Virus record (IMG/VR): IMGVR_UViG_3300001525_000092
Span: 64,001-128,000 of that record
Reading direction: 5' to 3' (one strand)
Source of the DNA: a virus
Lineage: Duplodnaviria > Caudoviricetes
Length of the DNA stretch: 64,000 nucleotides
Positions 1-64,000 of this stretch are shown here, in pieces. The translations under genes were made by a program, and so were the position numbers. Every line of letters starts with the position of its first letter. The stretch's first letter is position 1. Under the pieces are notes generated by a model that worked only from the letters and a program-made list of their open reading frames with translations, was not told the origin of the DNA and did not search any database.

Positions 1-1
1 C

Positions 2-820
2 AAGAATTGCCCAGTATTCAAGGCATGGAAGCAGTGCCACTTCTCTAAAGATGAGAAGATGCAGAAGCAAGCACTTCGCAAAGATCAAGGTGGACGTGGA
101 TTGTTTGACAAGCGTTATGCTCGTTATGCTTTGATTCAAGTAATCGAAGACAATAATCAGCCTAATCTCCAGGGTTCTTATATGTTCTGGAAGCTTCCGA
201 AAGCTATCTGGGAATCTATCAATGGAAAGATGGCACCAAGTCCAGAATCAAAGAAGGCTAGCATTCCAGTCATGGATTTCTTGTTTGGTCGTGCTATTGA
301 CTTGGAGGTGACACCTGGTCCTGATGATCCAAAAGCACCTGAGCGCAAGACACGTGAGATTAGCTATAACACATCTGAGTTGACCGATGATGTAGTTAGT
401 TGCACTAATCCAGATGGCAGTCCACTTCTCGATGATGAGCAGCAAGCTATCCTTGATCAGTATGTTGAAGAGATGACAAAGAAAGTATGGAAGCAGAAAG
501 ATCCGGCATTGCGTGCTACAGCCATTGCAGAAATCAATGCAGAAGAGAACACAAAGAAACTTCGTGCTCTGTATCGTGATGTGATCGAGAAGATCAAGAG
601 CTTTGCTCCGGACTTGATAAAGGAGCTCGGGTATCATGAGTGGTCCGATGATGTCAAAGCTCGTGTCAATGCATGGATCAATGTTGTTCTTGCTGGCAAT
701 GACCCAACAAATCCATTGCCATCATCAACTCCAGCTCCTGCATCAACTCCAGGTGACAACACTGCAACACCTGTGCAAGATGCAACTGCTCCTGACACAT
801 CAGATGACCTTCCATTCTAA
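2..820 (+). CDS. Single-stranded DNA-binding protein, T4 gp32-like (5' end outside window)
   Basis: Frame open from base 2 (KNCPVF..); gp32-like segment RYALIQVIEDNNQPNLQG..FLFGRAIDLEV; acidic C-terminal DDLPF tail typical of SSBs. Confidence 0.75.
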   Translation, partial: KNCPVFKAWKQCHFSKDEKMQKQALRKDQGGRGLFDKRYARYALIQVIEDNNQPNLQGSYMFWKLPKAIWESINGKMAPSPESKKASIPVMDFLFGRAIDLEVTPGPDDPKAPERKTREISYNTSELTDDVVSCTNPDGSPLLDDEQQAILDQYVEEMTKKVWKQKDPALRATAIAEINAEENTKKLRALYRDVIEKIKSFAPDLIKELGYHEWSDDVKARVNAWINVVLAGNDPTNPLPSSTPAPASTPGDNTATPVQDATAPDTSDDLPF

Positions 821-849
821 AACCAAAATAGAAAGGAATATTGCATATA

Positions 850-883
850 AGAGGAAATTCGAAAGAGTTTCCTCTTTTTTTTT
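850..883 (+). terminator. Intrinsic terminator after SSB
   Basis: AGAGGAAAtTC-GAAA-GAgTTTCCTCT stem-loop followed by a long T run. Confidence 0.8.
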
Positions 884-952
884 GATTAATATATTTTTAA
901 AATTTTAAGATTAATCTATGTGTTGACTATAGTTAACAGCATCAAAAAAAGA

Positions 953-980
953 TTGAAATTTAGTTCAACTTTCCTATATT
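953..980 (+). promoter_or_regulatory. Class A phage promoter TTGAAA-N16-TATATT
   Basis: Same bipartite motif and spacing recurs upstream of at least 10 operons. Confidence 0.7.
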
Positions 981-1017
981 AAGATTGTAAAATTAATAAC
1001 TTAATTATTTTGATAAT

Positions 1018-1218
1018 ATGAATGTAGTAATGATGAATTGCATGATTGTCAACACAATCAATAGCATAAATAGATACAATGGAACTTCTTCTTATCCTAA
1101 CACAATGAAGAACAATGTAGTTAGAAAAGTTAGAAATGGAATGACATTAGAAGAAGTGAATCATAGCAGAAGACTTCGCGGACTTAAAGAATTTACAGAA
1201 GATGAATGGAACAACTAA
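1018..1218 (+). CDS. Hypothetical protein
   Basis: ORF directly after class A promoter, overlapping the next gene. Confidence 0.55.
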   Translation: MNVVMMNCMIVNTINSINRYNGTSSYPNTMKNNVVRKVRNGMTLEEVNHSRRLRGLKEFTEDEWNN

Positions 1219-1993
1219 AATAAAGAACAAGATCCCATTGATTATATTTGGTTGCTCATTGCTAGGAGGATTGTCTGGAACTATACCTCCTATGTTGACA
1301 AAAGCAAAGAGTGTACAAGAGATGAGTGCAGACACTACCACTTGGAAGTCAATAAAGCTTGTCTCTACTATAAGAGATACTCTCACTATAGAAGAAAGAG
1401 TACAGAAGATAGAAGAGATGATGAGTGTAGACATGAACTTGATGACAGAGAAGACTTATACTTCTACTTCTCATACTTCTTCTACTTCTTTATATACTTA
1501 TGAGAATGCTAGAAGTAGTAGTAGAGGAAGAGAGTTCATCAAGCAGTATGAGTCTCTATTACTCAAAGCATACAAGCTCAAAGGAGAAAAGAGATATACT
1601 ATAGGATATGGACATGTCATATATGAAAATGACATTCCGCATTCTATCACAAAGTCTTATGCTGACAAGCTATTTGAGAGAGACATGAACAAGTTTGATG
1701 CATCTGTCAGAACTATGTTGTCTGAGCTTGACCATCGTTTCTTGTACACACAGGGTTTCGTTGATGGACTTGTCTCATTGACATACAATTGTGGACCTGA
1801 TGGTGTGAGAAAGACAAGGTTCTGGAAGAGAATGAAAGCATGCAGATATGACAAGAAGACTAAGTCAATCAACAAGCAAGACTTGATCTATGCCATAGAA
1901 GCAGTGAAGACTGCAAACATCTCTTCTATATATAAGAATGGTCATCAGAACAGAAGAAAGAAAGAGCACAACACTATGTTAGCAGAAGTTTAA
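1202..1993 (+). CDS. GH24 phage lysozyme with N-terminal hydrophobic (signal/SAR-like) segment
   Basis: FIKQYE..LKAY..TIGYGH, DGLVSLTYNCG and C-terminal RR..E motifs; N-terminal IPLIIFGCSLLGGLSG. Confidence 0.85.
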   Translation: MNGTTKIKNKIPLIIFGCSLLGGLSGTIPPMLTKAKSVQEMSADTTTWKSIKLVSTIRDTLTIEERVQKIEEMMSVDMNLMTEKTYTSTSHTSSTSLYTYENARSSSRGREFIKQYESLLLKAYKLKGEKRYTIGYGHVIYENDIPHSITKSYADKLFERDMNKFDASVRTMLSELDHRFLYTQGFVDGLVSLTYNCGPDGVRKTRFWKRMKACRYDKKTKSINKQDLIYAIEAVKTANISSIYKNGHQNRRKKEHNTMLAEV

Positions 1994-2005
1994 CTTATAA
2001 ATATT

Positions 2006-2539
2006 TTGATAATCATGAAGAAAGTAACTAAAATTTCATTGACATGTGCAATAGTTGCATTTACCATCACATTCGTCGGAATGAACATCATCATTCGTTC
2101 TTGCAATGATAGCAACAAAGACAAGATTGAAGTAGTAGGTGACACTGTCTCATCTGAAGGAAAGGTGATGGAGTTTGAGTACCAGAATCACAAGTTCATC
2201 AATATAGTGAAGATGAATGATGACAAAGAAGAAAGCTTTGTAGTTCATGATCCTAACTGCAAGTGTATGACTAAGAAGCTCAACAATATCACTACTGTCA
2301 TCACTAACACTGACAATCATAACACTTATAAGTCTGATTCTATATCTAAAGCTAACTTTAGAGTGATCATAAGTAAGTTGAGTCAATTGTCAAGTGACAA
2401 TGCAATGATAGCAAAAGAAGTCAAGACACTTAGAACTGAAGTTGCTATGCTCAAGAAGATGAAGACAAATCCAGTCTGGAAGGTGCCAGTCAAAGCAACA
2501 AGTAAACCTACTAAGAAAGCACCTTCTAAGAAGAAGTAG
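2006..2539 (+). CDS. Membrane-anchored protein with C-terminal coiled coil (possible spanin-like lysis protein)
   Basis: N-terminal TM, heptad segment IAKEVKTLRTEVAMLKK, follows the lysozyme. Confidence 0.4.
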   Translation: MIIMKKVTKISLTCAIVAFTITFVGMNIIIRSCNDSNKDKIEVVGDTVSSEGKVMEFEYQNHKFINIVKMNDDKEESFVVHDPNCKCMTKKLNNITTVITNTDNHNTYKSDSISKANFRVIISKLSQLSSDNAMIAKEVKTLRTEVAMLKKMKTNPVWKVPVKATSKPTKKAPSKKK

Positions 2540-2542
2540 ATA

Positions 2543-2644
2543 GAATGCCGCCAGGAGTCGCCGGGCGGCGCCCGGCGGCCGCGAAATAGCTCGAGATATA
2601 AATTATATTAGGGCAACATTTTCAAGGCCGCCAGCGGCAAATTT
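2543..2644 (+). repeat. Dispersed GC-rich ~100-bp element, copy 1
   Basis: ATGCCGCCAGGAGTCGC..GGCGGCCGCGAAAT..TATAAATTATA..TTTCAAGGCCGCCAGCG.CAAATTT; four other copies in window. Confidence 0.95.
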
Positions 2645-2704
2645 AGACTTGTCTCTTGAACAGAGCCAAGCGATGTTCATTAACACTTGTTTATAAATTA
2701 GATT

Positions 2705-2732
2705 TTGAAATTTCTAAGCTTTGTTCTATATT
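2705..2732 (+). promoter_or_regulatory. Class A promoter TTGAAA-N16-TATATT
   Basis: Consensus match upstream of 2757 gene. Confidence 0.7.
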
Positions 2733-2756
2733 CTTTATGCAAAACATAAAGATTAT

Positions 2757-2948
2757 ATGAATATGGAAATTATTGGTTTGTTGCTTAGTGGAATAGTTAT
2801 ATTGATAGTAGCATTTGTATGCATATTTCTGCTTAAGTTTGTCTTTGGTGGAATATGGTACATGTTCACATATGTCATTCACTTTTTCTTAGCTTGTGGA
2901 TGGTGGATCTTTCTCATCATCATTGCTTTGTACTTGTTCTTTTGTTAA
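2757..2948 (+). CDS. Small membrane protein
   Basis: Two hydrophobic segments; ATG downstream of promoter preferred over the 2721 start. Confidence 0.6.
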   Translation: MNMEIIGLLLSGIVILIVAFVCIFLLKFVFGGIWYMFTYVIHFFLACGWWIFLIIIALYLFFC

Positions 2949-2964
2949 TTCGTTAATTTGATAT

Positions 2965-3219
2965 ATGATGGTAGATAAAGAAGCAGAGAAGTTCTGGTTA
3001 CAGAACAGAGACAAGAAGATGTTCAAGGTACATGTTGACATCACCATCCATGGACAGTTCACTAGTAGAGTGATACCTATGAGCATCAAGGTTCTTGCAG
3101 ATACTGAGCAAGAAGCTAAGAACATTGCAAGACATGTGAAGATATCTAATGTGTCTGTTCAAGATGCTAAGTTAGAGTTTGACTTTGGAAAATATGAGAG
3201 AGAACATAGAGACATCTAG
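2965..3219 (+). CDS. Hypothetical protein
   Basis: Operon-packed ORF with genome-typical codon usage. Confidence 0.6.
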   Translation: MMVDKEAEKFWLQNRDKKMFKVHVDITIHGQFTSRVIPMSIKVLADTEQEAKNIARHVKISNVSVQDAKLEFDFGKYEREHRDI

Positions 3220-3484
3220 CATTAGACTGAAAGGAACAAAGTATGACTGGATAGCTACACTGCACATAGCAGTAGTAGTCTTTTCATACTTGTATGCATG
3301 GAATGCATGTCTAGCAGAATGGATCATGCCTAATCAGAGAGACAATGATTTGTTTGACATCTTCTTCTGTGGATGCTTAGGTATCATGTTGTTCTTTGCT
3401 TGGTTTGTGTTAGTAGGAGCATTGTCAGGAATGTTCTTGACTTTTGAGTGGTGTGACAAGAAATTGAATGAGACAAGATGGTGA
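3179..3484 (+). CDS. Hypothetical membrane protein
   Basis: Two TM segments; start uncertain. Confidence 0.55.
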   Translation: MTLENMRENIETSSIRLKGTKYDWIATLHIAVVVFSYLYAWNACLAEWIMPNQRDNDLFDIFFCGCLGIMLFFAWFVLVGALSGMFLTFEWCDKKLNETRW

Positions 3485-3699
3485 GCAATTTTAGAATGTT
3501 TGGATATGACAACAACCCTATCGGTGTCTTGTCATGGTATGTGATATGTCAAGTGGTAGCTTACATCATATTGATGACTAATGAGTTCAAAGGAATAGAA
3601 TGCTTGCATGCAACATTTGGATTGTGTGCAATGTTCCAGTTTACCATACATCTAGTGTTTGTGTTAGGATATGTCATAGCTACAGGAGAAGATGACTAA
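3478..3699 (+). CDS. Hypothetical membrane protein
   Basis: Two TM segments. Confidence 0.55.
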   Translation: MVSNFRMFGYDNNPIGVLSWYVICQVVAYIILMTNEFKGIECLHATFGLCAMFQFTIHLVFVLGYVIATGEDD

Positions 3700-3726
3700 T
3701 CATTAATTAATAGCTTATATGATAGA

Positions 3727-4758
3727 ATGGAGAAAGTAGAAAATAAGAAGTTCTTGATAGTGTATCACAAAGATGACAATGACGGAGTGTTCTCTGCAGC
3801 CTTAGTCATTTGGAATCTGTTCCATAACATGAATGGAATAGAATGGAAAGACATTGACCTCTTGCCTGCAGACTATGTCATCTTGTCAGACAAGTGGAAG
3901 TCTGGCGATGTGAGAAAATGGAAAGATGCATACGAGCACGTAATCATCACTGATGTGTCATTCAATGACTGGAAGGCAATGAAGTTCTTGCATGATGAGT
4001 TTGGTAACAACTTCACGTGGATAGACCATCATGCACCTATCATCAAAGAGAGTTTCAAGCATCACTTTGACAAAGCAAATGGAATTCGTGACACTCACAA
4101 GTCAGCTATCTTGCTTGCTTATGAGTATATGATAGATCCATTGAATGTGAAGCTTGACAAAGGAATAGAACCAAAAGTTCTTGGTGCACTGTCTGCTTAT
4201 GATTGCTGGAACTGGGATGGTCTTGGATATGATGGAGAAGAGTGCAAGACTATCAATGTTGCTGTCAATGTTCTTGTCAAGCTAGACATCATCAAAGCAC
4301 TTGGATTGATAGATGAGTGCATGAATTCTGATGGTTCTGGTTCTAACAAAGACAGAAACTGGTATAGTGACTTATTAATCAAAGGACATGAGTACAGAGC
4401 ATATCAAGTATATGAGTGGCAGAACTTGATGAAGATATCAGACAAGAACTGGTTAGTTACAGATCCAGACAATGGTACTGAGAGAACTGCTGCAGCTATC
4501 TTCTACAATGGACCTACTAATAGCATGATGTTCGAGAGCATCAAAGATGAAGTCCAGTGTGGCATTGTGTTCAAAGTAGACACTACTACTAACATCTGTA
4601 CTGTCTCTTTATATAACACTAAAGATGAGTATGCAGAAGAGTTTGACTGTGGTAAGTTTGCTAAAGAAGTGTACTCCGGTGGTGGACACTATGGAGCTAG
4701 CGGGTTTAATATTAGTTTAACAAAACTTAATAAGTTATTAAAATATAAGACATTATGA
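3727..4758 (+). CDS. DHH/DHHA1 phosphoesterase (nanoRNase-like)
   Basis: YH.DDNDG, ITD, WIDHH, and C-terminal GGGH.GASG motifs. Confidence 0.85.
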   Translation: MEKVENKKFLIVYHKDDNDGVFSAALVIWNLFHNMNGIEWKDIDLLPADYVILSDKWKSGDVRKWKDAYEHVIITDVSFNDWKAMKFLHDEFGNNFTWIDHHAPIIKESFKHHFDKANGIRDTHKSAILLAYEYMIDPLNVKLDKGIEPKVLGALSAYDCWNWDGLGYDGEECKTINVAVNVLVKLDIIKALGLIDECMNSDGSGSNKDRNWYSDLLIKGHEYRAYQVYEWQNLMKISDKNWLVTDPDNGTERTAAAIFYNGPTNSMMFESIKDEVQCGIVFKVDTTTNICTVSLYNTKDEYAEEFDCGKFAKEVYSGGGHYGASGFNISLTKLNKLLKYKTL

Positions 4759-4889
4759 TGATAGTAGAAATTAACTTGGTTGCGTTGATTGCTCTTTGTG
4801 GATTAGTAGGACTAGGATTTGGTCTTGCTATGTCATACAAGAAAGAATCAGACATGTGGAAAGACATAGTCATGAACAAAAGAAAGTGA
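4755..4889 (+). CDS. Small single-TM protein (44 aa, not in ORF track)
   Basis: MMIVEINLVALIALCGLVGLGFGLAMSYKKE..; ATGA overlap with the DHH gene stop. Confidence 0.55.
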   Translation: MMIVEINLVALIALCGLVGLGFGLAMSYKKESDMWKDIVMNKRK

Positions 4890-4952
4890 TGAGACAATTT
4901 TTAACTATGACTGAGTTGCTCAGTCAGCTAAATACATAGATCTTTGAAATAT

Positions 4953-7355
4953 ATGAAAGTACGTAAGAGAGATGGTAAAGTCCAGGGCTTTGACTTGAAC
5001 AAGCCAATCAGAGCACTTGAGAAAGTGTACAAGAATGGAGTGAGAGAAGAAGTTCCAGATGGACTGGAGATGAAGTTTACAGAAGCCATCAATGCATGGT
5101 TGTCAACAATGAAAGAAGATGTTGTTGACATTGAGACTATCCAAGACTTCTTGAGAGACTTTCTCATGTCTGAAGGAGAGAGCAAAGCTGCAGAGCAGTT
5201 CATCTTGTACAGAGAAGAGAGGTCTAACTATCGAGAGTCAAACACTAAGCTAGCTAAGAACATTGCAACAAAGCTTTATGCTAAGAATGTTGTCAATCAG
5301 AATGCTAACTTAGATGAGAATAGCTTTAGTGGACGCATTGGTGAAGCAGGAGCAGTTGTATGCAAAGACTTTGCATTGAAGAACAACATGTCTAAGATGG
5401 CAAGAAAGAATCATGAAGACAACATGATTTATCAACACGACCTCGACAAATATGCTAGTGGGATGCATAATTGTCTTACTGATCCGGTTGATGTTCTTCT
5501 AGAGCATGGAATAGCGTTGAAGCAATGTGACATTCGGTCAGCTAATTCATTGAACACTGCATTTCAGTTGCTAGCAGTCAACTTCCAAGTACAGTCACTA
5601 GAACAATTTGGCGGAATATCCGCATCACATCTTGACTGGACTATGGTGCCATATTTCAGAAAGAGCTTCTTCAAGCATTACAACAACTGGTGTGATGGAA
5701 TTCCGATGATGAAGTGGGCTAAGCCTAGCATAGACAAAGACAAGATAAAGCATGCACCAGTGAATGATTGTCAATATGTTGGATATGGATTATTAAAGCC
5801 ATTGAAGAAGATGATATGGAAGAGAGCATGGAACTCAACTATCAAAGAGTTGAATCAATCTGTTGAAGCGACTTTCCATAATCTCAATAGTCTCCAATCT
5901 CGCAGCGGTGCACAATTGCCATTCTCAAGCATCAACTATGGAACTTGCTTCCTTCCGGAAGGCAGAGCAATCATAAGAGCATTGATAGAAGGATCTATGA
6001 AAGGGACAGGTAAGAACCACCATACTGCTATCTTCCCATGTTGCATATTCCAGTACAGCAAAGACATACATGGAGACAAGAATCATCCTGGTCCTAACTA
6101 TGACTTGTTCAGGCTAGCGTGCAAGTGCACTGCAGAAAGGATATATCCAAACTATGCGAATGTTGATTGGTCTACTAACTTGAAAGGAAATGAGTTTGAT
6201 AGAGAACAAAAGAAGAAAGCACTAGACATGCTAGAGACATTCAGCTCACATGATTATGCTGCATTTGCTAATTGGTTGTATGAGCATCCTGACTATGAAG
6301 ACTATCTTTCATTAGATGGAATTTACGACAATAAGACAGATTGCTGGACAATCTATGTGAGACCTGCAAGTCAGTTCACAAGATACGAAGTCATGTCAAC
6401 TATGGGTTGTCGTACTTATAATGGTTATGACATCAATGCAGATGCTGAGTATTTCTTTGACATGTTCAAGAAGATAGCAGAGACTGGAAAAGTTCAAGAC
6501 AACTGGCTTCTCTCTGCTAATCAGAAAGATGGTAGAGGAAACATCTGTCCGGTGACTATCATCATGCCTACACTTGCTATGATGGCAAAGGAGTCTGGTA
6601 GCAAAGATGCAGTAGAGACATTCATGAAACTGCTTGACAAGAAGATACATGAGGCAAGAGAGATGCTTCTAGAGAGATTCACATTGATATGCAGTCAGAA
6701 TCCAAAGTCTGCACCATTCATGTGGACAAACAACACTATGGTTGGTTACATTCTTGGAGAAGGTCCAGTATCAGCAATGAAGCATGGAACTTTAGCTATT
6801 GGTCAGATTGGTCTAGCGGAGACATTGCAGATATTGATTGGGTGTGACCATACAGAACAGAGAGGTCTAGAGTTAGCAAAGAGAATTGAGAAGCTTTACA
6901 ATGATAGATGTGCGGAGTTCAAGAAGAACGACAAGCTCAACTTTGGTGTCTATTATACTCCAGCCGAAGGTCTTTGTCATACTTCAATGAAGAAGTTCAA
7001 AGCAAAGTATGGTACTATTCCTCATGTGTCTGATCATGAATTCTTCACTAACTCTATGCATGTCCCTGTATATGACAATGTAGATTGCTTCAAGAAGATT
7101 GACATTGAGAGTCAATTGACTGGATATAGCAATGCTGGTTGCATCACTTATGTAGAGCTTCCTGCTAATGCTATCAACAACATTGATGCTATAGAAGAGT
7201 TAGTTGTCCACATGATGCAAAAGAACATCCCGTATGCAGCAATCAACTTCAAGCTGAATAGCTGCAATTCTTGTGGATATCATGGAATTGATGTGTTTGA
7301 TGAGTGTCCTAGATGTGGAAGTCATGACATCGAGCATCTGGCGAGAGTAACTGGT
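4953..7355 (+). CDS. nrdD: Anaerobic ribonucleotide reductase NrdD, exon 1
   Basis: ATP-cone (VRKRDG), QNAN, MGCRT active-site loop, YYTPAEGL, Zn-site CxxC..CPxC; ends at RVTG before the intron. Confidence 0.95.
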
Positions 7356-7634
7356 TAGTAAAATAGCCGTTTTGGATAGTGATGTCCATCATTATTACTG
7401 GTCAAAATCGGTGGAGGACAATGATATATTGTCATTGCTTGATACCGAGATAAACTTATTAGTAAAGATAATAAGTCATTGTAACGCGTAGGAATTGAAC
7501 CTCAATAAAGAGAATAAAATATTCCCAAGAGTGACCGGCTCTAATATATTATCTTATATTAGATGAATATGTACGCTGAGCTCCTGGTGACAGAGAGAAG
7601 AACTTGATAAAAAACTAGTTCGATAACAAAACTG
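7356..7634 (+). mobile_element. Group I intron without ORF (279 nt) in nrdD
   Basis: Exon ends in U and intron ends in G; P1 GGU|UA..UAGCC with U-G wobble at the 5' splice site; removal restores RVTG-YLS. Confidence 0.85.
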
Positions 7635-7724
7635 TATTTATCAACAGATGTTTCAAACATGAATGAAGGTAAACAAGCTGAAGTACATCATAGAATAGAA
7701 CATGTAAATCAGACATTGATATAA
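7635..7724 (+). CDS. nrdD: NrdD exon 2
   Basis: YLSTDVSNMNEGKQAEVHHRIEHVNQTLI* matches the conserved NrdD C-terminus (YL..N.GK..E...R..H). Confidence 0.9.
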   Translation, partial: YLSTDVSNMNEGKQAEVHHRIEHVNQTLI

Positions 7725-7734
7725 TAAAGATATG

Positions 7735-7763
7735 AACTGCACTTAAGTGCAGTTCTATTTTTT
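7735..7763 (+). terminator. Terminator after nrdD
   Basis: GAACTGCAC-TTAA-GTGCAGTTC palindrome plus T run. Confidence 0.75.
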
Positions 7764-7807
7764 ATATAAATATACGGTAACCGGATTAATCCAGTAATAC
7801 TAAACCA

Positions 7808-8830
7808 ATGAACTATAAGAAAATTTATGATAACTTAATTGAATTTTGTAAAAAAAGAAAAAATCCTTATAATGTATATATTGAGTTACATCATATAGTA
7901 CCTCAATCTTTAGGAGGATTATTAGATGAAGATAATTTAGTAGAATTGACATTAAGAGAACATTACTTTGCTCATGAATTACTAGTAAGAATTTATCCTA
8001 ACGAAAATAAGTTAAAATATGCGTTATGGATGATGACAGTTACTACTATGTCTGCTATAAAGTATAAGTCTTCACATAGAGGAAAAAGAATAAGTGACTT
8101 AAATGAGTTTGATAAAGAAATAACAATATCATCAAGACAATATGAATACGCAAAAGAACAATATGTTGTAGGCAAGTCAACAAAAGTCTATTCAAAAGAA
8201 GAAAGAAAAAATGTGAGTATTGGTACTATTAAAGGAATGAAAAGTAAAGAAGCAATACTTGCGTGTGCTAAAGGATCAAAAGGAACAAAATGGTATACAG
8301 ATAAAAAAACGGGACAAACTTATAAATGGTTTCCAAATGATCCAATGATAGATTTATCTAAATATGAATGGGGTAGAGGAAACTTTTTTACAAAAGAAAT
8401 GAAAGATAAAGTTTCAAGTGGACAAAAATATCCTAAGACATGGTATAAGTTAATTAATACTAATATAGTTGTATTATATCCAAATGATGCAATAAAAAAT
8501 TTGAATACAAATATTTGGGATATTACAAAACAATCAAATCAAACAACAAAAAATAATTCCATAAAAGAAGAACTTAATAAAATATTGAGAGAATTTAATA
8601 TTAAGACAGACTTTAAATATTACAGAGACTTAAATATCTATCAAAATAAAAGACTAGGAGTACACAGAAATCAAGTAGTTCCTGGAGTTTATGAAATTCT
8701 AAATAAAATAAATATTAAATCTAAACAAGAAGTTATTGAGAATAAAGACAAAATAATAAAAGAATTAATAAATAATATTAAGTATATATTAGAAACAAAT
8801 AAAAAATATCTTACTTATAAAGAATTGTAA
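7808..8830 (+). CDS. Free-standing HNH homing endonuclease (Mob-like) between nrdD and nrdG
   Basis: ELHHIVPQSLGG..DNLVELTLREHYFAH; markedly AT-rich codon usage. Confidence 0.85.
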   Translation: MNYKKIYDNLIEFCKKRKNPYNVYIELHHIVPQSLGGLLDEDNLVELTLREHYFAHELLVRIYPNENKLKYALWMMTVTTMSAIKYKSSHRGKRISDLNEFDKEITISSRQYEYAKEQYVVGKSTKVYSKEERKNVSIGTIKGMKSKEAILACAKGSKGTKWYTDKKTGQTYKWFPNDPMIDLSKYEWGRGNFFTKEMKDKVSSGQKYPKTWYKLINTNIVVLYPNDAIKNLNTNIWDITKQSNQTTKNNSIKEELNKILREFNIKTDFKYYRDLNIYQNKRLGVHRNQVVPGVYEILNKINIKSKQEVIENKDKIIKELINNIKYILETNKKYLTYKEL

Positions 8831-8833
8831 AAC

Positions 8834-9397
8834 ATGGAAACAAACAACACTAACTTACATATCATGACAGTGACAGGTCCTGACATCAACAATGGACCTG
8901 GTTTTAGAATCACTATATGGGTGTCTGGTTGCACTCACAATTGCTTCAACTGTCAGAACAAGCATACTCATAAGTATGGGCAAGGACACAAGCTAGATGA
9001 CAAGTACAATAACTTGCCATCATATACTTACAGAGACAAGATCATGTCATTAGCATCTGATAACCACATTGATGGAATCACTATATCAGGAGGTGATCCA
9101 TTAGATCAGTCACAGTTTGCATTGGAAGACTTGAGAGACTTCTTGCATGACTTCAGACAGAAGTTTCCTAAGAAGAGTGTATGGCTTTATACAGGATGCA
9201 ACTATGAAGATCTAGAGTACTTTCAGCTACAAGTAGCAAGATATTGTGATGTGATAGTTGATGGAAGATACATAGATGAGCAAAGAGACATCACTATTCC
9301 ATTTAGAGGAAGCAAGAACCAACGCATCATAGATGTGAAGAAATCAATGAGAGAAGGTAGAACCATAACAATAGATGACAATGAATTCAAAGTGTGA
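8834..9397 (+). CDS. nrdG: Anaerobic RNR activating radical-SAM protein NrdG
   Basis: NGPGFR..WVSGCTHNCFNC, SGGDPL, VDGRY, FRGSKNQRII. Confidence 0.95.
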   Translation: METNNTNLHIMTVTGPDINNGPGFRITIWVSGCTHNCFNCQNKHTHKYGQGHKLDDKYNNLPSYTYRDKIMSLASDNHIDGITISGGDPLDQSQFALEDLRDFLHDFRQKFPKKSVWLYTGCNYEDLEYFQLQVARYCDVIVDGRYIDEQRDITIPFRGSKNQRIIDVKKSMREGRTITIDDNEFKV

Positions 9398-9581
9398 GGA
9401 ATTGATAGAAGGACAAAAGCAAAGAATCATTGACTTATGCAAAGAAAGATATCCAGACAGTATGGATGTTGCAGAGATAGGCATGCGAACTGGATGGAAG
9501 ATCAATAAGCAGATAGTTGATGACTTGGTTAATGATGGAATAATTGAGTGGGATGACATGACTAGAATAAGAATTGCATAA
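9375..9581 (+). CDS. Small winged-helix-like protein
   Basis: MDVAEIG..IVDDLVNDGII pattern. Confidence 0.4.
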   Translation: MTMNSKCEELIEGQKQRIIDLCKERYPDSMDVAEIGMRTGWKINKQIVDDLVNDGIIEWDDMTRIRIA

Positions 9582-9627
9582 AAATGAATAAAAAGTGCAT
9601 GAAAATTTGAACTTAGTTGTAATTAGT

Positions 9628-9655
9628 TTGAAATTTCATGCACTTGTTCTATATT
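9628..9655 (+). promoter_or_regulatory. Class A promoter
   Basis: TTGAAA-N16-TATATT. Confidence 0.7.
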
Positions 9656-9691
9656 ATTCATGTCAAACAATTAAAATACTTTATAATTATT

Positions 9692-9949
9692 ATGGGACAG
9701 ACGAAAGACTTCTTTGGAACACCAATCAAGATAGGTGATGTAGTAGCACTCACAGATCCTGAGAGCTCAAGAAAGACATTCATAACAGGTGTCATCAAAG
9801 AAATCACACAGAATGGTATTTGGGTACTAGTAGAGATACCATATCCTTGGTTCAATGAAGAAGAGGAAATTTCTGAAGACAACCACCCTTACTATCTTTA
9901 CAAGAAGAAAGCTTCGGGAGTCATTTATTCACCTTTAAACAAAGACTAA
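9692..9949 (+). CDS. Hypothetical SH3/KOW-like protein (D.FG..I.IGD.V family)
   Basis: KDFFGTPIKIGDVVA; paralog of next ORF; start placed downstream of promoter. Confidence 0.6.
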   Translation: MGQTKDFFGTPIKIGDVVALTDPESSRKTFITGVIKEITQNGIWVLVEIPYPWFNEEEEISEDNHPYYLYKKKASGVIYSPLNKD

Positions 9950-9951
9950 TC

Positions 9952-10152
9952 ATGGTAGACTATTTTGGAAATGAGTTGCATATAGGAGACATTGTTGCTT
10001 TTGTTCCTCCTTATGTAGAATCTAAGTCATTTGAGACCGGAAAAGTGATAGAGTTCACCAAGAAGATGGTGAGAGTAGAATATCATCACAGAAATGATTT
10101 GTGTCCTAGCTATGTGTTGAAGTACCCTACTGGACTTATATTGAAGAAATAA
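9952..10152 (+). CDS. Hypothetical SH3/KOW-like protein, same family
   Basis: VDYFGNELHIGDIVA. Confidence 0.6.
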   Translation: MVDYFGNELHIGDIVAFVPPYVESKSFETGKVIEFTKKMVRVEYHHRNDLCPSYVLKYPTGLILKK

Positions 10153-10156
10153 GAAT

Positions 10157-10333
10157 ATGATGACAGAATTCATAAAGAAAATAATAGTTGGATTGATAGC
10201 AATATTTGTGTTCAACTTCTTCTTGAGTGCGTTTGGGACATTCATCATGAACATTATCTTTGCTATGATTGGAATTATCATTTATGATTTGATTAATAAC
10301 GGCACAAACAACAATGGAAAAGCTTATATATAA
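10157..10333 (+). CDS. Small membrane protein (58 aa, not in ORF track)
   Basis: MMTEFIKKIIVGLIAIFVFNFFLSAFGTFIMNIIFAMIGIIIYD.. Confidence 0.55.
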   Translation: MMTEFIKKIIVGLIAIFVFNFFLSAFGTFIMNIIFAMIGIIIYDLINNGTNNNGKAYI

Positions 10334-10952
10334 GATTACAAAGAACATTCCTGGCTTCACTTACAAGCCTAACACAGAGTTTCATGTCATCAACAATGAA
10401 GTGTATGTTAGAGAATATAGCTTCTCAAGATATCTTCCTATGAAGAGAAATGAAGAGTTTGATAAGTTCAATTTTGATGCTTTTGTTGACATGGGCATGA
10501 TGACAAGAGAAGCAACAGACCTTCCTAACTGTGAATGGAAAGAAGGTGACTTAGTTGTCTATAATAGATATGGACTAGAATACTTCAACTCTAACTTCAG
10601 CATCAATCCTAAGAAGACAAAGAATGAAGTCTGTTCTGTCATCTCTACTCCTATTCTTGAAGGAAAGAATATAGTATATGTCACAATCAAGAATGTGATG
10701 GATGGAAGAGAACATAAAGTGAAGATGACACAGTTGCTAGCTCCTTCCAAGAAGTACTGGTTCATTGACAGTCATGGCAACATTAAGATGACTTACTTCT
10801 GGCTGAATCCATTAGAAGACAGGTATCGCATTGCTAACAAGAATGTGTTTGTTTCTCATGATGCTAGTCTGCGAGCAAGAGAAAACATTTATAAGAAAGA
10901 GATGAAGAACATTGAAGAACTTAAAGAATTTGTGATGTCATGGAAGAGCTGA
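10314..10952 (+). CDS. Hypothetical protein
   Basis: Long ORF in operon. Confidence 0.65.
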   Translation: MEKLIYKITKNIPGFTYKPNTEFHVINNEVYVREYSFSRYLPMKRNEEFDKFNFDAFVDMGMMTREATDLPNCEWKEGDLVVYNRYGLEYFNSNFSINPKKTKNEVCSVISTPILEGKNIVYVTIKNVMDGREHKVKMTQLLAPSKKYWFIDSHGNIKMTYFWLNPLEDRYRIANKNVFVSHDASLRARENIYKKEMKNIEELKEFVMSWKS

Positions 10953-11380
10953 TGATTTATCTTAGTACTGTGATTGGCCTCAGTCTTCTTCTGATGATTC
11001 CACTTTACTTCAATATTAGATCACTTAAGAAGACTAAGAAAGAAGTAGAAGACAGAAATGTTGCACTTCATATCATATACAGCATACCTTATCGACAGAA
11101 AGATGGGAAAGAGATGCTTATCTTCATGAAAGCAGATGGAAACAAGAAGAACGGAACAACAATAGGCATCAGATGCCGCTCAGATTGTTTCTGTGTTCAA
11201 GAAGAGTATGATGAGAGAGACATGAAGTTCTATGCTCAGCTTATCAAAGAAGGCTACTATAGAGTAGATGACAATTACAAGAATTGCAAAGATTGGTATC
11301 AATATTCAATTAATGGGAACATATATGATGGAACATGGAAAGAATGCATCAAGTCTAGGAAACGGAATTCCTCTAAATAA
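10940..11380 (+). CDS. Hypothetical protein with N-terminal TM
   Basis: Hydrophobic N-terminus. Confidence 0.6.
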   Translation: MEELMIYLSTVIGLSLLLMIPLYFNIRSLKKTKKEVEDRNVALHIIYSIPYRQKDGKEMLIFMKADGNKKNGTTIGIRCRSDCFCVQEEYDERDMKFYAQLIKEGYYRVDDNYKNCKDWYQYSINGNIYDGTWKECIKSRKRNSSK

Positions 11381-11726
11381 GTTCAATCTTGAGATAGTGT
11401 TGAAGGCTATCTTATGGTATGGGTCTGGTTGTCATGGACGCATAACATCCATATCATTCAATGTAGTCAAGAGCATATTTGAGATTGACAATGCAAGAGA
11501 TCTCCAGAAGCTATACAACATGCTAGACTTGAACTCAGAAGAGCTTGGTGTGTACAGTGTGTGCTTTGCTGACAATAATATAGAGATGGAGAACATGTCA
11601 GAAGCACCAGTTGCATTGCTGAATACATCGCGGTCACTTGCCATGCGTGCTATCGTGTACTCCCAAAAAGATGATCTTGATGACATATCAATAAGTGTGT
11701 CTGACTTCATGAATGACTTGCTTTGA
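11325..11726 (+). CDS. Hypothetical protein
   Basis: ORF in operon; start uncertain. Confidence 0.55.
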   Translation: MMEHGKNASSLGNGIPLNKFNLEIVLKAILWYGSGCHGRITSISFNVVKSIFEIDNARDLQKLYNMLDLNSEELGVYSVCFADNNIEMENMSEAPVALLNTSRSLAMRAIVYSQKDDLDDISISVSDFMNDLL

Positions 11727-11830
11727 AAAAATGCCGCTGGCGGCCTTGAAATTCTCACCCTAATATAATTTATATCTCAAGCTATTTCGCGGCCGCCAGC
11801 GTCACGCAGCGACCCCTAGCGGCATTCTAT
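11727..11830 (-). repeat. Dispersed GC-rich element, copy 2 (reverse)
   Basis: Reverse complement ATAGAATGCCGCTAGGGGTCGC..GGCGGCCGCGAAATAGCTTGAGATATAAATTATATTAGGG..TTTCAAGGCCGCCAGCGGCA. Confidence 0.95.
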
Positions 11831-11884
11831 GACTACTTCTTAGAAGTAACAATTAAAATATTTTAGAAAAAAGTTGAAAATTAT

Positions 11885-11912
11885 TTGAAATTATAAGAAA
11901 CATTACTATATT
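11885..11912 (+). promoter_or_regulatory. Class A promoter
   Basis: TTGAAA-N16-TATATT. Confidence 0.7.
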
Positions 11913-11956
11913 ATACACGTAAACAATAAAACATTAACAATTCAATTCTTATAATT

Positions 11957-12238
11957 ATGAATACAGTTTCAACTTCGGCATCAGTAAACAACACAGTAAA
12001 GAACATCTCCGCTAACTTCAAGAAGTTCTCTCTTGATGAAGCAAAGAAGAAAGGAACTAAGATAGTTACAAGAGATGGAAAGAGAGTTACTTTTGTATGT
12101 GTCTCAAGAGACAAGATTGTTGCAATCGTCCACTCAAACTTTGCTTCTTATCAGGACAAGCAATACAAGTTCAACCTTGATGGCTCACGGTACTCTAGCA
12201 ATCTCATTCACAATCTTGACTTGATGATTGCAGCTTAA
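11957..12238 (+). CDS. Hypothetical protein
   Basis: FSLDEAKK..IVTRDGKRV..DG...LDL pattern; follows a promoter. Confidence 0.65.
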   Translation: MNTVSTSASVNNTVKNISANFKKFSLDEAKKKGTKIVTRDGKRVTFVCVSRDKIVAIVHSNFASYQDKQYKFNLDGSRYSSNLIHNLDLMIAA

Positions 12239-12317
12239 CAACTCTACTTTCACTTACTTTCACTTATACTAATACATAACATAACATAATATAATATAAT
12301 TTTAATTTAGAAGAAGC

Positions 12318-12692
12318 ATGAAGAAGATCATCATCACATTAGCGCTCACTTTAGTATCAACACTTGCATTTTCTACTACATACAAGACTATCAACTACAA
12401 TACTGACAATGTTCCAGTCCATGAGTATGAGTCTGTTGAGAATGTTGACTACTGGGTATCTGTCTTGAAGTTCATCTCTGATGCACAGAAGACATCACAA
12501 GACAAAGTAGTCATCAAGTATGATGGAAAGTGGAAGTATGTCATTCCAAATGCAGAGTCACTCATCCAACTTGACATCATCATCTCTCACTTGACTTCCG
12601 GCTCATCTATCAAAGATGGATCATTCTCAGCTAACATGAAGAAAGCTTTTGACATTGCAAAGAAAGATGGATTGATTGTGACAATCAAGTAA
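12318..12692 (+). CDS. Secreted hypothetical protein
   Basis: Sec signal peptide MKKIIITLALTLVSTLAFS. Confidence 0.65.
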   Translation: MKKIIITLALTLVSTLAFSTTYKTINYNTDNVPVHEYESVENVDYWVSVLKFISDAQKTSQDKVVIKYDGKWKYVIPNAESLIQLDIIISHLTSGSSIKDGSFSANMKKAFDIAKKDGLIVTIK

Positions 12693-12713
12693 TCAACTAA
12701 CTACATAAAACAG

Positions 12714-12755
12714 ATCGCAAATTTAACATCTATATACAATTGTTAAATTTGCGAT
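12714..12755. terminator. Hairpin between convergent genes
   Basis: ATCGCAAATTTAACA..TGTTAAATTTGCGAT inverted repeat. Confidence 0.6.
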
Positions 12756-12844
12756 TTGGGCGTTTATTTTTCTCGTACCTTATAAATTATATACTTAAGG
12801 TATTTCGCGGCCGCCAACGGCGCCCAGCGACTCCTGGCGTCATC
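12746..12844 (-). repeat. Dispersed GC-rich element, copy 3 (reverse, diverged 3' arm)
   Basis: Reverse complement GATGACGCCAGGAGTCGCTGGGCGCCGTTGGCGGCCGCGAAAT..TATAATTTATA..CGCCCAAATCGCAAATTT. Confidence 0.9.
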
Positions 12845-13187
12845 TCATAGAACGTTTAGTCAATCGGTATTTGTCACCATCTTTTATGATGCGATAGAAA
12901 GTCCAGTTTGATGACTTCATCCATCCATAAGTTGATATGTCTTTCTTTGTCTCATAGCTTCTCATTGGACTGTACACCCATTGGACAGGATAGATAGCAA
13001 GAGTGTCTGCTATGCATACACTGTCTATGAATCTTCTGTCTACTATAGTGTCTAAGTCGTATTGCATTGTCTCATTGACTGTCTCTCTAGGACTAGAGCA
13101 GCCTATGAAGAAGAATGAGACTATCAATAGTATCATGATTATCCATGTGATGATAGTAGCTTGCATCTGTGAAAGTTCTTTCTTCAT
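12840..13187 (-). CDS. Putative lipoprotein
   Basis: Hydrophobic stretch ending FFFIG-C. Confidence 0.6.
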   Translation of the reverse strand: MKKELSQMQATIITWIIMILLIVSFFFIGCSSPRETVNETMQYDLDTIVDRRFIDSVCIADTLAIYPVQWVYSPMRSYETKKDISTYGWMKSSNWTFYRIIKDGDKYRLTKRSMR

Positions 13188-13191
13188 TTGA

Positions 13192-13204
13192 ATTTTTAAC
13201 TAAA
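13192..13204 (+). promoter_or_regulatory. Class B (putative late) promoter motif ATTTTTAACTAAA
   Basis: Identical 13-mer 20-26 bp upstream of genes at 13230, 23694 and 42499(-). Confidence 0.5.
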
Positions 13205-13229
13205 TATATAGTTGATTAATAATTAAAGT

Positions 13230-13850
13230 ATGAGAATGCTAGGTTGCAAAGCGTCTAAGATAGATGCATCAGACAAGATTCTAAATAGAAACTTGACTAA
13301 CAAGATACCATCCACTTACTCTTTTGAGAAGTTCTTGTCTCCTGTCCAAGACCAAGGATCAACTAACATGTGCGTGACTTATGCATTGTCATCCTTCTTG
13401 AACTGGGTGACAGACATGAAGTGCAAGACACCAAACAAAGACAATGCCATTGACTTAGATTCTATATATAGTGCTAGATCAGACAAGAAGAATGACAATG
13501 GAATGTCAATAAAAGAAGCATTGTCTTATGTGAGGAATCATGGAGTGAAGTCTAAGTCAGGAAAGCTGACAATCAATGACTATGCTGTGATAGGAAGCAT
13601 GCAGATACTGAAGCAAGCAATAGTATGCAATGGTCCTGTTCTGATAGCACTTCCTGTCTATGATAGCTCTAGAAACGACTTTTGGAATGGTGCCGAGCTT
13701 GAAGGTGGCCATTGTGTTGCTGTAGTAGGATATGACAATGATGGATTCATTATCAGAAATAGCTGGGGCAGAAGCTATGGAAAGAATGGATACTGGACAT
13801 TGCCTTATTCCGACTTCACCAAAGTGAGAGAAATCTGGACCATCATATAG
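13230..13850 (+). CDS. Papain-like cysteine peptidase (C1)
   Basis: PVQDQG..MC, GGHCVAVVGY, IRNSWG..YG..GY. Confidence 0.9.
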   Translation: MRMLGCKASKIDASDKILNRNLTNKIPSTYSFEKFLSPVQDQGSTNMCVTYALSSFLNWVTDMKCKTPNKDNAIDLDSIYSARSDKKNDNGMSIKEALSYVRNHGVKSKSGKLTINDYAVIGSMQILKQAIVCNGPVLIALPVYDSSRNDFWNGAELEGGHCVAVVGYDNDGFIIRNSWGRSYGKNGYWTLPYSDFTKVREIWTII

Positions 13851-13857
13851 AAATGAC

Positions 13858-13888
13858 AAAAGAGAGTACTGAGTACTCTCTTTTTTTA
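13858..13888. terminator. Bidirectional terminator
   Basis: AAAAGAGAGTAC-TGA-GTACTCTCTTTTTTT between convergent genes. Confidence 0.8.
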
Positions 13889-13889
13889 G

Positions 13890-14171
13890 TTAGAACTTTG
13901 GTATGGACACTTTAGGCATAGCTGGCATGCTCATCTTAGGCATGCTAGGCATCTTAGGTGTTCTCATTTTCTGTTCTCGCTCTTGCTTCTTGTTCTCTTC
14001 TTCCTGTTGCTTCTGTATTTCTTTTATGTTGGCTAAATAGTCTTCATATATGAAATACATCATGCTGAGAATCTCAGAAGGAGCTATGTGATACTCCTTA
14101 CTGATGTAAAGCTGATTTCGAACCAAATTTCTTGTGTCTATTCTGAACAGCAAATAAGTCGCGGACTCCAT
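13890..14171 (-). CDS. Baseplate hub assembly protein, gp51-like
   Basis: N..YI...YH...SEI..M....YE.YL.. pattern directly after the gp26-like gene. Confidence 0.5.
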   Translation of the reverse strand: MESATYLLFRIDTRNLVRNQLYISKEYHIAPSEILSMMYFIYEDYLANIKEIQKQQEEENKKQEREQKMRTPKMPSMPKMSMPAMPKVSIPKF

Positions 14172-15183
14172 TTGGAAATCGGATCTGTGATGTCACCTCC
14201 TCTCCACAAGATGGACATGTTGCTTTCAGTGTAGTAGCAGGTGTCACTGCAATGTTAGCAATCACATCATTCCAGAAGCTGAACTCATCGATGTCCCATG
14301 AGTCGAACTGCAACTTATATTGCTTTATTTGTCTCTTAGAGATTTCTGGATCTTTGCTTATCTTAGGTGCTACCCATGACAAGAACTTGATGAACACCGG
14401 ATCAATCTTCGCATTTCGATTCTCTTGCAATCTACGAATCATCCAGGCTTTGATGTTGGCTTCTTTCTCAAGAGTAGGAACATAGAATGTCATAGGCTCA
14501 CCTTCAACATCATACTCAGTAGGATCAATCACCCATGTTCTAGTCTCTCTGTCAAAGTACTGGATAATCTCAGGATCAGGCAAGTCATACATCAGTGCAT
14601 CATAAGTGAGTGTGAACTTGACATCATTCTCACAGTTGACACACTCTTCTGTATAAGTGATCTCTTGCTCACCTGTAGCAAATGTATATCGTCTAATCAA
14701 TAGAATGAAGAAGAATCTGTCCCAGGAATTGACATTGTACCATGGCAATGGACTGTCATCACCCCTCTTTATTGACAGACATGACTTCAATACTTCATTG
14801 AAGACATCATCTATAGAGTTGCCGTTCTGATCATCTATCATAGACCAGTTTCTGATAGCTTCTACTGTCGCAGGTCTGATATAGAACTTCCAATCAGATG
14901 GATAGAATATGTCTCTGTCACCAAGAAGCTCTCTGTCTACCGGAAGCCATCCTTCACGAATCTCCGCATTCTTGAGAATGTTGCCACCTATTCCAGTAAG
15001 CTTCTTCTCTCTCATAGTCTTGTCCATTCTCTCATTAGCTTCTTTCTGTCCAGGTGCTTGTCCTGGAATATGATTGAGCTTACCAAGAGAATGTGGCTGC
15101 TCAACAGGTGCTTCTTCTTTGAATTCTGGAATCTGTCCTGCTAATGTTTCTTCAATGTTCTCGTTGTTTACTTTCTTGCTCAT
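14098..15183 (-). CDS. Baseplate hub subunit, gp26-like
   Basis: IRP.TV, DRFF..L.IR, CxxC and C-terminal CPSCG..IRF. Confidence 0.6.
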   Translation of the reverse strand: MSKKVNNENIEETLAGQIPEFKEEAPVEQPHSLGKLNHIPGQAPGQKEANERMDKTMREKKLTGIGGNILKNAEIREGWLPVDRELLGDRDIFYPSDWKFYIRPATVEAIRNWSMIDDQNGNSIDDVFNEVLKSCLSIKRGDDSPLPWYNVNSWDRFFFILLIRRYTFATGEQEITYTEECVNCENDVKFTLTYDALMYDLPDPEIIQYFDRETRTWVIDPTEYDVEGEPMTFYVPTLEKEANIKAWMIRRLQENRNAKIDPVFIKFLSWVAPKISKDPEISKRQIKQYKLQFDSWDIDEFSFWNDVIANIAVTPATTLKATCPSCGEEVTSQIRFPNGVRDLFAVQNRHKKFGSKSALHQ

Positions 15184-15247
15184 GTTTTATATACTTTGAT
15201 ATATTAGAATTTACAGTAGTTTTCTACTTAAGAATAACAAAAATTAT

Positions 15248-16957
15248 TTAGAACACTTGCTCATACTTGCTAGCATGAACTATGACATTTCCTCCACACA
15301 ATGACTTCTTGATGTTCTCTTTCTCTATCTTCTTGTCTACCAATGACACTCTTACTTTATGAGAAAACCAATCATCTTTGAGAGGACCATGATTCACTAC
15401 CCATACACTCCTGTCTTTGGACATGTTCTTCTTTATCATCTCAAGCATCATGTCTTTCATGTTGTCATCCATGTTAGAGAAAAGCTCATCTAATCCAAGT
15501 ACATTGAAGTTCACATTAGCTATCACATTTTGCAATATTCCAAATATGATGCAGATGTCTAGTGTCTTCTTCTGGCCTGTAGACAAGTCTTTGTAAGATA
15601 TCTCTTTCTCGTTGTTGTCAATGAATATGTGACACTTGAACTCCTGGTCAAACTTCACTGTATAGTTCTGTTCTAGCTTATTTAAGAAGACTGATATGCA
15701 ATTGTTGATGTGTGGTATCATGTTGTCAAGAAGCTTGTAACGCAATGACTTAGTGAACAAGTCAGACAAGTCATTCCACTCACCTTGCTCTTTCTCATTG
15801 TCTATTGACTCTTGCATCAATTTCTCTTTCTTCTCTTCTGCTTCTTTAATGAGAGAATCAAAGTTGTCACTCATGAGCTTCATGTTAGAGTTGTATGTTG
15901 ATACTTTAGTGACAATGGAATGTATCTCAGACTTGATGTCACTTATCACTCTATCATACTTACTGTTGATGTTGTCTATAGTGTTGTTCTTTTCTTGGAT
16001 TGCTTTAGACAACTCTTCTACTTTGTCATCCCATGCATGCCAATCTGTTGCATATTGATTAATGTTCTTCAAGTACTCATCTATCTTTGACTTTTCTATA
16101 GAATGTCCACAAGTAGGACACTTTCCTGACTTGAACTTCTCATACATCTGCTTATACTGCTTTCCATTTACTGCAGCTTCTGTTCTCTTCTCTTTATATA
16201 TAGATCTCTCATTCTCTAGTACAGTTTTCTCTTCTCTTACTTCATCTATCTTGTCTTGTTGTTCTTTCTTAATCTTCTTTCCTTGTTCTATAAGTTCTTC
16301 TCTTCTTTTGTCTAGACCAGTTATGTCTATGGAAGTAGAAAGTTTCTTCTGTTGATTCTCTTTCTTTATGTTAAGAGACTGTATCTGGCTTTCTGTTTCT
16401 TGTATCAATGCTTGGAGCTCTGTTCCTCTCTTCACTACATCTCTTTTCTCTTCTATTACCTCATCATTGTAGTCTGTGAATGTCTTGAATCCAAACACAT
16501 CATCTAAGAAGCACTTTGTCTGATATGGGTTCATCTGTGCTAGTGACATGAACTGGTTGAATGATATGATGCACATTCTCTCTACTGCCATCTTAGGCAC
16601 ATCATAGTACTCTTCTAGAATCTTCTGATAGTCATTCTTAGACGGTGCTTGAAGTGGTTTTCCGTCTATGATAGCTTCCATCTCACTATAGCATTGTCTA
16701 GATATGTAGATGTCATGCTTTCCGGAAGTAAGCCAGAGCTCTATCTTGTAGTCTCTTGTGTTCCATGCTATTAAGTTTGGATTCTTGTGATCTTTGATAG
16801 TTCCATAGAGACCAAAGAGAATTCCCTCAAAAAGTGATGTCTTGCCGCTTCCTATTGGACCAGAAAGCTTGATCATTCCATTCAATTCATTGAAGTCAAA
16901 CTCTTGTGTTCCATATATCGACTTGAAGTTTGTTATCTTAATCTTGTTAATTCTCAT
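15248..16957 (-). CDS. Rad50/SbcC-like ATPase (gp46)
   Basis: NFKS, GPIGSGKT, coiled coil with CPTCG hook, LSTGQ signature, LDE. Confidence 0.95.
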   Translation of the reverse strand: MRINKIKITNFKSIYGTQEFDFNELNGMIKLSGPIGSGKTSLFEGILFGLYGTIKDHKNPNLIAWNTRDYKIELWLTSGKHDIYISRQCYSEMEAIIDGKPLQAPSKNDYQKILEEYYDVPKMAVERMCIISFNQFMSLAQMNPYQTKCFLDDVFGFKTFTDYNDEVIEEKRDVVKRGTELQALIQETESQIQSLNIKKENQQKKLSTSIDITGLDKRREELIEQGKKIKKEQQDKIDEVREEKTVLENERSIYKEKRTEAAVNGKQYKQMYEKFKSGKCPTCGHSIEKSKIDEYLKNINQYATDWHAWDDKVEELSKAIQEKNNTIDNINSKYDRVISDIKSEIHSIVTKVSTYNSNMKLMSDNFDSLIKEAEEKKEKLMQESIDNEKEQGEWNDLSDLFTKSLRYKLLDNMIPHINNCISVFLNKLEQNYTVKFDQEFKCHIFIDNNEKEISYKDLSTGQKKTLDICIIFGILQNVIANVNFNVLGLDELFSNMDDNMKDMMLEMIKKNMSKDRSVWVVNHGPLKDDWFSHKVRVSLVDKKIEKENIKKSLCGGNVIVHASKYEQVF

Positions 16958-17700
16958 TTCACTTTCTTTATGTATTTACTAGGTATGTTGTTATAACAGT
17001 ATATTGCACCTTCTTCCATTGTCTCATCATGATACATAGGTATCTCATGATTATGAAGATTTACTTTTAAAATAGAAATGTTGTTAAGATTTTCTTCTCC
17101 GGTGACTTCTTTCATGAACACTTCAATATTATCTATATCTTTTATTTTCTTGATAGAAGAATAAAGATATATCCTTCTTGGAAAGTATCGATAAGTACCT
17201 TCTTTGATTCTCAATCCATTCTTCAATATGGAATTAGCTTTAGATTTTGTAGTGAAGTGATATAGTTGCCCATGATTTTTATTGTATACGAGTTCATCCG
17301 CTCTATCAGACTTCACAGGGTTGACATAAGCTTTTCTGCTATCTTGTTGTGTGACATCATATCCATAAAACTCAATTAAGTCATAGAAATTATCATCATT
17401 GAAATCTATGTTGCTTACTATTATTCCTCCTTTCTTAAGTCTTTTTCCTTCTAAAGCTCTATCTATCTTGATATTAGGATATGTGGACTTGAGTTTCTTT
17501 ATCAATAGTTCTGTATCATGGGTATTTAAGTTCTCTAGTATGTAGTCACAATTTATTCCATTTTCTATATCTTCTAACACATTAGAAGGAATTCCTAAGT
17601 CACCATAGTATTCTTCTAGCAATGACTTTTTATGAAGTATTCTGAAATATGTATCTGACACTGACAATGATTCTTCTAGTTGGTGCATCAAAGTTTTCAT
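16954..17700 (-). CDS. Putative ADP-ribosyltransferase-fold protein (Tpt1/KptA-like C-terminal domain)
   Basis: LYHFT....SILKNGL, RIYL, C-terminal IPSKYI; N-terminal MKTLMHQLEES leader. Confidence 0.55.
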   Translation of the reverse strand: MKTLMHQLEESLSVSDTYFRILHKKSLLEEYYGDLGIPSNVLEDIENGINCDYILENLNTHDTELLIKKLKSTYPNIKIDRALEGKRLKKGGIIVSNIDFNDDNFYDLIEFYGYDVTQQDSRKAYVNPVKSDRADELVYNKNHGQLYHFTTKSKANSILKNGLRIKEGTYRYFPRRIYLYSSIKKIKDIDNIEVFMKEVTGEENLNNISILKVNLHNHEIPMYHDETMEEGAIYCYNNIPSKYIKKVK

Positions 17701-17714
17701 TTTTCTTTCTCTAT

Positions 17715-18725
17715 TTACTTATCATTCAAGTTGTCTGGTATGTTAGAGTCGATGTATTTCTTGATGTCTTGGTTCAGGTCTATTCCAGATTCTATGCTAG
17801 ATAACATGTTGCTATCCACTGTCACAACTCTTATAGATATTCCAGGATTGCTCAGCTTCAGTTCTTTGCACTTCTCTATGTATTCTGCTTTGTTCACTTT
17901 GTCTTTGTCTATGTAAAGCTGAACAAAGCAGTTCTCAAACTTGTCTAAATGGAATATCTGCTCATTGAAGTATCTCAAGAATATCGGTGTCCACTCATTA
18001 GTTACTTTATCGATCACATGATTTCCTTCTAAGACATATATGTGCTTGTATTCATTGACATCATTGAAGTTCAGTGAGAGTGCAGATCCAACATTCCATA
18101 GTCTGTTCTCTTCATCTTTCCAAGGTGTGTGGATATGTCCACTATATACCCAAGCATTTCCTCTTGCAAGCAACTTAGACTTGTCCCATGTCTGAAGATC
18201 ACTATGACAGAATATTCTGTTGATCTTCTCTCTCTTGTAGTGTTCCATTGTCTGATAGTAAAGCTCATCATCTTCTGTGAAGAACCAGGGAAGATACAAG
18301 TCACCATCTTCATCTAGAAATGGATTTTCTGTATATATGTGCAAGTTGTCATGACAGTCTAGAAACTCTTTTCCGAGCACCATCTCATACACATTGTAGT
18401 GCATGTCTTCTTTCTTCCCACTATAGTAGTCATGATTTCCTGCTAGTATGTGCACTTGCACATCAGATGGAAGAATCTCAAGAAGATGCCTTATCTCATC
18501 TTTCACTTTGATTCCTACTAATGTGTTAGTGCTATATCTGATGTCAAACAAGTCTCCTAAGAAGATGATCTTGTCTACTCCTCTCTGCACGGCTGTTCTA
18601 TATACTACACTGTGAAAGTAGTCTAGCATCCAGTCTAGCCACTGAATAGAGTTAGTCTTAGTTCCAAAGTGAAAGTCACCTATGACTAATGCTCTACTGT
18701 CTCTTTTATCTACATTGATTTCCAT
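17715..18725 (-). CDS. Mre11/SbcD-like nuclease (gp47)
   Basis: GDFHFG, LGDLFD, GNHD, SGHIH motifs; next to gp46. Confidence 0.92.
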   Translation of the reverse strand: MEINVDKRDSRALVIGDFHFGTKTNSIQWLDWMLDYFHSVVYRTAVQRGVDKIIFLGDLFDIRYSTNTLVGIKVKDEIRHLLEILPSDVQVHILAGNHDYYSGKKEDMHYNVYEMVLGKEFLDCHDNLHIYTENPFLDEDGDLYLPWFFTEDDELYYQTMEHYKREKINRIFCHSDLQTWDKSKLLARGNAWVYSGHIHTPWKDEENRLWNVGSALSLNFNDVNEYKHIYVLEGNHVIDKVTNEWTPIFLRYFNEQIFHLDKFENCFVQLYIDKDKVNKAEYIEKCKELKLSNPGISIRVVTVDSNMLSSIESGIDLNQDIKKYIDSNIPDNLNDK

Positions 18726-18778
18726 ATAATGTAATATAGATTAATAGATAATTTTATTTCAAGAATAATTAAATTAAT

Positions 18779-18806
18779 TTGAAATTCTGAAACTTTGTTC
18801 TATCTT
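18779..18806 (+). promoter_or_regulatory. Class A promoter
   Basis: TTGAAA-N16-TATCTT; a divergent 18-bp-spaced copy at 18733-18762 precedes gp47. Confidence 0.65.
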
Positions 18807-18825
18807 TAATCTGAACAAAATAAAT

Positions 18826-19419
18826 ATGATTATGATGAACAGAAACTACAATGAAGCTCCAATGATGGATCAGAAAACATTTGATATTTGTGAAGGTTAT
18901 GACTTGAACAACACTTCTAAAGAAGTTCTTGACAACTTCATCAATGAGAAGACTATCATTTGGGTCACAGACATTTGCTTGATGAATGATGAAGGAATCA
19001 TGCCAACAGGCGAGAGATATGTGACAAGCGGAATTGGTCACAACTATATTGTTCCTTGCATAGTACAGAAGATCAAGAACACTTACTGCTTGAGAGATGT
19101 GTGGATGTATTGTGGAAAAGAAAAGTACACTGAATTGGTTGAAAAATATCCACATTATCAGTTTGAACATGGAATGGAAACCAAGACTTTTGAAAATGGA
19201 GGTGGATTCTTCTTTCTTGAAGATGATGTTCATGCAAGCACTACCTATGAGTACATCAACAAAATAAGATTCAATATAGAAAAAGAATATGAAAAGTTAG
19301 AGAAGACTACTTGGGTAAAAGATATTGTGCAAAAGACTACATTCTCTATAGAAGAAGCAAAGAAAGCTCTTAGTAAAGTACACAACATTCCAGTAGAAGA
19401 AATTGAAATCAAACTTTGA
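18826..19419 (+). CDS. Paralog-array protein 1
   Basis: Shares I.PC.I and C-terminal (S/T)..E..K.....I.I motifs with neighbours. Confidence 0.65.
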   Translation: MIMMNRNYNEAPMMDQKTFDICEGYDLNNTSKEVLDNFINEKTIIWVTDICLMNDEGIMPTGERYVTSGIGHNYIVPCIVQKIKNTYCLRDVWMYCGKEKYTELVEKYPHYQFEHGMETKTFENGGGFFFLEDDVHASTTYEYINKIRFNIEKEYEKLEKTTWVKDIVQKTTFSIEEAKKALSKVHNIPVEEIEIKL

Positions 19420-19738
19420 TAAGACAAGAATCATGTATCAGTATAAGAAAGAAGATCTTGACAAGATGGTCAAGAAATCATATCAGTTTACTTTAGTGCA
19501 ACACATACTTGACTTACAGGACAAGGTCAAGGAACTAGAAGAAGAGAATGCTTCTCTAAAGACAGAAGCAGAGACGGCCAGGTCTAACTATGACAAAGCT
19601 AGCAACTCACTAGCTATGGAGATTGGAACTAAGATGATGGACTGGATGAGCAAGTGCTCTCTATCTAGAGATGAAGTTCATGACATAGTAGAAGATGATG
19701 TGAAGAACAATCTACGTGTGACAACTGAAGCTGACTGA
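19403..19738 (+). CDS. Coiled-coil hypothetical protein
   Basis: LQDKVKELEEENASLK heptads. Confidence 0.6.
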   Translation: MKSNFDKTRIMYQYKKEDLDKMVKKSYQFTLVQHILDLQDKVKELEEENASLKTEAETARSNYDKASNSLAMEIGTKMMDWMSKCSLSRDEVHDIVEDDVKNNLRVTTEAD

Positions 19739-19836
19739 CCTGAGTACTCTTGCTAGTCAGAGCACTATCATGAGACATCATGCACTTGGAAAGGACAAGA
19801 GTTTTCTACTGAGACATATTAATCAAACATAATAGC

Positions 19837-20319
19837 ATGGAACTAAAGAAATATTCAGATTTCAGAAACAATGAGTCAGCAGACAAGTTTGTTATGTCTG
19901 GCAGAGACAATGACTTGGAACTGGAAGAAGTAGTGTGGGCAGTCTTTCCTAAAGATGACAACATACGCCCATTGAAAGTCATCATTGACTTGATGAGAAT
20001 GACATTGAAGCTGCAGTCACTTACCATCAATGAGATGGAAAGTCTTAAGCTGAAGAACAGTGATGGCATTGTCAATAGCTACAACTTTGATAGGAGCATG
20101 ACTTTTGACAGTGACGGAACTTATCATGTAGTAGGCGTTGACAAGATAAAGCTATTCAGCAATGTGATAGATGCTAGAGAGTTTGTTGAAGCTAAGACAG
20201 ATGCAGACTTCATCAGACGAGAAGGACACTATTACATATTGTCATTGAGAGAAGCAAGAGGAATCATTGCTAAAGCATTAGGAGTGAACAGTAAGTTGAT
20301 ACAGCTGGAAATACAGTGA
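19837..20319 (+). CDS. Paralog-array protein 2
   Basis: C-terminal LSLREARGIIAKALGV..IQL. Confidence 0.65.
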   Translation: MELKKYSDFRNNESADKFVMSGRDNDLELEEVVWAVFPKDDNIRPLKVIIDLMRMTLKLQSLTINEMESLKLKNSDGIVNSYNFDRSMTFDSDGTYHVVGVDKIKLFSNVIDAREFVEAKTDADFIRREGHYYILSLREARGIIAKALGVNSKLIQLEIQ

Positions 20320-21032
20320 TTATGATGGAAAGAGAAAAGTACAAGAAAGACGCAGAAGGTGCTGTCTACCTCGATAAGCAATATTGGGATTGGAAAGAAT
20401 GCCTACATTTCACAGACAAAGAATCTATTGACAAGCATGCATTGCCTATTTTGCATGTAGAGATGAGGTCTAACATGTACCCAGAATGGAAGTTTGATGA
20501 TGAATACAAAGAAGATGCTATTTATGACATGAACAAGGTTGTCTTCCGTGTGACTATCCATGAAGACAATGGAAAGATTGTTGACAACTTCATTGAGCCA
20601 TGCATCATCTATGGAGATGACAGACCAAATTTTGATCAGTACTTTGTTGATAGAGTAAGTTCTAAAGTATTAGAGAGAATCAAGAGCAACAAAGTGAGTT
20701 GGAAGCATCTTGCACTTTCTACTGACTCAGAAGATTCACTTACTATAATAGATAGAAAGAACTCTATAGAAAAGTATAGTGTTGCTAAGCCCATTTATTG
20801 TACAGATAGAAAATGGACATGGACAAAGATTTTCGGCAACTATGAGATGGCTAACTCTTATAGATACAACAAGTACATAGAATTGAAGAACAAGAAAGAA
20901 AGTGAAGAGTATGATAAGTTTCTTAAAGAAGCATCAGAAATTCTAGAAGACAAGAAAGTCATCACATTGACAGAGATAGCAAAAGCATTCAATTGTGACA
21001 AAGATAAAATTATCTTGGATTTGTCAAGATAA
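20316..21032 (+). CDS. Paralog-array protein 3
   Basis: IEPCII; C-terminal ITLTEIAKAFN..II. Confidence 0.65.
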   Translation: MIMMEREKYKKDAEGAVYLDKQYWDWKECLHFTDKESIDKHALPILHVEMRSNMYPEWKFDDEYKEDAIYDMNKVVFRVTIHEDNGKIVDNFIEPCIIYGDDRPNFDQYFVDRVSSKVLERIKSNKVSWKHLALSTDSEDSLTIIDRKNSIEKYSVAKPIYCTDRKWTWTKIFGNYEMANSYRYNKYIELKNKKESEEYDKFLKEASEILEDKKVITLTEIAKAFNCDKDKIILDLSR

Positions 21033-21034
21033 TT

Positions 21035-21062
21035 TTGAAATTTATTTTGTTTTGACTATCTT
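21035..21062 (+). promoter_or_regulatory. Class A promoter
   Basis: TTGAAA-N16-TATCTT; leader nearly identical to that at 18779. Confidence 0.65.
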
Positions 21063-21080
21063 TAATCTGAACAAAACAAT

Positions 21081-21773
21081 ATGATGATTATGAATACAAA
21101 CAAGATGAATGCTTTTGAGTTGAAGAATGTAGTGAACAAGATGATAGCAGACAATGCTATCACCAAGTTCAATATGATGAAGCTATTTGATACTGATGAA
21201 GACTTGATAGACAAGTTCTTGAAAGAAGAGAACATGTCTTTTATTGACATGAGTGAGCTTCACCTTAACTTTGCTGTCACTATCAGAAATGAGAACGGAC
21301 GTCTCAAGAACTGTAAGATCATTCCTTGTTTCATTGTCTATATGGGCAATCATCAGTTCAAGGCAGTTCCTGTTCCTGGAGAGCTAGCTTCTCGAAAGTA
21401 TGATGCTAACTTTAATCTCAAGATCTTTGATGACATGTTTGCAACAAGATATGGTAATTGTTGGTTTCACTTGTCAAAAGACAATGAGTTCAAGTTTGAT
21501 GATGCTTCTACTTCTAACACAGTTTTCTTCTCATTATTAGAAGATGCAAAGAACTACTTGAACACTTATACTAAGTGGTTTCATACAAAGAAGAAAGAAG
21601 ATGATGATAGAAAGAAAGATGGAATCTTCACAGTAGCAGAGATTGCAGAGAAGCTTGGAATACCAGTAGACAATCTGAAGATTGTTGATGATGCTGACAC
21701 AGACCATATGTACTTCGATGGAGTCAATCGAGAGTTGTATGGAGAGCTCCCAGATTCAGATTACATCTATTAA
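21081..21773 (+). CDS. Paralog-array protein 4
   Basis: IIPCFI; FTVAEIAEKLGIPVDNLKI. Confidence 0.65.
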   Translation: MMIMNTNKMNAFELKNVVNKMIADNAITKFNMMKLFDTDEDLIDKFLKEENMSFIDMSELHLNFAVTIRNENGRLKNCKIIPCFIVYMGNHQFKAVPVPGELASRKYDANFNLKIFDDMFATRYGNCWFHLSKDNEFKFDDASTSNTVFFSLLEDAKNYLNTYTKWFHTKKKEDDDRKKDGIFTVAEIAEKLGIPVDNLKIVDDADTDHMYFDGVNRELYGELPDSDYIY

Positions 21774-21798
21774 TCAACATATAACAAAAAGAAATATC

Positions 21799-22398
21799 AT
21801 GAACTTGACAGTAGCTATAACAGTGAAAGATAGCAATGGGAACTTGATAGGACCAGGCAACGGATGTCCTATCTTGTATCTTCGTGGTTCTGATGATGCT
21901 AATGATGATGCATATACAGCATTGGTGACACCAGAGTTTTTTAGCTATCTTTTCCAAAACAAATGCTTTGCTGATGTAGGCAACTATGTTGGCACCAGAA
22001 TATATGTCTCTTATTATGCTACAGAAGATGAAGTGAAGTACATCAACACACCATTGCAAGCAGCATGGACATTTGATTATCTTAGGGAAAATGCAAATAG
22101 ATGTCCTGCACTTGCATGGGTACCTACTTATCACGCATTGAAGTACATTTGGGATGCTAGCTTCGAAGGAACTGAGATTCCGCTCTCTTATGATGGTGAC
22201 TTGTCAGAAGATTCAACTATGCAAGAGGTAATATCTTTGTATGACAAGGTAAAAGAGAAGTTCGGTACCAAGTTGACTAAGGAGACATTCATCCAGAGCA
22301 TCAACTCCTGGTTGCAACGAAGAGAGATGTTTGACTTGTCAGAACACAACATAGCATATATAGTAGAACAGTTAGAAATGATTTTAAAAGATAAATAA
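21799..22398 (+). CDS. Hypothetical protein
   Basis: Start MNLTVAIT chosen to avoid overlap. Confidence 0.6.
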   Translation: MNLTVAITVKDSNGNLIGPGNGCPILYLRGSDDANDDAYTALVTPEFFSYLFQNKCFADVGNYVGTRIYVSYYATEDEVKYINTPLQAAWTFDYLRENANRCPALAWVPTYHALKYIWDASFEGTEIPLSYDGDLSEDSTMQEVISLYDKVKEKFGTKLTKETFIQSINSWLQRREMFDLSEHNIAYIVEQLEMILKDK

Positions 22399-22400
22399 CT

Positions 22401-23039
22401 ATGGTAGCTTACAAGAAACTTAACAAAGAAGAGCGTAGAATTGTTTGCCAGAAGATGGTCAACAAGTTATGGGAGAAGTCTGATGCATTGAAGCTTCTTC
22501 GAGATATAGACAAGAAGTATGAGAGTCTTATGAGGCGAAACATTCCTGATGAAGTGACTGCTTTTGCTAAGAAGTATCCTAAGACAATCAAGACATCTAG
22601 CATTAATTTATATACAAGGAGCTTTCTTCCTAAAGAGAATGCTTGGTGCAATGAGTCATGTTTCAATTGGCCTTACATCAATGCGAACAATGTCATTCTA
22701 GGATTCTTTAAAGACAAAGAGATGAATGAATCTTTCTTCTATAATTATGATAAATTGATTGAGTACATCAAAGAAGAAGATATGTCATTGTACAATAAGA
22801 TTGCGGAAGAGCTGATTCCTAAGCTTCAAGAGATTGAGAAATTTGCAAAGTCACTTCGCTGTGCTCTCGACAAGATAATTACTGTCAACAAGCTCAAGAT
22901 GGAGATTCCAGAAGCTTATGAGATCTATGCACAGAGATTTGGTGAGCCAGCAAAGACAGAAGCACCTTGCTCAGAGAAGAAGTCAGACTTCTGTGATACT
23001 GTAGAGAAGATTCGTATGCAATATAATAGCAAGAAATAA
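22401..23039 (+). CDS. Hypothetical protein (possibly Nmad5-like)
   Basis: L..I.TV.KL..E.PEA segment near C-terminus; family call tentative. Confidence 0.45.
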   Translation: MVAYKKLNKEERRIVCQKMVNKLWEKSDALKLLRDIDKKYESLMRRNIPDEVTAFAKKYPKTIKTSSINLYTRSFLPKENAWCNESCFNWPYINANNVILGFFKDKEMNESFFYNYDKLIEYIKEEDMSLYNKIAEELIPKLQEIEKFAKSLRCALDKIITVNKLKMEIPEAYEIYAQRFGEPAKTEAPCSEKKSDFCDTVEKIRMQYNSKK

Positions 23040-23054
23040 TTGAATATATAAAAG

Positions 23055-23660
23055 ATGAAGAAATATAACTTAGAGTTCTTGCATTGGAAGCTCAATGTAA
23101 GTCAATTGAAAGAAAAAGAAATCAACAAGATAATCTATGTGCTGGGACAGTCACGGCATGTGAAGGACATCTCATTCTATTGCTATGGTGAGTGCACATT
23201 CAGTCCTGAAGATGAAGACACTCACTGGCATCCTATTGTTGAAGAGTTGCCTACATTCAATAGAAAGCATGCTAACATGGCTATCTTTGATGTGCATGTA
23301 GTGAATGGAAGTGGACAGTATGACAAGTTGTTCTTATATCATAGCAACAATACGCGCATATCTAACTGGGGTTATGTCTTGTACAACACTAAGACTGGTG
23401 AGCAAAAGCACAAGTATTGCGTCTATGATGACATGTTTGACATAATTATGCACATCAACAGAGAGTTGAATAAGATACAGCGACATGAAGACGGAAAGAT
23501 GCATGATGAGCCTTATAAAGGAATCTACAAGAATGTGTTCATGCGACGCAATGGCACTCTAGCATTGAATGACAGATACAGAAAAGACTTTGAAGACTTG
23601 CCTATTGTATTTGTCTCAAAAGAAGTGTACAGGAACAACAAGTCTTTCATTGAGTTGTAA
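23055..23660 (+). CDS. Hypothetical protein
   Basis: Long ORF in operon. Confidence 0.6.
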   Translation: MKKYNLEFLHWKLNVSQLKEKEINKIIYVLGQSRHVKDISFYCYGECTFSPEDEDTHWHPIVEELPTFNRKHANMAIFDVHVVNGSGQYDKLFLYHSNNTRISNWGYVLYNTKTGEQKHKYCVYDDMFDIIMHINRELNKIQRHEDGKMHDEPYKGIYKNVFMRRNGTLALNDRYRKDFEDLPIVFVSKEVYRNNKSFIEL

Positions 23661-23693
23661 TTTTTAACTAAATTCAATTTCAACGAATGTCAG

Positions 23694-24644
23694 ATGGCAG
23701 ATGAATCATCAAATAGCATAATACATCAACAAGTGGGCGAAGTGCCCATAAACACATCAGTCAAGCCAGAAGACTTGACACATGGTATACCAGTAGATGT
23801 CTTAGACCAAGGATATACTACCTATGGAATGGTACAGCAAGCAGCTATCCATCTTATGGGTTCTGCTCCATTGAACGAGTTAGATGACAATGGAAACTTG
23901 AAGTCAGTTCCGGATGCTAAGGCAAAAGCAATAGCAGACAGATGTGTGAAGTATGCATACATGCTATTAGATTCACTTGCTTCTGGCAATCCTGGTTCTG
24001 GTAGCTCAGATGAAGATGAAGATGGATGTTGTTGCAAGATAGCTTATGAGAAGAAGCATGCATGGTTGTGTTACTCACACACTAACATAGAAGAATGCAA
24101 CAAGTGCACATATCATTCAATATGTCCATGTGTGAGTGGGTCTGGTAGCTCTGGAGGTGGATCAGGGTCATCTGATCACTTAGACACTACTAAGTGTTGT
24201 TGCTATCAAGCAATAGAGCAAACTGGATCATGCTTGTGTTACTCATGTACTAAACCGGAAGAATGTGAGAAATGTACTTACAAAGACATCTGTGATTGCA
24301 AGCCTGGCAATCCAAAGGAACGAATACTAGAAAGTCAACAAATAAAGAATCTAGAGAATCAGATAAAGAACTCTGCCAAGCCTAGCACACCAATTCCTTC
24401 TATGCCAACATTGTCTAATCTAGATAGTGTCATAACAGATCCAGTGTTGAATCAGCAAGTCAATGACATACTAAGGAAGCAACACATCAAGAACTTGTCT
24501 GATGTAGTGTCTAGCCTTGGATTAGTACCTTCTCCTAAGCCTACACCTTCACAAGTCACAGATGAAGAACTCAGAAAAGAGCTTGAAGAGATCATGGGTC
24601 CTATAGACTTGCCTCCTATTGACATAGACCAACCAAAACATTAA
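23694..24644 (+). CDS. Protein with two Cys-rich tandem repeats
   Basis: CCC-x11-CYS-x5-C-x-KCTY-x2-IC-x-C twice, joined by a Gly/Ser linker. Confidence 0.7.
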   Translation: MADESSNSIIHQQVGEVPINTSVKPEDLTHGIPVDVLDQGYTTYGMVQQAAIHLMGSAPLNELDDNGNLKSVPDAKAKAIADRCVKYAYMLLDSLASGNPGSGSSDEDEDGCCCKIAYEKKHAWLCYSHTNIEECNKCTYHSICPCVSGSGSSGGGSGSSDHLDTTKCCCYQAIEQTGSCLCYSCTKPEECEKCTYKDICDCKPGNPKERILESQQIKNLENQIKNSAKPSTPIPSMPTLSNLDSVITDPVLNQQVNDILRKQHIKNLSDVVSSLGLVPSPKPTPSQVTDEELRKELEEIMGPIDLPPIDIDQPKH

Positions 24645-24657
24645 ATAGAGCAAAGAC

Positions 24658-24999
24658 ATGAAAAGAATTTTTTCGCTTGCATTGATGATGTCAACTATAT
24701 TCATCATGATTAGTTGCATCACACCTGATGTTCCTGTAGTTGTCACAACAGGCACTCATGTTGAATATAGATCTATACCTCCTGTCATATATAGTCACCC
24801 ATTGCCACCTCCTCACTTTGATAGATATCGCTATGTTTGTCCACTTCCAAAGAGAGACTTGTACAAGCCTGTATGGCTGCAGAGACCAAGTGTGAAGCCA
24901 AGACTCAAATCTGAATTTGGCAACATGAACAGAAAGCAAGTAGACAGACCTAAGAATGTGCCTAATCCAAGAAACAAAAATTTTGGAAGAAATCGATGA
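24658..24999 (+). CDS. Putative Pro/Arg-rich lipoprotein
   Basis: MKRIFSLALMMSTIFIMIS-C. Confidence 0.6.
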   Translation: MKRIFSLALMMSTIFIMISCITPDVPVVVTTGTHVEYRSIPPVIYSHPLPPPHFDRYRYVCPLPKRDLYKPVWLQRPSVKPRLKSEFGNMNRKQVDRPKNVPNPRNKNFGRNR

Positions 25000-25088
25000 A
25001 CTTTTACTACAGAAATTTCTATTATTAAACTTGAATACTTAAGTATTCAATCATATTAAATAACAATTTAAATTTAAAGTAACGAAAA

Positions 25089-25250
25089 ATGAAAAAGTTA
25101 GTTTTGATGTTTGCTATGATTGTGGCAGTGTCTTTTGCTTCATGTGGCAATTCAACAAACTCTTCTGCATCTGCAAGTGATTCAGATACAGTAGTAGTTG
25201 ACAGTGCAACTGACTCAGTTACAGTTGATAGTGCTACAGTAGCCAAGTAA
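25089..25250 (+). CDS. Small Bacteroidota-style lipoprotein (53 aa, not in ORF track)
   Basis: MKKLVLMFAMIVAVSFAS-CGN..DSDTVVVDSATDSVTVDS; followed by terminator at 25276-25308. Confidence 0.8.
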   Translation: MKKLVLMFAMIVAVSFASCGNSTNSSASASDSDTVVVDSATDSVTVDSATVAK

Positions 25251-25311
25251 TTGACTTGGATGAAACAAATCGTAGATGCAGAATTCAGCAATGGATTCTG
25301 CATTTTTTGTT

Positions 25312-25339
25312 TTGAAATAATCTAAAATATTTCTATATT
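25312..25339 (+). promoter_or_regulatory. Class A promoter
   Basis: TTGAAA-N16-TATATT. Confidence 0.7.
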
Positions 25340-25374
25340 TATAAAGTAATACATAAATTAATAGAAAGTAGATT

Positions 25375-26439
25375 ATGTCGAATATAAAATCAAAACTTAC
25401 ACTTGTTGTTGATGGAAACTGGTTGATGATGTCTCGTCTTAGCATTCTTAGAATGAGAATCAAAGATGAAGACACTCTTATCAAAGAGCTTAAGTTGATG
25501 ATGATAAAGTCTATCAATAAGCTTATTCGTGACATTCCACAGATTGACAATGTGATATTTGTTGCAGATGGTGGTTCTTGGAGAAACAAAGTAGAGATTC
25601 CAAGTTTCTTAAAGAAAGATCATATCACATACAAAGGAACAAGAGAGAAAGACAAAGAACTTGATTGGGACAAGATATTTGTTGGATATGATGACTTCAT
25701 CAATGTACTTAGAGATACTGGTGTCTCTGTATATAGAGAAAGTGGAATAGAAGGCGATGATTGGTGTAATTATTGGTCTAAGTTGCTGAACTCAAAGAAC
25801 ATCAATTGCTTGATATGGTCTGCTGACCGAGACTTGACACAACTAGTGAAGATAGATCCTAAGACTAAAGTGTTCACTGCAACTTGGAACAAGAACTATA
25901 TGACAATTGAAAGCATTGATCATAGTTCAGACAATGACATGGACTTCTTCTTCAATAGCTATGACTCTAATGAGAATCAGAAGTTGTTAGAGACACTTTG
26001 CATGAAAGCTAAGCGTGTTGATGAGATACATCCTATGGATGTTGTAATTGATAAGCTGATTCGTGGTGACATTGGAGACAACGTGATTCCTGTAGTGTAC
26101 AAGAAAGGAAAGTCGTCAAACAAGTTGTTTAGAGTATCTCAGAAAGAGCTTGACTTTAATCTTGACATTACTCGTCTTGATGATGTCAATGCTTACTTTG
26201 AAGAACTTCTTGATAAGAAAGCATGGAAAGGAAAAGCTACAGCCAATGCAGATGAATGTGTAGAGCACTTCTTCTATAATGAGAGACTTGTATGGCTTGA
26301 CGCTAGTCAGTATCCTGATGAGATATTAGAGAAGATGACAAAGTATCAGTTGAAGCCATGTTACAAAGACTTGTCATTAGCTGAGCAAAAGATACAAGCA
26401 GAGAAGAATGAAGTATTTGATGTTCTTGAAGAAATTTAA
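25375..26439 (+). CDS. 5'-3' exonuclease / T4 RNase H-like flap nuclease
   Basis: VVDGN, SWR, YKGTR, EGDD, SADRDL.QL, GD.GDN. Confidence 0.9.
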   Translation: MSNIKSKLTLVVDGNWLMMSRLSILRMRIKDEDTLIKELKLMMIKSINKLIRDIPQIDNVIFVADGGSWRNKVEIPSFLKKDHITYKGTREKDKELDWDKIFVGYDDFINVLRDTGVSVYRESGIEGDDWCNYWSKLLNSKNINCLIWSADRDLTQLVKIDPKTKVFTATWNKNYMTIESIDHSSDNDMDFFFNSYDSNENQKLLETLCMKAKRVDEIHPMDVVIDKLIRGDIGDNVIPVVYKKGKSSNKLFRVSQKELDFNLDITRLDDVNAYFEELLDKKAWKGKATANADECVEHFFYNERLVWLDASQYPDEILEKMTKYQLKPCYKDLSLAEQKIQAEKNEVFDVLEEI

Positions 26440-26522
26440 TGAAATATTTTGAAATAAATGAGATTGGTTCTATATTTAATACGTTAATTAAATGTAGAAC
26501 CAATTTAAGTATTATAAAGATT

Positions 26523-26882
26523 ATGGTAGATCGTTTGAATCAAGAGTTAGAATTAGATGACTTAGTACTTATCTGTCATCCTAAGACATCAGTCCTCCTT
26601 CGTTGCATTGTGAAGAAGATCAATGCAAAGACAGTCACAGTACATGCTCTTCCAGAGTCAGAAAAAGAGAATGAGACTTCTCAATATTGCCAACATGACA
26701 TGGTTGGTATTGGTGATCATAAATTTCATGGAAACTACTTCAGAATTAGTAAAGGTTTCAATAGACGTCCAGAAGAAGTAGTGAAGATTGGACATTATCG
26801 GACTATCCAAGACAACGGAAAAGACATCCATTACTCTAATGTTGAGATTGGTGATGAAGAACTTTGGCCAACCGACTTGTAA
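26523..26882 (+). CDS. Hypothetical SH3/KOW-like protein
   Basis: MVDRLNQELELDDLVL..RRPEEVVKI. Confidence 0.55.
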   Translation: MVDRLNQELELDDLVLICHPKTSVLLRCIVKKINAKTVTVHALPESEKENETSQYCQHDMVGIGDHKFHGNYFRISKGFNRRPEEVVKIGHYRTIQDNGKDIHYSNVEIGDEELWPTDL

Positions 26883-26896
26883 AAATCAATTTAATC

Positions 26897-27142
26897 ATGC
26901 TAAAAAGAAATAAGATTCCTATGAAGAAAGACATCAGTGGTTTTGATGTGAAGAAAGGTTATGTTGTGTTGTTAGCTACTACTGATAGCAACAACCTTCT
27001 TCATGCTAAAATAATAAAAGAGACAACCGCTTCTCTTATGTGTGAGATATTTGATGCTCCAGATGGCTATAGATGGCTTAATGGTAAAGTAGTTCGTCGC
27101 AAGCCGGAGCAAGTGATAGTGATAAGCCCATTTGACAACTAA
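26897..27142 (+). CDS. Hypothetical SH3/KOW-like protein
   Basis: KDISGFDVKKGYVVL..RKPEQVIVI. Confidence 0.55.
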   Translation: MLKRNKIPMKKDISGFDVKKGYVVLLATTDSNNLLHAKIIKETTASLMCEIFDAPDGYRWLNGKVVRRKPEQVIVISPFDN

Positions 27143-27160
27143 TTAAAATCACAATAGACT

Positions 27161-27826
27161 ATGAAGATTATATATGATGAGATGTATCCTGAAGAGTTCT
27201 TCAGATATGGAGGTGTAGTTCTTGTTGGTAGCTGGAACTTCAAAGTAGAGACTTATGGTCATTGGAAACAGACTACTGCGGCTCATGCATGGAACTATGA
27301 CTACATCAACAAGTATGGAGGCGATGCTTGGATTGGTGACATGCACTTCTCTTATGACAAAGAGAACAATGTCTTCAAGTACAAAGGATCTTTTCCTAAA
27401 GTAGAGACAAATGATCCGTATGGTGTTCCTAATGTTTGCTTCAGTCTAGTTGATGATCAAGATGCAAGATGGGAGAAATATGCTAAGCAACGCAAAGAAC
27501 GTGGATTTGATGATTCAGAATTGTGGAATCTTGATTGCTCAATTGCTAAGTTCATCCTTCCTCGTCTTGAGAGATACCAAGAAATCAAGTGCGCACACCC
27601 TGCTAACTTGACAGAAGAAGAGTGGACAAGACGAGTTGCATTGATGATATCAGCATTCAAGACTTACTTGTATGACATTGACTTGACTAATGATGAGAAA
27701 GTCATCAAGAAATTCTGTAAGCAAGGCATCATCAAGAAGAATGTAGATGATGCATTGAAACTCCATAAAGAATATCTTGAAGGAATGGAGTACTTTCATA
27801 AGTATTGGACTTGGTTAGGTGACTAA
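27161..27826 (+). CDS. Hypothetical phage protein
   Basis: Long ORF with genome-typical codon usage. Confidence 0.65.
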   Translation: MKIIYDEMYPEEFFRYGGVVLVGSWNFKVETYGHWKQTTAAHAWNYDYINKYGGDAWIGDMHFSYDKENNVFKYKGSFPKVETNDPYGVPNVCFSLVDDQDARWEKYAKQRKERGFDDSELWNLDCSIAKFILPRLERYQEIKCAHPANLTEEEWTRRVALMISAFKTYLYDIDLTNDEKVIKKFCKQGIIKKNVDDALKLHKEYLEGMEYFHKYWTWLGD

Positions 27827-27830
27827 CCCA

Positions 27831-27930
27831 GATGCCGCCAGAAGTCGCTGGGCGCCGCTGGCGGCCGCGAAATGACTCAGACTATAAATTATATATCTGG
27901 ACAAATTTTAAGGCCGCCAGCGTCAAATTT
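27831..27930 (+). repeat. Dispersed GC-rich element, copy 4
   Basis: GATGCCGCCAGAAGTCGCTGGGCGCCGCTGGCGGCCGCGAAAT..TATAAATTATA..AAGGCCGCCAGCGTCAAATTT. Confidence 0.95.
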
Positions 27931-27961
27931 AGCTTATTCATTAAACTTTATTAACATTAAT

Positions 27962-29047
27962 ATGAATTATGATGACATAATCATAAATATCATTTATTCT
28001 AAATCTAGACCTTCACAAAAATTCCTTAAGAACAAAATAAAATATTCTAATGTAGTAAATTATCTATTAAATAGATTTGATTATGTTGAAAATGTAAGAG
28101 AATCTTTAGATAGAATAAAATATCATATTGAATATAGACCTTGTTGTAAAAAATGTGGAAATATTGTGAAATACATTGGGTTGCGCAATGGATATCCTAA
28201 GTATAGAGATTTTTGTTCTTGCAAATGTTCAATGAATTCAGAACAAACAAAAGAAAATCTAAGGAAATCCATACAAGATAAATATGGAGTAGATAATGTA
28301 TTTCAAGATACTAAGATCAAAGAAAGAATAAAGAATACTTGGATAAACAAATATGGTGTAGATAATCCTAGAAAATCAGAATCGATAATTGCTAAAATTA
28401 ACAACACTTCAATTCGTAGATATGGCACATCATATCCTACGTCTAGTACTATAGTTCAAGATAACATAAAAAAATCTATTTTAGCTAAATATGGGTGTAA
28501 GTATTATTTTCTAAATAATGAATTTAAAGAAAAATCAAAACTTACTTGTGTCTGTAAATATGGTGTAGACAATTACATGAAAAGTGAAAAAGCGCGGATA
28601 TACATGCATGAAAAGATGTCTACAATTGAAGTACAACAAAAAAGAATAAATACTTGCATAAAACATAATACTTTCAATACTTCTAAAGTAGAAGAAGAAC
28701 TTCACTCATATATAAAAGAAAAATTTCCTTCAGTAAAGAGACAATATAGAGACAAAGAAAGATATCCATACAACTGTGACTTCTATATACCTGAGTTCGA
28801 TTTATTCTTGGAATTGCAAGGGAATTGGACACATGGAAAGCATGCATTTGATTCTACTTCTAAAGAAGATCAAGTCATATTAGAGGAATGGAAAGAGAAA
28901 AGCAAAGAACACCCTTACTATAGCAACGCAATAAAGACTTGGACTATATATGATGTGAATAAAAGAAACAAAGCAAAAGAAAACAACTTAAATTTTAAAG
29001 AAGTTTGGTCTCTAGATGAAGGAAAAGCATTCATAAATAATTTATAA
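27962..29047 (+). CDS. Putative homing endonuclease: Zn finger, KYGVDN repeats and PD-(D/E)xK-like nuclease
   Basis: CKKCG..FCSCKC, five (K/R)YG repeats, CDFYIP..LELQG.WTH; AT-rich. Confidence 0.75.
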   Translation: MNYDDIIINIIYSKSRPSQKFLKNKIKYSNVVNYLLNRFDYVENVRESLDRIKYHIEYRPCCKKCGNIVKYIGLRNGYPKYRDFCSCKCSMNSEQTKENLRKSIQDKYGVDNVFQDTKIKERIKNTWINKYGVDNPRKSESIIAKINNTSIRRYGTSYPTSSTIVQDNIKKSILAKYGCKYYFLNNEFKEKSKLTCVCKYGVDNYMKSEKARIYMHEKMSTIEVQQKRINTCIKHNTFNTSKVEEELHSYIKEKFPSVKRQYRDKERYPYNCDFYIPEFDLFLELQGNWTHGKHAFDSTSKEDQVILEEWKEKSKEHPYYSNAIKTWTIYDVNKRNKAKENNLNFKEVWSLDEGKAFINNL

Positions 29048-29051
29048 TAAA

Positions 29052-29079
29052 GAAAGTCCATTCAATTGAATGGACTTTC
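29052..29079. terminator. Bidirectional terminator
   Basis: GAAAGTCCATTC-AATT-GAATGGACTTTC. Confidence 0.75.
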
Positions 29080-29102
29080 ACTATGTTAAATATTCACTTA
29101 TA

Positions 29103-29369
29103 TTAGATAAAGAGTATCTCATTGAAATAGTCATTGTCAAGATGTTCTTGAACATATGCTTTTGCGTCCAATAGCGATTGACTCTCATTGATGCATCCAT
29201 CAGATGCTTGCAATGTGATGTCATTGTTTTCTGTAAGTTCAAGATCAACATTGAAGTGCTCTTTCAAGAATGAGCTACACTTTATGATTTCACAATCATA
29301 GTTCACTACTTTCTTCACGAACTCTTTGCATTCTTTAGTCTCAAATATCTTGTCATCTGTAAATTCCAT
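29103..29369 (-). CDS. Hypothetical protein
   Basis: ORF in minus-strand block. Confidence 0.6.
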   Translation of the reverse strand: MEFTDDKIFETKECKEFVKKVVNYDCEIIKCSSFLKEHFNVDLELTENNDITLQASDGCINESQSLLDAKAYVQEHLDNDYFNEILFI

Positions 29370-29401
29370 TTTTAGTAATTGAACATTAATTTATCTTTGC
29401 T

Positions 29402-30187
29402 TTATACACCAAATGAAGTGTCTGTGTTAGTACCATCTTCAGGCTTGTTTATTGTTGGTTCCTCTGGCTCCTTTAGCTTAGGACCATTCTCATCTTCTGT
29501 CAAGTAAGTGCGAAGATATGACATAATCTTCTCCGGAGTGAAATAATACTTATATAGGTAAAATACGATGTCATCGATATGTACACCAAACAAGTCAATT
29601 ATCATCTGCAATTGTGTTGTTGGGAAATCTTTGCTATCTTCGGTAATCTTAGCTTCACAGTTGATAGTAGGTGTAGGAGTCACTTTGCTAAACACATCTG
29701 TGATCATGTCTAGATGAGCTTTTTCTGTCTTAGCAGCAACAATGTCTGGATTGATAGGCGGAACAGGACAAGGAGGCTTAGGACCTGGCTTGCATCCACA
29801 ATCTGGCTTAGGAGGCATAGATGGCATAGGTGGTACACTAAAACCTGGATCTATCTCATTGCTTGGAATATCTGATGGACGTGAAGGTGGAGTTGGTCCT
29901 GGATTGTAGTCAGGAATTGTAGGTGTTCCTGGCTTCATGATGTTTCCGTTTCTGTCATAAGTTTCTTCTGACATCTGGTAGAACTCATTGCTGAACTCAT
30001 TCATGTCAATCATTCTTCCATCAGATAGCATCACAGACATTCCATTGTCACTAATGACACAGTCTCTTACTCTTACAGTCTCGCCTGTCTTCTTGCTTAT
30101 CCATTCACCTTTGATCTCCGGACCACCCATAGGAAACTCAGAACCAAATGCAGGAGGATAGTTGCCAGGCATGTTAAAATTGTTCAT
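29402..30187 (-). CDS. Hypothetical protein with Pro-rich linker
   Basis: Central PxP-rich region; class A-like promoter at 30228-30257. Confidence 0.65.
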   Translation of the reverse strand: MNNFNMPGNYPPAFGSEFPMGGPEIKGEWISKKTGETVRVRDCVISDNGMSVMLSDGRMIDMNEFSNEFYQMSEETYDRNGNIMKPGTPTIPDYNPGPTPPSRPSDIPSNEIDPGFSVPPMPSMPPKPDCGCKPGPKPPCPVPPINPDIVAAKTEKAHLDMITDVFSKVTPTPTINCEAKITEDSKDFPTTQLQMIIDLFGVHIDDIVFYLYKYYFTPEKIMSYLRTYLTEDENGPKLKEPEEPTINKPEDGTNTDTSFGV

Positions 30188-30271
30188 ACGATTAAATTTA
30201 TGTTAACATATATTTCTGTCATTGACTAATATAGAAATCTACGCGTATTGATTTCATCAGTCAATGATATT

Positions 30272-30790
30272 TTATTTGCATTCTTCTTCAATAATCTTCT
30301 TTTCTTCTTCTGTTCCACTTACATAGCTTAGCATCTTTGTTATGATGTAGTCATCTAGCTCAGAAGAAGTGAAGTATAGCAAGTGTCTGTTCTTAGTAAG
30401 CTCAATGAACTCCCTTGCAGAACTCATCATAGACTTGTCTTTATGTATAGCATTAGAATCTATCCACACAATAGGAACATCTTTGATCTTCTTCTGTGAC
30501 ATGTTGTTGTACAACTCATAAGTCAAGCAAATTATGTCAGAAGCCTCATATTCATCTTTAGTATATCCTATGCTTACTTCTTTGTCTATAGTCTTCACAC
30601 ACAATATAGCATTGTTCTTGTATGCTAAGTATAGGTTGTCATTGTCTATGTAAGGTTGATTATCTTCTTTATTAAGATATGTACTGAACATCTTAGCAAC
30701 TCTTATTGTGTCATCTATAGACTTTAGCCTATTGACTAAGTGTCTCACTTTGTCATCATCTATGCTAACTATGAATATCTTGCTAGTCAT
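30272..30790 (-). CDS. Hypothetical protein (possibly degenerate guanylate-kinase fold)
   Basis: Topology reminiscent of Gmk but no intact P-loop. Confidence 0.4.
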   Translation of the reverse strand: MTSKIFIVSIDDDKVRHLVNRLKSIDDTIRVAKMFSTYLNKEDNQPYIDNDNLYLAYKNNAILCVKTIDKEVSIGYTKDEYEASDIICLTYELYNNMSQKKIKDVPIVWIDSNAIHKDKSMMSSAREFIELTKNRHLLYFTSSELDDYIITKMLSYVSGTEEEKKIIEEECK

Positions 30791-30887
30791 CTAATTATAT
30801 AAAAGATTTTTCATTGAACTTGATTAAAAATAAAATTGACATGACTATAGTCATGCCAATTCAATGATACTAGGTAATTCTAGATAT

Positions 30888-31694
30888 TTATACATGATAC
30901 TTGCTATCTTCTTTCCATTTCACATAATATATTTGGTTATTATTACCGGAAAAAGTATTGCCATTAATTCTTCCATCACTTAATGTAGTCTCTATTGATA
31001 AGTTTCCTGCTTCATTCACTTTATTGGCTATATATTCGTATTTAAAGTACCATTCAGTTAAACCAGTTAAATCTATATTAGTGTAAATTTTTAAATCATC
31101 ATAATTAATGTTTAAATATTCATTACATTCTTTAAAGAACTCATCGGTATGGCTCAAATAATAATCATTTTTATGCTTTATCTTAGAAGTATTGAGCATA
31201 GGCATGTAACTATCTACAAAAGGTAGTTCTATATTGAATTTTTCATTTTCTTTGACATATCTTTCTTTTCTATTTACATAATTATCTGGTGTTACTCTAA
31301 TCTTAAATCCTGGATTTGTCTTATCAAACAATGTATTTGTCACATATTCATATTCTTCATATTTATTGCCTACTTTCCAAGATTCTGTTATATATAGAGG
31401 ATTGTCTTTTATAGTCATAGTTGCTAATGAAGTATCAGGGAGTGTATTATTGTTCACATAATATTTTACTATTTCTTCCGCGTCAATTATGATTATATAG
31501 TCATCAATATATGGGAATTTTTGTGTATTAGTTATTGATAAATAATCTTTTGTTAGCCCTATTTTTATACTAGGTATATTGCTTGGTGTAAGTTTTTTAA
31601 TTGAATACTTATGAATCTGAGAACTATCAAATGCACCGAGTAAGTACGTGTTATTTAAATTCAATGTTAATGTGCCATCTGTTTGATAATACAA
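30888..31694 (-). CDS. Hypothetical AT-rich protein downstream of giant virion genes
   Basis: ORF with atypical codon usage. Confidence 0.55.
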   Translation of the reverse strand: MYYQTDGTLTLNLNNTYLLGAFDSSQIHKYSIKKLTPSNIPSIKIGLTKDYLSITNTQKFPYIDDYIIIIDAEEIVKYYVNNNTLPDTSLATMTIKDNPLYITESWKVGNKYEEYEYVTNTLFDKTNPGFKIRVTPDNYVNRKERYVKENEKFNIELPFVDSYMPMLNTSKIKHKNDYYLSHTDEFFKECNEYLNINYDDLKIYTNIDLTGLTEWYFKYEYIANKVNEAGNLSIETTLSDGRINGNTFSGNNNQIYYVKWKEDSKYHV

Positions 31695-31719
31695 TTTATA
31701 GTTTGATAGAGTTTTGTTA

Positions 31720-34700
31720 TTATTTTTTTTTCCTTGTTAGGTCGATTGTCTTCCGTGTGTTTCTATAAGGATTATTGTTGTCATCTGTATTTGGTTGTAT
31801 TACCCATGTCTCTGTATATTTTGTGTTTGATGTAGCAATCTCACTTCTTACTTTCACTGTATGATCACATACATATCCATTAGGATATGTCTTGTCTGAC
31901 TTATCAACTTCAGTAATTGTGCTTGCTATGTTGTCAAAGTACATAGTCTGTTCTTTTCCTGTCTCTTTGTTCTTGATAGTATAGTCGACTGAATTAGAAT
32001 CTACATAGTTACCATTCAAGTAAGTAATCTTGTAACAGTATACCTTGATGTTCTTCTGGGAAGTGTCACCATAGTTGAATGTAATGCTAGATGAACTAGA
32101 CATCTTCACTCCATCTATATATACATCAAACACATAGTTAGTAGTAGTCTTGCTAGCATATCTTATGTCTATGTCGATGGACTTCTTCAAGTTCTTGTAT
32201 GTGATAGTCACAGTACCATTCACTATGTTAGAAGAGTTGTTCTTAGACACTTCTTTGTTCAACTTATATGTGTTGCTAGACTTAGTATAGTTAGTAGATA
32301 TAGAGTTGTCTGACATAGTCACAGCATAGTCATTAGAAGATTTCCATTCTGCTTTCTCTAGCAATTTCTTAGTAGCAGCATCATCTTCAACCCATACGGC
32401 AACACCATTATCATTAAGTTGTGCTTTCCATTGCTGATCTACTTCTTTGTAGCTTGCATTGATGATGAATGACAAGTACTTGTCATCTGTGACATTGCCG
32501 TCTTTCTTAAGTATCACTTCATCTTCTCCATAAGCAGCATATCCATATATAGAAGAGCAAGATGTCTCTAGCTTGTAATCGTATACCTTTTCTGTTGGCT
32601 TTGGATAGCCTGGCTCTGGATTTGGTGTAGGATCTGGATCGACTGGATCAGGCTTGACTGGATTGTCAGTATTGTCTATCTTGACTAATCTCTCATTCCA
32701 GAACTCAGGAACACTATGAGATGTCATCACTTCTCTTATGTTGATGTGACGTATAGTAGCATCATAATATGCTATGTCAGTTTTCCATTCATAGTAACTG
32801 AATGCACAAGGCATAGTAGCTTCATTGAAGTTGGTGATCAATGGAACATATGTCTGTCCTCCTATTGTCACTTCTGTAGGATCCTGTGTGATGTATGCAT
32901 ATGTGAATGACAAGTCAGAGTAAGTGATGTTGTCTTCATTCAAGTATGTTATCTTGCTTGGATTAACAGAAGACACCTTCATTCTCAAGTCAGTGTTGAG
33001 CTTGCCGTACTCTTCTATATATGATAGAATATAAGAGCTTATCACATTCTGTCCAATAGGAACTTCTTTTGCTATATATGACTTAGCTTCATCAAGAGTA
33101 GAGTCGATCCACTTGTACTCTCCTGTAGAAGGATAGTATGTCAGTTTCTTTGAGACGCCATCTTCCGTCTTTGTGATGAATGCATCAAACTCTTCATCTG
33201 TACTGAAGTCATCTTTTGTCTTGTATATAGTAGTTGGCCAGTATGACATGACTGTGTATCTCTCATAGTCATTGCTGTCTTCTACTTTTCTGTATCTCAC
33301 ATGAGTGTAAGTGTACACATTCTCATTAGCATAAGTGAAGGCATCAGTGTCTAAGTTTCCAATCACAAATCCGTAAGCAGGAGTGAAGAATCCTTGTACT
33401 TTAGACTTGGAGCACTTGTCTATCATAGGACAGTCTTTTGCGCTACATAAGTCACAACCATCGCATGACCAGTACTCAGTGTAAGAAGATGCATACATGT
33501 AAGCAGAGACATAAGTGTATGTCTTAGTCTCTATAGGTGCTTGATAGCTCAACACATCAACATAGCTTACTTCTATCGGGTTGCCTAGCACAAGTCTTGT
33601 TGTTCTTTCTTCATCATATGCATTTCCTAGGTGACCTTCTGCTAAAGTGTTCTCTTTGTCGGTCAAGTCTGTACTAAGCTCAAGATACCAAGAATGATCA
33701 TTGAGAACATCAGTAGCATTCTTGAAGTTCAATACATAAGCAGTTCCTGTCTTCTGTACTCTTATAGGATTCCCATAGTCATCTTTGTCAGTAGTGTCTT
33801 CCATGATAGGAACATTCTTGCCATCTTCTATAGTGTACAATGGAATATTCTTAGAAAGCTCACATATATAAGAAAGTCCATAGCTATTCCACTCATCTAT
33901 AGTAGGATGTATTCTTGATAGAGTATTTGCTACATAGTCTTCTGACACTCCTTGCCAGATGTTGCCTGTGTTGTAATAGTAAGACATTGCTTGCCATGTT
34001 CCTGGATAGTTCTCATTCAGATTGGCAAGCACATTGTACATTGCTAAGTAACTGTCTATATTCTCTTTTCTTCTTGTAGTAAGCAATGTAGCATCACCAT
34101 GCCATACAGTGTCTTTGTCGTTAGATATGTTGTTCTGTGTCAAGAATACAGATGCATTCAAGTAAGACACATTCCTTGACTCATTCTGTACATAATATCT
34201 TGTTTGCTTCTTCTTTCTCAACTTGAACTTCACATTGCTGAGCAATGCACTAGTTCCAGAAGGAATCTTTCCACTTTCTAGTTCTTCTCTTTCTTCTAAT
34301 ATTCCTATAGGATATATAGTAGTAGTATAAGTGTTGTAGTTGTCTATAGCATATGTAGTCCATGATGGTCTAGAAGTGATTATCTCACCTTTCACACTAG
34401 TATACCCATTCAGTTCTATAGTGTCAAAGTCTATCTGCATCTTGTCCATCTTAGTGAGATGGTGTATGCTGTCTTTGTCCACCATAGATGTAGTACCTAG
34501 ATTGATGTTTGTCTCACTAGTACCAATGTGGAGTACATTCTTGTTCTCTTGATCATATGCAGATCCTATGTATGCATTGTATATGACACCATAAGAAAGT
34601 GCAGGATTGAACTGTACTTTGTCTGCTACTAATATGTTAGAGCGATTCCAGAAGCTAGCATTTCTGACAGTGACTTCTTTCAAGTCAACCATAGGATACT

Positions 34701-37662
34701 GATTTCCTACATACCCGTTAGGATTGTACTCACTATTAGGAATGTACTCTTTAGGGAAGTTAGTCATAGATATGACTTTAGGAATGATGCCATAAGTAGT
34801 ATAATGCTCTAAGTTACCTTTTATCAGACCAACTTTAGGAAAAGACTTAGTAGTGTCATCTTCTGCATAGTAAGTACCATAGTAGCTATATGGTTCTATG
34901 TAAGTAGTAGTGTATGAATCGATTGTGAATCTTCTAGTATTGGTGCCATTCAAGACATAAGACACATGACCATCATCATGTCCTATGTTGTCATCAAACT
35001 CAATAGCTAAGTTCATTGAGTTGAAGTACTGCTCATCTCCTTCATAAGACATTCCAATTCCTTTAGTCACATCAATGCCCAAAGTAGGATTATAATAGTC
35101 CGCATTGTGATTCAATATGACAGGGTATACCAATGAAGAATTGTAAGAGATGGTGTTGTTCTTCAATAGTTGCAACACAGGATCAAACAACAATTGAGTA
35201 TGCTCATAGTCATCTGGACTGAATGAGTACTTAGCATAGTACTTTATGTATTGCTCTAGATTGCAGATATAGTTGAAGTCAAGAGCTACTTCATTGTTGT
35301 ACTTTGGATTCTTTATATAGTCAAAAGCATAGTATGTTGAGTTAGTAGAATAATCTGTCTTCTCTTCGCAAGTCCAGAATGATGTGACAGTTCCTACTCC
35401 TCCTATGATGTCTTGTATAGTACCTGATCTTCTAGCATATCTATATATGTATGAGTAGGTGCTATCATTTCCTATAGACCAGTCTTCATACTTTCCATAA
35501 GAATATTGCCTGTTGTTGTATGCATTCCAAATTTCTTCTTCTGTTCCTATTACTAGCTCACTGTCTTTATGGATGCTACTACCACTATAATATGCATATT
35601 GTATATAAGTAGAATCTTTCTCTAGCTCAGTAGAAGAAATGTTCATGATGATAGCGTCTTTGAAGTAAGTGAAAGTCTCAGTTTCTCTTATAGACTTCAG
35701 ATACTCATCAGAAGGTACCCATGCTTCTATAGAGAATGTGTTGTGTGCACCTACATTAGCATTAGTGTCTATGTAGTTAGAACTGAATGTTTTCTTCTCA
35801 AAGTCAGAAGAACTCAAGCTCTTTATGACATCTAGTCCAATGCCTGACAACACATTCTTATATGGATTGAACTCATGCAAGTCAGTAGAAGCTACTATCA
35901 TCAAGCTAGACTGATCAGCTACAATTCCTTTAGCATAGTTATTAGTTGCTAGTCCATTGATCACCCAGTATCCATTAGAGTTGATGTAAGGCATTATGAA
36001 TGACTCTTTCCAGTCTATAGAAAGAATGATAGTGTCATCTAAAGAACTATAGTTGACATTCATGTCATACAACACTGTTCTTTCTATCTCTGAGTTAGCA
36101 TATATGTACTGATTAGGTTCTGTTCCGTCCAGATGAACTAACTTCTTCAAGAAAGATACATTGTCCGTGACATTGCTTATAGTGTCTTTTCCTAGTTCAT
36201 TGATGTACTCATACTGCACTGGAATAGATCCAGTCATGTTATATATCAATGACTCATCATTAGAGTTGCAGTTGTACTTGAACTCGTAGTTAGTAGGGAA
36301 GTACATCACATACAAGTTAGTCTCATCAGGAACAGAAGACATAGAAAGAGAAGAGCGCCATGCTTTATATGTCAGCTCACTTACTATTCTTTCTTTTATC
36401 TTTATGTTAGAATCCGACTTGTACATCACTTGATTGTAGATTTCTAGCAATCTAGGATATAGCTGCTTAGTGTCTGAGACAAAGTACTCTAGCTTACCAT
36501 TGGTATGTTCCAATGTGTCACCTACTATGATGTCAATGTCTGCATCTATGTTCTGATTTCCGTCTGCGTCTGGTGCCATCTGTCCTGTTCCGTCACTAGA
36601 GAAAGATGATGATGCACTCATCTTTTTCCATTTGTCAGAGATGAAGTCAGAAGGAATGCTCCAGTTAGCATTGTCTGGAGTGTCATAGTCAACAGGAACA
36701 CTATAGCACTTAGAAACTATTCCTGCTATCTGATTGATTCCATTTCCGTCAATGATGTCACTCATCACATTAGATATGACTGATGAAGGAGAGTTGATGT
36801 TAGAAGAATCAGCATACTTTGCTATCAGCTCATCTATTCTTGATTCTTCTAATAAGTCTCTTGCATCACCTAATCCTATGTAATACTCATTGTTGGCACC
36901 TTCTCCAAGATTCTCTTTTACTTTGTATACATCAAGAACCCATTCATGATTTCTAAGACTATCATCAACTTTGTCATAGTTCTTATGTAGATGAATCAAT
37001 GCAAGCTTCTCATGTGCATATCTAGAACTTGGACCATTCTCGTCAGGATCATCTGATTGCATCAAGTTCTCTTCATTGACTATGAATATTCTGAATCCTT
37101 CTATGAACTCGCCACTATCAGAAACCTCTTCACACACATACTCATTGTCATACTCTCCATACACTCCACTCTCATGATGTCCAACAACTTTATATATGAA
37201 TGAGTTGTCTGTCTTGAAGAATGTTGCACTCTCTTTGTGCCAATAGTCAACATTGTTTATTCTGTCTACATCTGACAGCATGATGGAATCTTCATCAAAA
37301 CCATCTTCTAGTCCTCTTATAGAATGATCTATGTTGTCCACAACAAACTTTGTGTTTGCTTCTTCTGATGAGAGTTCTTTGAGAGATCCATCATCTTGTA
37401 GCAACTTAAGATATCCTCCTACTCTATTCTCAGTAGGGTACAGAACTACTTGGACTAACAAGTCATTCTCATTGAAGTCACCTGTATAGTTAGGAAACAA
37501 GTCTTGGATAGAAAAAGAACTGAATCCAATAGAGTCACCTTTAGCAGCATTGCGCTGACCAAGATTAGCTAATGATTGCTTCAAGTAAGCATCTGTATAA
37601 CTAGTCAGATAGTTTTTCTTGCTTATCCCATTTTGGAATGCATTGACATTAATTATTGGCAT
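31720..37662 (-). CDS. 1980-aa putative virion/tail protein with PD-rich linker and beta-rich C-terminal domains
   Basis: Size, Tyr/Thr/Ser richness, PVKPDPVDPDPTPNPEP linker. Confidence 0.6.
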   Translation of the reverse strand: MPIINVNAFQNGISKKNYLTSYTDAYLKQSLANLGQRNAAKGDSIGFSSFSIQDLFPNYTGDFNENDLLVQVVLYPTENRVGGYLKLLQDDGSLKELSSEEANTKFVVDNIDHSIRGLEDGFDEDSIMLSDVDRINNVDYWHKESATFFKTDNSFIYKVVGHHESGVYGEYDNEYVCEEVSDSGEFIEGFRIFIVNEENLMQSDDPDENGPSSRYAHEKLALIHLHKNYDKVDDSLRNHEWVLDVYKVKENLGEGANNEYYIGLGDARDLLEESRIDELIAKYADSSNINSPSSVISNVMSDIIDGNGINQIAGIVSKCYSVPVDYDTPDNANWSIPSDFISDKWKKMSASSSFSSDGTGQMAPDADGNQNIDADIDIIVGDTLEHTNGKLEYFVSDTKQLYPRLLEIYNQVMYKSDSNIKIKERIVSELTYKAWRSSLSMSSVPDETNLYVMYFPTNYEFKYNCNSNDESLIYNMTGSIPVQYEYINELGKDTISNVTDNVSFLKKLVHLDGTEPNQYIYANSEIERTVLYDMNVNYSSLDDTIILSIDWKESFIMPYINSNGYWVINGLATNNYAKGIVADQSSLMIVASTDLHEFNPYKNVLSGIGLDVIKSLSSSDFEKKTFSSNYIDTNANVGAHNTFSIEAWVPSDEYLKSIRETETFTYFKDAIIMNISSTELEKDSTYIQYAYYSGSSIHKDSELVIGTEEEIWNAYNNRQYSYGKYEDWSIGNDSTYSYIYRYARRSGTIQDIIGGVGTVTSFWTCEEKTDYSTNSTYYAFDYIKNPKYNNEVALDFNYICNLEQYIKYYAKYSFSPDDYEHTQLLFDPVLQLLKNNTISYNSSLVYPVILNHNADYYNPTLGIDVTKGIGMSYEGDEQYFNSMNLAIEFDDNIGHDDGHVSYVLNGTNTRRFTIDSYTTTYIEPYSYYGTYYAEDDTTKSFPKVGLIKGNLEHYTTYGIIPKVISMTNFPKEYIPNSEYNPNGYVGNQYPMVDLKEVTVRNASFWNRSNILVADKVQFNPALSYGVIYNAYIGSAYDQENKNVLHIGTSETNINLGTTSMVDKDSIHHLTKMDKMQIDFDTIELNGYTSVKGEIITSRPSWTTYAIDNYNTYTTTIYPIGILEEREELESGKIPSGTSALLSNVKFKLRKKKQTRYYVQNESRNVSYLNASVFLTQNNISNDKDTVWHGDATLLTTRRKENIDSYLAMYNVLANLNENYPGTWQAMSYYYNTGNIWQGVSEDYVANTLSRIHPTIDEWNSYGLSYICELSKNIPLYTIEDGKNVPIMEDTTDKDDYGNPIRVQKTGTAYVLNFKNATDVLNDHSWYLELSTDLTDKENTLAEGHLGNAYDEERTTRLVLGNPIEVSYVDVLSYQAPIETKTYTYVSAYMYASSYTEYWSCDGCDLCSAKDCPMIDKCSKSKVQGFFTPAYGFVIGNLDTDAFTYANENVYTYTHVRYRKVEDSNDYERYTVMSYWPTTIYKTKDDFSTDEEFDAFITKTEDGVSKKLTYYPSTGEYKWIDSTLDEAKSYIAKEVPIGQNVISSYILSYIEEYGKLNTDLRMKVSSVNPSKITYLNEDNITYSDLSFTYAYITQDPTEVTIGGQTYVPLITNFNEATMPCAFSYYEWKTDIAYYDATIRHINIREVMTSHSVPEFWNERLVKIDNTDNPVKPDPVDPDPTPNPEPGYPKPTEKVYDYKLETSCSSIYGYAAYGEDEVILKKDGNVTDDKYLSFIINASYKEVDQQWKAQLNDNGVAVWVEDDAATKKLLEKAEWKSSNDYAVTMSDNSISTNYTKSSNTYKLNKEVSKNNSSNIVNGTVTITYKNLKKSIDIDIRYASKTTTNYVFDVYIDGVKMSSSSSITFNYGDTSQKNIKVYCYKITYLNGNYVDSNSVDYTIKNKETGKEQTMYFDNIASTITEVDKSDKTYPNGYVCDHTVKVRSEIATSNTKYTETWVIQPNTDDNNNPYRNTRKTIDLTRKKK

Positions 37663-37663
37663 G

Positions 37664-40600
37664 TTATCTCAAATCAAATATGTACTTCAGTCTCCATAGT
37701 TTCTTTTCCTTAGACATGTTGAGCTTGATAGGAACAGTATCATAAGAGACATCATAGTAATTATATAAAAATAGGTACTCATCATCATTCAATTCACTCA
37801 TCTTGATTAGTTTCTTGAATATATCTACTGTCACACTTTCTTCTTCTAGTTCTTTCATTCTATCATAGTCTACATAAGAACTATGTATATATGAAAGTTG
37901 AGTAGGAAGAAGAACAAACTTATTTTGATTGAAGTTCTTGTACTCTAATGAAGTGAAGGAATCATATATAAGATGACCATCCAATTCAATCACTTTCTTC
38001 TTGTCATACTTCTCTTCATATATGTTGATAGGAACATATATGTCTACATATCCTGTTCTGTTATATATTGGTGAGTCACTTATAGAGTTGAGTGTTCCTT
38101 TTCTTATCAAGACATCATCTGTCTCTTTGTACTTTAGATTCCACTGATTAGATATAGAAGAAACAGGCAATAGAATAGGAACAATGTCTCCGAAGTATCT
38201 TGTTAGCTTGTACTTGAACAAAGCATCATCATGTCTGATGACAGATATTTCTGTTGACTTGTCATTCATGTCATTGCTTGCTTTAGTAGATGTATATAGC
38301 GTATCTAGATTGAATGTATAAGGAATTACTCTAGCATCTATGCTTACTAAAGACTTGAATATGTCTCTATTTAGCATAGGCATCAATTCTCTGAGTATTT
38401 TCTTGAAGTACAATGGATCTTTCTCAATGTCTGTTCCATTCACATACTTGAACATCTTTATTATTCTCTCAAAGTTCTTGTTGCTTAGTGCATATAAGTC
38501 AAATGATCCTATTGTGTTGTCAAGAGCTAAGTCTATCATGTAATATCCATATACTTTTCCATCCACTAGCTTTGTGCTCAACAATGTGTTCTTCAATCCA
38601 AGATAGTTGTCATCTTGTCTCAATGAAGTCTTCTTGACATTCATGCTAGAGTACAAGAAGTCATTGAGAACTTTTCCAGTAGCTACTTCAAATCTAGACT
38701 TAATCCATTTTCTCTCATCATCTGGTTCTACTAAAGCAGACAATGAAGATAATTCTTCATCCGTCAGTTCTATCATTGTGTTAGAATCATACTGTGTGTG
38801 TCGCAAGTACTTTGTTGTGACATTGTTGTTGTCATCTACCACTTGCACTTCTTTGAATCCTTCTTCTTTATATATAGCATATAGTTCTGTATCAGAAAGT
38901 TCTTGCTCATATATCTTGTCAAACAACGGAACTAAGCAATTCTCATTCTCTTCTATAATGATGTCATGCATGTCATCAATCTCTGGATTGATGTATCTTG
39001 ACTTTATTCCTTTATAGTGATCTCTTTCCCAGTTAGACTGTGTCTGGACTTCATACAAGTACAAGTCTTTGTATGACTTAGTGTTTCCGTAGTCTTCTAA
39101 GTCAATAAGCTTTCCTGGTCCATATATCTGATCATTGAGCTTGAAGCATTCTATGTCAAAGCACAACTCAACATATCTCACTCCATCATCGAACTCTATC
39201 TTCCAAACATCATAAGTCTCATCATAGTTCTCATCTTTCATAGATACATAGTCAATGATCTCAAAGAACTCTTTGAATGACTTAGGATATTCTGTAGCAG
39301 ATATAGGTGTATAGCAATCCTTGACAGACACCTTGCCGTCATCTAACACTAAGTTCTTTTCTCTTATATAAACCATAGATGCCCATCTCTTTGCTAAGTC
39401 ACTAGGCTTCTTTCTCTTCTGGTTGCAACACAATTCTGTGTACCACCAATACAGATGCTGCTTGTTCAAGAACTGCGCTTTGAACTTTCTAGTATGTCTA
39501 AGAAGATCAAGACAATCTATTTCGTTGTCATTCTTGTACTTCTCTAGCACAGCTTGCATGTTGTACTGATCTATCCATACAACATTAGTCACTTTTTCTT
39601 TCTCACTTTCTCTTATAATATATTCTTCATCTATATAGTTGTTCTTCTTGAATGTGTCTGTAGCATATATAGTCTTTCCATTGAACATGACAGGATAGAA
39701 TCCAAAAGTATCTTGAGCAGAAAGATATGACTTCAGTGCAGATGTCACTTTATCATGAAGTGTATGCGCAGTGTATGTGATTTGCCATTCTTTAGTATTA
39801 GAATGTCTCATCTTCTTGTAGTCATACTTTCCATTAGTGTTGTTGAAGTAAGTGGCAAGAGAAGAATCAATGTCTGTAGTGATATATTCTTGTATGTGAT
39901 AGTTCTTCAAGAAATAACTATTTAAGTTATATATAGAGCAGTAATAAGAAAGAGAAGTAGAGTTGATAGGATTAGGTATCATGACATAGCTAAGCTCAGG
40001 ATAGTAAATGTTAGCTTTTCCTGCATTCACTATTCCTGTCTTGTCGCTGCTAGAGCATCCTAACAACTCATATATAGGATCATAGTACTTCTTAGAATCA
40101 TACACATCTTCTATCACTCTATAGAAAGCTTGAGTTCCTTCTATAGATCCTGTCCAGTTTATTTCACCATATAGTCCTTCCCAATCAGGCCTCTCTCCAT
40201 ATCCACACACATAAGTCATAGGCTGGCCAGACGAAGAGAGAGCATAAGTCGTCTCTGCATTGTCATAGTCAGGAGTGCCATCATTCTTAAGCAAGTATGT
40301 TTGCTTCATCAATACATAAGTGTTGGCAGTGTAAGCATAGTTCTTTGGAATGTTCATGTACCCATAAGAGTCGCATGCTATTCCTGGTATGTGGAAGTCT
40401 ATGATTTCATTTCCTTGTATGATGTAGCTAGAAGAAATCTTTTCTTTTCCTTCTTCATCTAATGACATCAATGGACATATTTGCTTGTATATAGAAGCAG
40501 ATTCTAGAACAATGTCAGGATATGACAACTCTATTCCTTTCTCTTCACACCAACTAGATATAGTCGAGTACTTCATCTGTCTTCTTATGTTGTCTATGTA

Positions 40601-42499
40601 AGCAGACACTTTCTTCTCATCATAGTACTTGTTTATGTCAGACAAGCTTATTCCTATCTCAGAAGGATTGACATATCTAGCATAAGGGTCAGGCAAGTAA
40701 GCATAAGAATATCCATCATGCTCGCTATCATGATAAGTTGAGACATAGTAAGAAGAATCAAGATATCCTTTCTTGAATAGCATTCCTGCACACACATAAG
40801 AATTAGAGATAGAGTTCTCTTCATTAGCATACATCCAAGCATTATTTGCTGAAGAGAGATGAAGAACATCAGACAATAATTTTGTGTTGAAGAATGAGTT
40901 TCTGTTCCCGTACACACTAGAAGATGTGAGTATGGTCTGGACAGGAAACACTAGCTTGTCACTTTCTTTAGCAGATATAGTCTCTATCATAGGATTCACT
41001 ATGATTGCAAACTTGTCTATCTTGTCAGTGATCATGCTGAAGTCATATAGGATTCCTTTGTAGTAGCAGTTGTTGTTAGAAAGACTTTCCCATTCTACTT
41101 CATCTACCCAGCCTTCTTTTGTCTTCATCACACTGAACCAATAGAACTGATAAGATTCTATAGATTCTTTATACAGTGATGGAATGTACTTATGAGGAGT
41201 ATCTGTGTATCTAGTAGAAGCATTGTCACCAATAGGAACTACCATAGAGTAGTTGAACTCATCACCTTCTTGCTCTTCTACTAGAGCAGGCATAGACTGC
41301 ACCATCTTAGGATACTGTCCATACAATATGTTGCTTCCTTGATTTCTATTGAATGCAAAAGATGTGTTGATCACATAAGGATGATAGTCTGAAGAAGATG
41401 AAAGTTTCCATCTACTGTACATCTTAGTAAGCTTGTTAGAGAATTGGTAGTCTATGATGCTTGCTTCATTCATAGAAGGAAAGCAGTCACTCATCAAGTT
41501 AGTCACGCTACCAGACTTCCATACGAGATCTCCTGTCTCTGAATCCATCTTGAGAACATCTTCAGCATACTCATCATAGTCAGATACAAAGTCATGCATC
41601 TTCAGGCTGTTGCCATTGAGCATGTACTTTCCTGTTATGTAGACATTGCATCTAGCAAATTGCTTCTTCTCTTTAGAAGAAAGAACATCATCTATGTTGA
41701 ATCTGAATGCTAATGGAATGACTTGCTTCATAGCAACATTGTTCATCTTGTATGTTCTTGCTATAGTAGCATCTACATTGTTGTTAGTGTACTGCTTAAT
41801 GAATATGTCAGATATAGTAGTGTCTGATGCTATGCAAGTTCCTCCATTCATCAAGTCAATCCCATATAATGTGATAGACTTAGAATTGCTAGAGAGCAAT
41901 GCAACTTTACTGTCTACTTTCTTCATGTACTTCTTAAGATAAGCAGACAAGTAATTGTACTTAGCAGAAGGCAATGTTTCTTCTTCTCTTACTTTCACAA
42001 CTATGTCTTTATATATAGAAGAGTTAGCATTCTGTAGAAGTATAGAAATAGTGAATGAATCAGGAAGATGATTGATGTCATCAACATACATAGGAGCAAA
42101 GAACTCATACTGATATCCTGTCTTCTTGTAGCTTATTCTCTTGCATCCATATTCTACATCAATGTTTCTAGGTTCTTTAGGATTAGATCTATCTAGCTTG
42201 CAAATCTCTTTCTTATTGAAGTCATAACCATTCTCATAGAACACATCTTTGTTGTATAAGTAGAACTTTTGCAAGTCATAGTCATAAGAGCTTCCTAGCA
42301 AGTTGCAAGTGACTACTTTTCTTGATAGAGATGTGCTAGCACTATCTATCACTGCACCTCTCACTCTACTCTCATATACATATATAGTAGTGTTGTCTTG
42401 ATTAGTATGTTGTCCTTTGTAGTCATAGCTTGTCAAGTTGCATGCAATCTTGACATTGCCTGAATAAGAAGGAATGATTCTTAGCAATGGCTTGATCAT
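37664..42499 (-). CDS. 1611-aa putative virion structural protein
   Basis: Size, coupling to the 1980-aa gene, class B motif upstream (42520-42532). Confidence 0.55.
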   Translation of the reverse strand: MIKPLLRIIPSYSGNVKIACNLTSYDYKGQHTNQDNTTIYVYESRVRGAVIDSASTSLSRKVVTCNLLGSSYDYDLQKFYLYNKDVFYENGYDFNKKEICKLDRSNPKEPRNIDVEYGCKRISYKKTGYQYEFFAPMYVDDINHLPDSFTISILLQNANSSIYKDIVVKVREEETLPSAKYNYLSAYLKKYMKKVDSKVALLSSNSKSITLYGIDLMNGGTCIASDTTISDIFIKQYTNNNVDATIARTYKMNNVAMKQVIPLAFRFNIDDVLSSKEKKQFARCNVYITGKYMLNGNSLKMHDFVSDYDEYAEDVLKMDSETGDLVWKSGSVTNLMSDCFPSMNEASIIDYQFSNKLTKMYSRWKLSSSSDYHPYVINTSFAFNRNQGSNILYGQYPKMVQSMPALVEEQEGDEFNYSMVVPIGDNASTRYTDTPHKYIPSLYKESIESYQFYWFSVMKTKEGWVDEVEWESLSNNNCYYKGILYDFSMITDKIDKFAIIVNPMIETISAKESDKLVFPVQTILTSSSVYGNRNSFFNTKLLSDVLHLSSANNAWMYANEENSISNSYVCAGMLFKKGYLDSSYYVSTYHDSEHDGYSYAYLPDPYARYVNPSEIGISLSDINKYYDEKKVSAYIDNIRRQMKYSTISSWCEEKGIELSYPDIVLESASIYKQICPLMSLDEEGKEKISSSYIIQGNEIIDFHIPGIACDSYGYMNIPKNYAYTANTYVLMKQTYLLKNDGTPDYDNAETTYALSSSGQPMTYVCGYGERPDWEGLYGEINWTGSIEGTQAFYRVIEDVYDSKKYYDPIYELLGCSSSDKTGIVNAGKANIYYPELSYVMIPNPINSTSLSYYCSIYNLNSYFLKNYHIQEYITTDIDSSLATYFNNTNGKYDYKKMRHSNTKEWQITYTAHTLHDKVTSALKSYLSAQDTFGFYPVMFNGKTIYATDTFKKNNYIDEEYIIRESEKEKVTNVVWIDQYNMQAVLEKYKNDNEIDCLDLLRHTRKFKAQFLNKQHLYWWYTELCCNQKRKKPSDLAKRWASMVYIREKNLVLDDGKVSVKDCYTPISATEYPKSFKEFFEIIDYVSMKDENYDETYDVWKIEFDDGVRYVELCFDIECFKLNDQIYGPGKLIDLEDYGNTKSYKDLYLYEVQTQSNWERDHYKGIKSRYINPEIDDMHDIIIEENENCLVPLFDKIYEQELSDTELYAIYKEEGFKEVQVVDDNNNVTTKYLRHTQYDSNTMIELTDEELSSLSALVEPDDERKWIKSRFEVATGKVLNDFLYSSMNVKKTSLRQDDNYLGLKNTLLSTKLVDGKVYGYYMIDLALDNTIGSFDLYALSNKNFERIIKMFKYVNGTDIEKDPLYFKKILRELMPMLNRDIFKSLVSIDARVIPYTFNLDTLYTSTKASNDMNDKSTEISVIRHDDALFKYKLTRYFGDIVPILLPVSSISNQWNLKYKETDDVLIRKGTLNSISDSPIYNRTGYVDIYVPINIYEEKYDKKKVIELDGHLIYDSFTSLEYKNFNQNKFVLLPTQLSYIHSSYVDYDRMKELEEESVTVDIFKKLIKMSELNDDEYLFLYNYYDVSYDTVPIKLNMSKEKKLWRLKYIFDLR

Positions 42500-42826
42500 T
42501 AGATTCTATGTATGATTCATTTAGTTAAAAATTGCTTAGATGTTATGTTAACTATTTTTAACATTAAATGAATAACCTATCATAGATTATCTATGTTATT
42601 CTTATATAGAAAGCATAAAAATAAAGAACTTTACAATGAAGTCACTCAACTTACATAGCAGTCTATCAATGATGAAACGACCTTTTGGTTGCTTCTCATC
42701 TTGGTGTGGTTCTATGTTTGGAAGACATTCATAATGAAGTTCATGATTAAGAGTTGATTCTAGTCATGAATATATGATGGAACAATTCTTAGTAAACATT
42801 TCTTTTATATATAAAGATTAGATAGT

Positions 42827-42873
42827 TGAGAAGAAGTTCCAAATATGCATAAGGAATTTTTTCTCATTTTTTT
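42827..42873 (+). terminator. Terminator upstream of tRNA array
   Basis: GAGAAGAAGTTCC..GGAATTTTTTCTC plus T run. Confidence 0.6.
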
Positions 42874-42883
42874 GTTATAATCT

Positions 42884-42911
42884 TTGAAAAAATCCTGGTA
42901 ATTACTATATT
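42884..42911 (+). promoter_or_regulatory. Class A promoter of tRNA array
   Basis: TTGAAA-N16-TATATT. Confidence 0.7.
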
Positions 42912-42953
42912 ATAAATGTCAATCAAATAATATTCAATATTTAATTGATAAAC

Positions 42954-43026
42954 GGATTGATAGCTTAGATGGTCTGAGCGCTGGACTGAAAATCCAGAGG
43001 TCGTGGATCGTTACCACGTCAATCCA
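42954..43026 (+). tRNA. tRNA-Phe(GAA)
   Basis: Cloverleaf, CTGGA-CT GAA AA-TCCAG; atypical T-loop. Confidence 0.9.
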
Positions 43027-43065
43027 CTAAGAAAATTGTTCTTTGAAATAATGAATACAATGAAT

Positions 43066-43139
43066 GTTCTGTTAACTCAGTTGGATAGAGTACGATACTT
43101 TTAATATCGGAGTCATGAGTTCAAGTCTCATACAGAACA
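43066..43139 (+). tRNA. tRNA-Lys(TTT)
   Basis: CGATA-CT TTT AA-TATCG. Confidence 0.92.
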
Positions 43140-43454
43140 CAACAAGATTGTCAAGAGATCTCTTCCGAAAATGCAAAGGAATGAGAATCTCAGCATCATT
43201 GAAATGTCTTATCAGATATATCGGACAATGATTAATCTGGTTGCTAGAAAGAACTTGGACAGTTCAAATATAGTTGTTAACTCAAATGCTCACGAGCTCT
43301 AGCTGGATATAATCAATGATGAATGATGACATTGAGAAGACATGCATGAAGTCCGATGCATAGACATGGTCAATATGATGTTTGATCTTCTTCTCATAGG
43401 TCATTGTTCTTGGATTGAAAGCGAACAAGAACTAAAACAACAAATCGCTTGCAT

Positions 43455-43539
43455 GGAAGTTTGGCAGAGTGGACTATTGCACTGGTCTTGAAAACCAGAG
43501 GTCAGAGATGATCCATAGGTTCGAATCCTATAGCTTCCG
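43455..43539 (+). tRNA. tRNA-Ser(TGA)
   Basis: Long variable arm, CT TGA AA. Confidence 0.92.
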
Positions 43540-43545
43540 CTACTT

Positions 43546-43617
43546 GGGTGATTGTCAGAGTGGTTTATGTCTGGGTCTGCAAAACCCAGTAGGTTGGTCC
43601 GATTCCAACATCACCCT
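43546..43617 (+). tRNA. tRNA-Cys(GCA)
   Basis: CT GCA AA, U73. Confidence 0.88.
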
Positions 43618-43623
43618 CAGAAT

Positions 43624-43856
43624 AGATTGCAATAGACAAAGTTGTTGCCTTAGATGGCTTGTCAAGAGACTGATAAGTTCTGGTTGAAGTGATACGAGAT
43701 GTCATACTAAAACTCCAAAATCCGGAAAGTTAAGTCCAGTCCTCAGTTGCATATTAAAAGAATCAATGCTGCAGTAAATTGATTCTATATAAAGTTGCAA
43801 GTTGTCTATGAATGCAGATGGTAAAGGTTCATAGAAACTCTCGTCTACTGCAATCT
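43624..43856 (+). ncRNA. Candidate structured ncRNA of unknown class
   Basis: 13/14-bp closing stem AGATTGCAATAGAC / GTCTACTGCAATCT with internal hairpins; lies between tRNAs. Confidence 0.55.
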
Positions 43857-43892
43857 TACAATGGTTACTTATATTGATGGTGACCATGCAAT

Positions 43893-43966
43893 GGTTACTT
43901 AGCTCAGTTGGTTAGAGCGCAACATTCATAAAGTTGAGGTCCAAGGTTCGAATCCTTGAGTGACTA
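43893..43966 (+). tRNA. tRNA with CAT anticodon (Met or Ile2)
   Basis: TT CAT AA loop; one mismatch in the anticodon stem. Confidence 0.85.
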
Positions 43967-43976
43967 CAAGTTAATT

Positions 43977-44054
43977 GCATCGGTGGTGTAACTGGAGGTG
44001 CACATCTGACTTCCAATCAGAAGGCTTACGCGAGTTCGAATCTCGTCCGATGCT
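43977..44054 (+). tRNA. tRNA-Gly(TCC)
   Basis: TCTGA-CT TCC AA-TCAGA. Confidence 0.9.
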
Positions 44055-44062
44055 CATTTTTC

Positions 44063-44136
44063 GGGGTTATAACTCAGTTGCATAGAGTAAGAAACTTCTA
44101 ATTTCTAAGTCGTAGGTTGGAATCCTACTAACCCCG
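44063..44136 (+). tRNA. tRNA-Arg(TCT)
   Basis: AGAAA-CT TCT AA-TTTCT. Confidence 0.88.
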
Positions 44137-44179
44137 CTAGTGCACTTGGTTTATTTTTAATTAAATAAATTAGGTTTGA

Positions 44180-45109
44180 ATGTATTATAGATGTAAATTT
44201 TGTAATAAAGAATTTGATAATAAAAGATCAAAAGGACAACATGAATCATTTTGTGATTTAAACCCAAACAAAAGATATTCATGGAATAAAGGAAAAAGTG
44301 CAAAGACTGATGATAGAATATTAAAATCAAAAGAAACATTTATAAGAAGGTATAAAAATGGAGAAATAAAATTTAATCCACACATATGGACACAAGAAGA
44401 AAAAAATAATCTTTCTAAAAAACGAAAAGAATGGCTAATGAAAAATCCTGATAAGCATCCTTGGAGAAATATGAAGCATAATCGTAGTGAGCCTTGTGAA
44501 GTTTTAAAAGATTTTCTTAGAAAAAATAGCATTCAATTTATAGAAGAATATAATCCAAAAATACAAGATCATAATTATTCTTTAGATATTGCATTTCCTG
44601 ATATAAAATTTGCAATAGAGGTAAATGGTAATCAACATTATAATAATGATGGATCATTAAATGAAAGTTCATTATATAGACATAAATTATTAGAAGCTAA
44701 TGGATGGAAAATATTAGAATTGCATTATACAAAATGTTATAATTTTGACATATCAATATTGGATAAATACGATAACATAGAAGATTTTTATGATAAAGAT
44801 TACGTAGGAAAATATTTTTCAAGAAAAGAAGAAAGAAAAAGAAAAATAGAAGAAGAAAGAAAACAAATAATAGAAAATAAAAAAAGAAGAAAATTTCAGA
44901 AAGAAGAAGAATTCATTGAAAGAAAAAAAATATTATTAGATTTGTTAAATAATTCAAATATTGACTTTAATAAATTCGGATGGGTAAATAAGGCACATCA
45001 ATATCTATCTAACAAAAATGTTTGGTTTCATTCAAATATGAATAGACAAATAAAAAAATATATACCTGAATATATTAATTCTTTTTTCTGGAGACACATA
45101 AGGACATAA
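44180..45109 (+). CDS. Putative homing endonuclease, Vsr/DUF559-like PD-(D/E)xK with Zn finger
   Basis: CKFC..H...C, WNKG, LDIAFP..AIEVNG.QH, GW.IL; very AT-rich. Confidence 0.75.
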   Translation: MYYRCKFCNKEFDNKRSKGQHESFCDLNPNKRYSWNKGKSAKTDDRILKSKETFIRRYKNGEIKFNPHIWTQEEKNNLSKKRKEWLMKNPDKHPWRNMKHNRSEPCEVLKDFLRKNSIQFIEEYNPKIQDHNYSLDIAFPDIKFAIEVNGNQHYNNDGSLNESSLYRHKLLEANGWKILELHYTKCYNFDISILDKYDNIEDFYDKDYVGKYFSRKEERKRKIEEERKQIIENKKRRKFQKEEEFIERKKILLDLLNNSNIDFNKFGWVNKAHQYLSNKNVWFHSNMNRQIKKYIPEYINSFFWRHIRT

Positions 45110-45174
45110 TAAAGGAGAGAACTAGCTTATCGAGGAAAAACCCATGAGCAAAGTCAACCTCCTTGTAGTTGAAT

Positions 45175-45248
45175 AGAGTAGTATATCAATAGGCTAGATT
45201 TCTGCATTTGGGATGCAGAGGTTGTCGGTTCGAGTCCGGTCTACTCTA
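45175..45248 (+). tRNA. tRNA-Pro(TGG)
   Basis: CTGCA-TT TGG GA-TGCAG. Confidence 0.85.
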
Positions 45249-45257
45249 CAAATAATT

Positions 45258-45329
45258 GCTCCTGTCGATTAATGGTTAGGTTCTCAGTCTCCAAAACTGA
45301 TGGTGGTGGTTCGATTCCATCCGGGAGTG
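45258..45329 (+). tRNA. tRNA-Trp(CCA)
   Basis: TCAGT-CT CCA AA-ACTGA. Confidence 0.9.
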
Positions 45330-45464
45330 CTATGTCAAATATTTAAGCATTGAGATATATATATCATTGAAGATGGCAAGAGAGTTCATTCTTACACTAC
45401 AGAAGATGGTATCAAGAAGACTTACATACTGCCTAACTTCAGAAAGCCAAAGACATGGAAAGAG

Positions 45465-45692
45465 ATGAAGAAAGAAGATCCGTGGGCTAAGTATTTGAAG
45501 AATAGCTCAACTTCTCATTCTTGGGTATCAGACCAGTTAGATGACAAGCATGCTATCAAGTTGCAACGTGTCACCAACAAGAAAGTCATCAATGAAGGAA
45601 TCCAAGAATACATTGATGCTTTTGATGAGAGCTTTGAATGTTGGTTTGATGAGACTTTGAATGAATGGAGATCTCTTTATGAGGTAGCATAA
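45465..45692 (+). CDS. Hypothetical protein (frame open further upstream)
   Basis: Genome-typical codons; start unclear. Confidence 0.45.
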   Translation: MKKEDPWAKYLKNSSTSHSWVSDQLDDKHAIKLQRVTNKKVINEGIQEYIDAFDESFECWFDETLNEWRSLYEVA

Positions 45693-45701
45693 GATATACA
45701 T

Positions 45702-45773
45702 GGTGGATATCGTTCAATGGTAGGACAGAAGATTGTGGTTCTTCTAATGAGAGTTCGATTCTCTCTATTCACC
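45702..45773 (+). tRNA. tRNA-His(GTG)
   Basis: G-1:C73, TT GTG GT. Confidence 0.92.
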
Positions 45774-45787
45774 CAATAAAATAAATT

Positions 45788-45872
45788 GGAGAGTTGCCAG
45801 AATGGTTAATGGAGCAGTTTGCTAAACTGTAGTCGAGAAATCGGCTTCTAGGTTCGAGTCCTAGATTCTCCG
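45788..45872 (+). tRNA. tRNA-Ser(GCT)
   Basis: Long variable arm, TT GCT AA. Confidence 0.92.
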
Positions 45873-45887
45873 CTTGAATTTTTATTA

Positions 45888-45970
45888 CGGACTGTGGTGT
45901 AATGGCAGCCACGCCAGACTTAGGATCTGGTGTCAGAGATGACGTGTGGGTTCGAATCCCACCAGTCCGA
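45888..45970 (+). tRNA. tRNA-Leu(TAG)
   Basis: CCAGA-CT TAG GA-TCTGG, long variable arm. Confidence 0.92.
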
Positions 45971-46140
45971 CGAAGCACAATCATGTAAATCAACAGGTTA
46001 GACCTATAGATACATGAAAGTAAACATGAAGGAAGCTGACTGAACAACTTCATCGGTTGAATTAAAATGTATTAATAATAGGACGAGGTAAGACTGCAAA
46101 CCTTAATTGATATTGCGCGCCATGCATTGTTGCTTCCCAT

Positions 46141-46226
46141 GCCTCGATGGCGGAATTGGTAGACGCATTGGACTTAAAATCCAATGTCCAGAAATGGACG
46201 TGCAGGTTCGATCCCTGTTCGAGGTA
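46141..46226 (+). tRNA. tRNA-Leu(TAA)
   Basis: TTGGA-CT TAA AA-TCCAA. Confidence 0.93.
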
Positions 46227-46272
46227 CTTTTTAACATAGATTTTATTTTTAACTATCTTAAACTTAAAAAAA

Positions 46273-46944
46273 ATGAAATCATTATCACAATACATAACTG
46301 AATCTATTGACAAGTCAAAGATTGTCACTAGTTGCAAAGCATACAATGATCTTTCTAAGATGCTCAAGTCATTAGGAATGGTATCAAGTGAAGAAGGATC
46401 AGAAAATACTTCTTATGAAGACATCATCTCAGCAATAAAGAAGACTATTGGTGAAGGTCCTTATTATGTGGTATCAGACAGAAATCCAAAGTCTGCATTC
46501 AGTGAGATTGCAAGCAAAGCAGACATCAAGTCAGGTACTGGAACAGACAATGGATTCATTGACTTAGTTTCTATCAACAAAGAATACAATGATAGTGATG
46601 AAAAGAAGAATGATCCTACCTTTGCGTTCAATGCATGGAAACTTAAGATTAAGAATGCAATGTACCAGAACAAAGTCTTGAAGAATGGCAAAGGTCTCAC
46701 ACAAGAGTTAGATGCTAAAGTGAAGCAGATGAAGATGTTGTTTGACTTAGATCCTATAAAGCTAAGTGCAGTTGCAAGGCACGGAAGAACATCGATAAAG
46801 TCTACTTACTTCAAAGTAAGACCTGCTATATTCATTGTCAATGATACTGTAGTTCCCGGAATAGAGTTTGTAAGTGATACATACACAAGCACTAGAGACG
46901 AGAACATCTATGTGTTCTCAGATGAGAAGTTGAAAGACATCTAA
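46273..46944 (+). CDS. Putative internal head protein, paralog A
   Basis: MKSLSQYITES leader; full-length similarity to the next ORF. Confidence 0.6.
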   Translation: MKSLSQYITESIDKSKIVTSCKAYNDLSKMLKSLGMVSSEEGSENTSYEDIISAIKKTIGEGPYYVVSDRNPKSAFSEIASKADIKSGTGTDNGFIDLVSINKEYNDSDEKKNDPTFAFNAWKLKIKNAMYQNKVLKNGKGLTQELDAKVKQMKMLFDLDPIKLSAVARHGRTSIKSTYFKVRPAIFIVNDTVVPGIEFVSDTYTSTRDENIYVFSDEKLKDI

Positions 46945-46978
46945 AATATTATTAATCAATTAATATATTATTCAATAA

Positions 46979-47641
46979 ATGAAGTCATTGACACAATACA
47001 TAGCAGAGTCGTTAGATTCTAGTATCATCAGAGACAAAGCATTCAAGTTCACTGCATTGTCAAAAGTACTTGACAGAATGAGTGTTCCGACTACTAGATC
47101 AGTGAGAGCACAAGCTCAAGAATCCATCAAGAAGTTCTTAGGAAAAGGTCCATACTATGTAGTTAGATCTGACATGAAGTTCACCAAAGATGTCTTCAAA
47201 GAAATTGTTGACAAAGCTGCGGTTGGATCTCATGGCATAGTTGATGTGATTGACATCAATAAGCTTTACAAAGATCAGATGGACGAATATGGAAATGCTA
47301 GTCCTGAAGTGAGAAAGATGAGAATCAAGAAAGCACTAGAAGTCAACAAGACACTCAAAGAGAAAGGACTTACTAATGACTTAGATACTCTCCTTAAGAG
47401 AATGGAAGACTTAGTGAAAGAAGATCCTATCAAGCTAGATCATTCATATACTTTAGGCAACTCTAAAGGAGACTTAGAGAGAAATGTCAACTTCTTCCCT
47501 GGAGCATGCATCATTGATGACAAGCTTGTTCCGGTGCTCCAAGCATACAATGAGTCAATGTATGCTAAAGACAAGACATTTGTGCTAGTGTTCAGTGAAA
47601 GCACACTGAAGAATGGCATCAATGACACTACAGACAAATAA
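46979..47641 (+). CDS. Putative internal head protein, paralog B
   Basis: MKSLTQYIAES leader; shared GPYYVV, KGLT, DPIKL, VFS. Confidence 0.6.
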   Translation: MKSLTQYIAESLDSSIIRDKAFKFTALSKVLDRMSVPTTRSVRAQAQESIKKFLGKGPYYVVRSDMKFTKDVFKEIVDKAAVGSHGIVDVIDINKLYKDQMDEYGNASPEVRKMRIKKALEVNKTLKEKGLTNDLDTLLKRMEDLVKEDPIKLDHSYTLGNSKGDLERNVNFFPGACIIDDKLVPVLQAYNESMYAKDKTFVLVFSESTLKNGINDTTDK

Positions 47642-47928
47642 AAGACAAAGTATTTAATACTTTTTAATAGAAATAGTTGTCTATCTAGACTATATTGATA
47701 TTATAATTAAATGAATAAGTAAATAACAATGAGAACAAATCAACATACATATTATCAAGATACTATTATAGAACAGGCCATTAATTATGATAGCTTGCTC
47801 AAGTCTTGTTGTATATGTGATGAGATTGAATTTATCAATTAGCCTCCACTGTTTTAAAACGACAACATAAACCTCAAGACAAGAGCAATGCAATTCATTT
47901 GTGTTGCTCTTTGTTGATTCAACATAAT

Positions 47929-48002
47929 AGGTGATTATATCAGTTGGTTAGATAGCTTGCCTGATAAGCAAGAGGTCGCAAGTTCAAGTCTTGCATCACC
48001 TA
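47929..48002 (+). tRNA. tRNA-Ile(GAT)
   Basis: CTTGC-CT GAT AA-GCAAG. Confidence 0.92.
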
Positions 48003-48097
48003 CAAAAAAAATGAAAAAGTTCTTTGAAATGATGAAATAATTCCTAGATATTCTATATTAATAATGTACGTAACAAAACAATAAAAATTTAATTATT

Positions 48098-48301
48098 ATG
48101 AATATGAATAGATTAAAGAACAACATTAAGATACTTGATATATTGAGACAACTTGCTCATGAGTTTCCTAATATGAGATTTCATCAGTTGCTTATGGCAG
48201 TGAATGCTACTATTGATGAAGATCAGTTCTATGAAGAATCAAGTGTTACTTTAAATAGAATTAGAAAATTCCTTAAGAATAAGCAAGAGATGTTCAATTA
48301 A
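48098..48301 (+). CDS. Hypothetical protein
   Basis: FP.MRF.QLL..D.FYEES; class A promoter at 48032-48059. Confidence 0.65.
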   Translation: MNMNRLKNNIKILDILRQLAHEFPNMRFHQLLMAVNATIDEDQFYEESSVTLNRIRKFLKNKQEMFN

Positions 48302-48316
48302 TGTAAGTATATAAAC

Positions 48317-48390
48317 GGTGCGTTTGACAAGTGGTTAAGTCGCCAGCTTTTCACGCTGGTATTTCATCAGTTCGAATCTGATACGCACTA
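48317..48390 (+). tRNA. tRNA-Glu(TTC)
   Basis: CCAGC-TT TTC AC-GCTGG. Confidence 0.92.
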
Positions 48391-48399
48391 CTTTATATT

Positions 48400-48439
48400 G
48401 GGTAGATAGGTAAGTGGTTAAAACGGCTTGACTGTAAAT
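48400..48439 (+). pseudogene. tRNA-Tyr(GTA) 5' half only
   Basis: GGGTAGA TA GGT AAGTGGTTAA AACG G CTTGA CT GTA AA T, then no 3' anticodon stem or T-arm. Confidence 0.75.
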
Positions 48440-48669
48440 AATTTAATTGTTGTATGTTCAAATCATCATAGAATGATACATGTAAATAATGTTATTCAAT
48501 AGATTATTTACAAAATTTATCTATTGAGAACACATTTAACAATTGGAAAGACTATTATCATTTAGAACGATAGAATGGGTCAAAGGAACAAATGATAATC
48601 ATGACGAAACAGATGCAAGAAATTGCATAGGAGATTGATGTGTGGCTAGTCAACCTTAAGACTTATCTA

Positions 48670-48743
48670 GGTGCATTAGTTCAGTTGGTTAGAGCGCTAC
48701 CCTGTCACGGTAGAAGTCATCGGTTCGAATCCGATATGTACCG
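48670..48743 (+). tRNA. tRNA-Asp(GTC)
   Basis: CTACC-CT GTC AC-GGTAG. Confidence 0.93.
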
Positions 48744-48753
48744 CAAAAGAAAT

Positions 48754-48824
48754 TGGACTATAGTATAATGGCAGTACAGAAGATTTTGGTTCTTCTAGTC
48801 GGAGTTCGAATCTCCGTGGTCCAA
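48754..48824 (+). tRNA. tRNA-Gln(TTG)
   Basis: GAAGA-TT TTG GT-TCTTC. Confidence 0.9.
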
Positions 48825-48831
48825 CAAACAT

Positions 48832-48904
48832 TGAGATATGGTGTAATGTGGTAACATCCAAGTCTCTGGAACTTGTGTTCTTCGTTCGAATCCAGATATC
48901 TCAA
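48832..48904 (+). tRNA. tRNA-Gln(CTG), weak T-stem
   Basis: CAAGT-CT CTG GA-ACTTG. Confidence 0.8.
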
Positions 48905-48981
48905 CAAAAAAATGAAAAGTTCTTTGAAATTTTTAATATAACTTTCTATATTATAAAAGTAAATACATAAAAATGTATATC

Positions 48982-49055
48982 GGGCTTGTAGCTCAGTCGG
49001 TTAGAGCAGCACACTCATAATGTGACGGTCTCGGGTTCAAATCCTGACTGGCCCA
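48982..49055 (+). tRNA. tRNA with CAT anticodon (Ile2 or Met)
   Basis: CT CAT AA; class A-like promoter at 48924-48952. Confidence 0.88.
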
Positions 49056-49070
49056 CTTTAATTTTTAATT

Positions 49071-49901
49071 ATGCCTAATCAATATACAAAATCATCAAAT
49101 GGATTATTAGAATATAAAAAATACCATTATTTCTATAAAATAACTAATCGTTTAAATGGTAAATATTATTATGGAATACATTCAACTGATAATTTAAATG
49201 ATAGATATAAAGGTTCTGGTATAAGATTACATGAAGCATATAAAAAATATGGCATTAATAATTTTAAGAAAGAAATATTAAAATTTTTTAAAACTAGAAA
49301 AGAGGCTTCAAAATATGAAAATAAAATAGTTACAGAAGATGAAGTTAATTCTGATAAATGTTATAATTTAACTGTAGGAGGTGATAAAGGTATATCCAAT
49401 GCTTTTAAAGGAAAACATCATACAGAAAAGACAAAACAAATTGTATCTAAAAAATTAACAATACCTGATGATAAGTTGATTCTTAAAAGGAGAATGATGC
49501 ATAAAGATGGTATTAAAAAATCTGTTAAAATAGAAGATATTCAAACATATAAAGAAAATGGATGGATTTTAGGAGGATCAAATTCTTCTTATATTCATAC
49601 TAAGGAAGAATATTTAGATATATTAAAAGAAAGAAAAAGAAAACGAATTGAAAAGGAAAATATATTAAAAGGAAATAGAATAAAAGAAAAGAAAAGAATT
49701 CATTCAATATTATTAAATATTGCAAAAGATGATAACATAAAATTAAATAAATTTGGATGGAATAAAATTATTATTAAATTATTAAAAGAACAAAATATTA
49801 TTATTAATTCTAATATAAGAAGATTTATAACAAATAATTGTCCTGAATTCTTTAATTATAAAGAAGTTTATAATAAAACATATATCGCGGATGTGGTGTA
49901 A
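49071..49901 (+). CDS. GIY-YIG homing endonuclease (Seg-like) in tRNA array
   Basis: YFYKITN..NGKYYYGIH..Y.GSG, CYNL..GG, NUMOD3-like GKHHTEKTK. Confidence 0.88.
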   Translation: MPNQYTKSSNGLLEYKKYHYFYKITNRLNGKYYYGIHSTDNLNDRYKGSGIRLHEAYKKYGINNFKKEILKFFKTRKEASKYENKIVTEDEVNSDKCYNLTVGGDKGISNAFKGKHHTEKTKQIVSKKLTIPDDKLILKRRMMHKDGIKKSVKIEDIQTYKENGWILGGSNSSYIHTKEEYLDILKERKRKRIEKENILKGNRIKEKKRIHSILLNIAKDDNIKLNKFGWNKIIIKLLKEQNIIINSNIRRFITNNCPEFFNYKEVYNKTYIADVV

Positions 49902-49956
49902 AGGTAGCATACGAGGCTCATAACCTCGAAGAGCCGTTCGAGTCGGACATCCGCAA
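49886..49956 (+). tRNA. tRNA-Met(CAT), initiator-like
   Basis: 5' C unpaired with A, CGAGG-CT CAT AA-CCTCG. Confidence 0.8.
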
Positions 49957-49966
49957 CAAAATAAAT

Positions 49967-50040
49967 TGGAACTTAGCTCAGTTGGTTAGAGCAATTGACT
50001 GTTAATCAATAGGTCATCGGTTCGAATCCGATAGTTCCAG
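49967..50040 (+). tRNA. tRNA-Asn(GTT)
   Basis: ATTGA-CT GTT AA-TCAAT. Confidence 0.93.
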
Positions 50041-50144
50041 CAAACGGCAACGATTATTTAGAGGCGGCCTAACTTAAGGCTACTCAATTGGATATGGTCA
50101 AGCTAATCACTTGAGATGGTCAAGCATCGCCAAACTCTTGACAT

Positions 50145-50218
50145 GGGCTGATAGTTCAGTTGGTTAGAACATTTGCTTTGCAAGCAAGAGGTCCTGAGTT
50201 CGATTCTCAGTCGGTCCA
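50145..50218 (+). tRNA. tRNA-Ala(TGC)
   Basis: G3:U70, TT TGC AA. Confidence 0.92.
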
Positions 50219-50228
50219 CAACACAATT

Positions 50229-50300
50229 GCTCCGATAGCACAGTGGTAGTGCAGCTCACTTGTAATGAGCAGGTCGTTGGTTCGAATCCGACTCGGAGCT
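50229..50300 (+). tRNA. tRNA-Thr(TGT)
   Basis: GCTCA-CT TGT AA-TGAGC. Confidence 0.93.
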
Positions 50301-50316
50301 CTCCTCTGCTGATTTT

Positions 50317-50353
50317 GGGCAAGCTTGATTGTGAAATTGAGCTTGCCCTTTTT
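50317..50353 (+). terminator. Terminator closing the tRNA array
   Basis: GGGCAAGCTTGATT..AATTGAGCTTGCCC TTTTT. Confidence 0.75.
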
Positions 50354-50386
50354 CTATATTGTTTCATAATCAACTAACATAAAAAC

Positions 50387-51007
50387 ATGAAATACAACTA
50401 CATATATAAGCTTACAATGATAGATGATGGAAAAGTCGTCTATGGTGTGCACGAGACAGATCACATGGATGATGGATATCCAGAGAGAAAGTTGAGCAAA
50501 GCGTTCAAAGAGATAGTTGCTATGTTCAGCACTATAGAAGAATGCAATAGTTTCTATGACTATTGCAACAACAAAGGATTGTTTGATGGTAGCATGCAAC
50601 TAGACAAGCTTCTTTCTTCTTACAATAAGTCTATCAATATAGAAAAGAAAGAAGAAAAGAAAGAGAAAGTAGCAAAGACAAGAGTGCCTAAGCCAAAGAA
50701 AGTCTCATTAAGATATGTGAATGATCCTGAGTATGTAGAAAAGATAAGACAAGCCATAGAAAATGGAATTGACTTGTCAAAGCACGGATGGACCAAGAAC
50801 ATGATAGAGAAAACAGGAATCAACAAAGGAACTATCCATAGACTAATGAAGACACACTTTCCTGACATCTATGCTAATGCTTATCATCATGTAGAGAAGT
50901 TCAAGCAAGTATGGATTATCAAAGATGGCATTCCTAAGAGAATATCAGAAGGAAATTTAGCTACTTATGAGAAAGATGGATGGAAACTGAAGAAAGCACA
51001 ATCATAG
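50387..51007 (+). CDS. Degenerate GIY-YIG-derived DNA-binding protein
   Basis: YIYKLT..GKVVYGVH.TD..DGY shortened domain; shares K(F/H)GW and KDG..GW modules with neighbouring endonucleases. Confidence 0.6.
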   Translation: MKYNYIYKLTMIDDGKVVYGVHETDHMDDGYPERKLSKAFKEIVAMFSTIEECNSFYDYCNNKGLFDGSMQLDKLLSSYNKSINIEKKEEKKEKVAKTRVPKPKKVSLRYVNDPEYVEKIRQAIENGIDLSKHGWTKNMIEKTGINKGTIHRLMKTHFPDIYANAYHHVEKFKQVWIIKDGIPKRISEGNLATYEKDGWKLKKAQS

Positions 51008-51021
51008 ATTGTGCTTTCTCT

Positions 51022-51852
51022 TTATCTATGAATGTAGAACTGTACCCATTTGTCTTTCTCTTTCTTCACTTCATCTATCAAGTCTATAGCCTCATCTACA
51101 GCATTGTTGATTGCTTTTGACAACTCTGGTGTCTTCAAGCTCTTGTAAGGATCATCATCATAGCTAGCAGATCCAACTTTTCCAATGTATAGTTGCCAGT
51201 CTTTGTCGTCATCTTTTCTGCCTATCAAGAAGTCTATCTCTATTCCTTCTTTCTTGTCACGATAGACATACTCTATCTTCAAGTACTTCTCTCCTTGCTT
51301 CAAGTCGGTCACTTGCTTGTCTGGAGCAGTGTATATCTTGAACTGGATGTCTGCTCTCTGCTTTGCTTTAGCATCATCTTTAGCACCTTGCTGTCCTAGA
51401 GCATTAGAACTTTCTTTGTCATCTCCATTGTCTTCATTATCACCTTGAGTAGCTGCATCATCCATTCCTTCTTCATCTTCTACCACATACTTGATCTTCT
51501 CTTTCCATGTGTTGCCTTCAACCATAGGTATCAACTGTATCTTGTTGACTGCTTCACAATATAGACTTGGATTGTCCAAGATGTCTTCTATGCTTCCAAG
51601 CGACTTCACTTCATCTATATATGAATTCTTATCTATAGTAAGTAGTATAGTAGAATCAGGATTGACATAGCATTCTATAGTCATAGAAGGAGCATCATCA
51701 TCTGACAAGTACTTCAAGTACTTTCCTTCTGTCATCTTTCCTTCATATATAGTAGTTCCAAACTTCTTTATAGAACAGTCATGCTCTGTCATGTACTTCC
51801 ATATAGATGGTGCATTGTCATGTGCTTCTCTCAATGAGACAAAGTTGTTCAT
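51022..51852 (-). CDS. Hypothetical protein, possibly virion-associated
   Basis: Acidic linker; class B-like motif upstream; bidirectional hairpin at 50992-51020. Confidence 0.6.
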   Translation of the reverse strand: MNNFVSLREAHDNAPSIWKYMTEHDCSIKKFGTTIYEGKMTEGKYLKYLSDDDAPSMTIECYVNPDSTILLTIDKNSYIDEVKSLGSIEDILDNPSLYCEAVNKIQLIPMVEGNTWKEKIKYVVEDEEGMDDAATQGDNEDNGDDKESSNALGQQGAKDDAKAKQRADIQFKIYTAPDKQVTDLKQGEKYLKIEYVYRDKKEGIEIDFLIGRKDDDKDWQLYIGKVGSASYDDDPYKSLKTPELSKAINNAVDEAIDLIDEVKKEKDKWVQFYIHR

Positions 51853-52043
51853 TTATTGATGAATTGAATCATTTATTTAAAAATAAAATTGATCTTAGTC
51901 AAAAAATGATACCAGATTTCAAACTTTCTTGTTATTTTTAATACTATCTTTAATAAATTGTTCTATTTATTAAATGAACATGAATGATTCATGACCATCA
52001 AGAATGAATTTAAATGTAACAAACATATATATGACATGAAACT

Positions 52044-52142
52044 ATGAAGTTACTGAAAAAAATAGGAAACATCTACTTGAGAGTGATTGCACTTTCATTA
52101 GACTATCCTTATGAACAAATGAATTTTATCAACAAAACATGA
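52044..52142 (+). CDS. Small peptide 1
   Basis: MKLLKKIGNIYLRVIALSLDYPYEQMNFINKT; ATGA-coupled to the next ORF. Confidence 0.5.
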   Translation: MKLLKKIGNIYLRVIALSLDYPYEQMNFINKT

Positions 52143-52228
52143 AGAAGTTACTTAAGAGATTTTGGCATTCTTACAAAGAAGCCATGGAGTTGTATGGTGA
52201 GGCTATTCTCATCTCAAAAACAGTTTAG
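52139..52228 (+). CDS. Small peptide 2
   Basis: MKKLLKRFWHSYKEAMELYGEAILISKTV. Confidence 0.6.
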   Translation: MKKLLKRFWHSYKEAMELYGEAILISKTV

Positions 52229-52240
52229 TCAAATTAACAA

Positions 52241-52354
52241 ATGAAAGTCATGAAGAAGTTTATCAATGCCATCAAGAGAAACATGAAGGTATCTGCAGAG
52301 CGTGGACTCATGAACTGCACTGGATCTATACCTTTGTGGGCAACAAGTTACTAA
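52241..52354 (+). CDS. Small peptide 3
   Basis: (MKV)MKKFINAIKRNMKVSAERGLMNCTGSIPLWATSY. Confidence 0.55.
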   Translation: MKVMKKFINAIKRNMKVSAERGLMNCTGSIPLWATSY

Positions 52355-52467
52355 GACATTCTAGATCCAAATGCCAATGGAGAAAGGCTCCATTGGTTGA
52401 TGTGAAGGTGACCATCACTTTCACATTTGTGGGATTTTTAATAAAGACAATGACTAACTAACTAAAC

Positions 52468-52890
52468 ATGAACTTCAATGACATGGCTATATACATAAAG
52501 AAAGGAATCAAAGGAAACTTCTTCACTAAGCTAGTGCAACAAAATAGTGGATATAGTAGCAAGAGCTTCTTTCTTGTGATAGTGACTATAATAGGAACAT
52601 TGCTTCTTGCTGTCCCTATATTTGTTCTAGGAATAGAAGCTTGGTTCAACCACACTATAGCTACTGACTTGAATGGTGTAGCAGCATACATAGCAGCGGT
52701 AGCAGCTGTCTTCACTTCTGTAGGTCTCACCAAAGTGTGGTCTGAGAAGTATGAGCACCGATTGCCTGGCCCAGATGGAAAGATTGGCACTGATGATGAC
52801 ATCATAGTGAATGTCACAGATGAAGAATATGACAAGATATTAGCAATGATGAAAGAGAAAGAAAATGCTAATGATACAAGTTTCTCTTAA
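52468..52890 (+). CDS. Holin-like two-TM protein
   Basis: Two TM helices, charged C-terminus, class B-like motif upstream. Confidence 0.55.
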   Translation: MNFNDMAIYIKKGIKGNFFTKLVQQNSGYSSKSFFLVIVTIIGTLLLAVPIFVLGIEAWFNHTIATDLNGVAAYIAAVAAVFTSVGLTKVWSEKYEHRLPGPDGKIGTDDDIIVNVTDEEYDKILAMMKEKENANDTSFS

Positions 52891-52990
52891 GATGCCGCCA
52901 GGAGTCGCTGGGCGCCGCTGGCGGCCGCGAAATGGCTTAGACTATAAATTATATTAGGGCAACATTTTCAAGGCCGCCAGCGTCAAATTT
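52891..52990 (+). repeat. Dispersed GC-rich element, copy 5
   Basis: GATGCCGCCAGGAGTCGCTGGGCGCCGCTGGCGGCCGCGAAAT..TATAAATTATATTAGGGCAACATTTTCAAGGCCGCCAGCGTCAAATTT. Confidence 0.95.
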
Positions 52991-53023
52991 CACATTTGTT
53001 AACATTTCATCATATCAATTATA

Positions 53024-55183
53024 TCAAGAGAATCTCTTGAATCTAGATTCCATCATCTGGTGTGGTGTCAGCGGCATGTCATAGAGTGATCCTTCATCAT
53101 TGCTGTATTGAGATGGCATAGTACTCATACTACTCAACATATTGTTCATACTGCTTACATTATATATGTTGTTGTCATATATAGAAGAAGTAGAAGAAGT
53201 AGAAGGCATGCTTCTGTTCATGAATGGATTTGCATTGTTGATAGGAGAAGGTACAGTTGAACTTGGAACTCTCACTGTCTCTGACACAGACTTCTTCTCT
53301 ATCACATTGCCTAATGCATCTCTTAGCAGCTTGAGCATCTCTATCTTCTTCTCATCTTTCTCTGCATCTTCTATCTCTTGCCATCTTCCTGTTGCTCTCA
53401 TCTCTATTTCCCATTCTTCTATGAAGTCTTTGTACTTAGTGGTGTTCTTCAACAATGGCAACTGGACAAAAGTCATTATCAAGTCATCATGTCCATATGC
53501 AGCAGCATAGCTTCCATTTCCATTCTTATCTTCAAAGTTCTCTAATTCTGACACTGTTAGCAAGTCAGTCAAGATCACATCAAACTTCTCTATCATCATC
53601 TTAAGGAGTGCACAAGCAGATATCTTAGTGGCATGACTAAGCCTTATCCCTGGTATTGTGCTACTGTTCTTGAATCCATTCAAGTTAGCAATAGAGTCTT
53701 CTTGGCTTCCTTTCTTGTATCTTGCTAAGCAACTCAAGTCAAATTCTCTGGCAGGATTCACTTGCCATCTCCATGCTGCTTCTGGCATGTACTCTTCTTC
53801 ATTCAAGTTCTTCAGATAATTGTAGAACAATGCACCGTATGTGTTCCACTCAACAGACACTAGTGTCTTGAATGGATTGAAGAACTGACCAAACAGTACC
53901 CAGAACTCTAGTGCAGCTTGCTCAAGATCTACTGTGTTACAATGCCAGTATCCTACTTGCTCAAACTTCTCTTTTCCTACTACTTCTATTATGTTGAATG
54001 TAGTGAAGTCATTTCCTCCACCTTCGGCTAAGTCAACTAATATGATGAACCAACCTTCTTTTAGATGATGCAACTCATATCCTTTCTTGAATCTAAGGTC
54101 ATTCTTATGCAGACTGAAGTACCAACTGTCATCCTCAGGTACATCAAACAGATAAGTCAAGTCTCTGATCTTTCCTAAAGTCTCTCTTGAGACAAGACAC
54201 TTGTCTGATGCAGAGAATTGTGTTCCGTATTGATAGTAGAATGCTTCTTCTGATCCTAGCACACCTACCATCTCCGCTTTCCATTTCTCATCTCTCTTCT
54301 TCCAACACTTATTGTCTTTGTCCCACTGAGGCACTTGCCACCAGTCTATGGTCATAGGAGCATACATTGACTTTCCAGTCTCAGCAGCATGCCATAGCTT
54401 ATAGAACAAGTTGAATCCATTCTGCGTTGACATGATGCATATCTGGGCTGAAGTATCTGCTGACACTACAGGTATGATGTTGTTGTAGAATAGCTCAACA
54501 TCATTAGGAGGACACCATGCAAACTCATCAAGTATCAAGAAGTTTATAGTCTTACCAAGACCTGCTGTAGGAGAGAATGGCTCTGTTGCAATAGTTGAGT
54601 TGTTGTCAAATGATATCTCGGACTGATTCCACTTGTACACACCTAGTTTCAAGTGATAAGGCAAGTACAAGAACATGTCTTTTATCTTCTTGAGCAAGTC
54701 TCTTCCTGCAGGACCTGACTTTGAAAGTATTAGGCCTGAGCGGTCATTCTTGAAGAGTATAGACCAAAGACAGAAGATAGCAGTTGTGACAGACTTTCCT
54801 GCCTGGCGGCATGCTCTAAGTATTGAGAATCGATTCTTCTGACAATGCTTGATATATTCTTCTTGGTAGTCACGAAGCACTGCTGCTTGGAGACCGTCAG
54901 GATTCATGATGTAACACTTAGATGCAAAGTATATAGGATCTTCCATGCAGTGCAAGTAGTCTTCTATCTCTTCTTCACTTCTCGCAAAGACTAGATTGGG
55001 CTTGATGAGCATAGTGTTCTTTCCTATGAAAGGATTGGCCTTCAGTGGCAATCCTTTCTTCATAGCTTCTACTGCTTTGTTTAAGGTGATAGTAGTCCAG
55101 ACTATAGCTTCTGCTTCTTTTCCGCCTCTCTCATACTTTATAGGATCAAAGCTCTCATATATGTCTGTGTTGTCTTTCTTCAT
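53024..55183 (-). CDS. terL: Terminase large subunit (gp17-like)
   Basis: LRDYQ, RQAGKS Walker A, ILDEFA Walker B, STQNG, DLAEG.G.D, HDDL. Confidence 0.95.
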   Translation of the reverse strand: MKKDNTDIYESFDPIKYERGGKEAEAIVWTTITLNKAVEAMKKGLPLKANPFIGKNTMLIKPNLVFARSEEEIEDYLHCMEDPIYFASKCYIMNPDGLQAAVLRDYQEEYIKHCQKNRFSILRACRQAGKSVTTAIFCLWSILFKNDRSGLILSKSGPAGRDLLKKIKDMFLYLPYHLKLGVYKWNQSEISFDNNSTIATEPFSPTAGLGKTINFLILDEFAWCPPNDVELFYNNIIPVVSADTSAQICIMSTQNGFNLFYKLWHAAETGKSMYAPMTIDWWQVPQWDKDNKCWKKRDEKWKAEMVGVLGSEEAFYYQYGTQFSASDKCLVSRETLGKIRDLTYLFDVPEDDSWYFSLHKNDLRFKKGYELHHLKEGWFIILVDLAEGGGNDFTTFNIIEVVGKEKFEQVGYWHCNTVDLEQAALEFWVLFGQFFNPFKTLVSVEWNTYGALFYNYLKNLNEEEYMPEAAWRWQVNPAREFDLSCLARYKKGSQEDSIANLNGFKNSSTIPGIRLSHATKISACALLKMMIEKFDVILTDLLTVSELENFEDKNGNGSYAAAYGHDDLIMTFVQLPLLKNTTKYKDFIEEWEIEMRATGRWQEIEDAEKDEKKIEMLKLLRDALGNVIEKKSVSETVRVPSSTVPSPINNANPFMNRSMPSTSSTSSIYDNNIYNVSSMNNMLSSMSTMPSQYSNDEGSLYDMPLTPHQMMESRFKRFS

Positions 55184-55189
55184 AATTCA

Positions 55190-56116
55190 TTACAATGGTG
55201 ATATTCCTAGCAAGCCAGCAAGCTTGAACTTTGCTTTCTGTATCTGTGTGGCAGCAGCTTGCTTCACTTTAGCTGTGTTCTTGTTTGTCATGTTGTTCAA
55301 CTTGTCTATCTTCTTGTCTAATGCTTTTATAGTCGGCTTGACAGTCTGCTTAGCAATTCCTTTTGCTATTCCGTCTAAGAACTTGTTTCTGTTGTCCATT
55401 ATAGTCTCTGCTTGATCATCAATAAAATCATAAGCTAAGTTCTTGTACTCATTCTCTAACTTGTTTATCTGTCCACCTATCCATTGTGGTCCTTGCATAG
55501 CATACTTGCACACATCATTGACATAGTTGTTCATGTAAGAAGTGTACTTGTTGATGTATGTTGTTGCTAGACCAACATAAGTGTTCACATACTTAAGTAT
55601 CTTCTGTGGACCATTCACTTTCTCTTTGAGCGCATTGATGTTAGACTCTGTCTCTTTGTCTATCAAGAACTTCTTAGGAATGTCTGCAAGTGCTTGCTTC
55701 AGTTCTTGTCCTGCCCAATATGTCACCCTAGATGTGAAGTATGATGTGACAGTGCTTGCTATCTCTGATGTCTTCTTGGAAAGCAATCCAAGAGAGTAGC
55801 TAGTCACTTCAGCTATAGCTTCTTGCGCCATGTCAGATATCTGAGTGACATCTCCTGCTAGTGACATTCCTGTTCCTATCACATTTCCAAATGTTGATCC
55901 TAGTCCTGCGCCTACAGAGCTAACTGTCAGCATAGCTCCATTCTCTAGCTCTCCTATCACATCAGCTGCCTGCTTCTGGATATTGTCTGCTATGTCATAT
56001 ATAGTGCCTCCTGCTACTTCAAGTCCATTGGCAGCAAATGCAGATGTGATCTGGCCAGTCAAGAAATTCTGTCCGGCATCTATTGCTTTAGTCTTTATGC
56101 TACTGCTTAGTGACAT
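55190..56116 (-). CDS. Hypothetical helical protein in morphogenesis operon
   Basis: Between gp5-like gene and terL. Confidence 0.6.
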   Translation of the reverse strand: MSLSSSIKTKAIDAGQNFLTGQITSAFAANGLEVAGGTIYDIADNIQKQAADVIGELENGAMLTVSSVGAGLGSTFGNVIGTGMSLAGDVTQISDMAQEAIAEVTSYSLGLLSKKTSEIASTVTSYFTSRVTYWAGQELKQALADIPKKFLIDKETESNINALKEKVNGPQKILKYVNTYVGLATTYINKYTSYMNNYVNDVCKYAMQGPQWIGGQINKLENEYKNLAYDFIDDQAETIMDNRNKFLDGIAKGIAKQTVKPTIKALDKKIDKLNNMTNKNTAKVKQAAATQIQKAKFKLAGLLGISPL

Positions 56117-56134
56117 TCTATCTCATATATATCA

Positions 56135-56821
56135 TTATTGCACTACAAAGGACTTTGATGCTACTATAGCAGGTGTCAAGTCATTCAAGTCTTTCACTGC
56201 AGCATTCAAGTCTTCTGCTAGATGCACTGTTGTCCATGATCCTGCTGCTTTCAGTGCTAAGTTTCCTAGATTCTTCTTGAGCGAGTTCAGTACATCTACT
56301 AGCTTGTCTCCTAGTATCATTGGATGGTTGTCTCCTGTCTCTGTACCTACAAACGCTTGGCCTCCTTTCATAGACATCTGCATCCCATTAGAGTTGTTGA
56401 GAACATCTCCGGATGGTGTCATCTGTGATGATGCTGATGTTGACACTCTAGTCATGAATCCTTCATCTCTGTTGTAGTACATCTGGTGTCCTACACCTTC
56501 TCCTGACCTTGACACTAGCACATCATAGTCATCATTCTGTATAGTAGCTGTAGTGTTCATGTTCAAGTCAGGCTTAGGAATGTACCAGTACCCATACTCA
56601 TTCTTGGTGTCATTCAGCACCCATATCTTCTGTCCTTCTTGTGGCTTGGACACTCTCTGATATCCAGAAGAAGAGAAAGGCCATACCCAGAACATGTCAT
56701 TGATGTTCATGCTAGTGTTGTCAAACAATCCAGGAGCAACTGCCTTCACTCTTCCTAGATGCTTAGGATCATTAGCATCTACTACTACTCCCTGATATAT
56801 CTCAAAGTTGCTTAGCTTCAT
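56135..56821 (-). CDS. Baseplate hub/spike protein, gp5 N-terminal OB-fold-like
   Basis: GVVVD.NDP..LGRVK, P..G..IWV. Confidence 0.75.
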   Translation of the reverse strand: MKLSNFEIYQGVVVDANDPKHLGRVKAVAPGLFDNTSMNINDMFWVWPFSSSGYQRVSKPQEGQKIWVLNDTKNEYGYWYIPKPDLNMNTTATIQNDDYDVLVSRSGEGVGHQMYYNRDEGFMTRVSTSASSQMTPSGDVLNNSNGMQMSMKGGQAFVGTETGDNHPMILGDKLVDVLNSLKKNLGNLALKAAGSWTTVHLAEDLNAAVKDLNDLTPAIVASKSFVVQ

Positions 56822-56834
56822 CTCATGTCATTAG

Positions 56835-58655
56835 TTACATTTCTCCTGATGACTCTCCTGATGTGTTGTCTGGTTGCACATCACCCATCATCTCATTGTC
56901 TCCTCCTTCATCTCCTCCATCTGATTCCATTCCAGTTTCATCTCCTGATCCTTCATCTCCTTGATCTTCCATTCCTCCATTCATCTCTTCATCATCTGGA
57001 TTCTCTTCTTCTGCTTCTTCGTTCTCTTTGTCTTCTAACTTGCACTTCTCATTCCATTCTAAGTCTGCTTCCGACATCTTCAGATATCTTAGTATCAAGA
57101 ACTTGTCACTGAAGTATCGCTTCTCATTTCCTTCTGCATCAGTAGTCATGAACGCATCTCTGATGGTCTGGATGTACTCCATTCTCTTAGTGTCAACTTC
57201 AATGTCCATCATCTCATTGAACTGATTGTAAGAGTTGTACTTGAATCCTATGGCATCAAGAATGCGCTTGTCATTCTTCATCTCAGGAATAGAGAGCACT
57301 AGCTGTATCTGCAATGGCTTGATTATGATAGTAGCAAAAGCATTCTGAAGTCTAGTGACAAATCTACCAAAGTTTATCTCATCTCTCAATGTCTGTGTTG
57401 GATCTGATCCAAACCAAGTAGATGCAGCTTCTTTGTCAAATCTGTTCTCTGGTATCTTAGACATCTTGTATAGCTTAGACAAGTGATACTTTAGTTGCTC
57501 ACTGTCATTGAGAGATGGTCCTTGGTCTGTGATAGTCTCTATCTCAGGCTTTCCATTCTCATTCTCTGGCATCCAATATTCTTTGTTGAATGGAAGATTT
57601 GCTTTTCCATTCACTTGCAGCTCGCCTGTCTCAGTATTGAAGCTTATGTCTTCTCTGTATCGGTTCATCGCAGAGTTCAGTGTCTGCATTCCCTTTGCTC
57701 TGTTCATTCCATTGACAGGTATAGTGAACATAGTCTTGAAGCTAGCTTGTGTGACTGTCCATATCACTTGTGCTTGCTCTATGATTCTGTATATGTTGAA
57801 TGGACGTATCAGGCGCTCAAGATAAGACTGTCTCTCTGACACTCCACTGTCTTCATACTTAACATATATGACTTGTGAGTCCAGAAGCTTGCGCTCTTGT
57901 CCAATCACTCCTTTGAACTGTGTCCAAGAAAGCACACCATCTTCTACTGATCTAGTGAGTGTGGCAGGATCTATGTCTACAATGCCAGTTATCATGTGTG
58001 GATTCTCTAGATTGTCATAGATTATCTCAAATGCTATGACACCATCTATCAGCCATCTCTTGAACTGATCCCAGGCATGATGCTTCCAGTCTAGAAGCAT
58101 GTATATCTTGTAGAATGAGGTGTCTATGGAGTTCTGTATTGCTTTAGATGATTCTTCATTGAGTGTCTGCAGAACGGCATTGTCAATGTACGGCTCTCCA
58201 ACATAAATATCTTGGTCATCATAAACTATGCATTCATTCGACATGATGTCGAGAATGTCTTCGAGCTCTGGTTGCATTGCAAGCGTTCTCAGTGTGTCAC
58301 GCTTCTGCTCAAGTGTCTTCTCTCTGAATGGCTTGTCTTCTTCTGGCTTCTTCTTCCAGTTGTCCATCAGTCCATTGTAGAGAGATCCATTGAGCATCAT
58401 CTTCTCACTGTCAGACTGAAGAAGCTTGTCAGCAGGAACAGCAACCATGTTCTTCTCTACTTTTCCTGTCCAGTCCATTCCATAGTGACTTAGCTTGTAG
58501 AATATCTTTGACAGCTTAGATGATGTTCCTCCTCTAGTAGTAGTTCCAGTAGTGCTTATTCCATTTATAGTAGTGTTGAAGTTCTGAGAAGACTGCATTG
58601 CCTCATACAACGATTGCTGTCCTTCTAGAACGTCTGTCAAGTTTCCAAATATCAT
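56835..58655 (-). CDS. Portal protein (T4 gp20-like)
   Basis: LA..PE.ED..D...NE, W.IDG, SYLE..I.P.N, EYWMP, K+P..R, RDEI.F. Confidence 0.9.
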   Translation of the reverse strand: MIFGNLTDVLEGQQSLYEAMQSSQNFNTTINGISTTGTTTRGGTSSKLSKIFYKLSHYGMDWTGKVEKNMVAVPADKLLQSDSEKMMLNGSLYNGLMDNWKKKPEEDKPFREKTLEQKRDTLRTLAMQPELEDILDIMSNECIVYDDQDIYVGEPYIDNAVLQTLNEESSKAIQNSIDTSFYKIYMLLDWKHHAWDQFKRWLIDGVIAFEIIYDNLENPHMITGIVDIDPATLTRSVEDGVLSWTQFKGVIGQERKLLDSQVIYVKYEDSGVSERQSYLERLIRPFNIYRIIEQAQVIWTVTQASFKTMFTIPVNGMNRAKGMQTLNSAMNRYREDISFNTETGELQVNGKANLPFNKEYWMPENENGKPEIETITDQGPSLNDSEQLKYHLSKLYKMSKIPENRFDKEAASTWFGSDPTQTLRDEINFGRFVTRLQNAFATIIIKPLQIQLVLSIPEMKNDKRILDAIGFKYNSYNQFNEMMDIEVDTKRMEYIQTIRDAFMTTDAEGNEKRYFSDKFLILRYLKMSEADLEWNEKCKLEDKENEEAEEENPDDEEMNGGMEDQGDEGSGDETGMESDGGDEGGDNEMMGDVQPDNTSGESSGEM

Positions 58656-58764
58656 AGATATTGATATAGTACTATTTAGTTGTATATGTAAAAATAGGAA
58701 ATCTTAATTTGAAATTTCTTAGAAGATGTCTATATATTTTGCGTGACAAAATGTTATAAAAAGT

Positions 58765-58792
58765 TTGAAATTTAATTCAACTTTTCTATATT
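58765..58792 (+). promoter_or_regulatory. Class A promoter
   Basis: TTGAAA-N16-TATATT. Confidence 0.7.
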
Positions 58793-58812
58793 ATATCCGA
58801 ACTTAAAAAGAA

Positions 58813-60021
58813 ATGACAATGAGAAATCCAAGAATGTACTTCACTATTGAGTCAGGAATCTTCTATCCTTATCGTGGACAGAATTCTGTCTTAGATGCAA
58901 GATATAGAGGAAACACAAAGATAGTAGAAGAGACACTCTCTACTTATTCTAAAAAGATTAAGTCTTATATAGAGAGAAACAAGAACAAGAATGTAGTGTA
59001 CTGCACTTCAGACTATTCTTTTGACAACAAGACATTTGTATTTAGCTTTGATAGAGTTCCATCAATATCATCAGACAAAGATCTAGAGACATTGTTCGGT
59101 GTCAAGTCTAAGTTTGATGCTACTAAGAAATATTGTTTTCCTTCTACTTCTTCTACTTCTTCTAATATAAGTGAAAGCAATGAAGAAGAAAAGAACATGT
59201 TGTTCATAGACACTCTTCCTGAGTGTCCTGACATCAATGATACTGGATTCTATGTAGAAGACAAGAATTGGAAGTACTTAGTGAGAAACATCAAGCGAAA
59301 GAAGCCAACTTTGTTGATTGGTCCTACTGGAACTGGCAAGACTGAGCTTATCTTGATGGCTTGCAAAGAACTTGGAGTGAACTGTGAAGTGCATGACATG
59401 GGAGCTATGCAAGATCCACTTACTGACTTGCTTGGATGTCATCGAATCAAGAATGGAAACTCTACTTTTGACTATGCTAAGTTTGTAGATGATGTACAGA
59501 AACCTGGAGTCATTCTTCTTGATGAGCTTTCTCGTGCTCCATTGATGACTAACAACATCTTGTTTCCTTGTCTTGACAATAGACGAGAGTTGCCATTGGC
59601 AATTGCAGATTCAGAAGGACCTCGATCAGTCAAAGTCCATCCAGATTGTGTCTTCATTGCAACTGCTAACATTGGATCTGAATATAGTGGCACTCAAGAG
59701 ATCGATGCAGCTCTCATGAACAGATTCTTGCCTCTCAAAGTAGACTACATGCCTAGACAGAATGAGATAGAAGTATTAGAGAAGAGATGTAACATATCAG
59801 AAGATGATGCTGTCACTATTGTCAAGTTTGCTAATGCAATGAGACAAGGAAACAAAGAAGGAAACATTGCTTATCCAGTGTCAACTCGAGAGAACATCGC
59901 AATTGGAGAGATGCTAGCAGATGGATTTGACTTGATTGATGCAGTGACATTTGTCATATGCAACAAGTTCAATGATGAAGATCTGAAACCTGTCAAGCAA
60001 TTGATGATGACAATGAACTAA
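58813..60021 (+). CDS. AAA+ ATPase, MoxR/CbbQ/CobS-like
   Basis: GPTGTGKT, LLDELSR, ATAN, DAAL..RF, STR. Confidence 0.9.
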   Translation: MTMRNPRMYFTIESGIFYPYRGQNSVLDARYRGNTKIVEETLSTYSKKIKSYIERNKNKNVVYCTSDYSFDNKTFVFSFDRVPSISSDKDLETLFGVKSKFDATKKYCFPSTSSTSSNISESNEEEKNMLFIDTLPECPDINDTGFYVEDKNWKYLVRNIKRKKPTLLIGPTGTGKTELILMACKELGVNCEVHDMGAMQDPLTDLLGCHRIKNGNSTFDYAKFVDDVQKPGVILLDELSRAPLMTNNILFPCLDNRRELPLAIADSEGPRSVKVHPDCVFIATANIGSEYSGTQEIDAALMNRFLPLKVDYMPRQNEIEVLEKRCNISEDDAVTIVKFANAMRQGNKEGNIAYPVSTRENIAIGEMLADGFDLIDAVTFVICNKFNDEDLKPVKQLMMTMN

Positions 60022-60119
60022 TTGTAAAATAAATTATATATGCGAAAACTATCAAAATCTCTTATATAAGCAAGATTAATTAACTTCGTAGTAATAAATG
60101 TAATAATTTTTTATATAAC

Positions 60120-60356
60120 ATGGAAAGAATATTGTATATAGTTAGAGGATTCTTGGTATGCTTGCTGTTTCACAATATAGAATATTGGGACAGCAATCCT
60201 AATAGAGATGTTGGACCAATGTTCTGGAGAAGATACATGGCAGGAGACATTCATACTTGGTATGGTAGAGTAATTCATACTTATGAAATGAAGAAATTCT
60301 CTTATGAATATGTTGGGAGATGGTTTGTAGATAGTAGAAGTGAACTTTATGAATAA
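60120..60356 (+). CDS. Hypothetical protein
   Basis: Small ORF in operon. Confidence 0.45.
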   Translation: MERILYIVRGFLVCLLFHNIEYWDSNPNRDVGPMFWRRYMAGDIHTWYGRVIHTYEMKKFSYEYVGRWFVDSRSELYE

Positions 60357-60367
60357 AGAAAAAGAAT

Positions 60368-60769
60368 ATGAGAGTGTACAATGCATTGCATAGCAGAGCA
60401 AGAGAGAACAACATGAAGATTGACAATGACTTCTTGCTCATTAAGCAAATAACTAACATCTATAATTATCATGTAAAGAAAGACAAGGACACCAAACAAG
60501 AATACATAGATGATGCTCAGACAAATGACTTGCTCATAAGAAAGTCAGACATATGCAAGATAGAAGCTACTTTTCCAGTGAAGATACAAATGAAAGATGA
60601 TAGAGTATATGAGTGCTTGCAATCATTCTCTATGATATACAATCAATTGTTCAGAGATTGTAGCACACGTCCATACACTCCTTATGGTGAGTATCTAGGC
60701 AACAAAGAGGAAAAAGAAACTAAATCAGAAAACTTAGAAAACAACAATATAGATGAAGACTTCTTATAA
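60368..60769 (+). CDS. Hypothetical protein
   Basis: ORF in operon. Confidence 0.55.
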   Translation: MRVYNALHSRARENNMKIDNDFLLIKQITNIYNYHVKKDKDTKQEYIDDAQTNDLLIRKSDICKIEATFPVKIQMKDDRVYECLQSFSMIYNQLFRDCSTRPYTPYGEYLGNKEEKETKSENLENNNIDEDFL

Positions 60770-61361
60770 GATCAACTTAATCAAGATGTATGTCTCTACT
60801 GTACTGAAAGAATATTCTAGATTATATAGAGAAGAAGGAATCAGCTCAGTAGTCAAGAACTGCATCAGCAACATCATCAATAGTTACAAGCACATTCCTT
60901 ATAGCTATGCACATAGTAGATGCTATGTCAAAGTAGAGAATCATCTAGGGTATGGGTTTCATCATTGGCATGACTGGGACAAGATCATCATGTTTGCTTT
61001 AGTTCCGTGGCTAAGTCCTGATTGCATCAATACCATCCATGTTCTGATGCAGAAGCATCATCCTATCTATTGGACTAAAGATGAGAACACAGGAAACTGG
61101 ATCAAGAAGTACAAGGATGCTTATTCTGAAGTTGATTGGGAGCAAGCAATAGTAGACTGGGAATGTGCTAGGTTCACTAAGCCGGACAAGCCTCTTGATG
61201 CTTATGACACTTATTGCAAGTACTACAAAGGAATAAGCTATGACTTTGACAAGAAGATTCTGTCTATGCTAGATGCATTGAACTTGATACATTGGACTGA
61301 TAGGTCTGATACAGACTTAGTTTGTAAGACAGACATCATGAAAGACTTTGTTTGGAAATAA
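60753..61361 (+). CDS. HD-like phosphohydrolase-fold hypothetical protein
   Basis: H..HDWDK..H....HHP..DW. Confidence 0.5.
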   Translation: MKTSYKINLIKMYVSTVLKEYSRLYREEGISSVVKNCISNIINSYKHIPYSYAHSRCYVKVENHLGYGFHHWHDWDKIIMFALVPWLSPDCINTIHVLMQKHHPIYWTKDENTGNWIKKYKDAYSEVDWEQAIVDWECARFTKPDKPLDAYDTYCKYYKGISYDFDKKILSMLDALNLIHWTDRSDTDLVCKTDIMKDFVWK

Positions 61362-61426
61362 TGTTGAACATGTTCAATGGAAAGACTATGTTCAATATGA
61401 TTGAACAATTATAAAAGAATGAACAA

Positions 61427-62968
61427 ATGATTATAGACAGAAGCTGGAACAAGAAGAACAAGACATTTTATATATCTTACTTAGACAAGAATGGAAACAG
61501 AGCATTCTACACTAAGCAAATGAACTACTGGAAGACTTATGAGAACAATCCTAATGGAAAGTTCAGGACATGGGAAGACAAGCCTTGTGAGCAAGTCTTC
61601 AAAGATGCTAACAAGTATAGTCCTAATGAGTTTGATCAATTAGAGTTCATATACAACTTACCGGAAGACATCAAGAAGGAAATTCAAGCGATGCGATTCC
61701 CGAGGGTTTATTTTAGTGACATAGAAACTACTATTGGTGAAGAATTCCCTGATCCCGAGAAAGCAGAGCAAAAGATACAGTTGATAAGCTTAGTAGGTCC
61801 TGACTTGTCTGTCATGGTGCTTGGAATCAAGCCATTGTCAGAAGAGCAACAAGAAATTCTCAGACAGAGATATCTGAAGTACATAGATGATTGTGAGTTT
61901 GCTAGAGAGTTGGTGAAGTCAAAGAAATGGAATCCTAAAGTGTACTATCATAGCTTTGATACAGAAGAAGCTATGCTAGAGCATTGGTACACTAGAATCA
62001 TGCCTAAGATTGGATGTCTTGCTGGATGGAACTACTATCGATTTGACTGGCAGTACATGTGGAATAGAATTAACAATCTGTTTGGCAAGTTCAAAGCACA
62101 GCAACTGATGAAAGCAGCTAGTCCTATTGGAGAGATGGACAAGATATCATGGTCAGAGATGGATGGAACTAAGTATAGTGTGCCTAGTCCAAAGCATTGC
62201 ATGATATGGGACTACATGGAGCTTATCAAGAAGTATGAGTTCAGTCTGAGACCTTATGAGAGCTACTCATTAGATTGGGTAGGTAGTCATAGTGTGAATG
62301 CACACAAAGTGAAGTACAAAGGAACAATGAAGGAATGCTATGAAAATGACTATCCATTGTTTGTGTATTACAATGCAGTTGACTCTTGCTTGAATGCATT
62401 GATTCATTATCGATTCAAGTGCATCGAAAGTCCATGTGCATCTGGCGCAGTGACAAATGTTCCTGCATTGAAGTCAATGGGTCAAGTAGCACTCACAACA
62501 GCAAACTTGTTCTATGAGTTCTACAATGACAACAAGCATGTAGTGTATGACTACAATGGAATTGACAGAACAAAGGTTCCTTATGAAGGTGCATTCTGTG
62601 GTGCAGTTCCAGGAAGACATGAGTATTGTGTGTGTGATGACTTTGCTTCACTTTATCCATCACAGATCATCACTTGCAACTTAAGTCCAGAATCTATTGT
62701 CAAGAACTTAGTTGGTCCAGATAGTCTTGGAAGATACACAGAGATTCCATGGACTGAAGCAGACTTAGAGAAGTTCAGGAAAGATCCTAACTACTTTGTC
62801 TCTGTCATGGGCACTGTATACAAGAATGACAAGCAATATGCATTTCCTAGACTCCAAGCAAGACAGAAGAGACTTCGAAATGAATATAAATACATAGGAT
62901 GGAAAATTGATGCAGAATTGCTTTCTGAGATAGATCGATTGATAAAAGAAAAAGAAAATGCTGCATAG
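61427..62968 (+). CDS. Family B DNA polymerase, N-terminal subunit (3'-5' exonuclease plus motif A)
   Basis: DIET, GWN..FD, SYSLD, YNAVD, YEGA, DFASLYPS..NLSPE; motifs B and C absent. Confidence 0.9.
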   Translation: MIIDRSWNKKNKTFYISYLDKNGNRAFYTKQMNYWKTYENNPNGKFRTWEDKPCEQVFKDANKYSPNEFDQLEFIYNLPEDIKKEIQAMRFPRVYFSDIETTIGEEFPDPEKAEQKIQLISLVGPDLSVMVLGIKPLSEEQQEILRQRYLKYIDDCEFARELVKSKKWNPKVYYHSFDTEEAMLEHWYTRIMPKIGCLAGWNYYRFDWQYMWNRINNLFGKFKAQQLMKAASPIGEMDKISWSEMDGTKYSVPSPKHCMIWDYMELIKKYEFSLRPYESYSLDWVGSHSVNAHKVKYKGTMKECYENDYPLFVYYNAVDSCLNALIHYRFKCIESPCASGAVTNVPALKSMGQVALTTANLFYEFYNDNKHVVYDYNGIDRTKVPYEGAFCGAVPGRHEYCVCDDFASLYPSQIITCNLSPESIVKNLVGPDSLGRYTEIPWTEADLEKFRKDPNYFVSVMGTVYKNDKQYAFPRLQARQKRLRNEYKYIGWKIDAELLSEIDRLIKEKENAA

Positions 62969-62976
62969 ATAGATGA

Positions 62977-63006
62977 ATGGATTGACAATTGTCAATCCAT
63001 TTTTTA
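62977..63006 (+). terminator. Terminator after polB-N
   Basis: AATGGATTGAC-AATT-GTCAATCCATT TTTT. Confidence 0.8.
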
Positions 63007-63024
63007 AAAAAGTTCATCATTAAA

Positions 63025-63052
63025 ATGAAATTTTCATTTTTATTTCTATATT
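63025..63052 (+). promoter_or_regulatory. Class A promoter
   Basis: ATGAAA-N16-TATATT. Confidence 0.6.
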
Positions 63053-63098
63053 ATAGATGTCAATAAAATAATTATTCATCTTATAAAACAACAAGACA

Positions 63099-63449
63099 AT
63101 GGCAAGAGCATCATATAAAGTAAAGAACATTTCATTAGTAGACAACAACATCAATAACACTGGTTATGAGCAATATGAAGTTATTGTTGAGTGGACTAAC
63201 AAACTTAATGAAGTTCGCGAAGTGAGAGACATTGTTATTGTCAATCCTCACTCTACTATATATGGCAAGTATCCTAAGCCATTGTTCATCAAGTACCCTT
63301 CTAGACACTCATTCTTTGTCAACAAAGTGAACTTCCATTCTTTAGGTGATGATGTTGACAGAGCAATCAAGAAAAATGTTGCTAAAGCTCTTCTCAAGTT
63401 CATGTACCCTGGTACAGAAGGAAGACAGTATGTAGCAGAAATTTTCTAA
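63099..63449 (+). CDS. Hypothetical protein
   Basis: Follows promoter; no polymerase motifs. Confidence 0.6.
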   Translation: MARASYKVKNISLVDNNINNTGYEQYEVIVEWTNKLNEVREVRDIVIVNPHSTIYGKYPKPLFIKYPSRHSFFVNKVNFHSLGDDVDRAIKKNVAKALLKFMYPGTEGRQYVAEIF

Positions 63450-63471
63450 TTACTAGCATACAGACAATAAT

Positions 63472-63792
63472 ATGAAAAGATATGGCAGAAGTCTGAAGAA
63501 CTTTCTTTACTTAGGAAAGAAACCGGATACTCTTCTCGGAAAGAGAGTATATCAGATTACTTATGTGGTCAATGGACATGATGAACTAGAAAAGTTAGTT
63601 CATTGTGTTGTTGAGATTGTAGATGGTGCATTGAATGGAAAAGATTGCCCTATCATCCTTTCTCATAAGTTTAGTCAAGAAAAGGAAGATGGATCTATAT
63701 CGGATATGAATTCATTTGACAAGAAAGAAGTCACTTATGTAGATAACACTATAAAGAGAATGTTCATTAAAGAAAAGATTAATTTTGATTAG
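63472..63792 (+). CDS. Hypothetical protein
   Basis: ORF in operon. Confidence 0.55.
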   Translation: MKRYGRSLKNFLYLGKKPDTLLGKRVYQITYVVNGHDELEKLVHCVVEIVDGALNGKDCPIILSHKFSQEKEDGSISDMNSFDKKEVTYVDNTIKRMFIKEKINFD

Positions 63793-63794
63793 AT

Positions 63795-64000
63795 ATGGAG
63801 TACAGGACTCAGTTGCAGACATTGCTAGAAAAGACTTACAAGAACAAGAGACTTTGCATCACTAAATATGAGGCTATGAGCGATAGTAGAGGAATAGGAA
63901 TAGGATGGGGTGATGTGAAGCATGTAGGTAGATGCATATCAGTCAAAGTTGATGGCATCATGACCAAGAACACTAACTGTGAAGCATACAAGATTAGTGT
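63795..64000 (+). CDS. Hypothetical protein, truncated by window end
   Basis: MEYRTQLQTLLEK.. open to the end. Confidence 0.5.
   Translation, partial: MEYRTQLQTLLEKTYKNKRLCITKYEAMSDSRGIGIGWGDVKHVGRCISVKVDGIMTKNTNCEAYKIS

Follow-up and report, generated by a model that had tools for sequence, protein, structure and literature searches.

A dispersed two-hairpin element at conserved gene ends evolves in concert in a clade of T4-superfamily jumbo phages

Long imperfect intergenic hairpins with internal loops define and stabilise mRNA 3' ends at the RNase III sites of phage T7 and under the 'hairpin rule' of giant viruses; those of giant viruses do not form a family of repeated sequences. Signals at gene ends that are repeated and co-evolve are already known from bacteria, as REP elements, and in a simpler form from T4-type phages, as PeSL stem-loops. 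The PeSL stem-loops are terminators repeated at gene ends, their activity has been proven with reporters and their copies recombine (PMC2839356, PMC4122927). REPs measure ~35 nt, are preceded by GTAG and are linked to RAYT Y1 transposases (PMC3333891), and one REP element was found to be both a terminator and an mRNA stabiliser (bioRxiv 10.64898/2026.03.23.713779).

We analysed a window of 64,000 nucleotides, bases 64001-128000 of a 148,148-bp IMG/VR virus record that is judged ~52% complete, and found that a GC-rich unit of ~105 bases recurs at its gene ends. The element probably works like PeSL and REP, and it is a member of neither family. As with PeSL, a conserved sequence is repeated in the intergenic spacers of a T4-superfamily phage and starts at the stop codon of the preceding gene; it is common within a genome and varies from one phage lineage to another, and some copies are followed by a promoter motif, TTTGAAATTT..TTCTATATTAT. 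The PeSL stem-loop is a short, simple one made of a G-run, a loop and a C-run, whereas here the unit comprises two hairpins in ~105 nt and includes an imperfect palindrome of 68 nt whose apex is conserved. The early promoter-SD-start layout of PeSL is not found either: about a third of the copies in the window lineage lie between convergent genes, and the promoter motif stands beside only 8 of the 49 copies identified, hence the element is not a composite promoter-terminator. Finally, PeSL copies cluster in hyperplastic regions, whereas the present copies are found next to core genes (those for TerL, topoisomerase and RtcB) and where genes converge, and their positions are kept between diverged genomes.

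Like the element, REP and BIME sequences are imperfect, GC-rich palindromes outside genes, present in many copies at 3' ends and convergent junctions and species-specific in sequence; the element differs in that it is three times longer, viral and without a Y1 transposase/RAYT. GTAG precedes only a few copies. A MITE is likewise short, non-coding, dispersed in both orientations and structured at its ends, but here the search for a target-site duplication and a partner transposase (Y1 or TnpB) found neither, and most sites are shared by descent. The likeness to a Rho-independent terminator lies in a GC-rich stem at a gene end followed by a T-rich tract, as in many of the relatives' copies (counts below), and in the canonical terminator that can hold the same spacer in relatives. 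The stem-loop of the element is, however, much longer and has an internal loop, an extra 5' hairpin precedes it, the unit is repeated and co-evolves, and most copies of the window lineage carry only a TTT tract. With the T7 RNase III sites and the giant-virus hairpins the element has in common the long imperfect intergenic hairpin, but no phage-encoded RNase III was found here. What is added to the known systems is a larger two-hairpin unit, anchored on the stop codon, at positions that are stable across an uncultured clade of ~290-kb phages, with stems that have been replaced in concert.

Five copies were located in the window with nhmmer. Repeat-finding recovered the same five (families D4, D19 and I1-I5), and their five-way alignment has a mean column identity of 73%, in agreement with the places and strands given in a preliminary description of this DNA. 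The number five given there is correct for the window; the record as a whole holds 12 copies and two sibling contigs hold six more. The unit starts a few bases earlier than was first described, at a stop-like triplet (TAAGATG, TAGAATG or TGAGATG), and several copies extend ~20 nt further 3'. The copies in the window and the parts of the focal copy are as follows.

2537..2539, + strand: TAG stop of the upstream ORF, read from the sequence
2541..2646, + strand: copy 1, the focal copy (nhmmer, record 66541-66646; alignments A1 and A3), 1 nt past the stop of the co-oriented ORF 2006-2539
2551..2564, + strand: small 5' hairpin CCAG-N6-CNGG (helix 1, 88.9% of cells paired)
2570..2587, + strand: 5' arm (B) of the long hairpin
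2597..2607, + strand: apex palindrome TATAA-A-TTATA, retained in about half of the relatives' copies
2618..2638, + strand: 3' arm (C) of the long hairpin, then CAAATTT
11725..11829, - strand: copy 2, antisense to both flanking + strand genes, with its 3' end abutting the stop of ORF 11268-11726 and a T6 run at the end on its own strand
12744..12845, - strand: copy 3, at a convergent junction; begins at the stop of ORF 12840-13187 (- strand); C arm replaced
27830..27933, + strand: copy 4, 3 nt past the stop of ORF 27161-27826; site also occupied in G003 and G004
52888..52993, + strand: copy 5, in a convergent spacer; ORF 52468-52890 stops at its TAA, and 30 nt past its 3' end comes the TerL stop

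The 14-mer GGCGGCCGCGAAAT occurs exactly five times, where 0.01 occurrences are expected. The segment GCGGCCGCGAAAT, described as invariant, is indeed so among the five copies of the window, but across the record it is kept in 9 of the 12. A census with an iterated nhmmer profile yielded 49 copies in five sequences: 12 in the record, three on each of the sibling contigs G001 and G002 (18 for the lineage), and 15 and 16 in two complete relatives, G003 (282,933 bp) and G004 (294,491 bp), respectively. G001 and G002 are 42-44-kb contigs from another metagenome and have no DNA collinear with the record; we counted them with the window lineage on the assumption that they are pieces of an identical or very close phage. 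Positions 43494-43632 of G001 match positions 1-139 of G002 in reverse (97% over 140 nt), which makes it probable that the contigs are neighbouring parts of a single genome.

The elements stand out by composition. The genome has ~36% GC, and no 40-mer of the record with 70% GC or more falls outside a copy; all GCGGCCGC sites (11/11) likewise lie in copies. The ratio of observed to expected CpG is 1.36 inside the elements and 0.26 outside, with GpC at 1.0, which bears out the earlier remark that a CpG-dense element resides in a CpG-poor genome. There is a warning in this, as a stretch rich in GC and CpG within an AT-rich, CpG-depleted genome resembles a recent invader yet may be an old resident. 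Making up 0.8% of the sequence, the elements account for ~8% of its CpGs and for every one of the 11 NotI sites.

At the 5' edge, a stop-like triplet at the offset seen in the focal copy is conserved in most copies of both lineages, and a fold of about -5.5 kcal/mol is predicted for the 5' module in each of the three groups. The long B:C hairpin has z-scores of -3.0 to -4.0 in four of the five window copies. The long B:C palindrome that had been proposed for the element therefore holds for these four and fails for copy 3 (12746 on the - strand in the preliminary description), which has lost the C arm (z = 0.01), has an arm duplex of only -11.3 kcal/mol and forms no B:C hairpin. An alternative stem is present in this copy:

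12716..12753, - strand: alternative hairpin on the 3' side of copy 3, with a perfect stem of 13 bp; likewise in copies g1_12215 and g2_15738

Altogether the C arm is absent from three lineage copies. Two copies are near-perfect palindromes of 80-90 bp, two variant copies carry compensatory GCG/CGC and CATG/CATG changes that extend the palindrome, and the loop halves of copy 5 derive from two subtypes, so that this copy is a mosaic. RNAalifold over the 18 copies gave a poor consensus structure, and covariation within the lineage is too weak to decide because the 18 copies are too alike.

Relatives of the phage were found through an alignment of homologues of the large terminase; a search with the single TerL protein found none.

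53024..55183, - strand: large terminase (TerL) gene, the query for finding relatives

TerL homologues that are 75-80% identical lie on contigs of 283-299 kb, several of them in IMG/VR. A covariance model built from the 18 copies produced diverged matches in G003 and G004, whose TerL is ~75% identical to that of the window; these two genomes are close to each other and are not independent samples. In the relatives' copies, a stop-like triplet is followed by a small hairpin, CCAGG-N6-CCTGG, and by a long hairpin with an AT-rich apex, and the 3' arm is usually followed by a T-run. The 5' arm of their long hairpin reads TCACACAGGGAGCGGAAAA, the apex is TATAA-A/T-TTATA in about half of the copies and the non-palindromic GTATATTCTATCAG in about half, and the 5' half is much more conserved than the 3' arm. 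Across lineages, the apex palindrome is the best conserved part. The arms differ at several positions between lineages and are complementary within each: cognate arm duplexes average -28.8 kcal/mol in the window lineage and -18.6 in the relatives, whereas the mean for cross-lineage chimeras is -9.6. Conservation thus extends beyond the copies first described, in the form of homologues with lineage-specific, complementary stems.

With models tuned to this close clade, no match was seen near TerL in relatives whose TerL is at most 62% identical, nor in a 376-kb relative (model R1). The 41-54-nt spacer of L185/L187 at TerL was considered as an empty site and rejected: it is not empty, the 5' half of the hairpin lying inside the coding end of the convergent gene. 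The phage encodes a terminase, a portal protein, NrdD, a DNA polymerase and an SbcC-like protein, a set that identifies it as a distant member of the T4 superfamily, and its nearest isolates are jumbo phages of Tenacibaculum, Sphingomonas and Chryseobacterium at ~30-34% identity. Most relatives have a TerL of ~930 aa with an intein (PF14890), e.g. G003 195940-198735 (homologues P0003, P0006, P0010 and following); the TerL of the window has 719 aa and is without intein.

We compared the sites between genomes using gene calls from simple longest ORFs and orthology from best BLASTP matches, both of which are approximate. Eleven of the 18 lineage copies lie in the same orientation at orthologous gene ends in G003 or G004, and in the reverse comparison 11 of 13 G003 copies that could be tested are matched in the window lineage, while the median protein identity between the genomes is ~60%. 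Among the shared sites are the ends of the genes for a topoisomerase II subunit (88% identical protein), a 615-aa protein and a helicase-like protein of 1215 aa, and the TerL junction. Four or five sites are occupied only in the window lineage, which allows for a degree of turnover, and rearranged neighbours were seen at copies 12744 and g1_26406. The proposal that the element is MITE-like or recently spread does not agree with this distribution, in which most copies occupy orthologous gene ends in the same orientation between genomes as diverged as these.

Orthologous copies are 38-48% identical across lineages, whereas the best paralogue within the lineage is 72-95% identical, demonstrating that the copies evolve in concert; between G003 and G004, orthologous copies are 77-94% identical. 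Beyond the core, some flanks are common to copies, GTAGTCATAGAATGCC at two of them and CAAATTTCACATTTGTTAACA at two. The mosaic copy 52888 and the shared flanks are what recombination between copies would leave, and gene conversion is probably the homogenising process. The closest sampled relative (TerL 80%) has the relatives' stem type, indicating that the GC-rich stem is derived in the window lineage. The element provides a natural example of concerted evolution of a dispersed, putatively regulatory element in a virus.

All 49 copies are intergenic. In about three quarters of them the 5' edge lies -8 to +25 nt from the stop of a co-oriented gene, the orientation relative to the upstream gene is biased ~3:1, and about a fifth of the sites are antisense. 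Copies occupy 6/23 convergent, 10/188 tandem and 1/22 divergent junctions in the window lineage, and 5/21, 8/227 and 1/21, respectively, in G003. This corresponds to a ~five-fold enrichment at convergent junctions, which is equally expected of a harmless selfish insert. At four sites occupied only in the window lineage, the spacer of G003 or G004 holds a classical short GC hairpin with a T-run, suggesting that element and ordinary terminator are functionally equivalent at these sites. A T-run of at least four within 12 nt past the hairpin follows 9/15 copies in G003 and 9/16 in G004, compared with a background of 13%. The lineage has such runs at 4/18 copies, two of them antisense to their neighbours, and most of its copies end in CAAATTT.

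Mismatches in the stems were counted on the sense strand. The ratio of G:U to A:C-type mismatches is 37:15 in G003 and 45:14 in G004, an excess that fits selection on the RNA of the sense strand; the lineage count, 23 G:U to 40 A:C, is uninformative because one shared C.A mismatch dominates it. One conserved site lies in a divergent promoter region beside the helicase-like gene, where a terminator is unexpected, and the near-invariant apex and strongly conserved 5' half are not needed by a plain terminator. Ordinary, non-repeated hairpins with T-runs are present at window positions 849-876, 7734-7755 and 13858-13884 (two of them bidirectional), indicating that the phage also uses canonical terminators.

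On balance, and with modest confidence, we think it probable that the element is a REP/PeSL-like RNA hairpin at gene ends, a terminator or 3'-end stabiliser, that is homogenised by gene conversion. It would represent the window lineage's form of a cis-acting gene-end module found in a clade of ~280-300-kb T4-superfamily jumbo phages. The element would be transcribed as the tail of the upstream mRNA, beginning at the stop codon or a few bases from it, and the RNA would present in order the small hairpin, the long GC-clamped imperfect hairpin with its AT-rich apex and, often, a T-rich tract. We infer from the sequence that the action is at the RNA level, the long hairpin stopping transcription, protecting the 3' end of the upstream mRNA, or both. 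More speculatively, the small 5' hairpin might act as a spacer between the terminator and the terminating ribosome, holding the two apart. The module would have stayed at fixed gene ends over a long time while recombination or gene conversion between copies kept those of one genome alike, and in the window lineage a new GC- and CpG-rich GCTGGCGGCCGCG stem would have replaced the ancestral CACAGGGAGCGG form at all sites. If so, the element could serve as a marker of transcription-unit boundaries for annotating these genomes.

Several sequences adjoin the element:

2652..2680, + strand: second conserved motif, a small hairpin CTCT-TGAAC-AGAG followed by ..GATGTTCAT, 6 nt past the element
2704..2734, + strand: promoter-like motif TTTGAAATTT-N-TTCTATATT (repeat family D8, sigma-70-like scan), upstream of the next gene
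27872..29047, + strand: DUF7487 / PHROG 3339 'homing endonuclease' gene, between copy 4 and a gene of 88 aa, which in relatives comes immediately after the element

The TGAAC-loop motif is found 3' of the element at several sites, with the loop kept and the stem differing between lineages. Its counterpart in the relatives consists of 39-bp tandem arrays that abut the 3' end of the element. Such an array lies after the topoisomerase gene in G003 (247685-247927, L264:7685-7927; 6.3 copies, 99% identity) and another at positions 2-150 of G004 (4 copies), and the motif was also seen at 34871-34936 of G002. The arrays could be iteron-like or could form a repeat-peptide ORF, 39 nt being 13 codons. 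The promoter-like motif, in the form TTTGAAATTT-N12-14-TTCTATATTAT, is enriched upstream of genes and occurs in 14-15 of 85 such regions (e.g. 2704-2756, 9616-9679, 11873-11925, 18778-18830 and 58753-58794), and a second enriched motif, TATTTTTAA(C/T)TAAAT, may be another promoter class. A T4-like late promoter at the apex was considered and rejected, as TATAAATA is not enriched upstream of genes (4/85 regions). The listed ATG of the DUF7487 gene at 27872 is inside the element, and the true start is therefore probably further downstream.

The most direct alternative to a gene-end RNA hairpin is a selfish, non-autonomous MITE- or REP-like element that colonises harmless gene ends, brings its own stop codon and has no phage function. 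Lineage paralogues of up to 95% identity, the shared flanks GTAGTCATAGAATGCC and CAAATTTCACATTTGTTAACA, the four or five lineage-only sites, the presence of both orientations and of truncated or mosaic copies, and a stop-like triplet at the 5' edge even where it is unused would all be accounted for, and enrichment at convergent junctions is seen for many bacterial repeats. We nevertheless regard this as unlikely. Sites are shared in the same orientation (11/18 and 11/13) at a median protein identity of 60%, and ordinary terminators replace the element in relatives. A Y1 transposase/RAYT (PF01797) is absent from G000-G004, two complete genomes included, and TnpB was not found, the complete relatives included. 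At four lineage-specific sites compared with relatives, no terminal inverted repeat with a target-site duplication was seen, so the earlier statement that no transposase and no target-site duplication are evident stands, and no copy turned up in any bacterial genome or unrelated virus. A related suggestion, that the element is a landing pad or passenger of DUF7487 homing-endonuclease-like genes whose cutting and homing spread gene and variant together, draws on three of the lineage's seven DUF7487 genes that directly flank a copy, on one of the seven in G004 that does so at an orthologous site, and on copy 27830, where comparison with relatives places the inserted gene precisely between element and following gene. 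G003, however, lacks DUF7487 genes altogether and still carries 15 copies, 10 of the 14 genes lie 1.4-8.7 kb from any copy, the arrangement of gene and element varies between sites, and the four adjacencies compare with ~1.6 expected by chance in our own rough estimate; we find this explanation very improbable.

The element could also act as DNA, its GC-clamped palindrome with the TATAA-N-TTATA centre being bound as duplex or cruciform by a phage protein of replication, recombination, packaging or genome organisation. Concerted evolution would then reflect co-evolution with the binding protein, and a coordinated change of the stem throughout the genome is what a change in the specificity of a trans-acting factor should produce. 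The superior conservation of the apex palindrome, the two near-perfect palindromes of 80-90 bp, the conserved sites that are antisense, or divergent beside the helicase-like gene, and the iteron-like 39-bp arrays abutting the element in relatives point the same way. A symmetric site, on the other hand, needs neither the ~3:1 orientation bias nor the anchoring on stop codons, and the excess of G:U over A:C mismatches in the relatives, their T-run tails and the non-palindromic apex GTATATTCTATCAG in about half of their copies speak against it; no candidate binding protein was identified. On these grounds a purely DNA-level site appears to us quite unlikely. Least credible, together with the homing scenario, is the two-state fold put forward in the preliminary description, an RNA switch or attenuator in which pairing of segment A with B prevents B:C and the ribosome at the stop, or a ligand, decides between them. 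Segments A (GCCGCCAG) and B (CTGGCGGC) can pair, at 87.5% of cells, and A lies within reach of a ribosome at the stop codon. The A:B duplex at -15.9 kcal/mol, however, barely beats a shuffled A (-11.4) and compares with -28.3 for B:C; in the homologous elements of the relatives it is at background (-7 to -8 versus -5.5 to -6). Covariation on A:B does not rise above shuffles, with a single double change seen, and two copies are without segment A. Pairing between the 5' and 3' ends is likewise inconsistent among copies, and the polymorphism for it agrees in only 6 of 11 copies (alignment A3).

A broader version of the cis-acting reading, to which we assign a low probability, is that the element is the cis-site of a phage-specific trans-acting system, be it a factor for termination or 3'-end processing or a protein that binds DNA or cruciforms, or else a self-propagating 'terminator' spread by gene conversion. 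Were a trans-acting factor involved, the compensated, genome-wide switch of the stem would record a change in the specificity of that factor, and such a partner, if it exists, would open up the study of how transcripts are ended or processed in jumbo phages. A self-propagating 'terminator' would overwrite ordinary terminators while keeping their function. Either would explain the conserved apex and 5' half, the built-in stop and the 39-bp arrays.

Searches for described families gave no counterpart. With Rfam, only tRNAs reached gathering thresholds, and under relaxed settings the best matches of two copies had E-values of at least 0.5, to unrelated snoRNA and miRNA models; the element thus matches no Rfam family. 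It had no blastn match among isolated phage genomes, a tight exact pattern was found among viral contigs only on the two sibling contigs, and in metagenome and in bacterial and archaeal genome contigs the exact pattern gave chance matches only. The characterisation of the element as a dispersed, structured, extragenic palindromic repeat of REP-like appearance is a fair one, as a resemblance that comes without a match in Rfam, phages, bacteria or metagenomes. A broad pattern, CTGGCGGCC..GGCCGCCAG, was tried on viral contigs and set aside; among the matches listed, most were GC-rich phages hit by chance.

Other features of these genomes were noted in passing. The DUF7487 family has seven members in the window lineage, seven in G004 and none in G003; besides the gene beside copy 4, members lie at 35934-37082, 62544-63620 and 4-822 of the record, at 26507-27583 and 32638-33846 of G001 and at 33762-34793 of G002. 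Two adjacent giant ORFs on the - strand of the window, 31720-37662 and 37664-42499 (1980 and 1611 aa), matched nothing in PHROG or Pfam. The window also carries a cluster of 23 tRNA genes on the + strand (42954-50301), with structured non-coding spacers between some of them.

Follow-up and report, generated by a model that had tools for sequence, protein, structure and literature searches.

The window analysed in this study is a 64,000-nt stretch of a 148-kb phage contig (IMG/VR record IMGVR_UViG_3300001525_000092), which was estimated to be about half complete and has a GC content of 36% (0.365). According to ARAGORN and Rfam, the window carries 23 tRNA genes at 42954-50301, among which tRNA-Tyr is absent, and no tRNA was called by these programs in 48392-48669, the interval between tRNA-Glu and tRNA-Asp. 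This interval holds the first 40 nt of a tRNA-Tyr(GTA) gene, followed directly by the 3' end of an HNH endonuclease gene and by a shortened form of the spacer that precedes tRNA-Asp in related phages. The features of the locus are given in table 1.

Table 1. Features at and around the truncated tRNA-Tyr gene (positions in the window).
Feature	Position	Strand	Evidence
Promoter-like motif (GAAAAAGTTCTTTGAAAT ... TATATT)	48013-48059	+	Repeat at 48913-48952; 2 matches against 0.04 expected
tRNA-Glu(TTC), intact; upstream neighbour as in all relatives	48317-48391	+	ARAGORN, Rfam; Glu-Tyr-Asp order in L037-L042
tRNA-Tyr(GTA), first 40 nt, class II; anticodon at 48434-48436, cut right after U39	48400-48439	+	Homology to intact genes
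Pseudogene remnant of a free-standing HNH homing endonuclease; TAG stop at 48571-48573	48440-48573	+	tblastn, DNA alignments
Frameshift site; one base missing between 48487 and 48488, window-specific substitutions at 48482-48483	48481-48490	+	Alignments, inverted-repeat list
Native Tyr-Asp spacer of the phage family, shortened	48574-48669	+	Alignments with L037-L042 and L020
tRNA-Asp(GTC), intact; downstream neighbour	48670-48744	+	ARAGORN, Rfam, order in relatives

The genes of the window phage include a T4-type portal and terminase, NrdD and a family B polymerase, and the portal had no more than 40% identity to anything in the phage collection. With its T4-like portal and terminase genes and a GC content of 36%, the phage is not a Lak phage; it is a jumbo phage with a single tRNA array. 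Relatives were recovered in two ways, by a search with the HNH protein, which led to L020, and by an alignment of the terminase, which led to L037-L042. Related loci sought through ORF67 or the terminase alone were not found, and it was alignment A3 of the terminase that succeeded. The six contigs L037-L042, whose terminases have about 75% amino acid identity to that of the window, make up the set of relatives. One of them, G001 (L020/L037), is a complete genome of 282,933 bp with terminal repeats. It is syntenic with the window contig at about 73% nucleotide identity, and all 23 of its tRNA genes, with a single Tyr gene among them, lie in one array. The terminase of G001 (L031:15940-18735) is 931 aa long, compared with 718 aa in the window, and has an insertion of about 212 aa directly after the GK of Walker A, the end of which reads ...SHN followed by S, giving it an intein-like look.

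In all six relatives the gene order is tRNA-Glu, an intact tRNA-Tyr(GTA), a spacer of about 148 nt, tRNA-Asp and tRNA-Gln. The tRNA sets of the window array and of the G001 array (200824-207733) differ: Val(TAC), Gly(GCC), Ile(TAT) and a working Tyr are missing from the window, which has Pro(TGG), Gln(CTG) and three CAT genes. An initial reading of the DNA made without database searches (the sequence-only reading) had called the half tRNA the only Tyr gene in an otherwise near-complete set; Tyr is not the sole gap, because tRNA-Val is absent too and the contig covers only about half of the genome. If the rest of the genome holds no copy of tRNA-Tyr, the window phage has lost a gene that was kept by all six relatives. 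A gene for a GIY-YIG endonuclease (49071-49901; Pfam, 1.3e-5) also lies inside the window array, and its very low GC content (0.13-0.25) indicates that it is likely to be a second homing endonuclease gene.

The promoter-like motif in table 1 consists of GAAAA(A)GTTCTTTGAAAT followed by TATATT, and its two copies are located after tRNA-Ile and after tRNA-Gln(CTG). The copy at 48013-48059 is likely to be the transcript start for ORF67, tRNA-Glu, the truncated tRNA-Tyr with the sequences fused to it, tRNA-Asp and two tRNA-Gln genes, all of which would then be co-transcribed. The TTTCTATATTGAATATGTG repeats that flank the tRNA-Tyr gene of a metagenome contig, L009, resemble this motif.

The 40 nt of tRNA-Tyr (GGGTAGATAGGTAAGTGGTTAAAACGGCTTGACTGTAAAT) retain the 5' strand of the acceptor stem, the D-arm, and the 5' strand and the loop of the anticodon stem. 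The 3' strand of the anticodon stem, the variable arm, the T-arm and the 3' acceptor strand are deleted. No tRNA score was given by Rfam to the isolated half, so that its identity as tRNA-Tyr rests on homology; for 48400-48669 there was likewise no match to RF00005 at E<=10 and no default ARAGORN call. Contig L009, which was matched when metagenome contigs were scanned with 31 nt of the half, carries an intact class II tRNA-Tyr of 84 nt at 6366-6449 (ARAGORN; Rfam, 52 bits). The half tRNA is identical to this gene at 40 of 41 positions by blastn (39 of 40 over 48400-48439), and the identity stops exactly after CTGTAAAT. It differs at three of 40 positions from the tRNA-Tyr genes of L039, L041 and L042; among the differences are a compensatory D-stem pair (11-25) and a change at position 28, for which those genes have the matching base in the 3' strand. 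Both the homology and the orthologous position between tRNA-Glu and tRNA-Asp indicate descent from tRNA-Tyr. The matches to L009 and to L038-L042 thus bore out the proposal of the sequence-only reading that a genuine tRNA-Tyr(GTA) 5' part ends at U39.

The same reading had seen neither a T-arm nor a TCTACCC 3' strand, and none was found downstream or elsewhere in the 148-kb contig. TCTACCC, the predicted 3' end, is the 3' end of the L042 tRNA-Tyr. When a 3' half of the type CAAG..GTTCRA..TCTACCC was sought in the contig, as had been proposed, three TCTACCC sites were obtained, all of them without a T-arm, and ARAGORN with introns allowed did not find Tyr in the whole contig. The pattern of the 5' half had no match in GTDB genomes, and hence no host donor of the tRNA was identified. 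Exact patterns of the junction and of the 5' half had no match in IMG/VR.

The sequence that follows U39 is derived from a protein-coding gene. A blastn search of the phage collection with 48200-48900 matched Lak megaphages over 48439-48825. Lak-B1 and Lak-A1 both have an intact tRNA-Tyr, and only a few bases beyond it begins a reading frame of 138 codons, which was identified as an HNH endonuclease (PF01844, E = 5.8e-9). The remnant in the window corresponds to codons 93-138 of this 138-aa form and to approximately the last 46 codons of the 208-aa form of G001, and the nucleotide identity of 48440-48570 to the HNH 3' ends of Lak-B1, Lak-A1 and G001 is 82-88%. Its TAG is located at the same position as the TAA stop of the homologues. 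An alternative code with TAG read as Q, in which a frame from the remnant would stay open into tRNA-Asp, was rejected because TAG aligns with this TAA, and also because recoding of TAG lengthened ORFs no more than recoding of other stop codons.

Two frames were needed to align the remnant by tblastn (residues 93-110, then 112-138; E = 5e-19), indicating a frameshift. Four residues that are invariant in five homologues are replaced (P to S, T to V, K to E and P to L), and the 10 lineage-specific substitutions of the remnant are distributed over the three codon positions as 5/2/3. Only the part from NLIVVCSNHHRMIH onward is kept; both the zinc ribbon of the N-terminus and the CDIHHII strand of the HNH motif are gone. 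While the intact homologues match Pfam, the remnant has neither a complete beta-beta-alpha-metal motif nor an open frame; it is a member of the HNH family by descent, and not a working gene. Because parts of the motif are missing, the frame is shifted and invariant residues are replaced, 48440-48573 is a dead gene fragment rather than an RNA element.

The GC content of the remnant is 0.215, compared with 0.365 for the genome. In the 20 kb around the locus, DNA matches to Lak-A1 and Lak-B1 were confined to tRNA genes and the HNH remnant, and the remnant was the best match. The remnant thus combines a base composition foreign to the genome with high identity to genomes that are otherwise unrelated, as expected of a mobile element, and this AT-richness with an isolated Lak match is typical of what a mobile endonuclease gene would look like. 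Among the six relatives, the HNH gene is present in G001, where it is intact (208 aa; L020:1275-1899) and lies between tRNA-Tyr and the spacer, and is absent from the other five. Such sporadic presence at a fixed site is characteristic of free-standing homing endonuclease genes. The tRNA-Tyr of G001 (L020:1184-1265) is of a sequence type (TGGACAGTGG...) that is different from the type of the five sister contigs L038-L042 (GGGTAGATAG...). This distinct type suggests that the endonuclease gene may travel with flanking tRNA DNA, i.e. by co-conversion during homing.

The remainder of the interval is the spacer of the phage family. A search of the phage collection with the 110 nt at 48560-48669 had given no match, a result later explained by this origin. 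Both ends of the spacer are kept in the window (48574-48606 and 48626-48669), including the conserved first 33 nt or so and the conserved block CATAGGAGATTGATGTG, and about 50 nt of the middle are missing in comparison with the spacer of about 148 nt in the relatives. The latter is almost invariant in L037-L042, and contains a -10-like TAGATATAAT and a hairpin (CAACGCTTTACGTTG). Where there is no endonuclease gene, the ...CCCAC end of tRNA-Tyr is followed directly by TGGGTCAAAAG, which begins with the spacer motif TGGGTCAAA. The corresponding boundary reads HNH-TAA-AA-TGGGTCAAAAG in G001, and remnant-TAG-AA-TGGGTCAAAGG in the window. The right-hand boundary of the insertion (stop codon, AA, TGGGTCAAA) is identical in the two phages, indicating the same insertion site.

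From these data, 48400-48669 is very probably a deletion scar in which the 5' half of tRNA-Tyr became fused to an HNH remnant and the spacer, as a result of ordinary gene decay. The homology, the breakpoints, the frameshift and the state of the relatives are established. The sequence-only reading had listed several explanations for the half tRNA, and that of a mobile-element scar holds; a split or trans-spliced tRNA, an intron and a tRNA-derived ncRNA or decoy are not supported. The sequence after U39 is the frameshifted 3' end of the HNH gene. The sequence-only reading had itself named a simple deletion, seen by comparison with relatives, as a result that would speak against it, and this is essentially what was found in the orthologous arrays, tRNA-Tyr being intact in all six.

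[quoted passage not shown] A single illegitimate recombination would then have joined position 39/40 of tRNA-Tyr to approximately codon 93 of the short HNH form; the microhomology at the junction is at most 1 nt. This event would have removed 44 nt of the tRNA, a short intergenic stretch and, depending on the form, 276-486 nt of the HNH gene (about two thirds of it), i.e. a total of about 320-540 bp. We infer that the break arose by one of two routes. It may have been a later deletion, after the endonuclease gene was in place, or an abortive homing at the arrival of the gene, in which the broken recipient was end-joined into the HNH gene of the donor; from the sequence alone, it could be either. 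The 1-nt frameshift, the four replacements of invariant residues and the shortening of the spacer would belong to a later decay. The scar is probably still transcribed within the tRNA precursor, and processing of the flanking tRNAs would set it free as an unstable spacer RNA. It would give neither a tRNA nor a protein and would lack a function, in a contig that has no other tRNA-Tyr gene.

A split, permuted or intron-containing tRNA-Tyr, with a 3' half joined in cis or in trans and the approximately 230 nt serving as an intron or a pairing leader, would be in keeping with the undamaged 5' half up to U39, and 4 bp of the anticodon stem could be rebuilt with a CAAG at 48616-19. Moreover, enigmatic tRNA introns have been reported in Lak megaphages, one of them in a Tyr(GTA) gene (PMC6784885), and a weak Tyr call was made by ARAGORN at an 80% threshold with introns allowed. 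However, the Lak introns interrupt another gene, at its position 37/38, and have no sequence relation to the DNA inserted here, which is HNH coding DNA and native spacer. The ARAGORN call was rejected, as it begins 9 nt too far upstream and its T-loop falls in HNH coding sequence. A check for group I and group II introns, suggested earlier, was negative: cmscan with Rfam returned only the flanking tRNAs in this region, both at the gathering threshold and at E<=10, without a match to an intron core model, and no 3' exon was found. Within the 148-kb contig, which is about half of the genome, there is no separately encoded 3' half with a T-arm and TCTACCC, and the complete genome of G001 shows no piece of a tRNA beyond the array. 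An interrupted or split gene is therefore extremely improbable.

An assembly artefact or a minority deletion variant, in a population where the dominant phage has an intact tRNA-Tyr and the HNH gene is intact or absent, also appears very unlikely. The truncated form is known from a single metagenome assembly without an independent copy, which counts against the certainty of the deletion scar, and independent contigs sought through exact neighbouring proteins were not on record. On the other hand, both sides of the junction are collinear with the gene order of the relatives, and no repeat longer than 1 nt is present at the junction to mislead an assembler. The independent decay of the remnant and the spacer points to an old lesion.

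The sequence-only reading had described some 230 nt of structured RNA. The inverted repeats that it listed do exist (48445-51/48538-44, 48481-90/48503-12, 48496-504/48519-27, 48554-63/48590-99 and 48614-18/48623-27), but most of them fall in HNH coding DNA or native spacer, and the fold is ordinary for this genome. The minimum free energy was -53.8 kcal/mol (z = -2.16 against shuffled sequences), and 36% of GC-matched 270-nt windows of the same genome folded equally well or better (25% after GC regression). When the 11 lineage-specific changes were reverted, the fold became more stable (-56.0 against -53.8 kcal/mol), and random changes did as well in 29% of trials. A fold at background level and the absence of the truncated form from the relatives are not what would be expected of a stable ncRNA.

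Some properties of the repeats were less common. Four perfect repeats of at least 9 bp in 270 nt were found in 0.4% of all genome windows, in 1.9% of low-GC windows and in 0.3% of simulations with random changes, although this count was chosen after the data had been seen, and P is 0.19 when the stem lengths are summed instead. Short inverted repeats are extended or completed by seven of the 11 window-specific changes (P~0.003 by simulation with random changes). Through two substitutions and the deletion at 48482-48488, a formerly imperfect inverted repeat now matches 48503-48512 perfectly over 10 bp. We infer that this cluster was left by quasipalindrome-templated mutation, and the perfect stems would then have arisen without selection on an RNA. 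This type of mutation is raised during break repair, and perfect repeats can arise by it without selection (PMC7202029; bioRxiv 10.1101/2023.08.09.552703). The lineage-specific sharpening of the AT hairpins could be due to it or to chance. The ends of the stretch can also pair (TAGATAGG/CTTATCTA), with p~0.012 when the stretch is taken from 48400 and 0.09 when it is taken from 48392, the true spacer boundary. Closing stems are not general among the spacers of the array, and besides this locus only 45972-46140 was notable. In this spacer, which lies between two tRNA-Leu genes, the terminal duplex has -15.0 kcal/mol (p = 0.005 against random windows).

These properties bear on the idea that the scar was exapted as RNA. 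In that case 48400-48669 would give rise to a spacer RNA that is processed and folded, in which the old acceptor 5' strand is paired to the last 8 nt before tRNA-Asp and several hairpins form internally, and which is kept for a part in precursor processing or as a decoy against a defence nuclease that attacks tRNA-Tyr. The terminal duplex (-12.6 to -13.1 kcal/mol, p~0.012 against random windows), the four long perfect repeats, their preferential completion by window-specific changes and the z-score of the fold are all in line with such an RNA, yet it is judged to be very improbable. The stems are short, and nearly all of their pairs are A-T, most stems having a single G-C pair. More than a third of GC-matched windows match or beat the folding energy, and the reverted sequence folds better. 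The repeat count is post hoc, the terminal stem is weakened when the true boundary is used and most other array spacers have no closing stem, and templated mutation can yield perfect repeats without selection. The truncated form occurs in no relative, so that there is no conservation or covariation to show, and the anticodon stem and variable arm needed by tRNA-directed nucleases are missing.

An extended version, for which the chances are similarly slim, would have abortive homing break tRNA-Tyr at the cleavage site of the endonuclease itself, the leftover then being reshaped into a hairpin-rich, end-paired RNA that was kept in the precursor. If this were true, the RNA would, for example, help the tRNAs on either side to mature or titrate a host nuclease directed at tRNA-Tyr. 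It is better supported that the junction at 48439/48440 of the deletion scar may mark the cut site of a putative tRNA-Tyr-targeting HNH endonuclease, the gene of which would move between Lak megaphages and an unrelated family of jumbo phages.

The correct annotation of 48400-48669 is a truncated tRNA-Tyr pseudogene fused to an HNH homing endonuclease pseudogene; labels such as ncRNA, intron or split tRNA do not apply. Decay of this sort, brought about by a homing endonuclease gene, is an ordinary event, and the deletion scar adds little beyond this annotation. The notable point is that a tRNA-Tyr-associated HNH gene is common to Lak megaphages and an unrelated jumbo phage family. A single HNH gene family, always located beside tRNA-Tyr, was found in the Lak megaphages and in a phage family with T4-like structural genes, with 82-88% nucleotide identity. 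The sharing of this gene without other DNA similarity suggests exchange between unrelated gut phages.

Phage T4 encodes two stable RNAs, C and D, in its tRNA cluster. The scar resembles these in its position between tRNA genes, in its expected release by tRNA processing and in the terminal stem that can be drawn for it. It differs from them in that it is not conserved in relatives, has no encoded CCA and no tRNA-like 3' overhang, and is a recognisable dead gene.

For the Lak megaphages, Devoto et al. (2019) described enigmatic tRNA introns, including a Tyr(GTA) gene that is interrupted just after the anticodon (PMC6784885). As in the window, a gut huge phage with a tRNA array has a Tyr(GTA) gene broken near the anticodon. 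However, the Lak genes keep both exons, and their non-coding inserts of about 93 nt or more lie at position 37/38, whereas the window gene has no 3' exon, is broken after position 39 and is followed by HNH coding DNA in place of a non-coding insert. A long tRNA-like gene was also observed in Lak-B1 (L001:1744-1990) and Lak-A1 (L002:~1775-2000), with tRNA-Asp or the HNH gene on one side and tRNA-Gln on the other. Its acceptor strands are GGTTATA...TATAACC, its T-arm (AATGGTTCGAATCCATT) is clean and about 170 nt are inserted in the middle of the gene, and it was called neither by ARAGORN, even with introns allowed, nor by Rfam. This is probably an oversized 'pseudo' tRNA with an enigmatic intron of the type described in PMC6784885.

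The decayed reading frame left after invasion is comparable to defunct homing endonuclease genes such as the truncated I-TevIII of T4. A decayed endonuclease frame is the expected end of the homing cycle (PMC2790892; PMC2988022). In the window, the decay also took part of the neighbouring gene, and the element was for this reason not phenotypically neutral.

The segB gene of T4 and T6 is similar in that an endonuclease gene is located directly beside tRNA genes, occurs sporadically among relatives and is inherited with the flanking tRNA DNA. For segB, co-inheritance of the endonuclease gene and the tRNA gene region that flanks it has been described (PMC2330249), and the differing tRNA-Tyr type beside the HNH gene of G001 is what co-conversion of the flank predicts. 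The enzyme of the window and G001 is a putative HNH endonuclease, assigned by sequence, while segB is of the GIY-YIG type, and the outcome in the window was a deletion that destroyed both the tRNA and the endonuclease gene, and not an amplification. At the segB locus, microhomology-mediated rearrangements have occurred between tRNA-Tyr and the endonuclease gene (PMC13096335). The scar is a concrete case of collateral damage by a selfish endonuclease gene to an adjacent tRNA gene in a phage array, and as such fits a role of endonuclease genes as drivers of rearrangement around phage tRNA-Tyr (PMC13096335).
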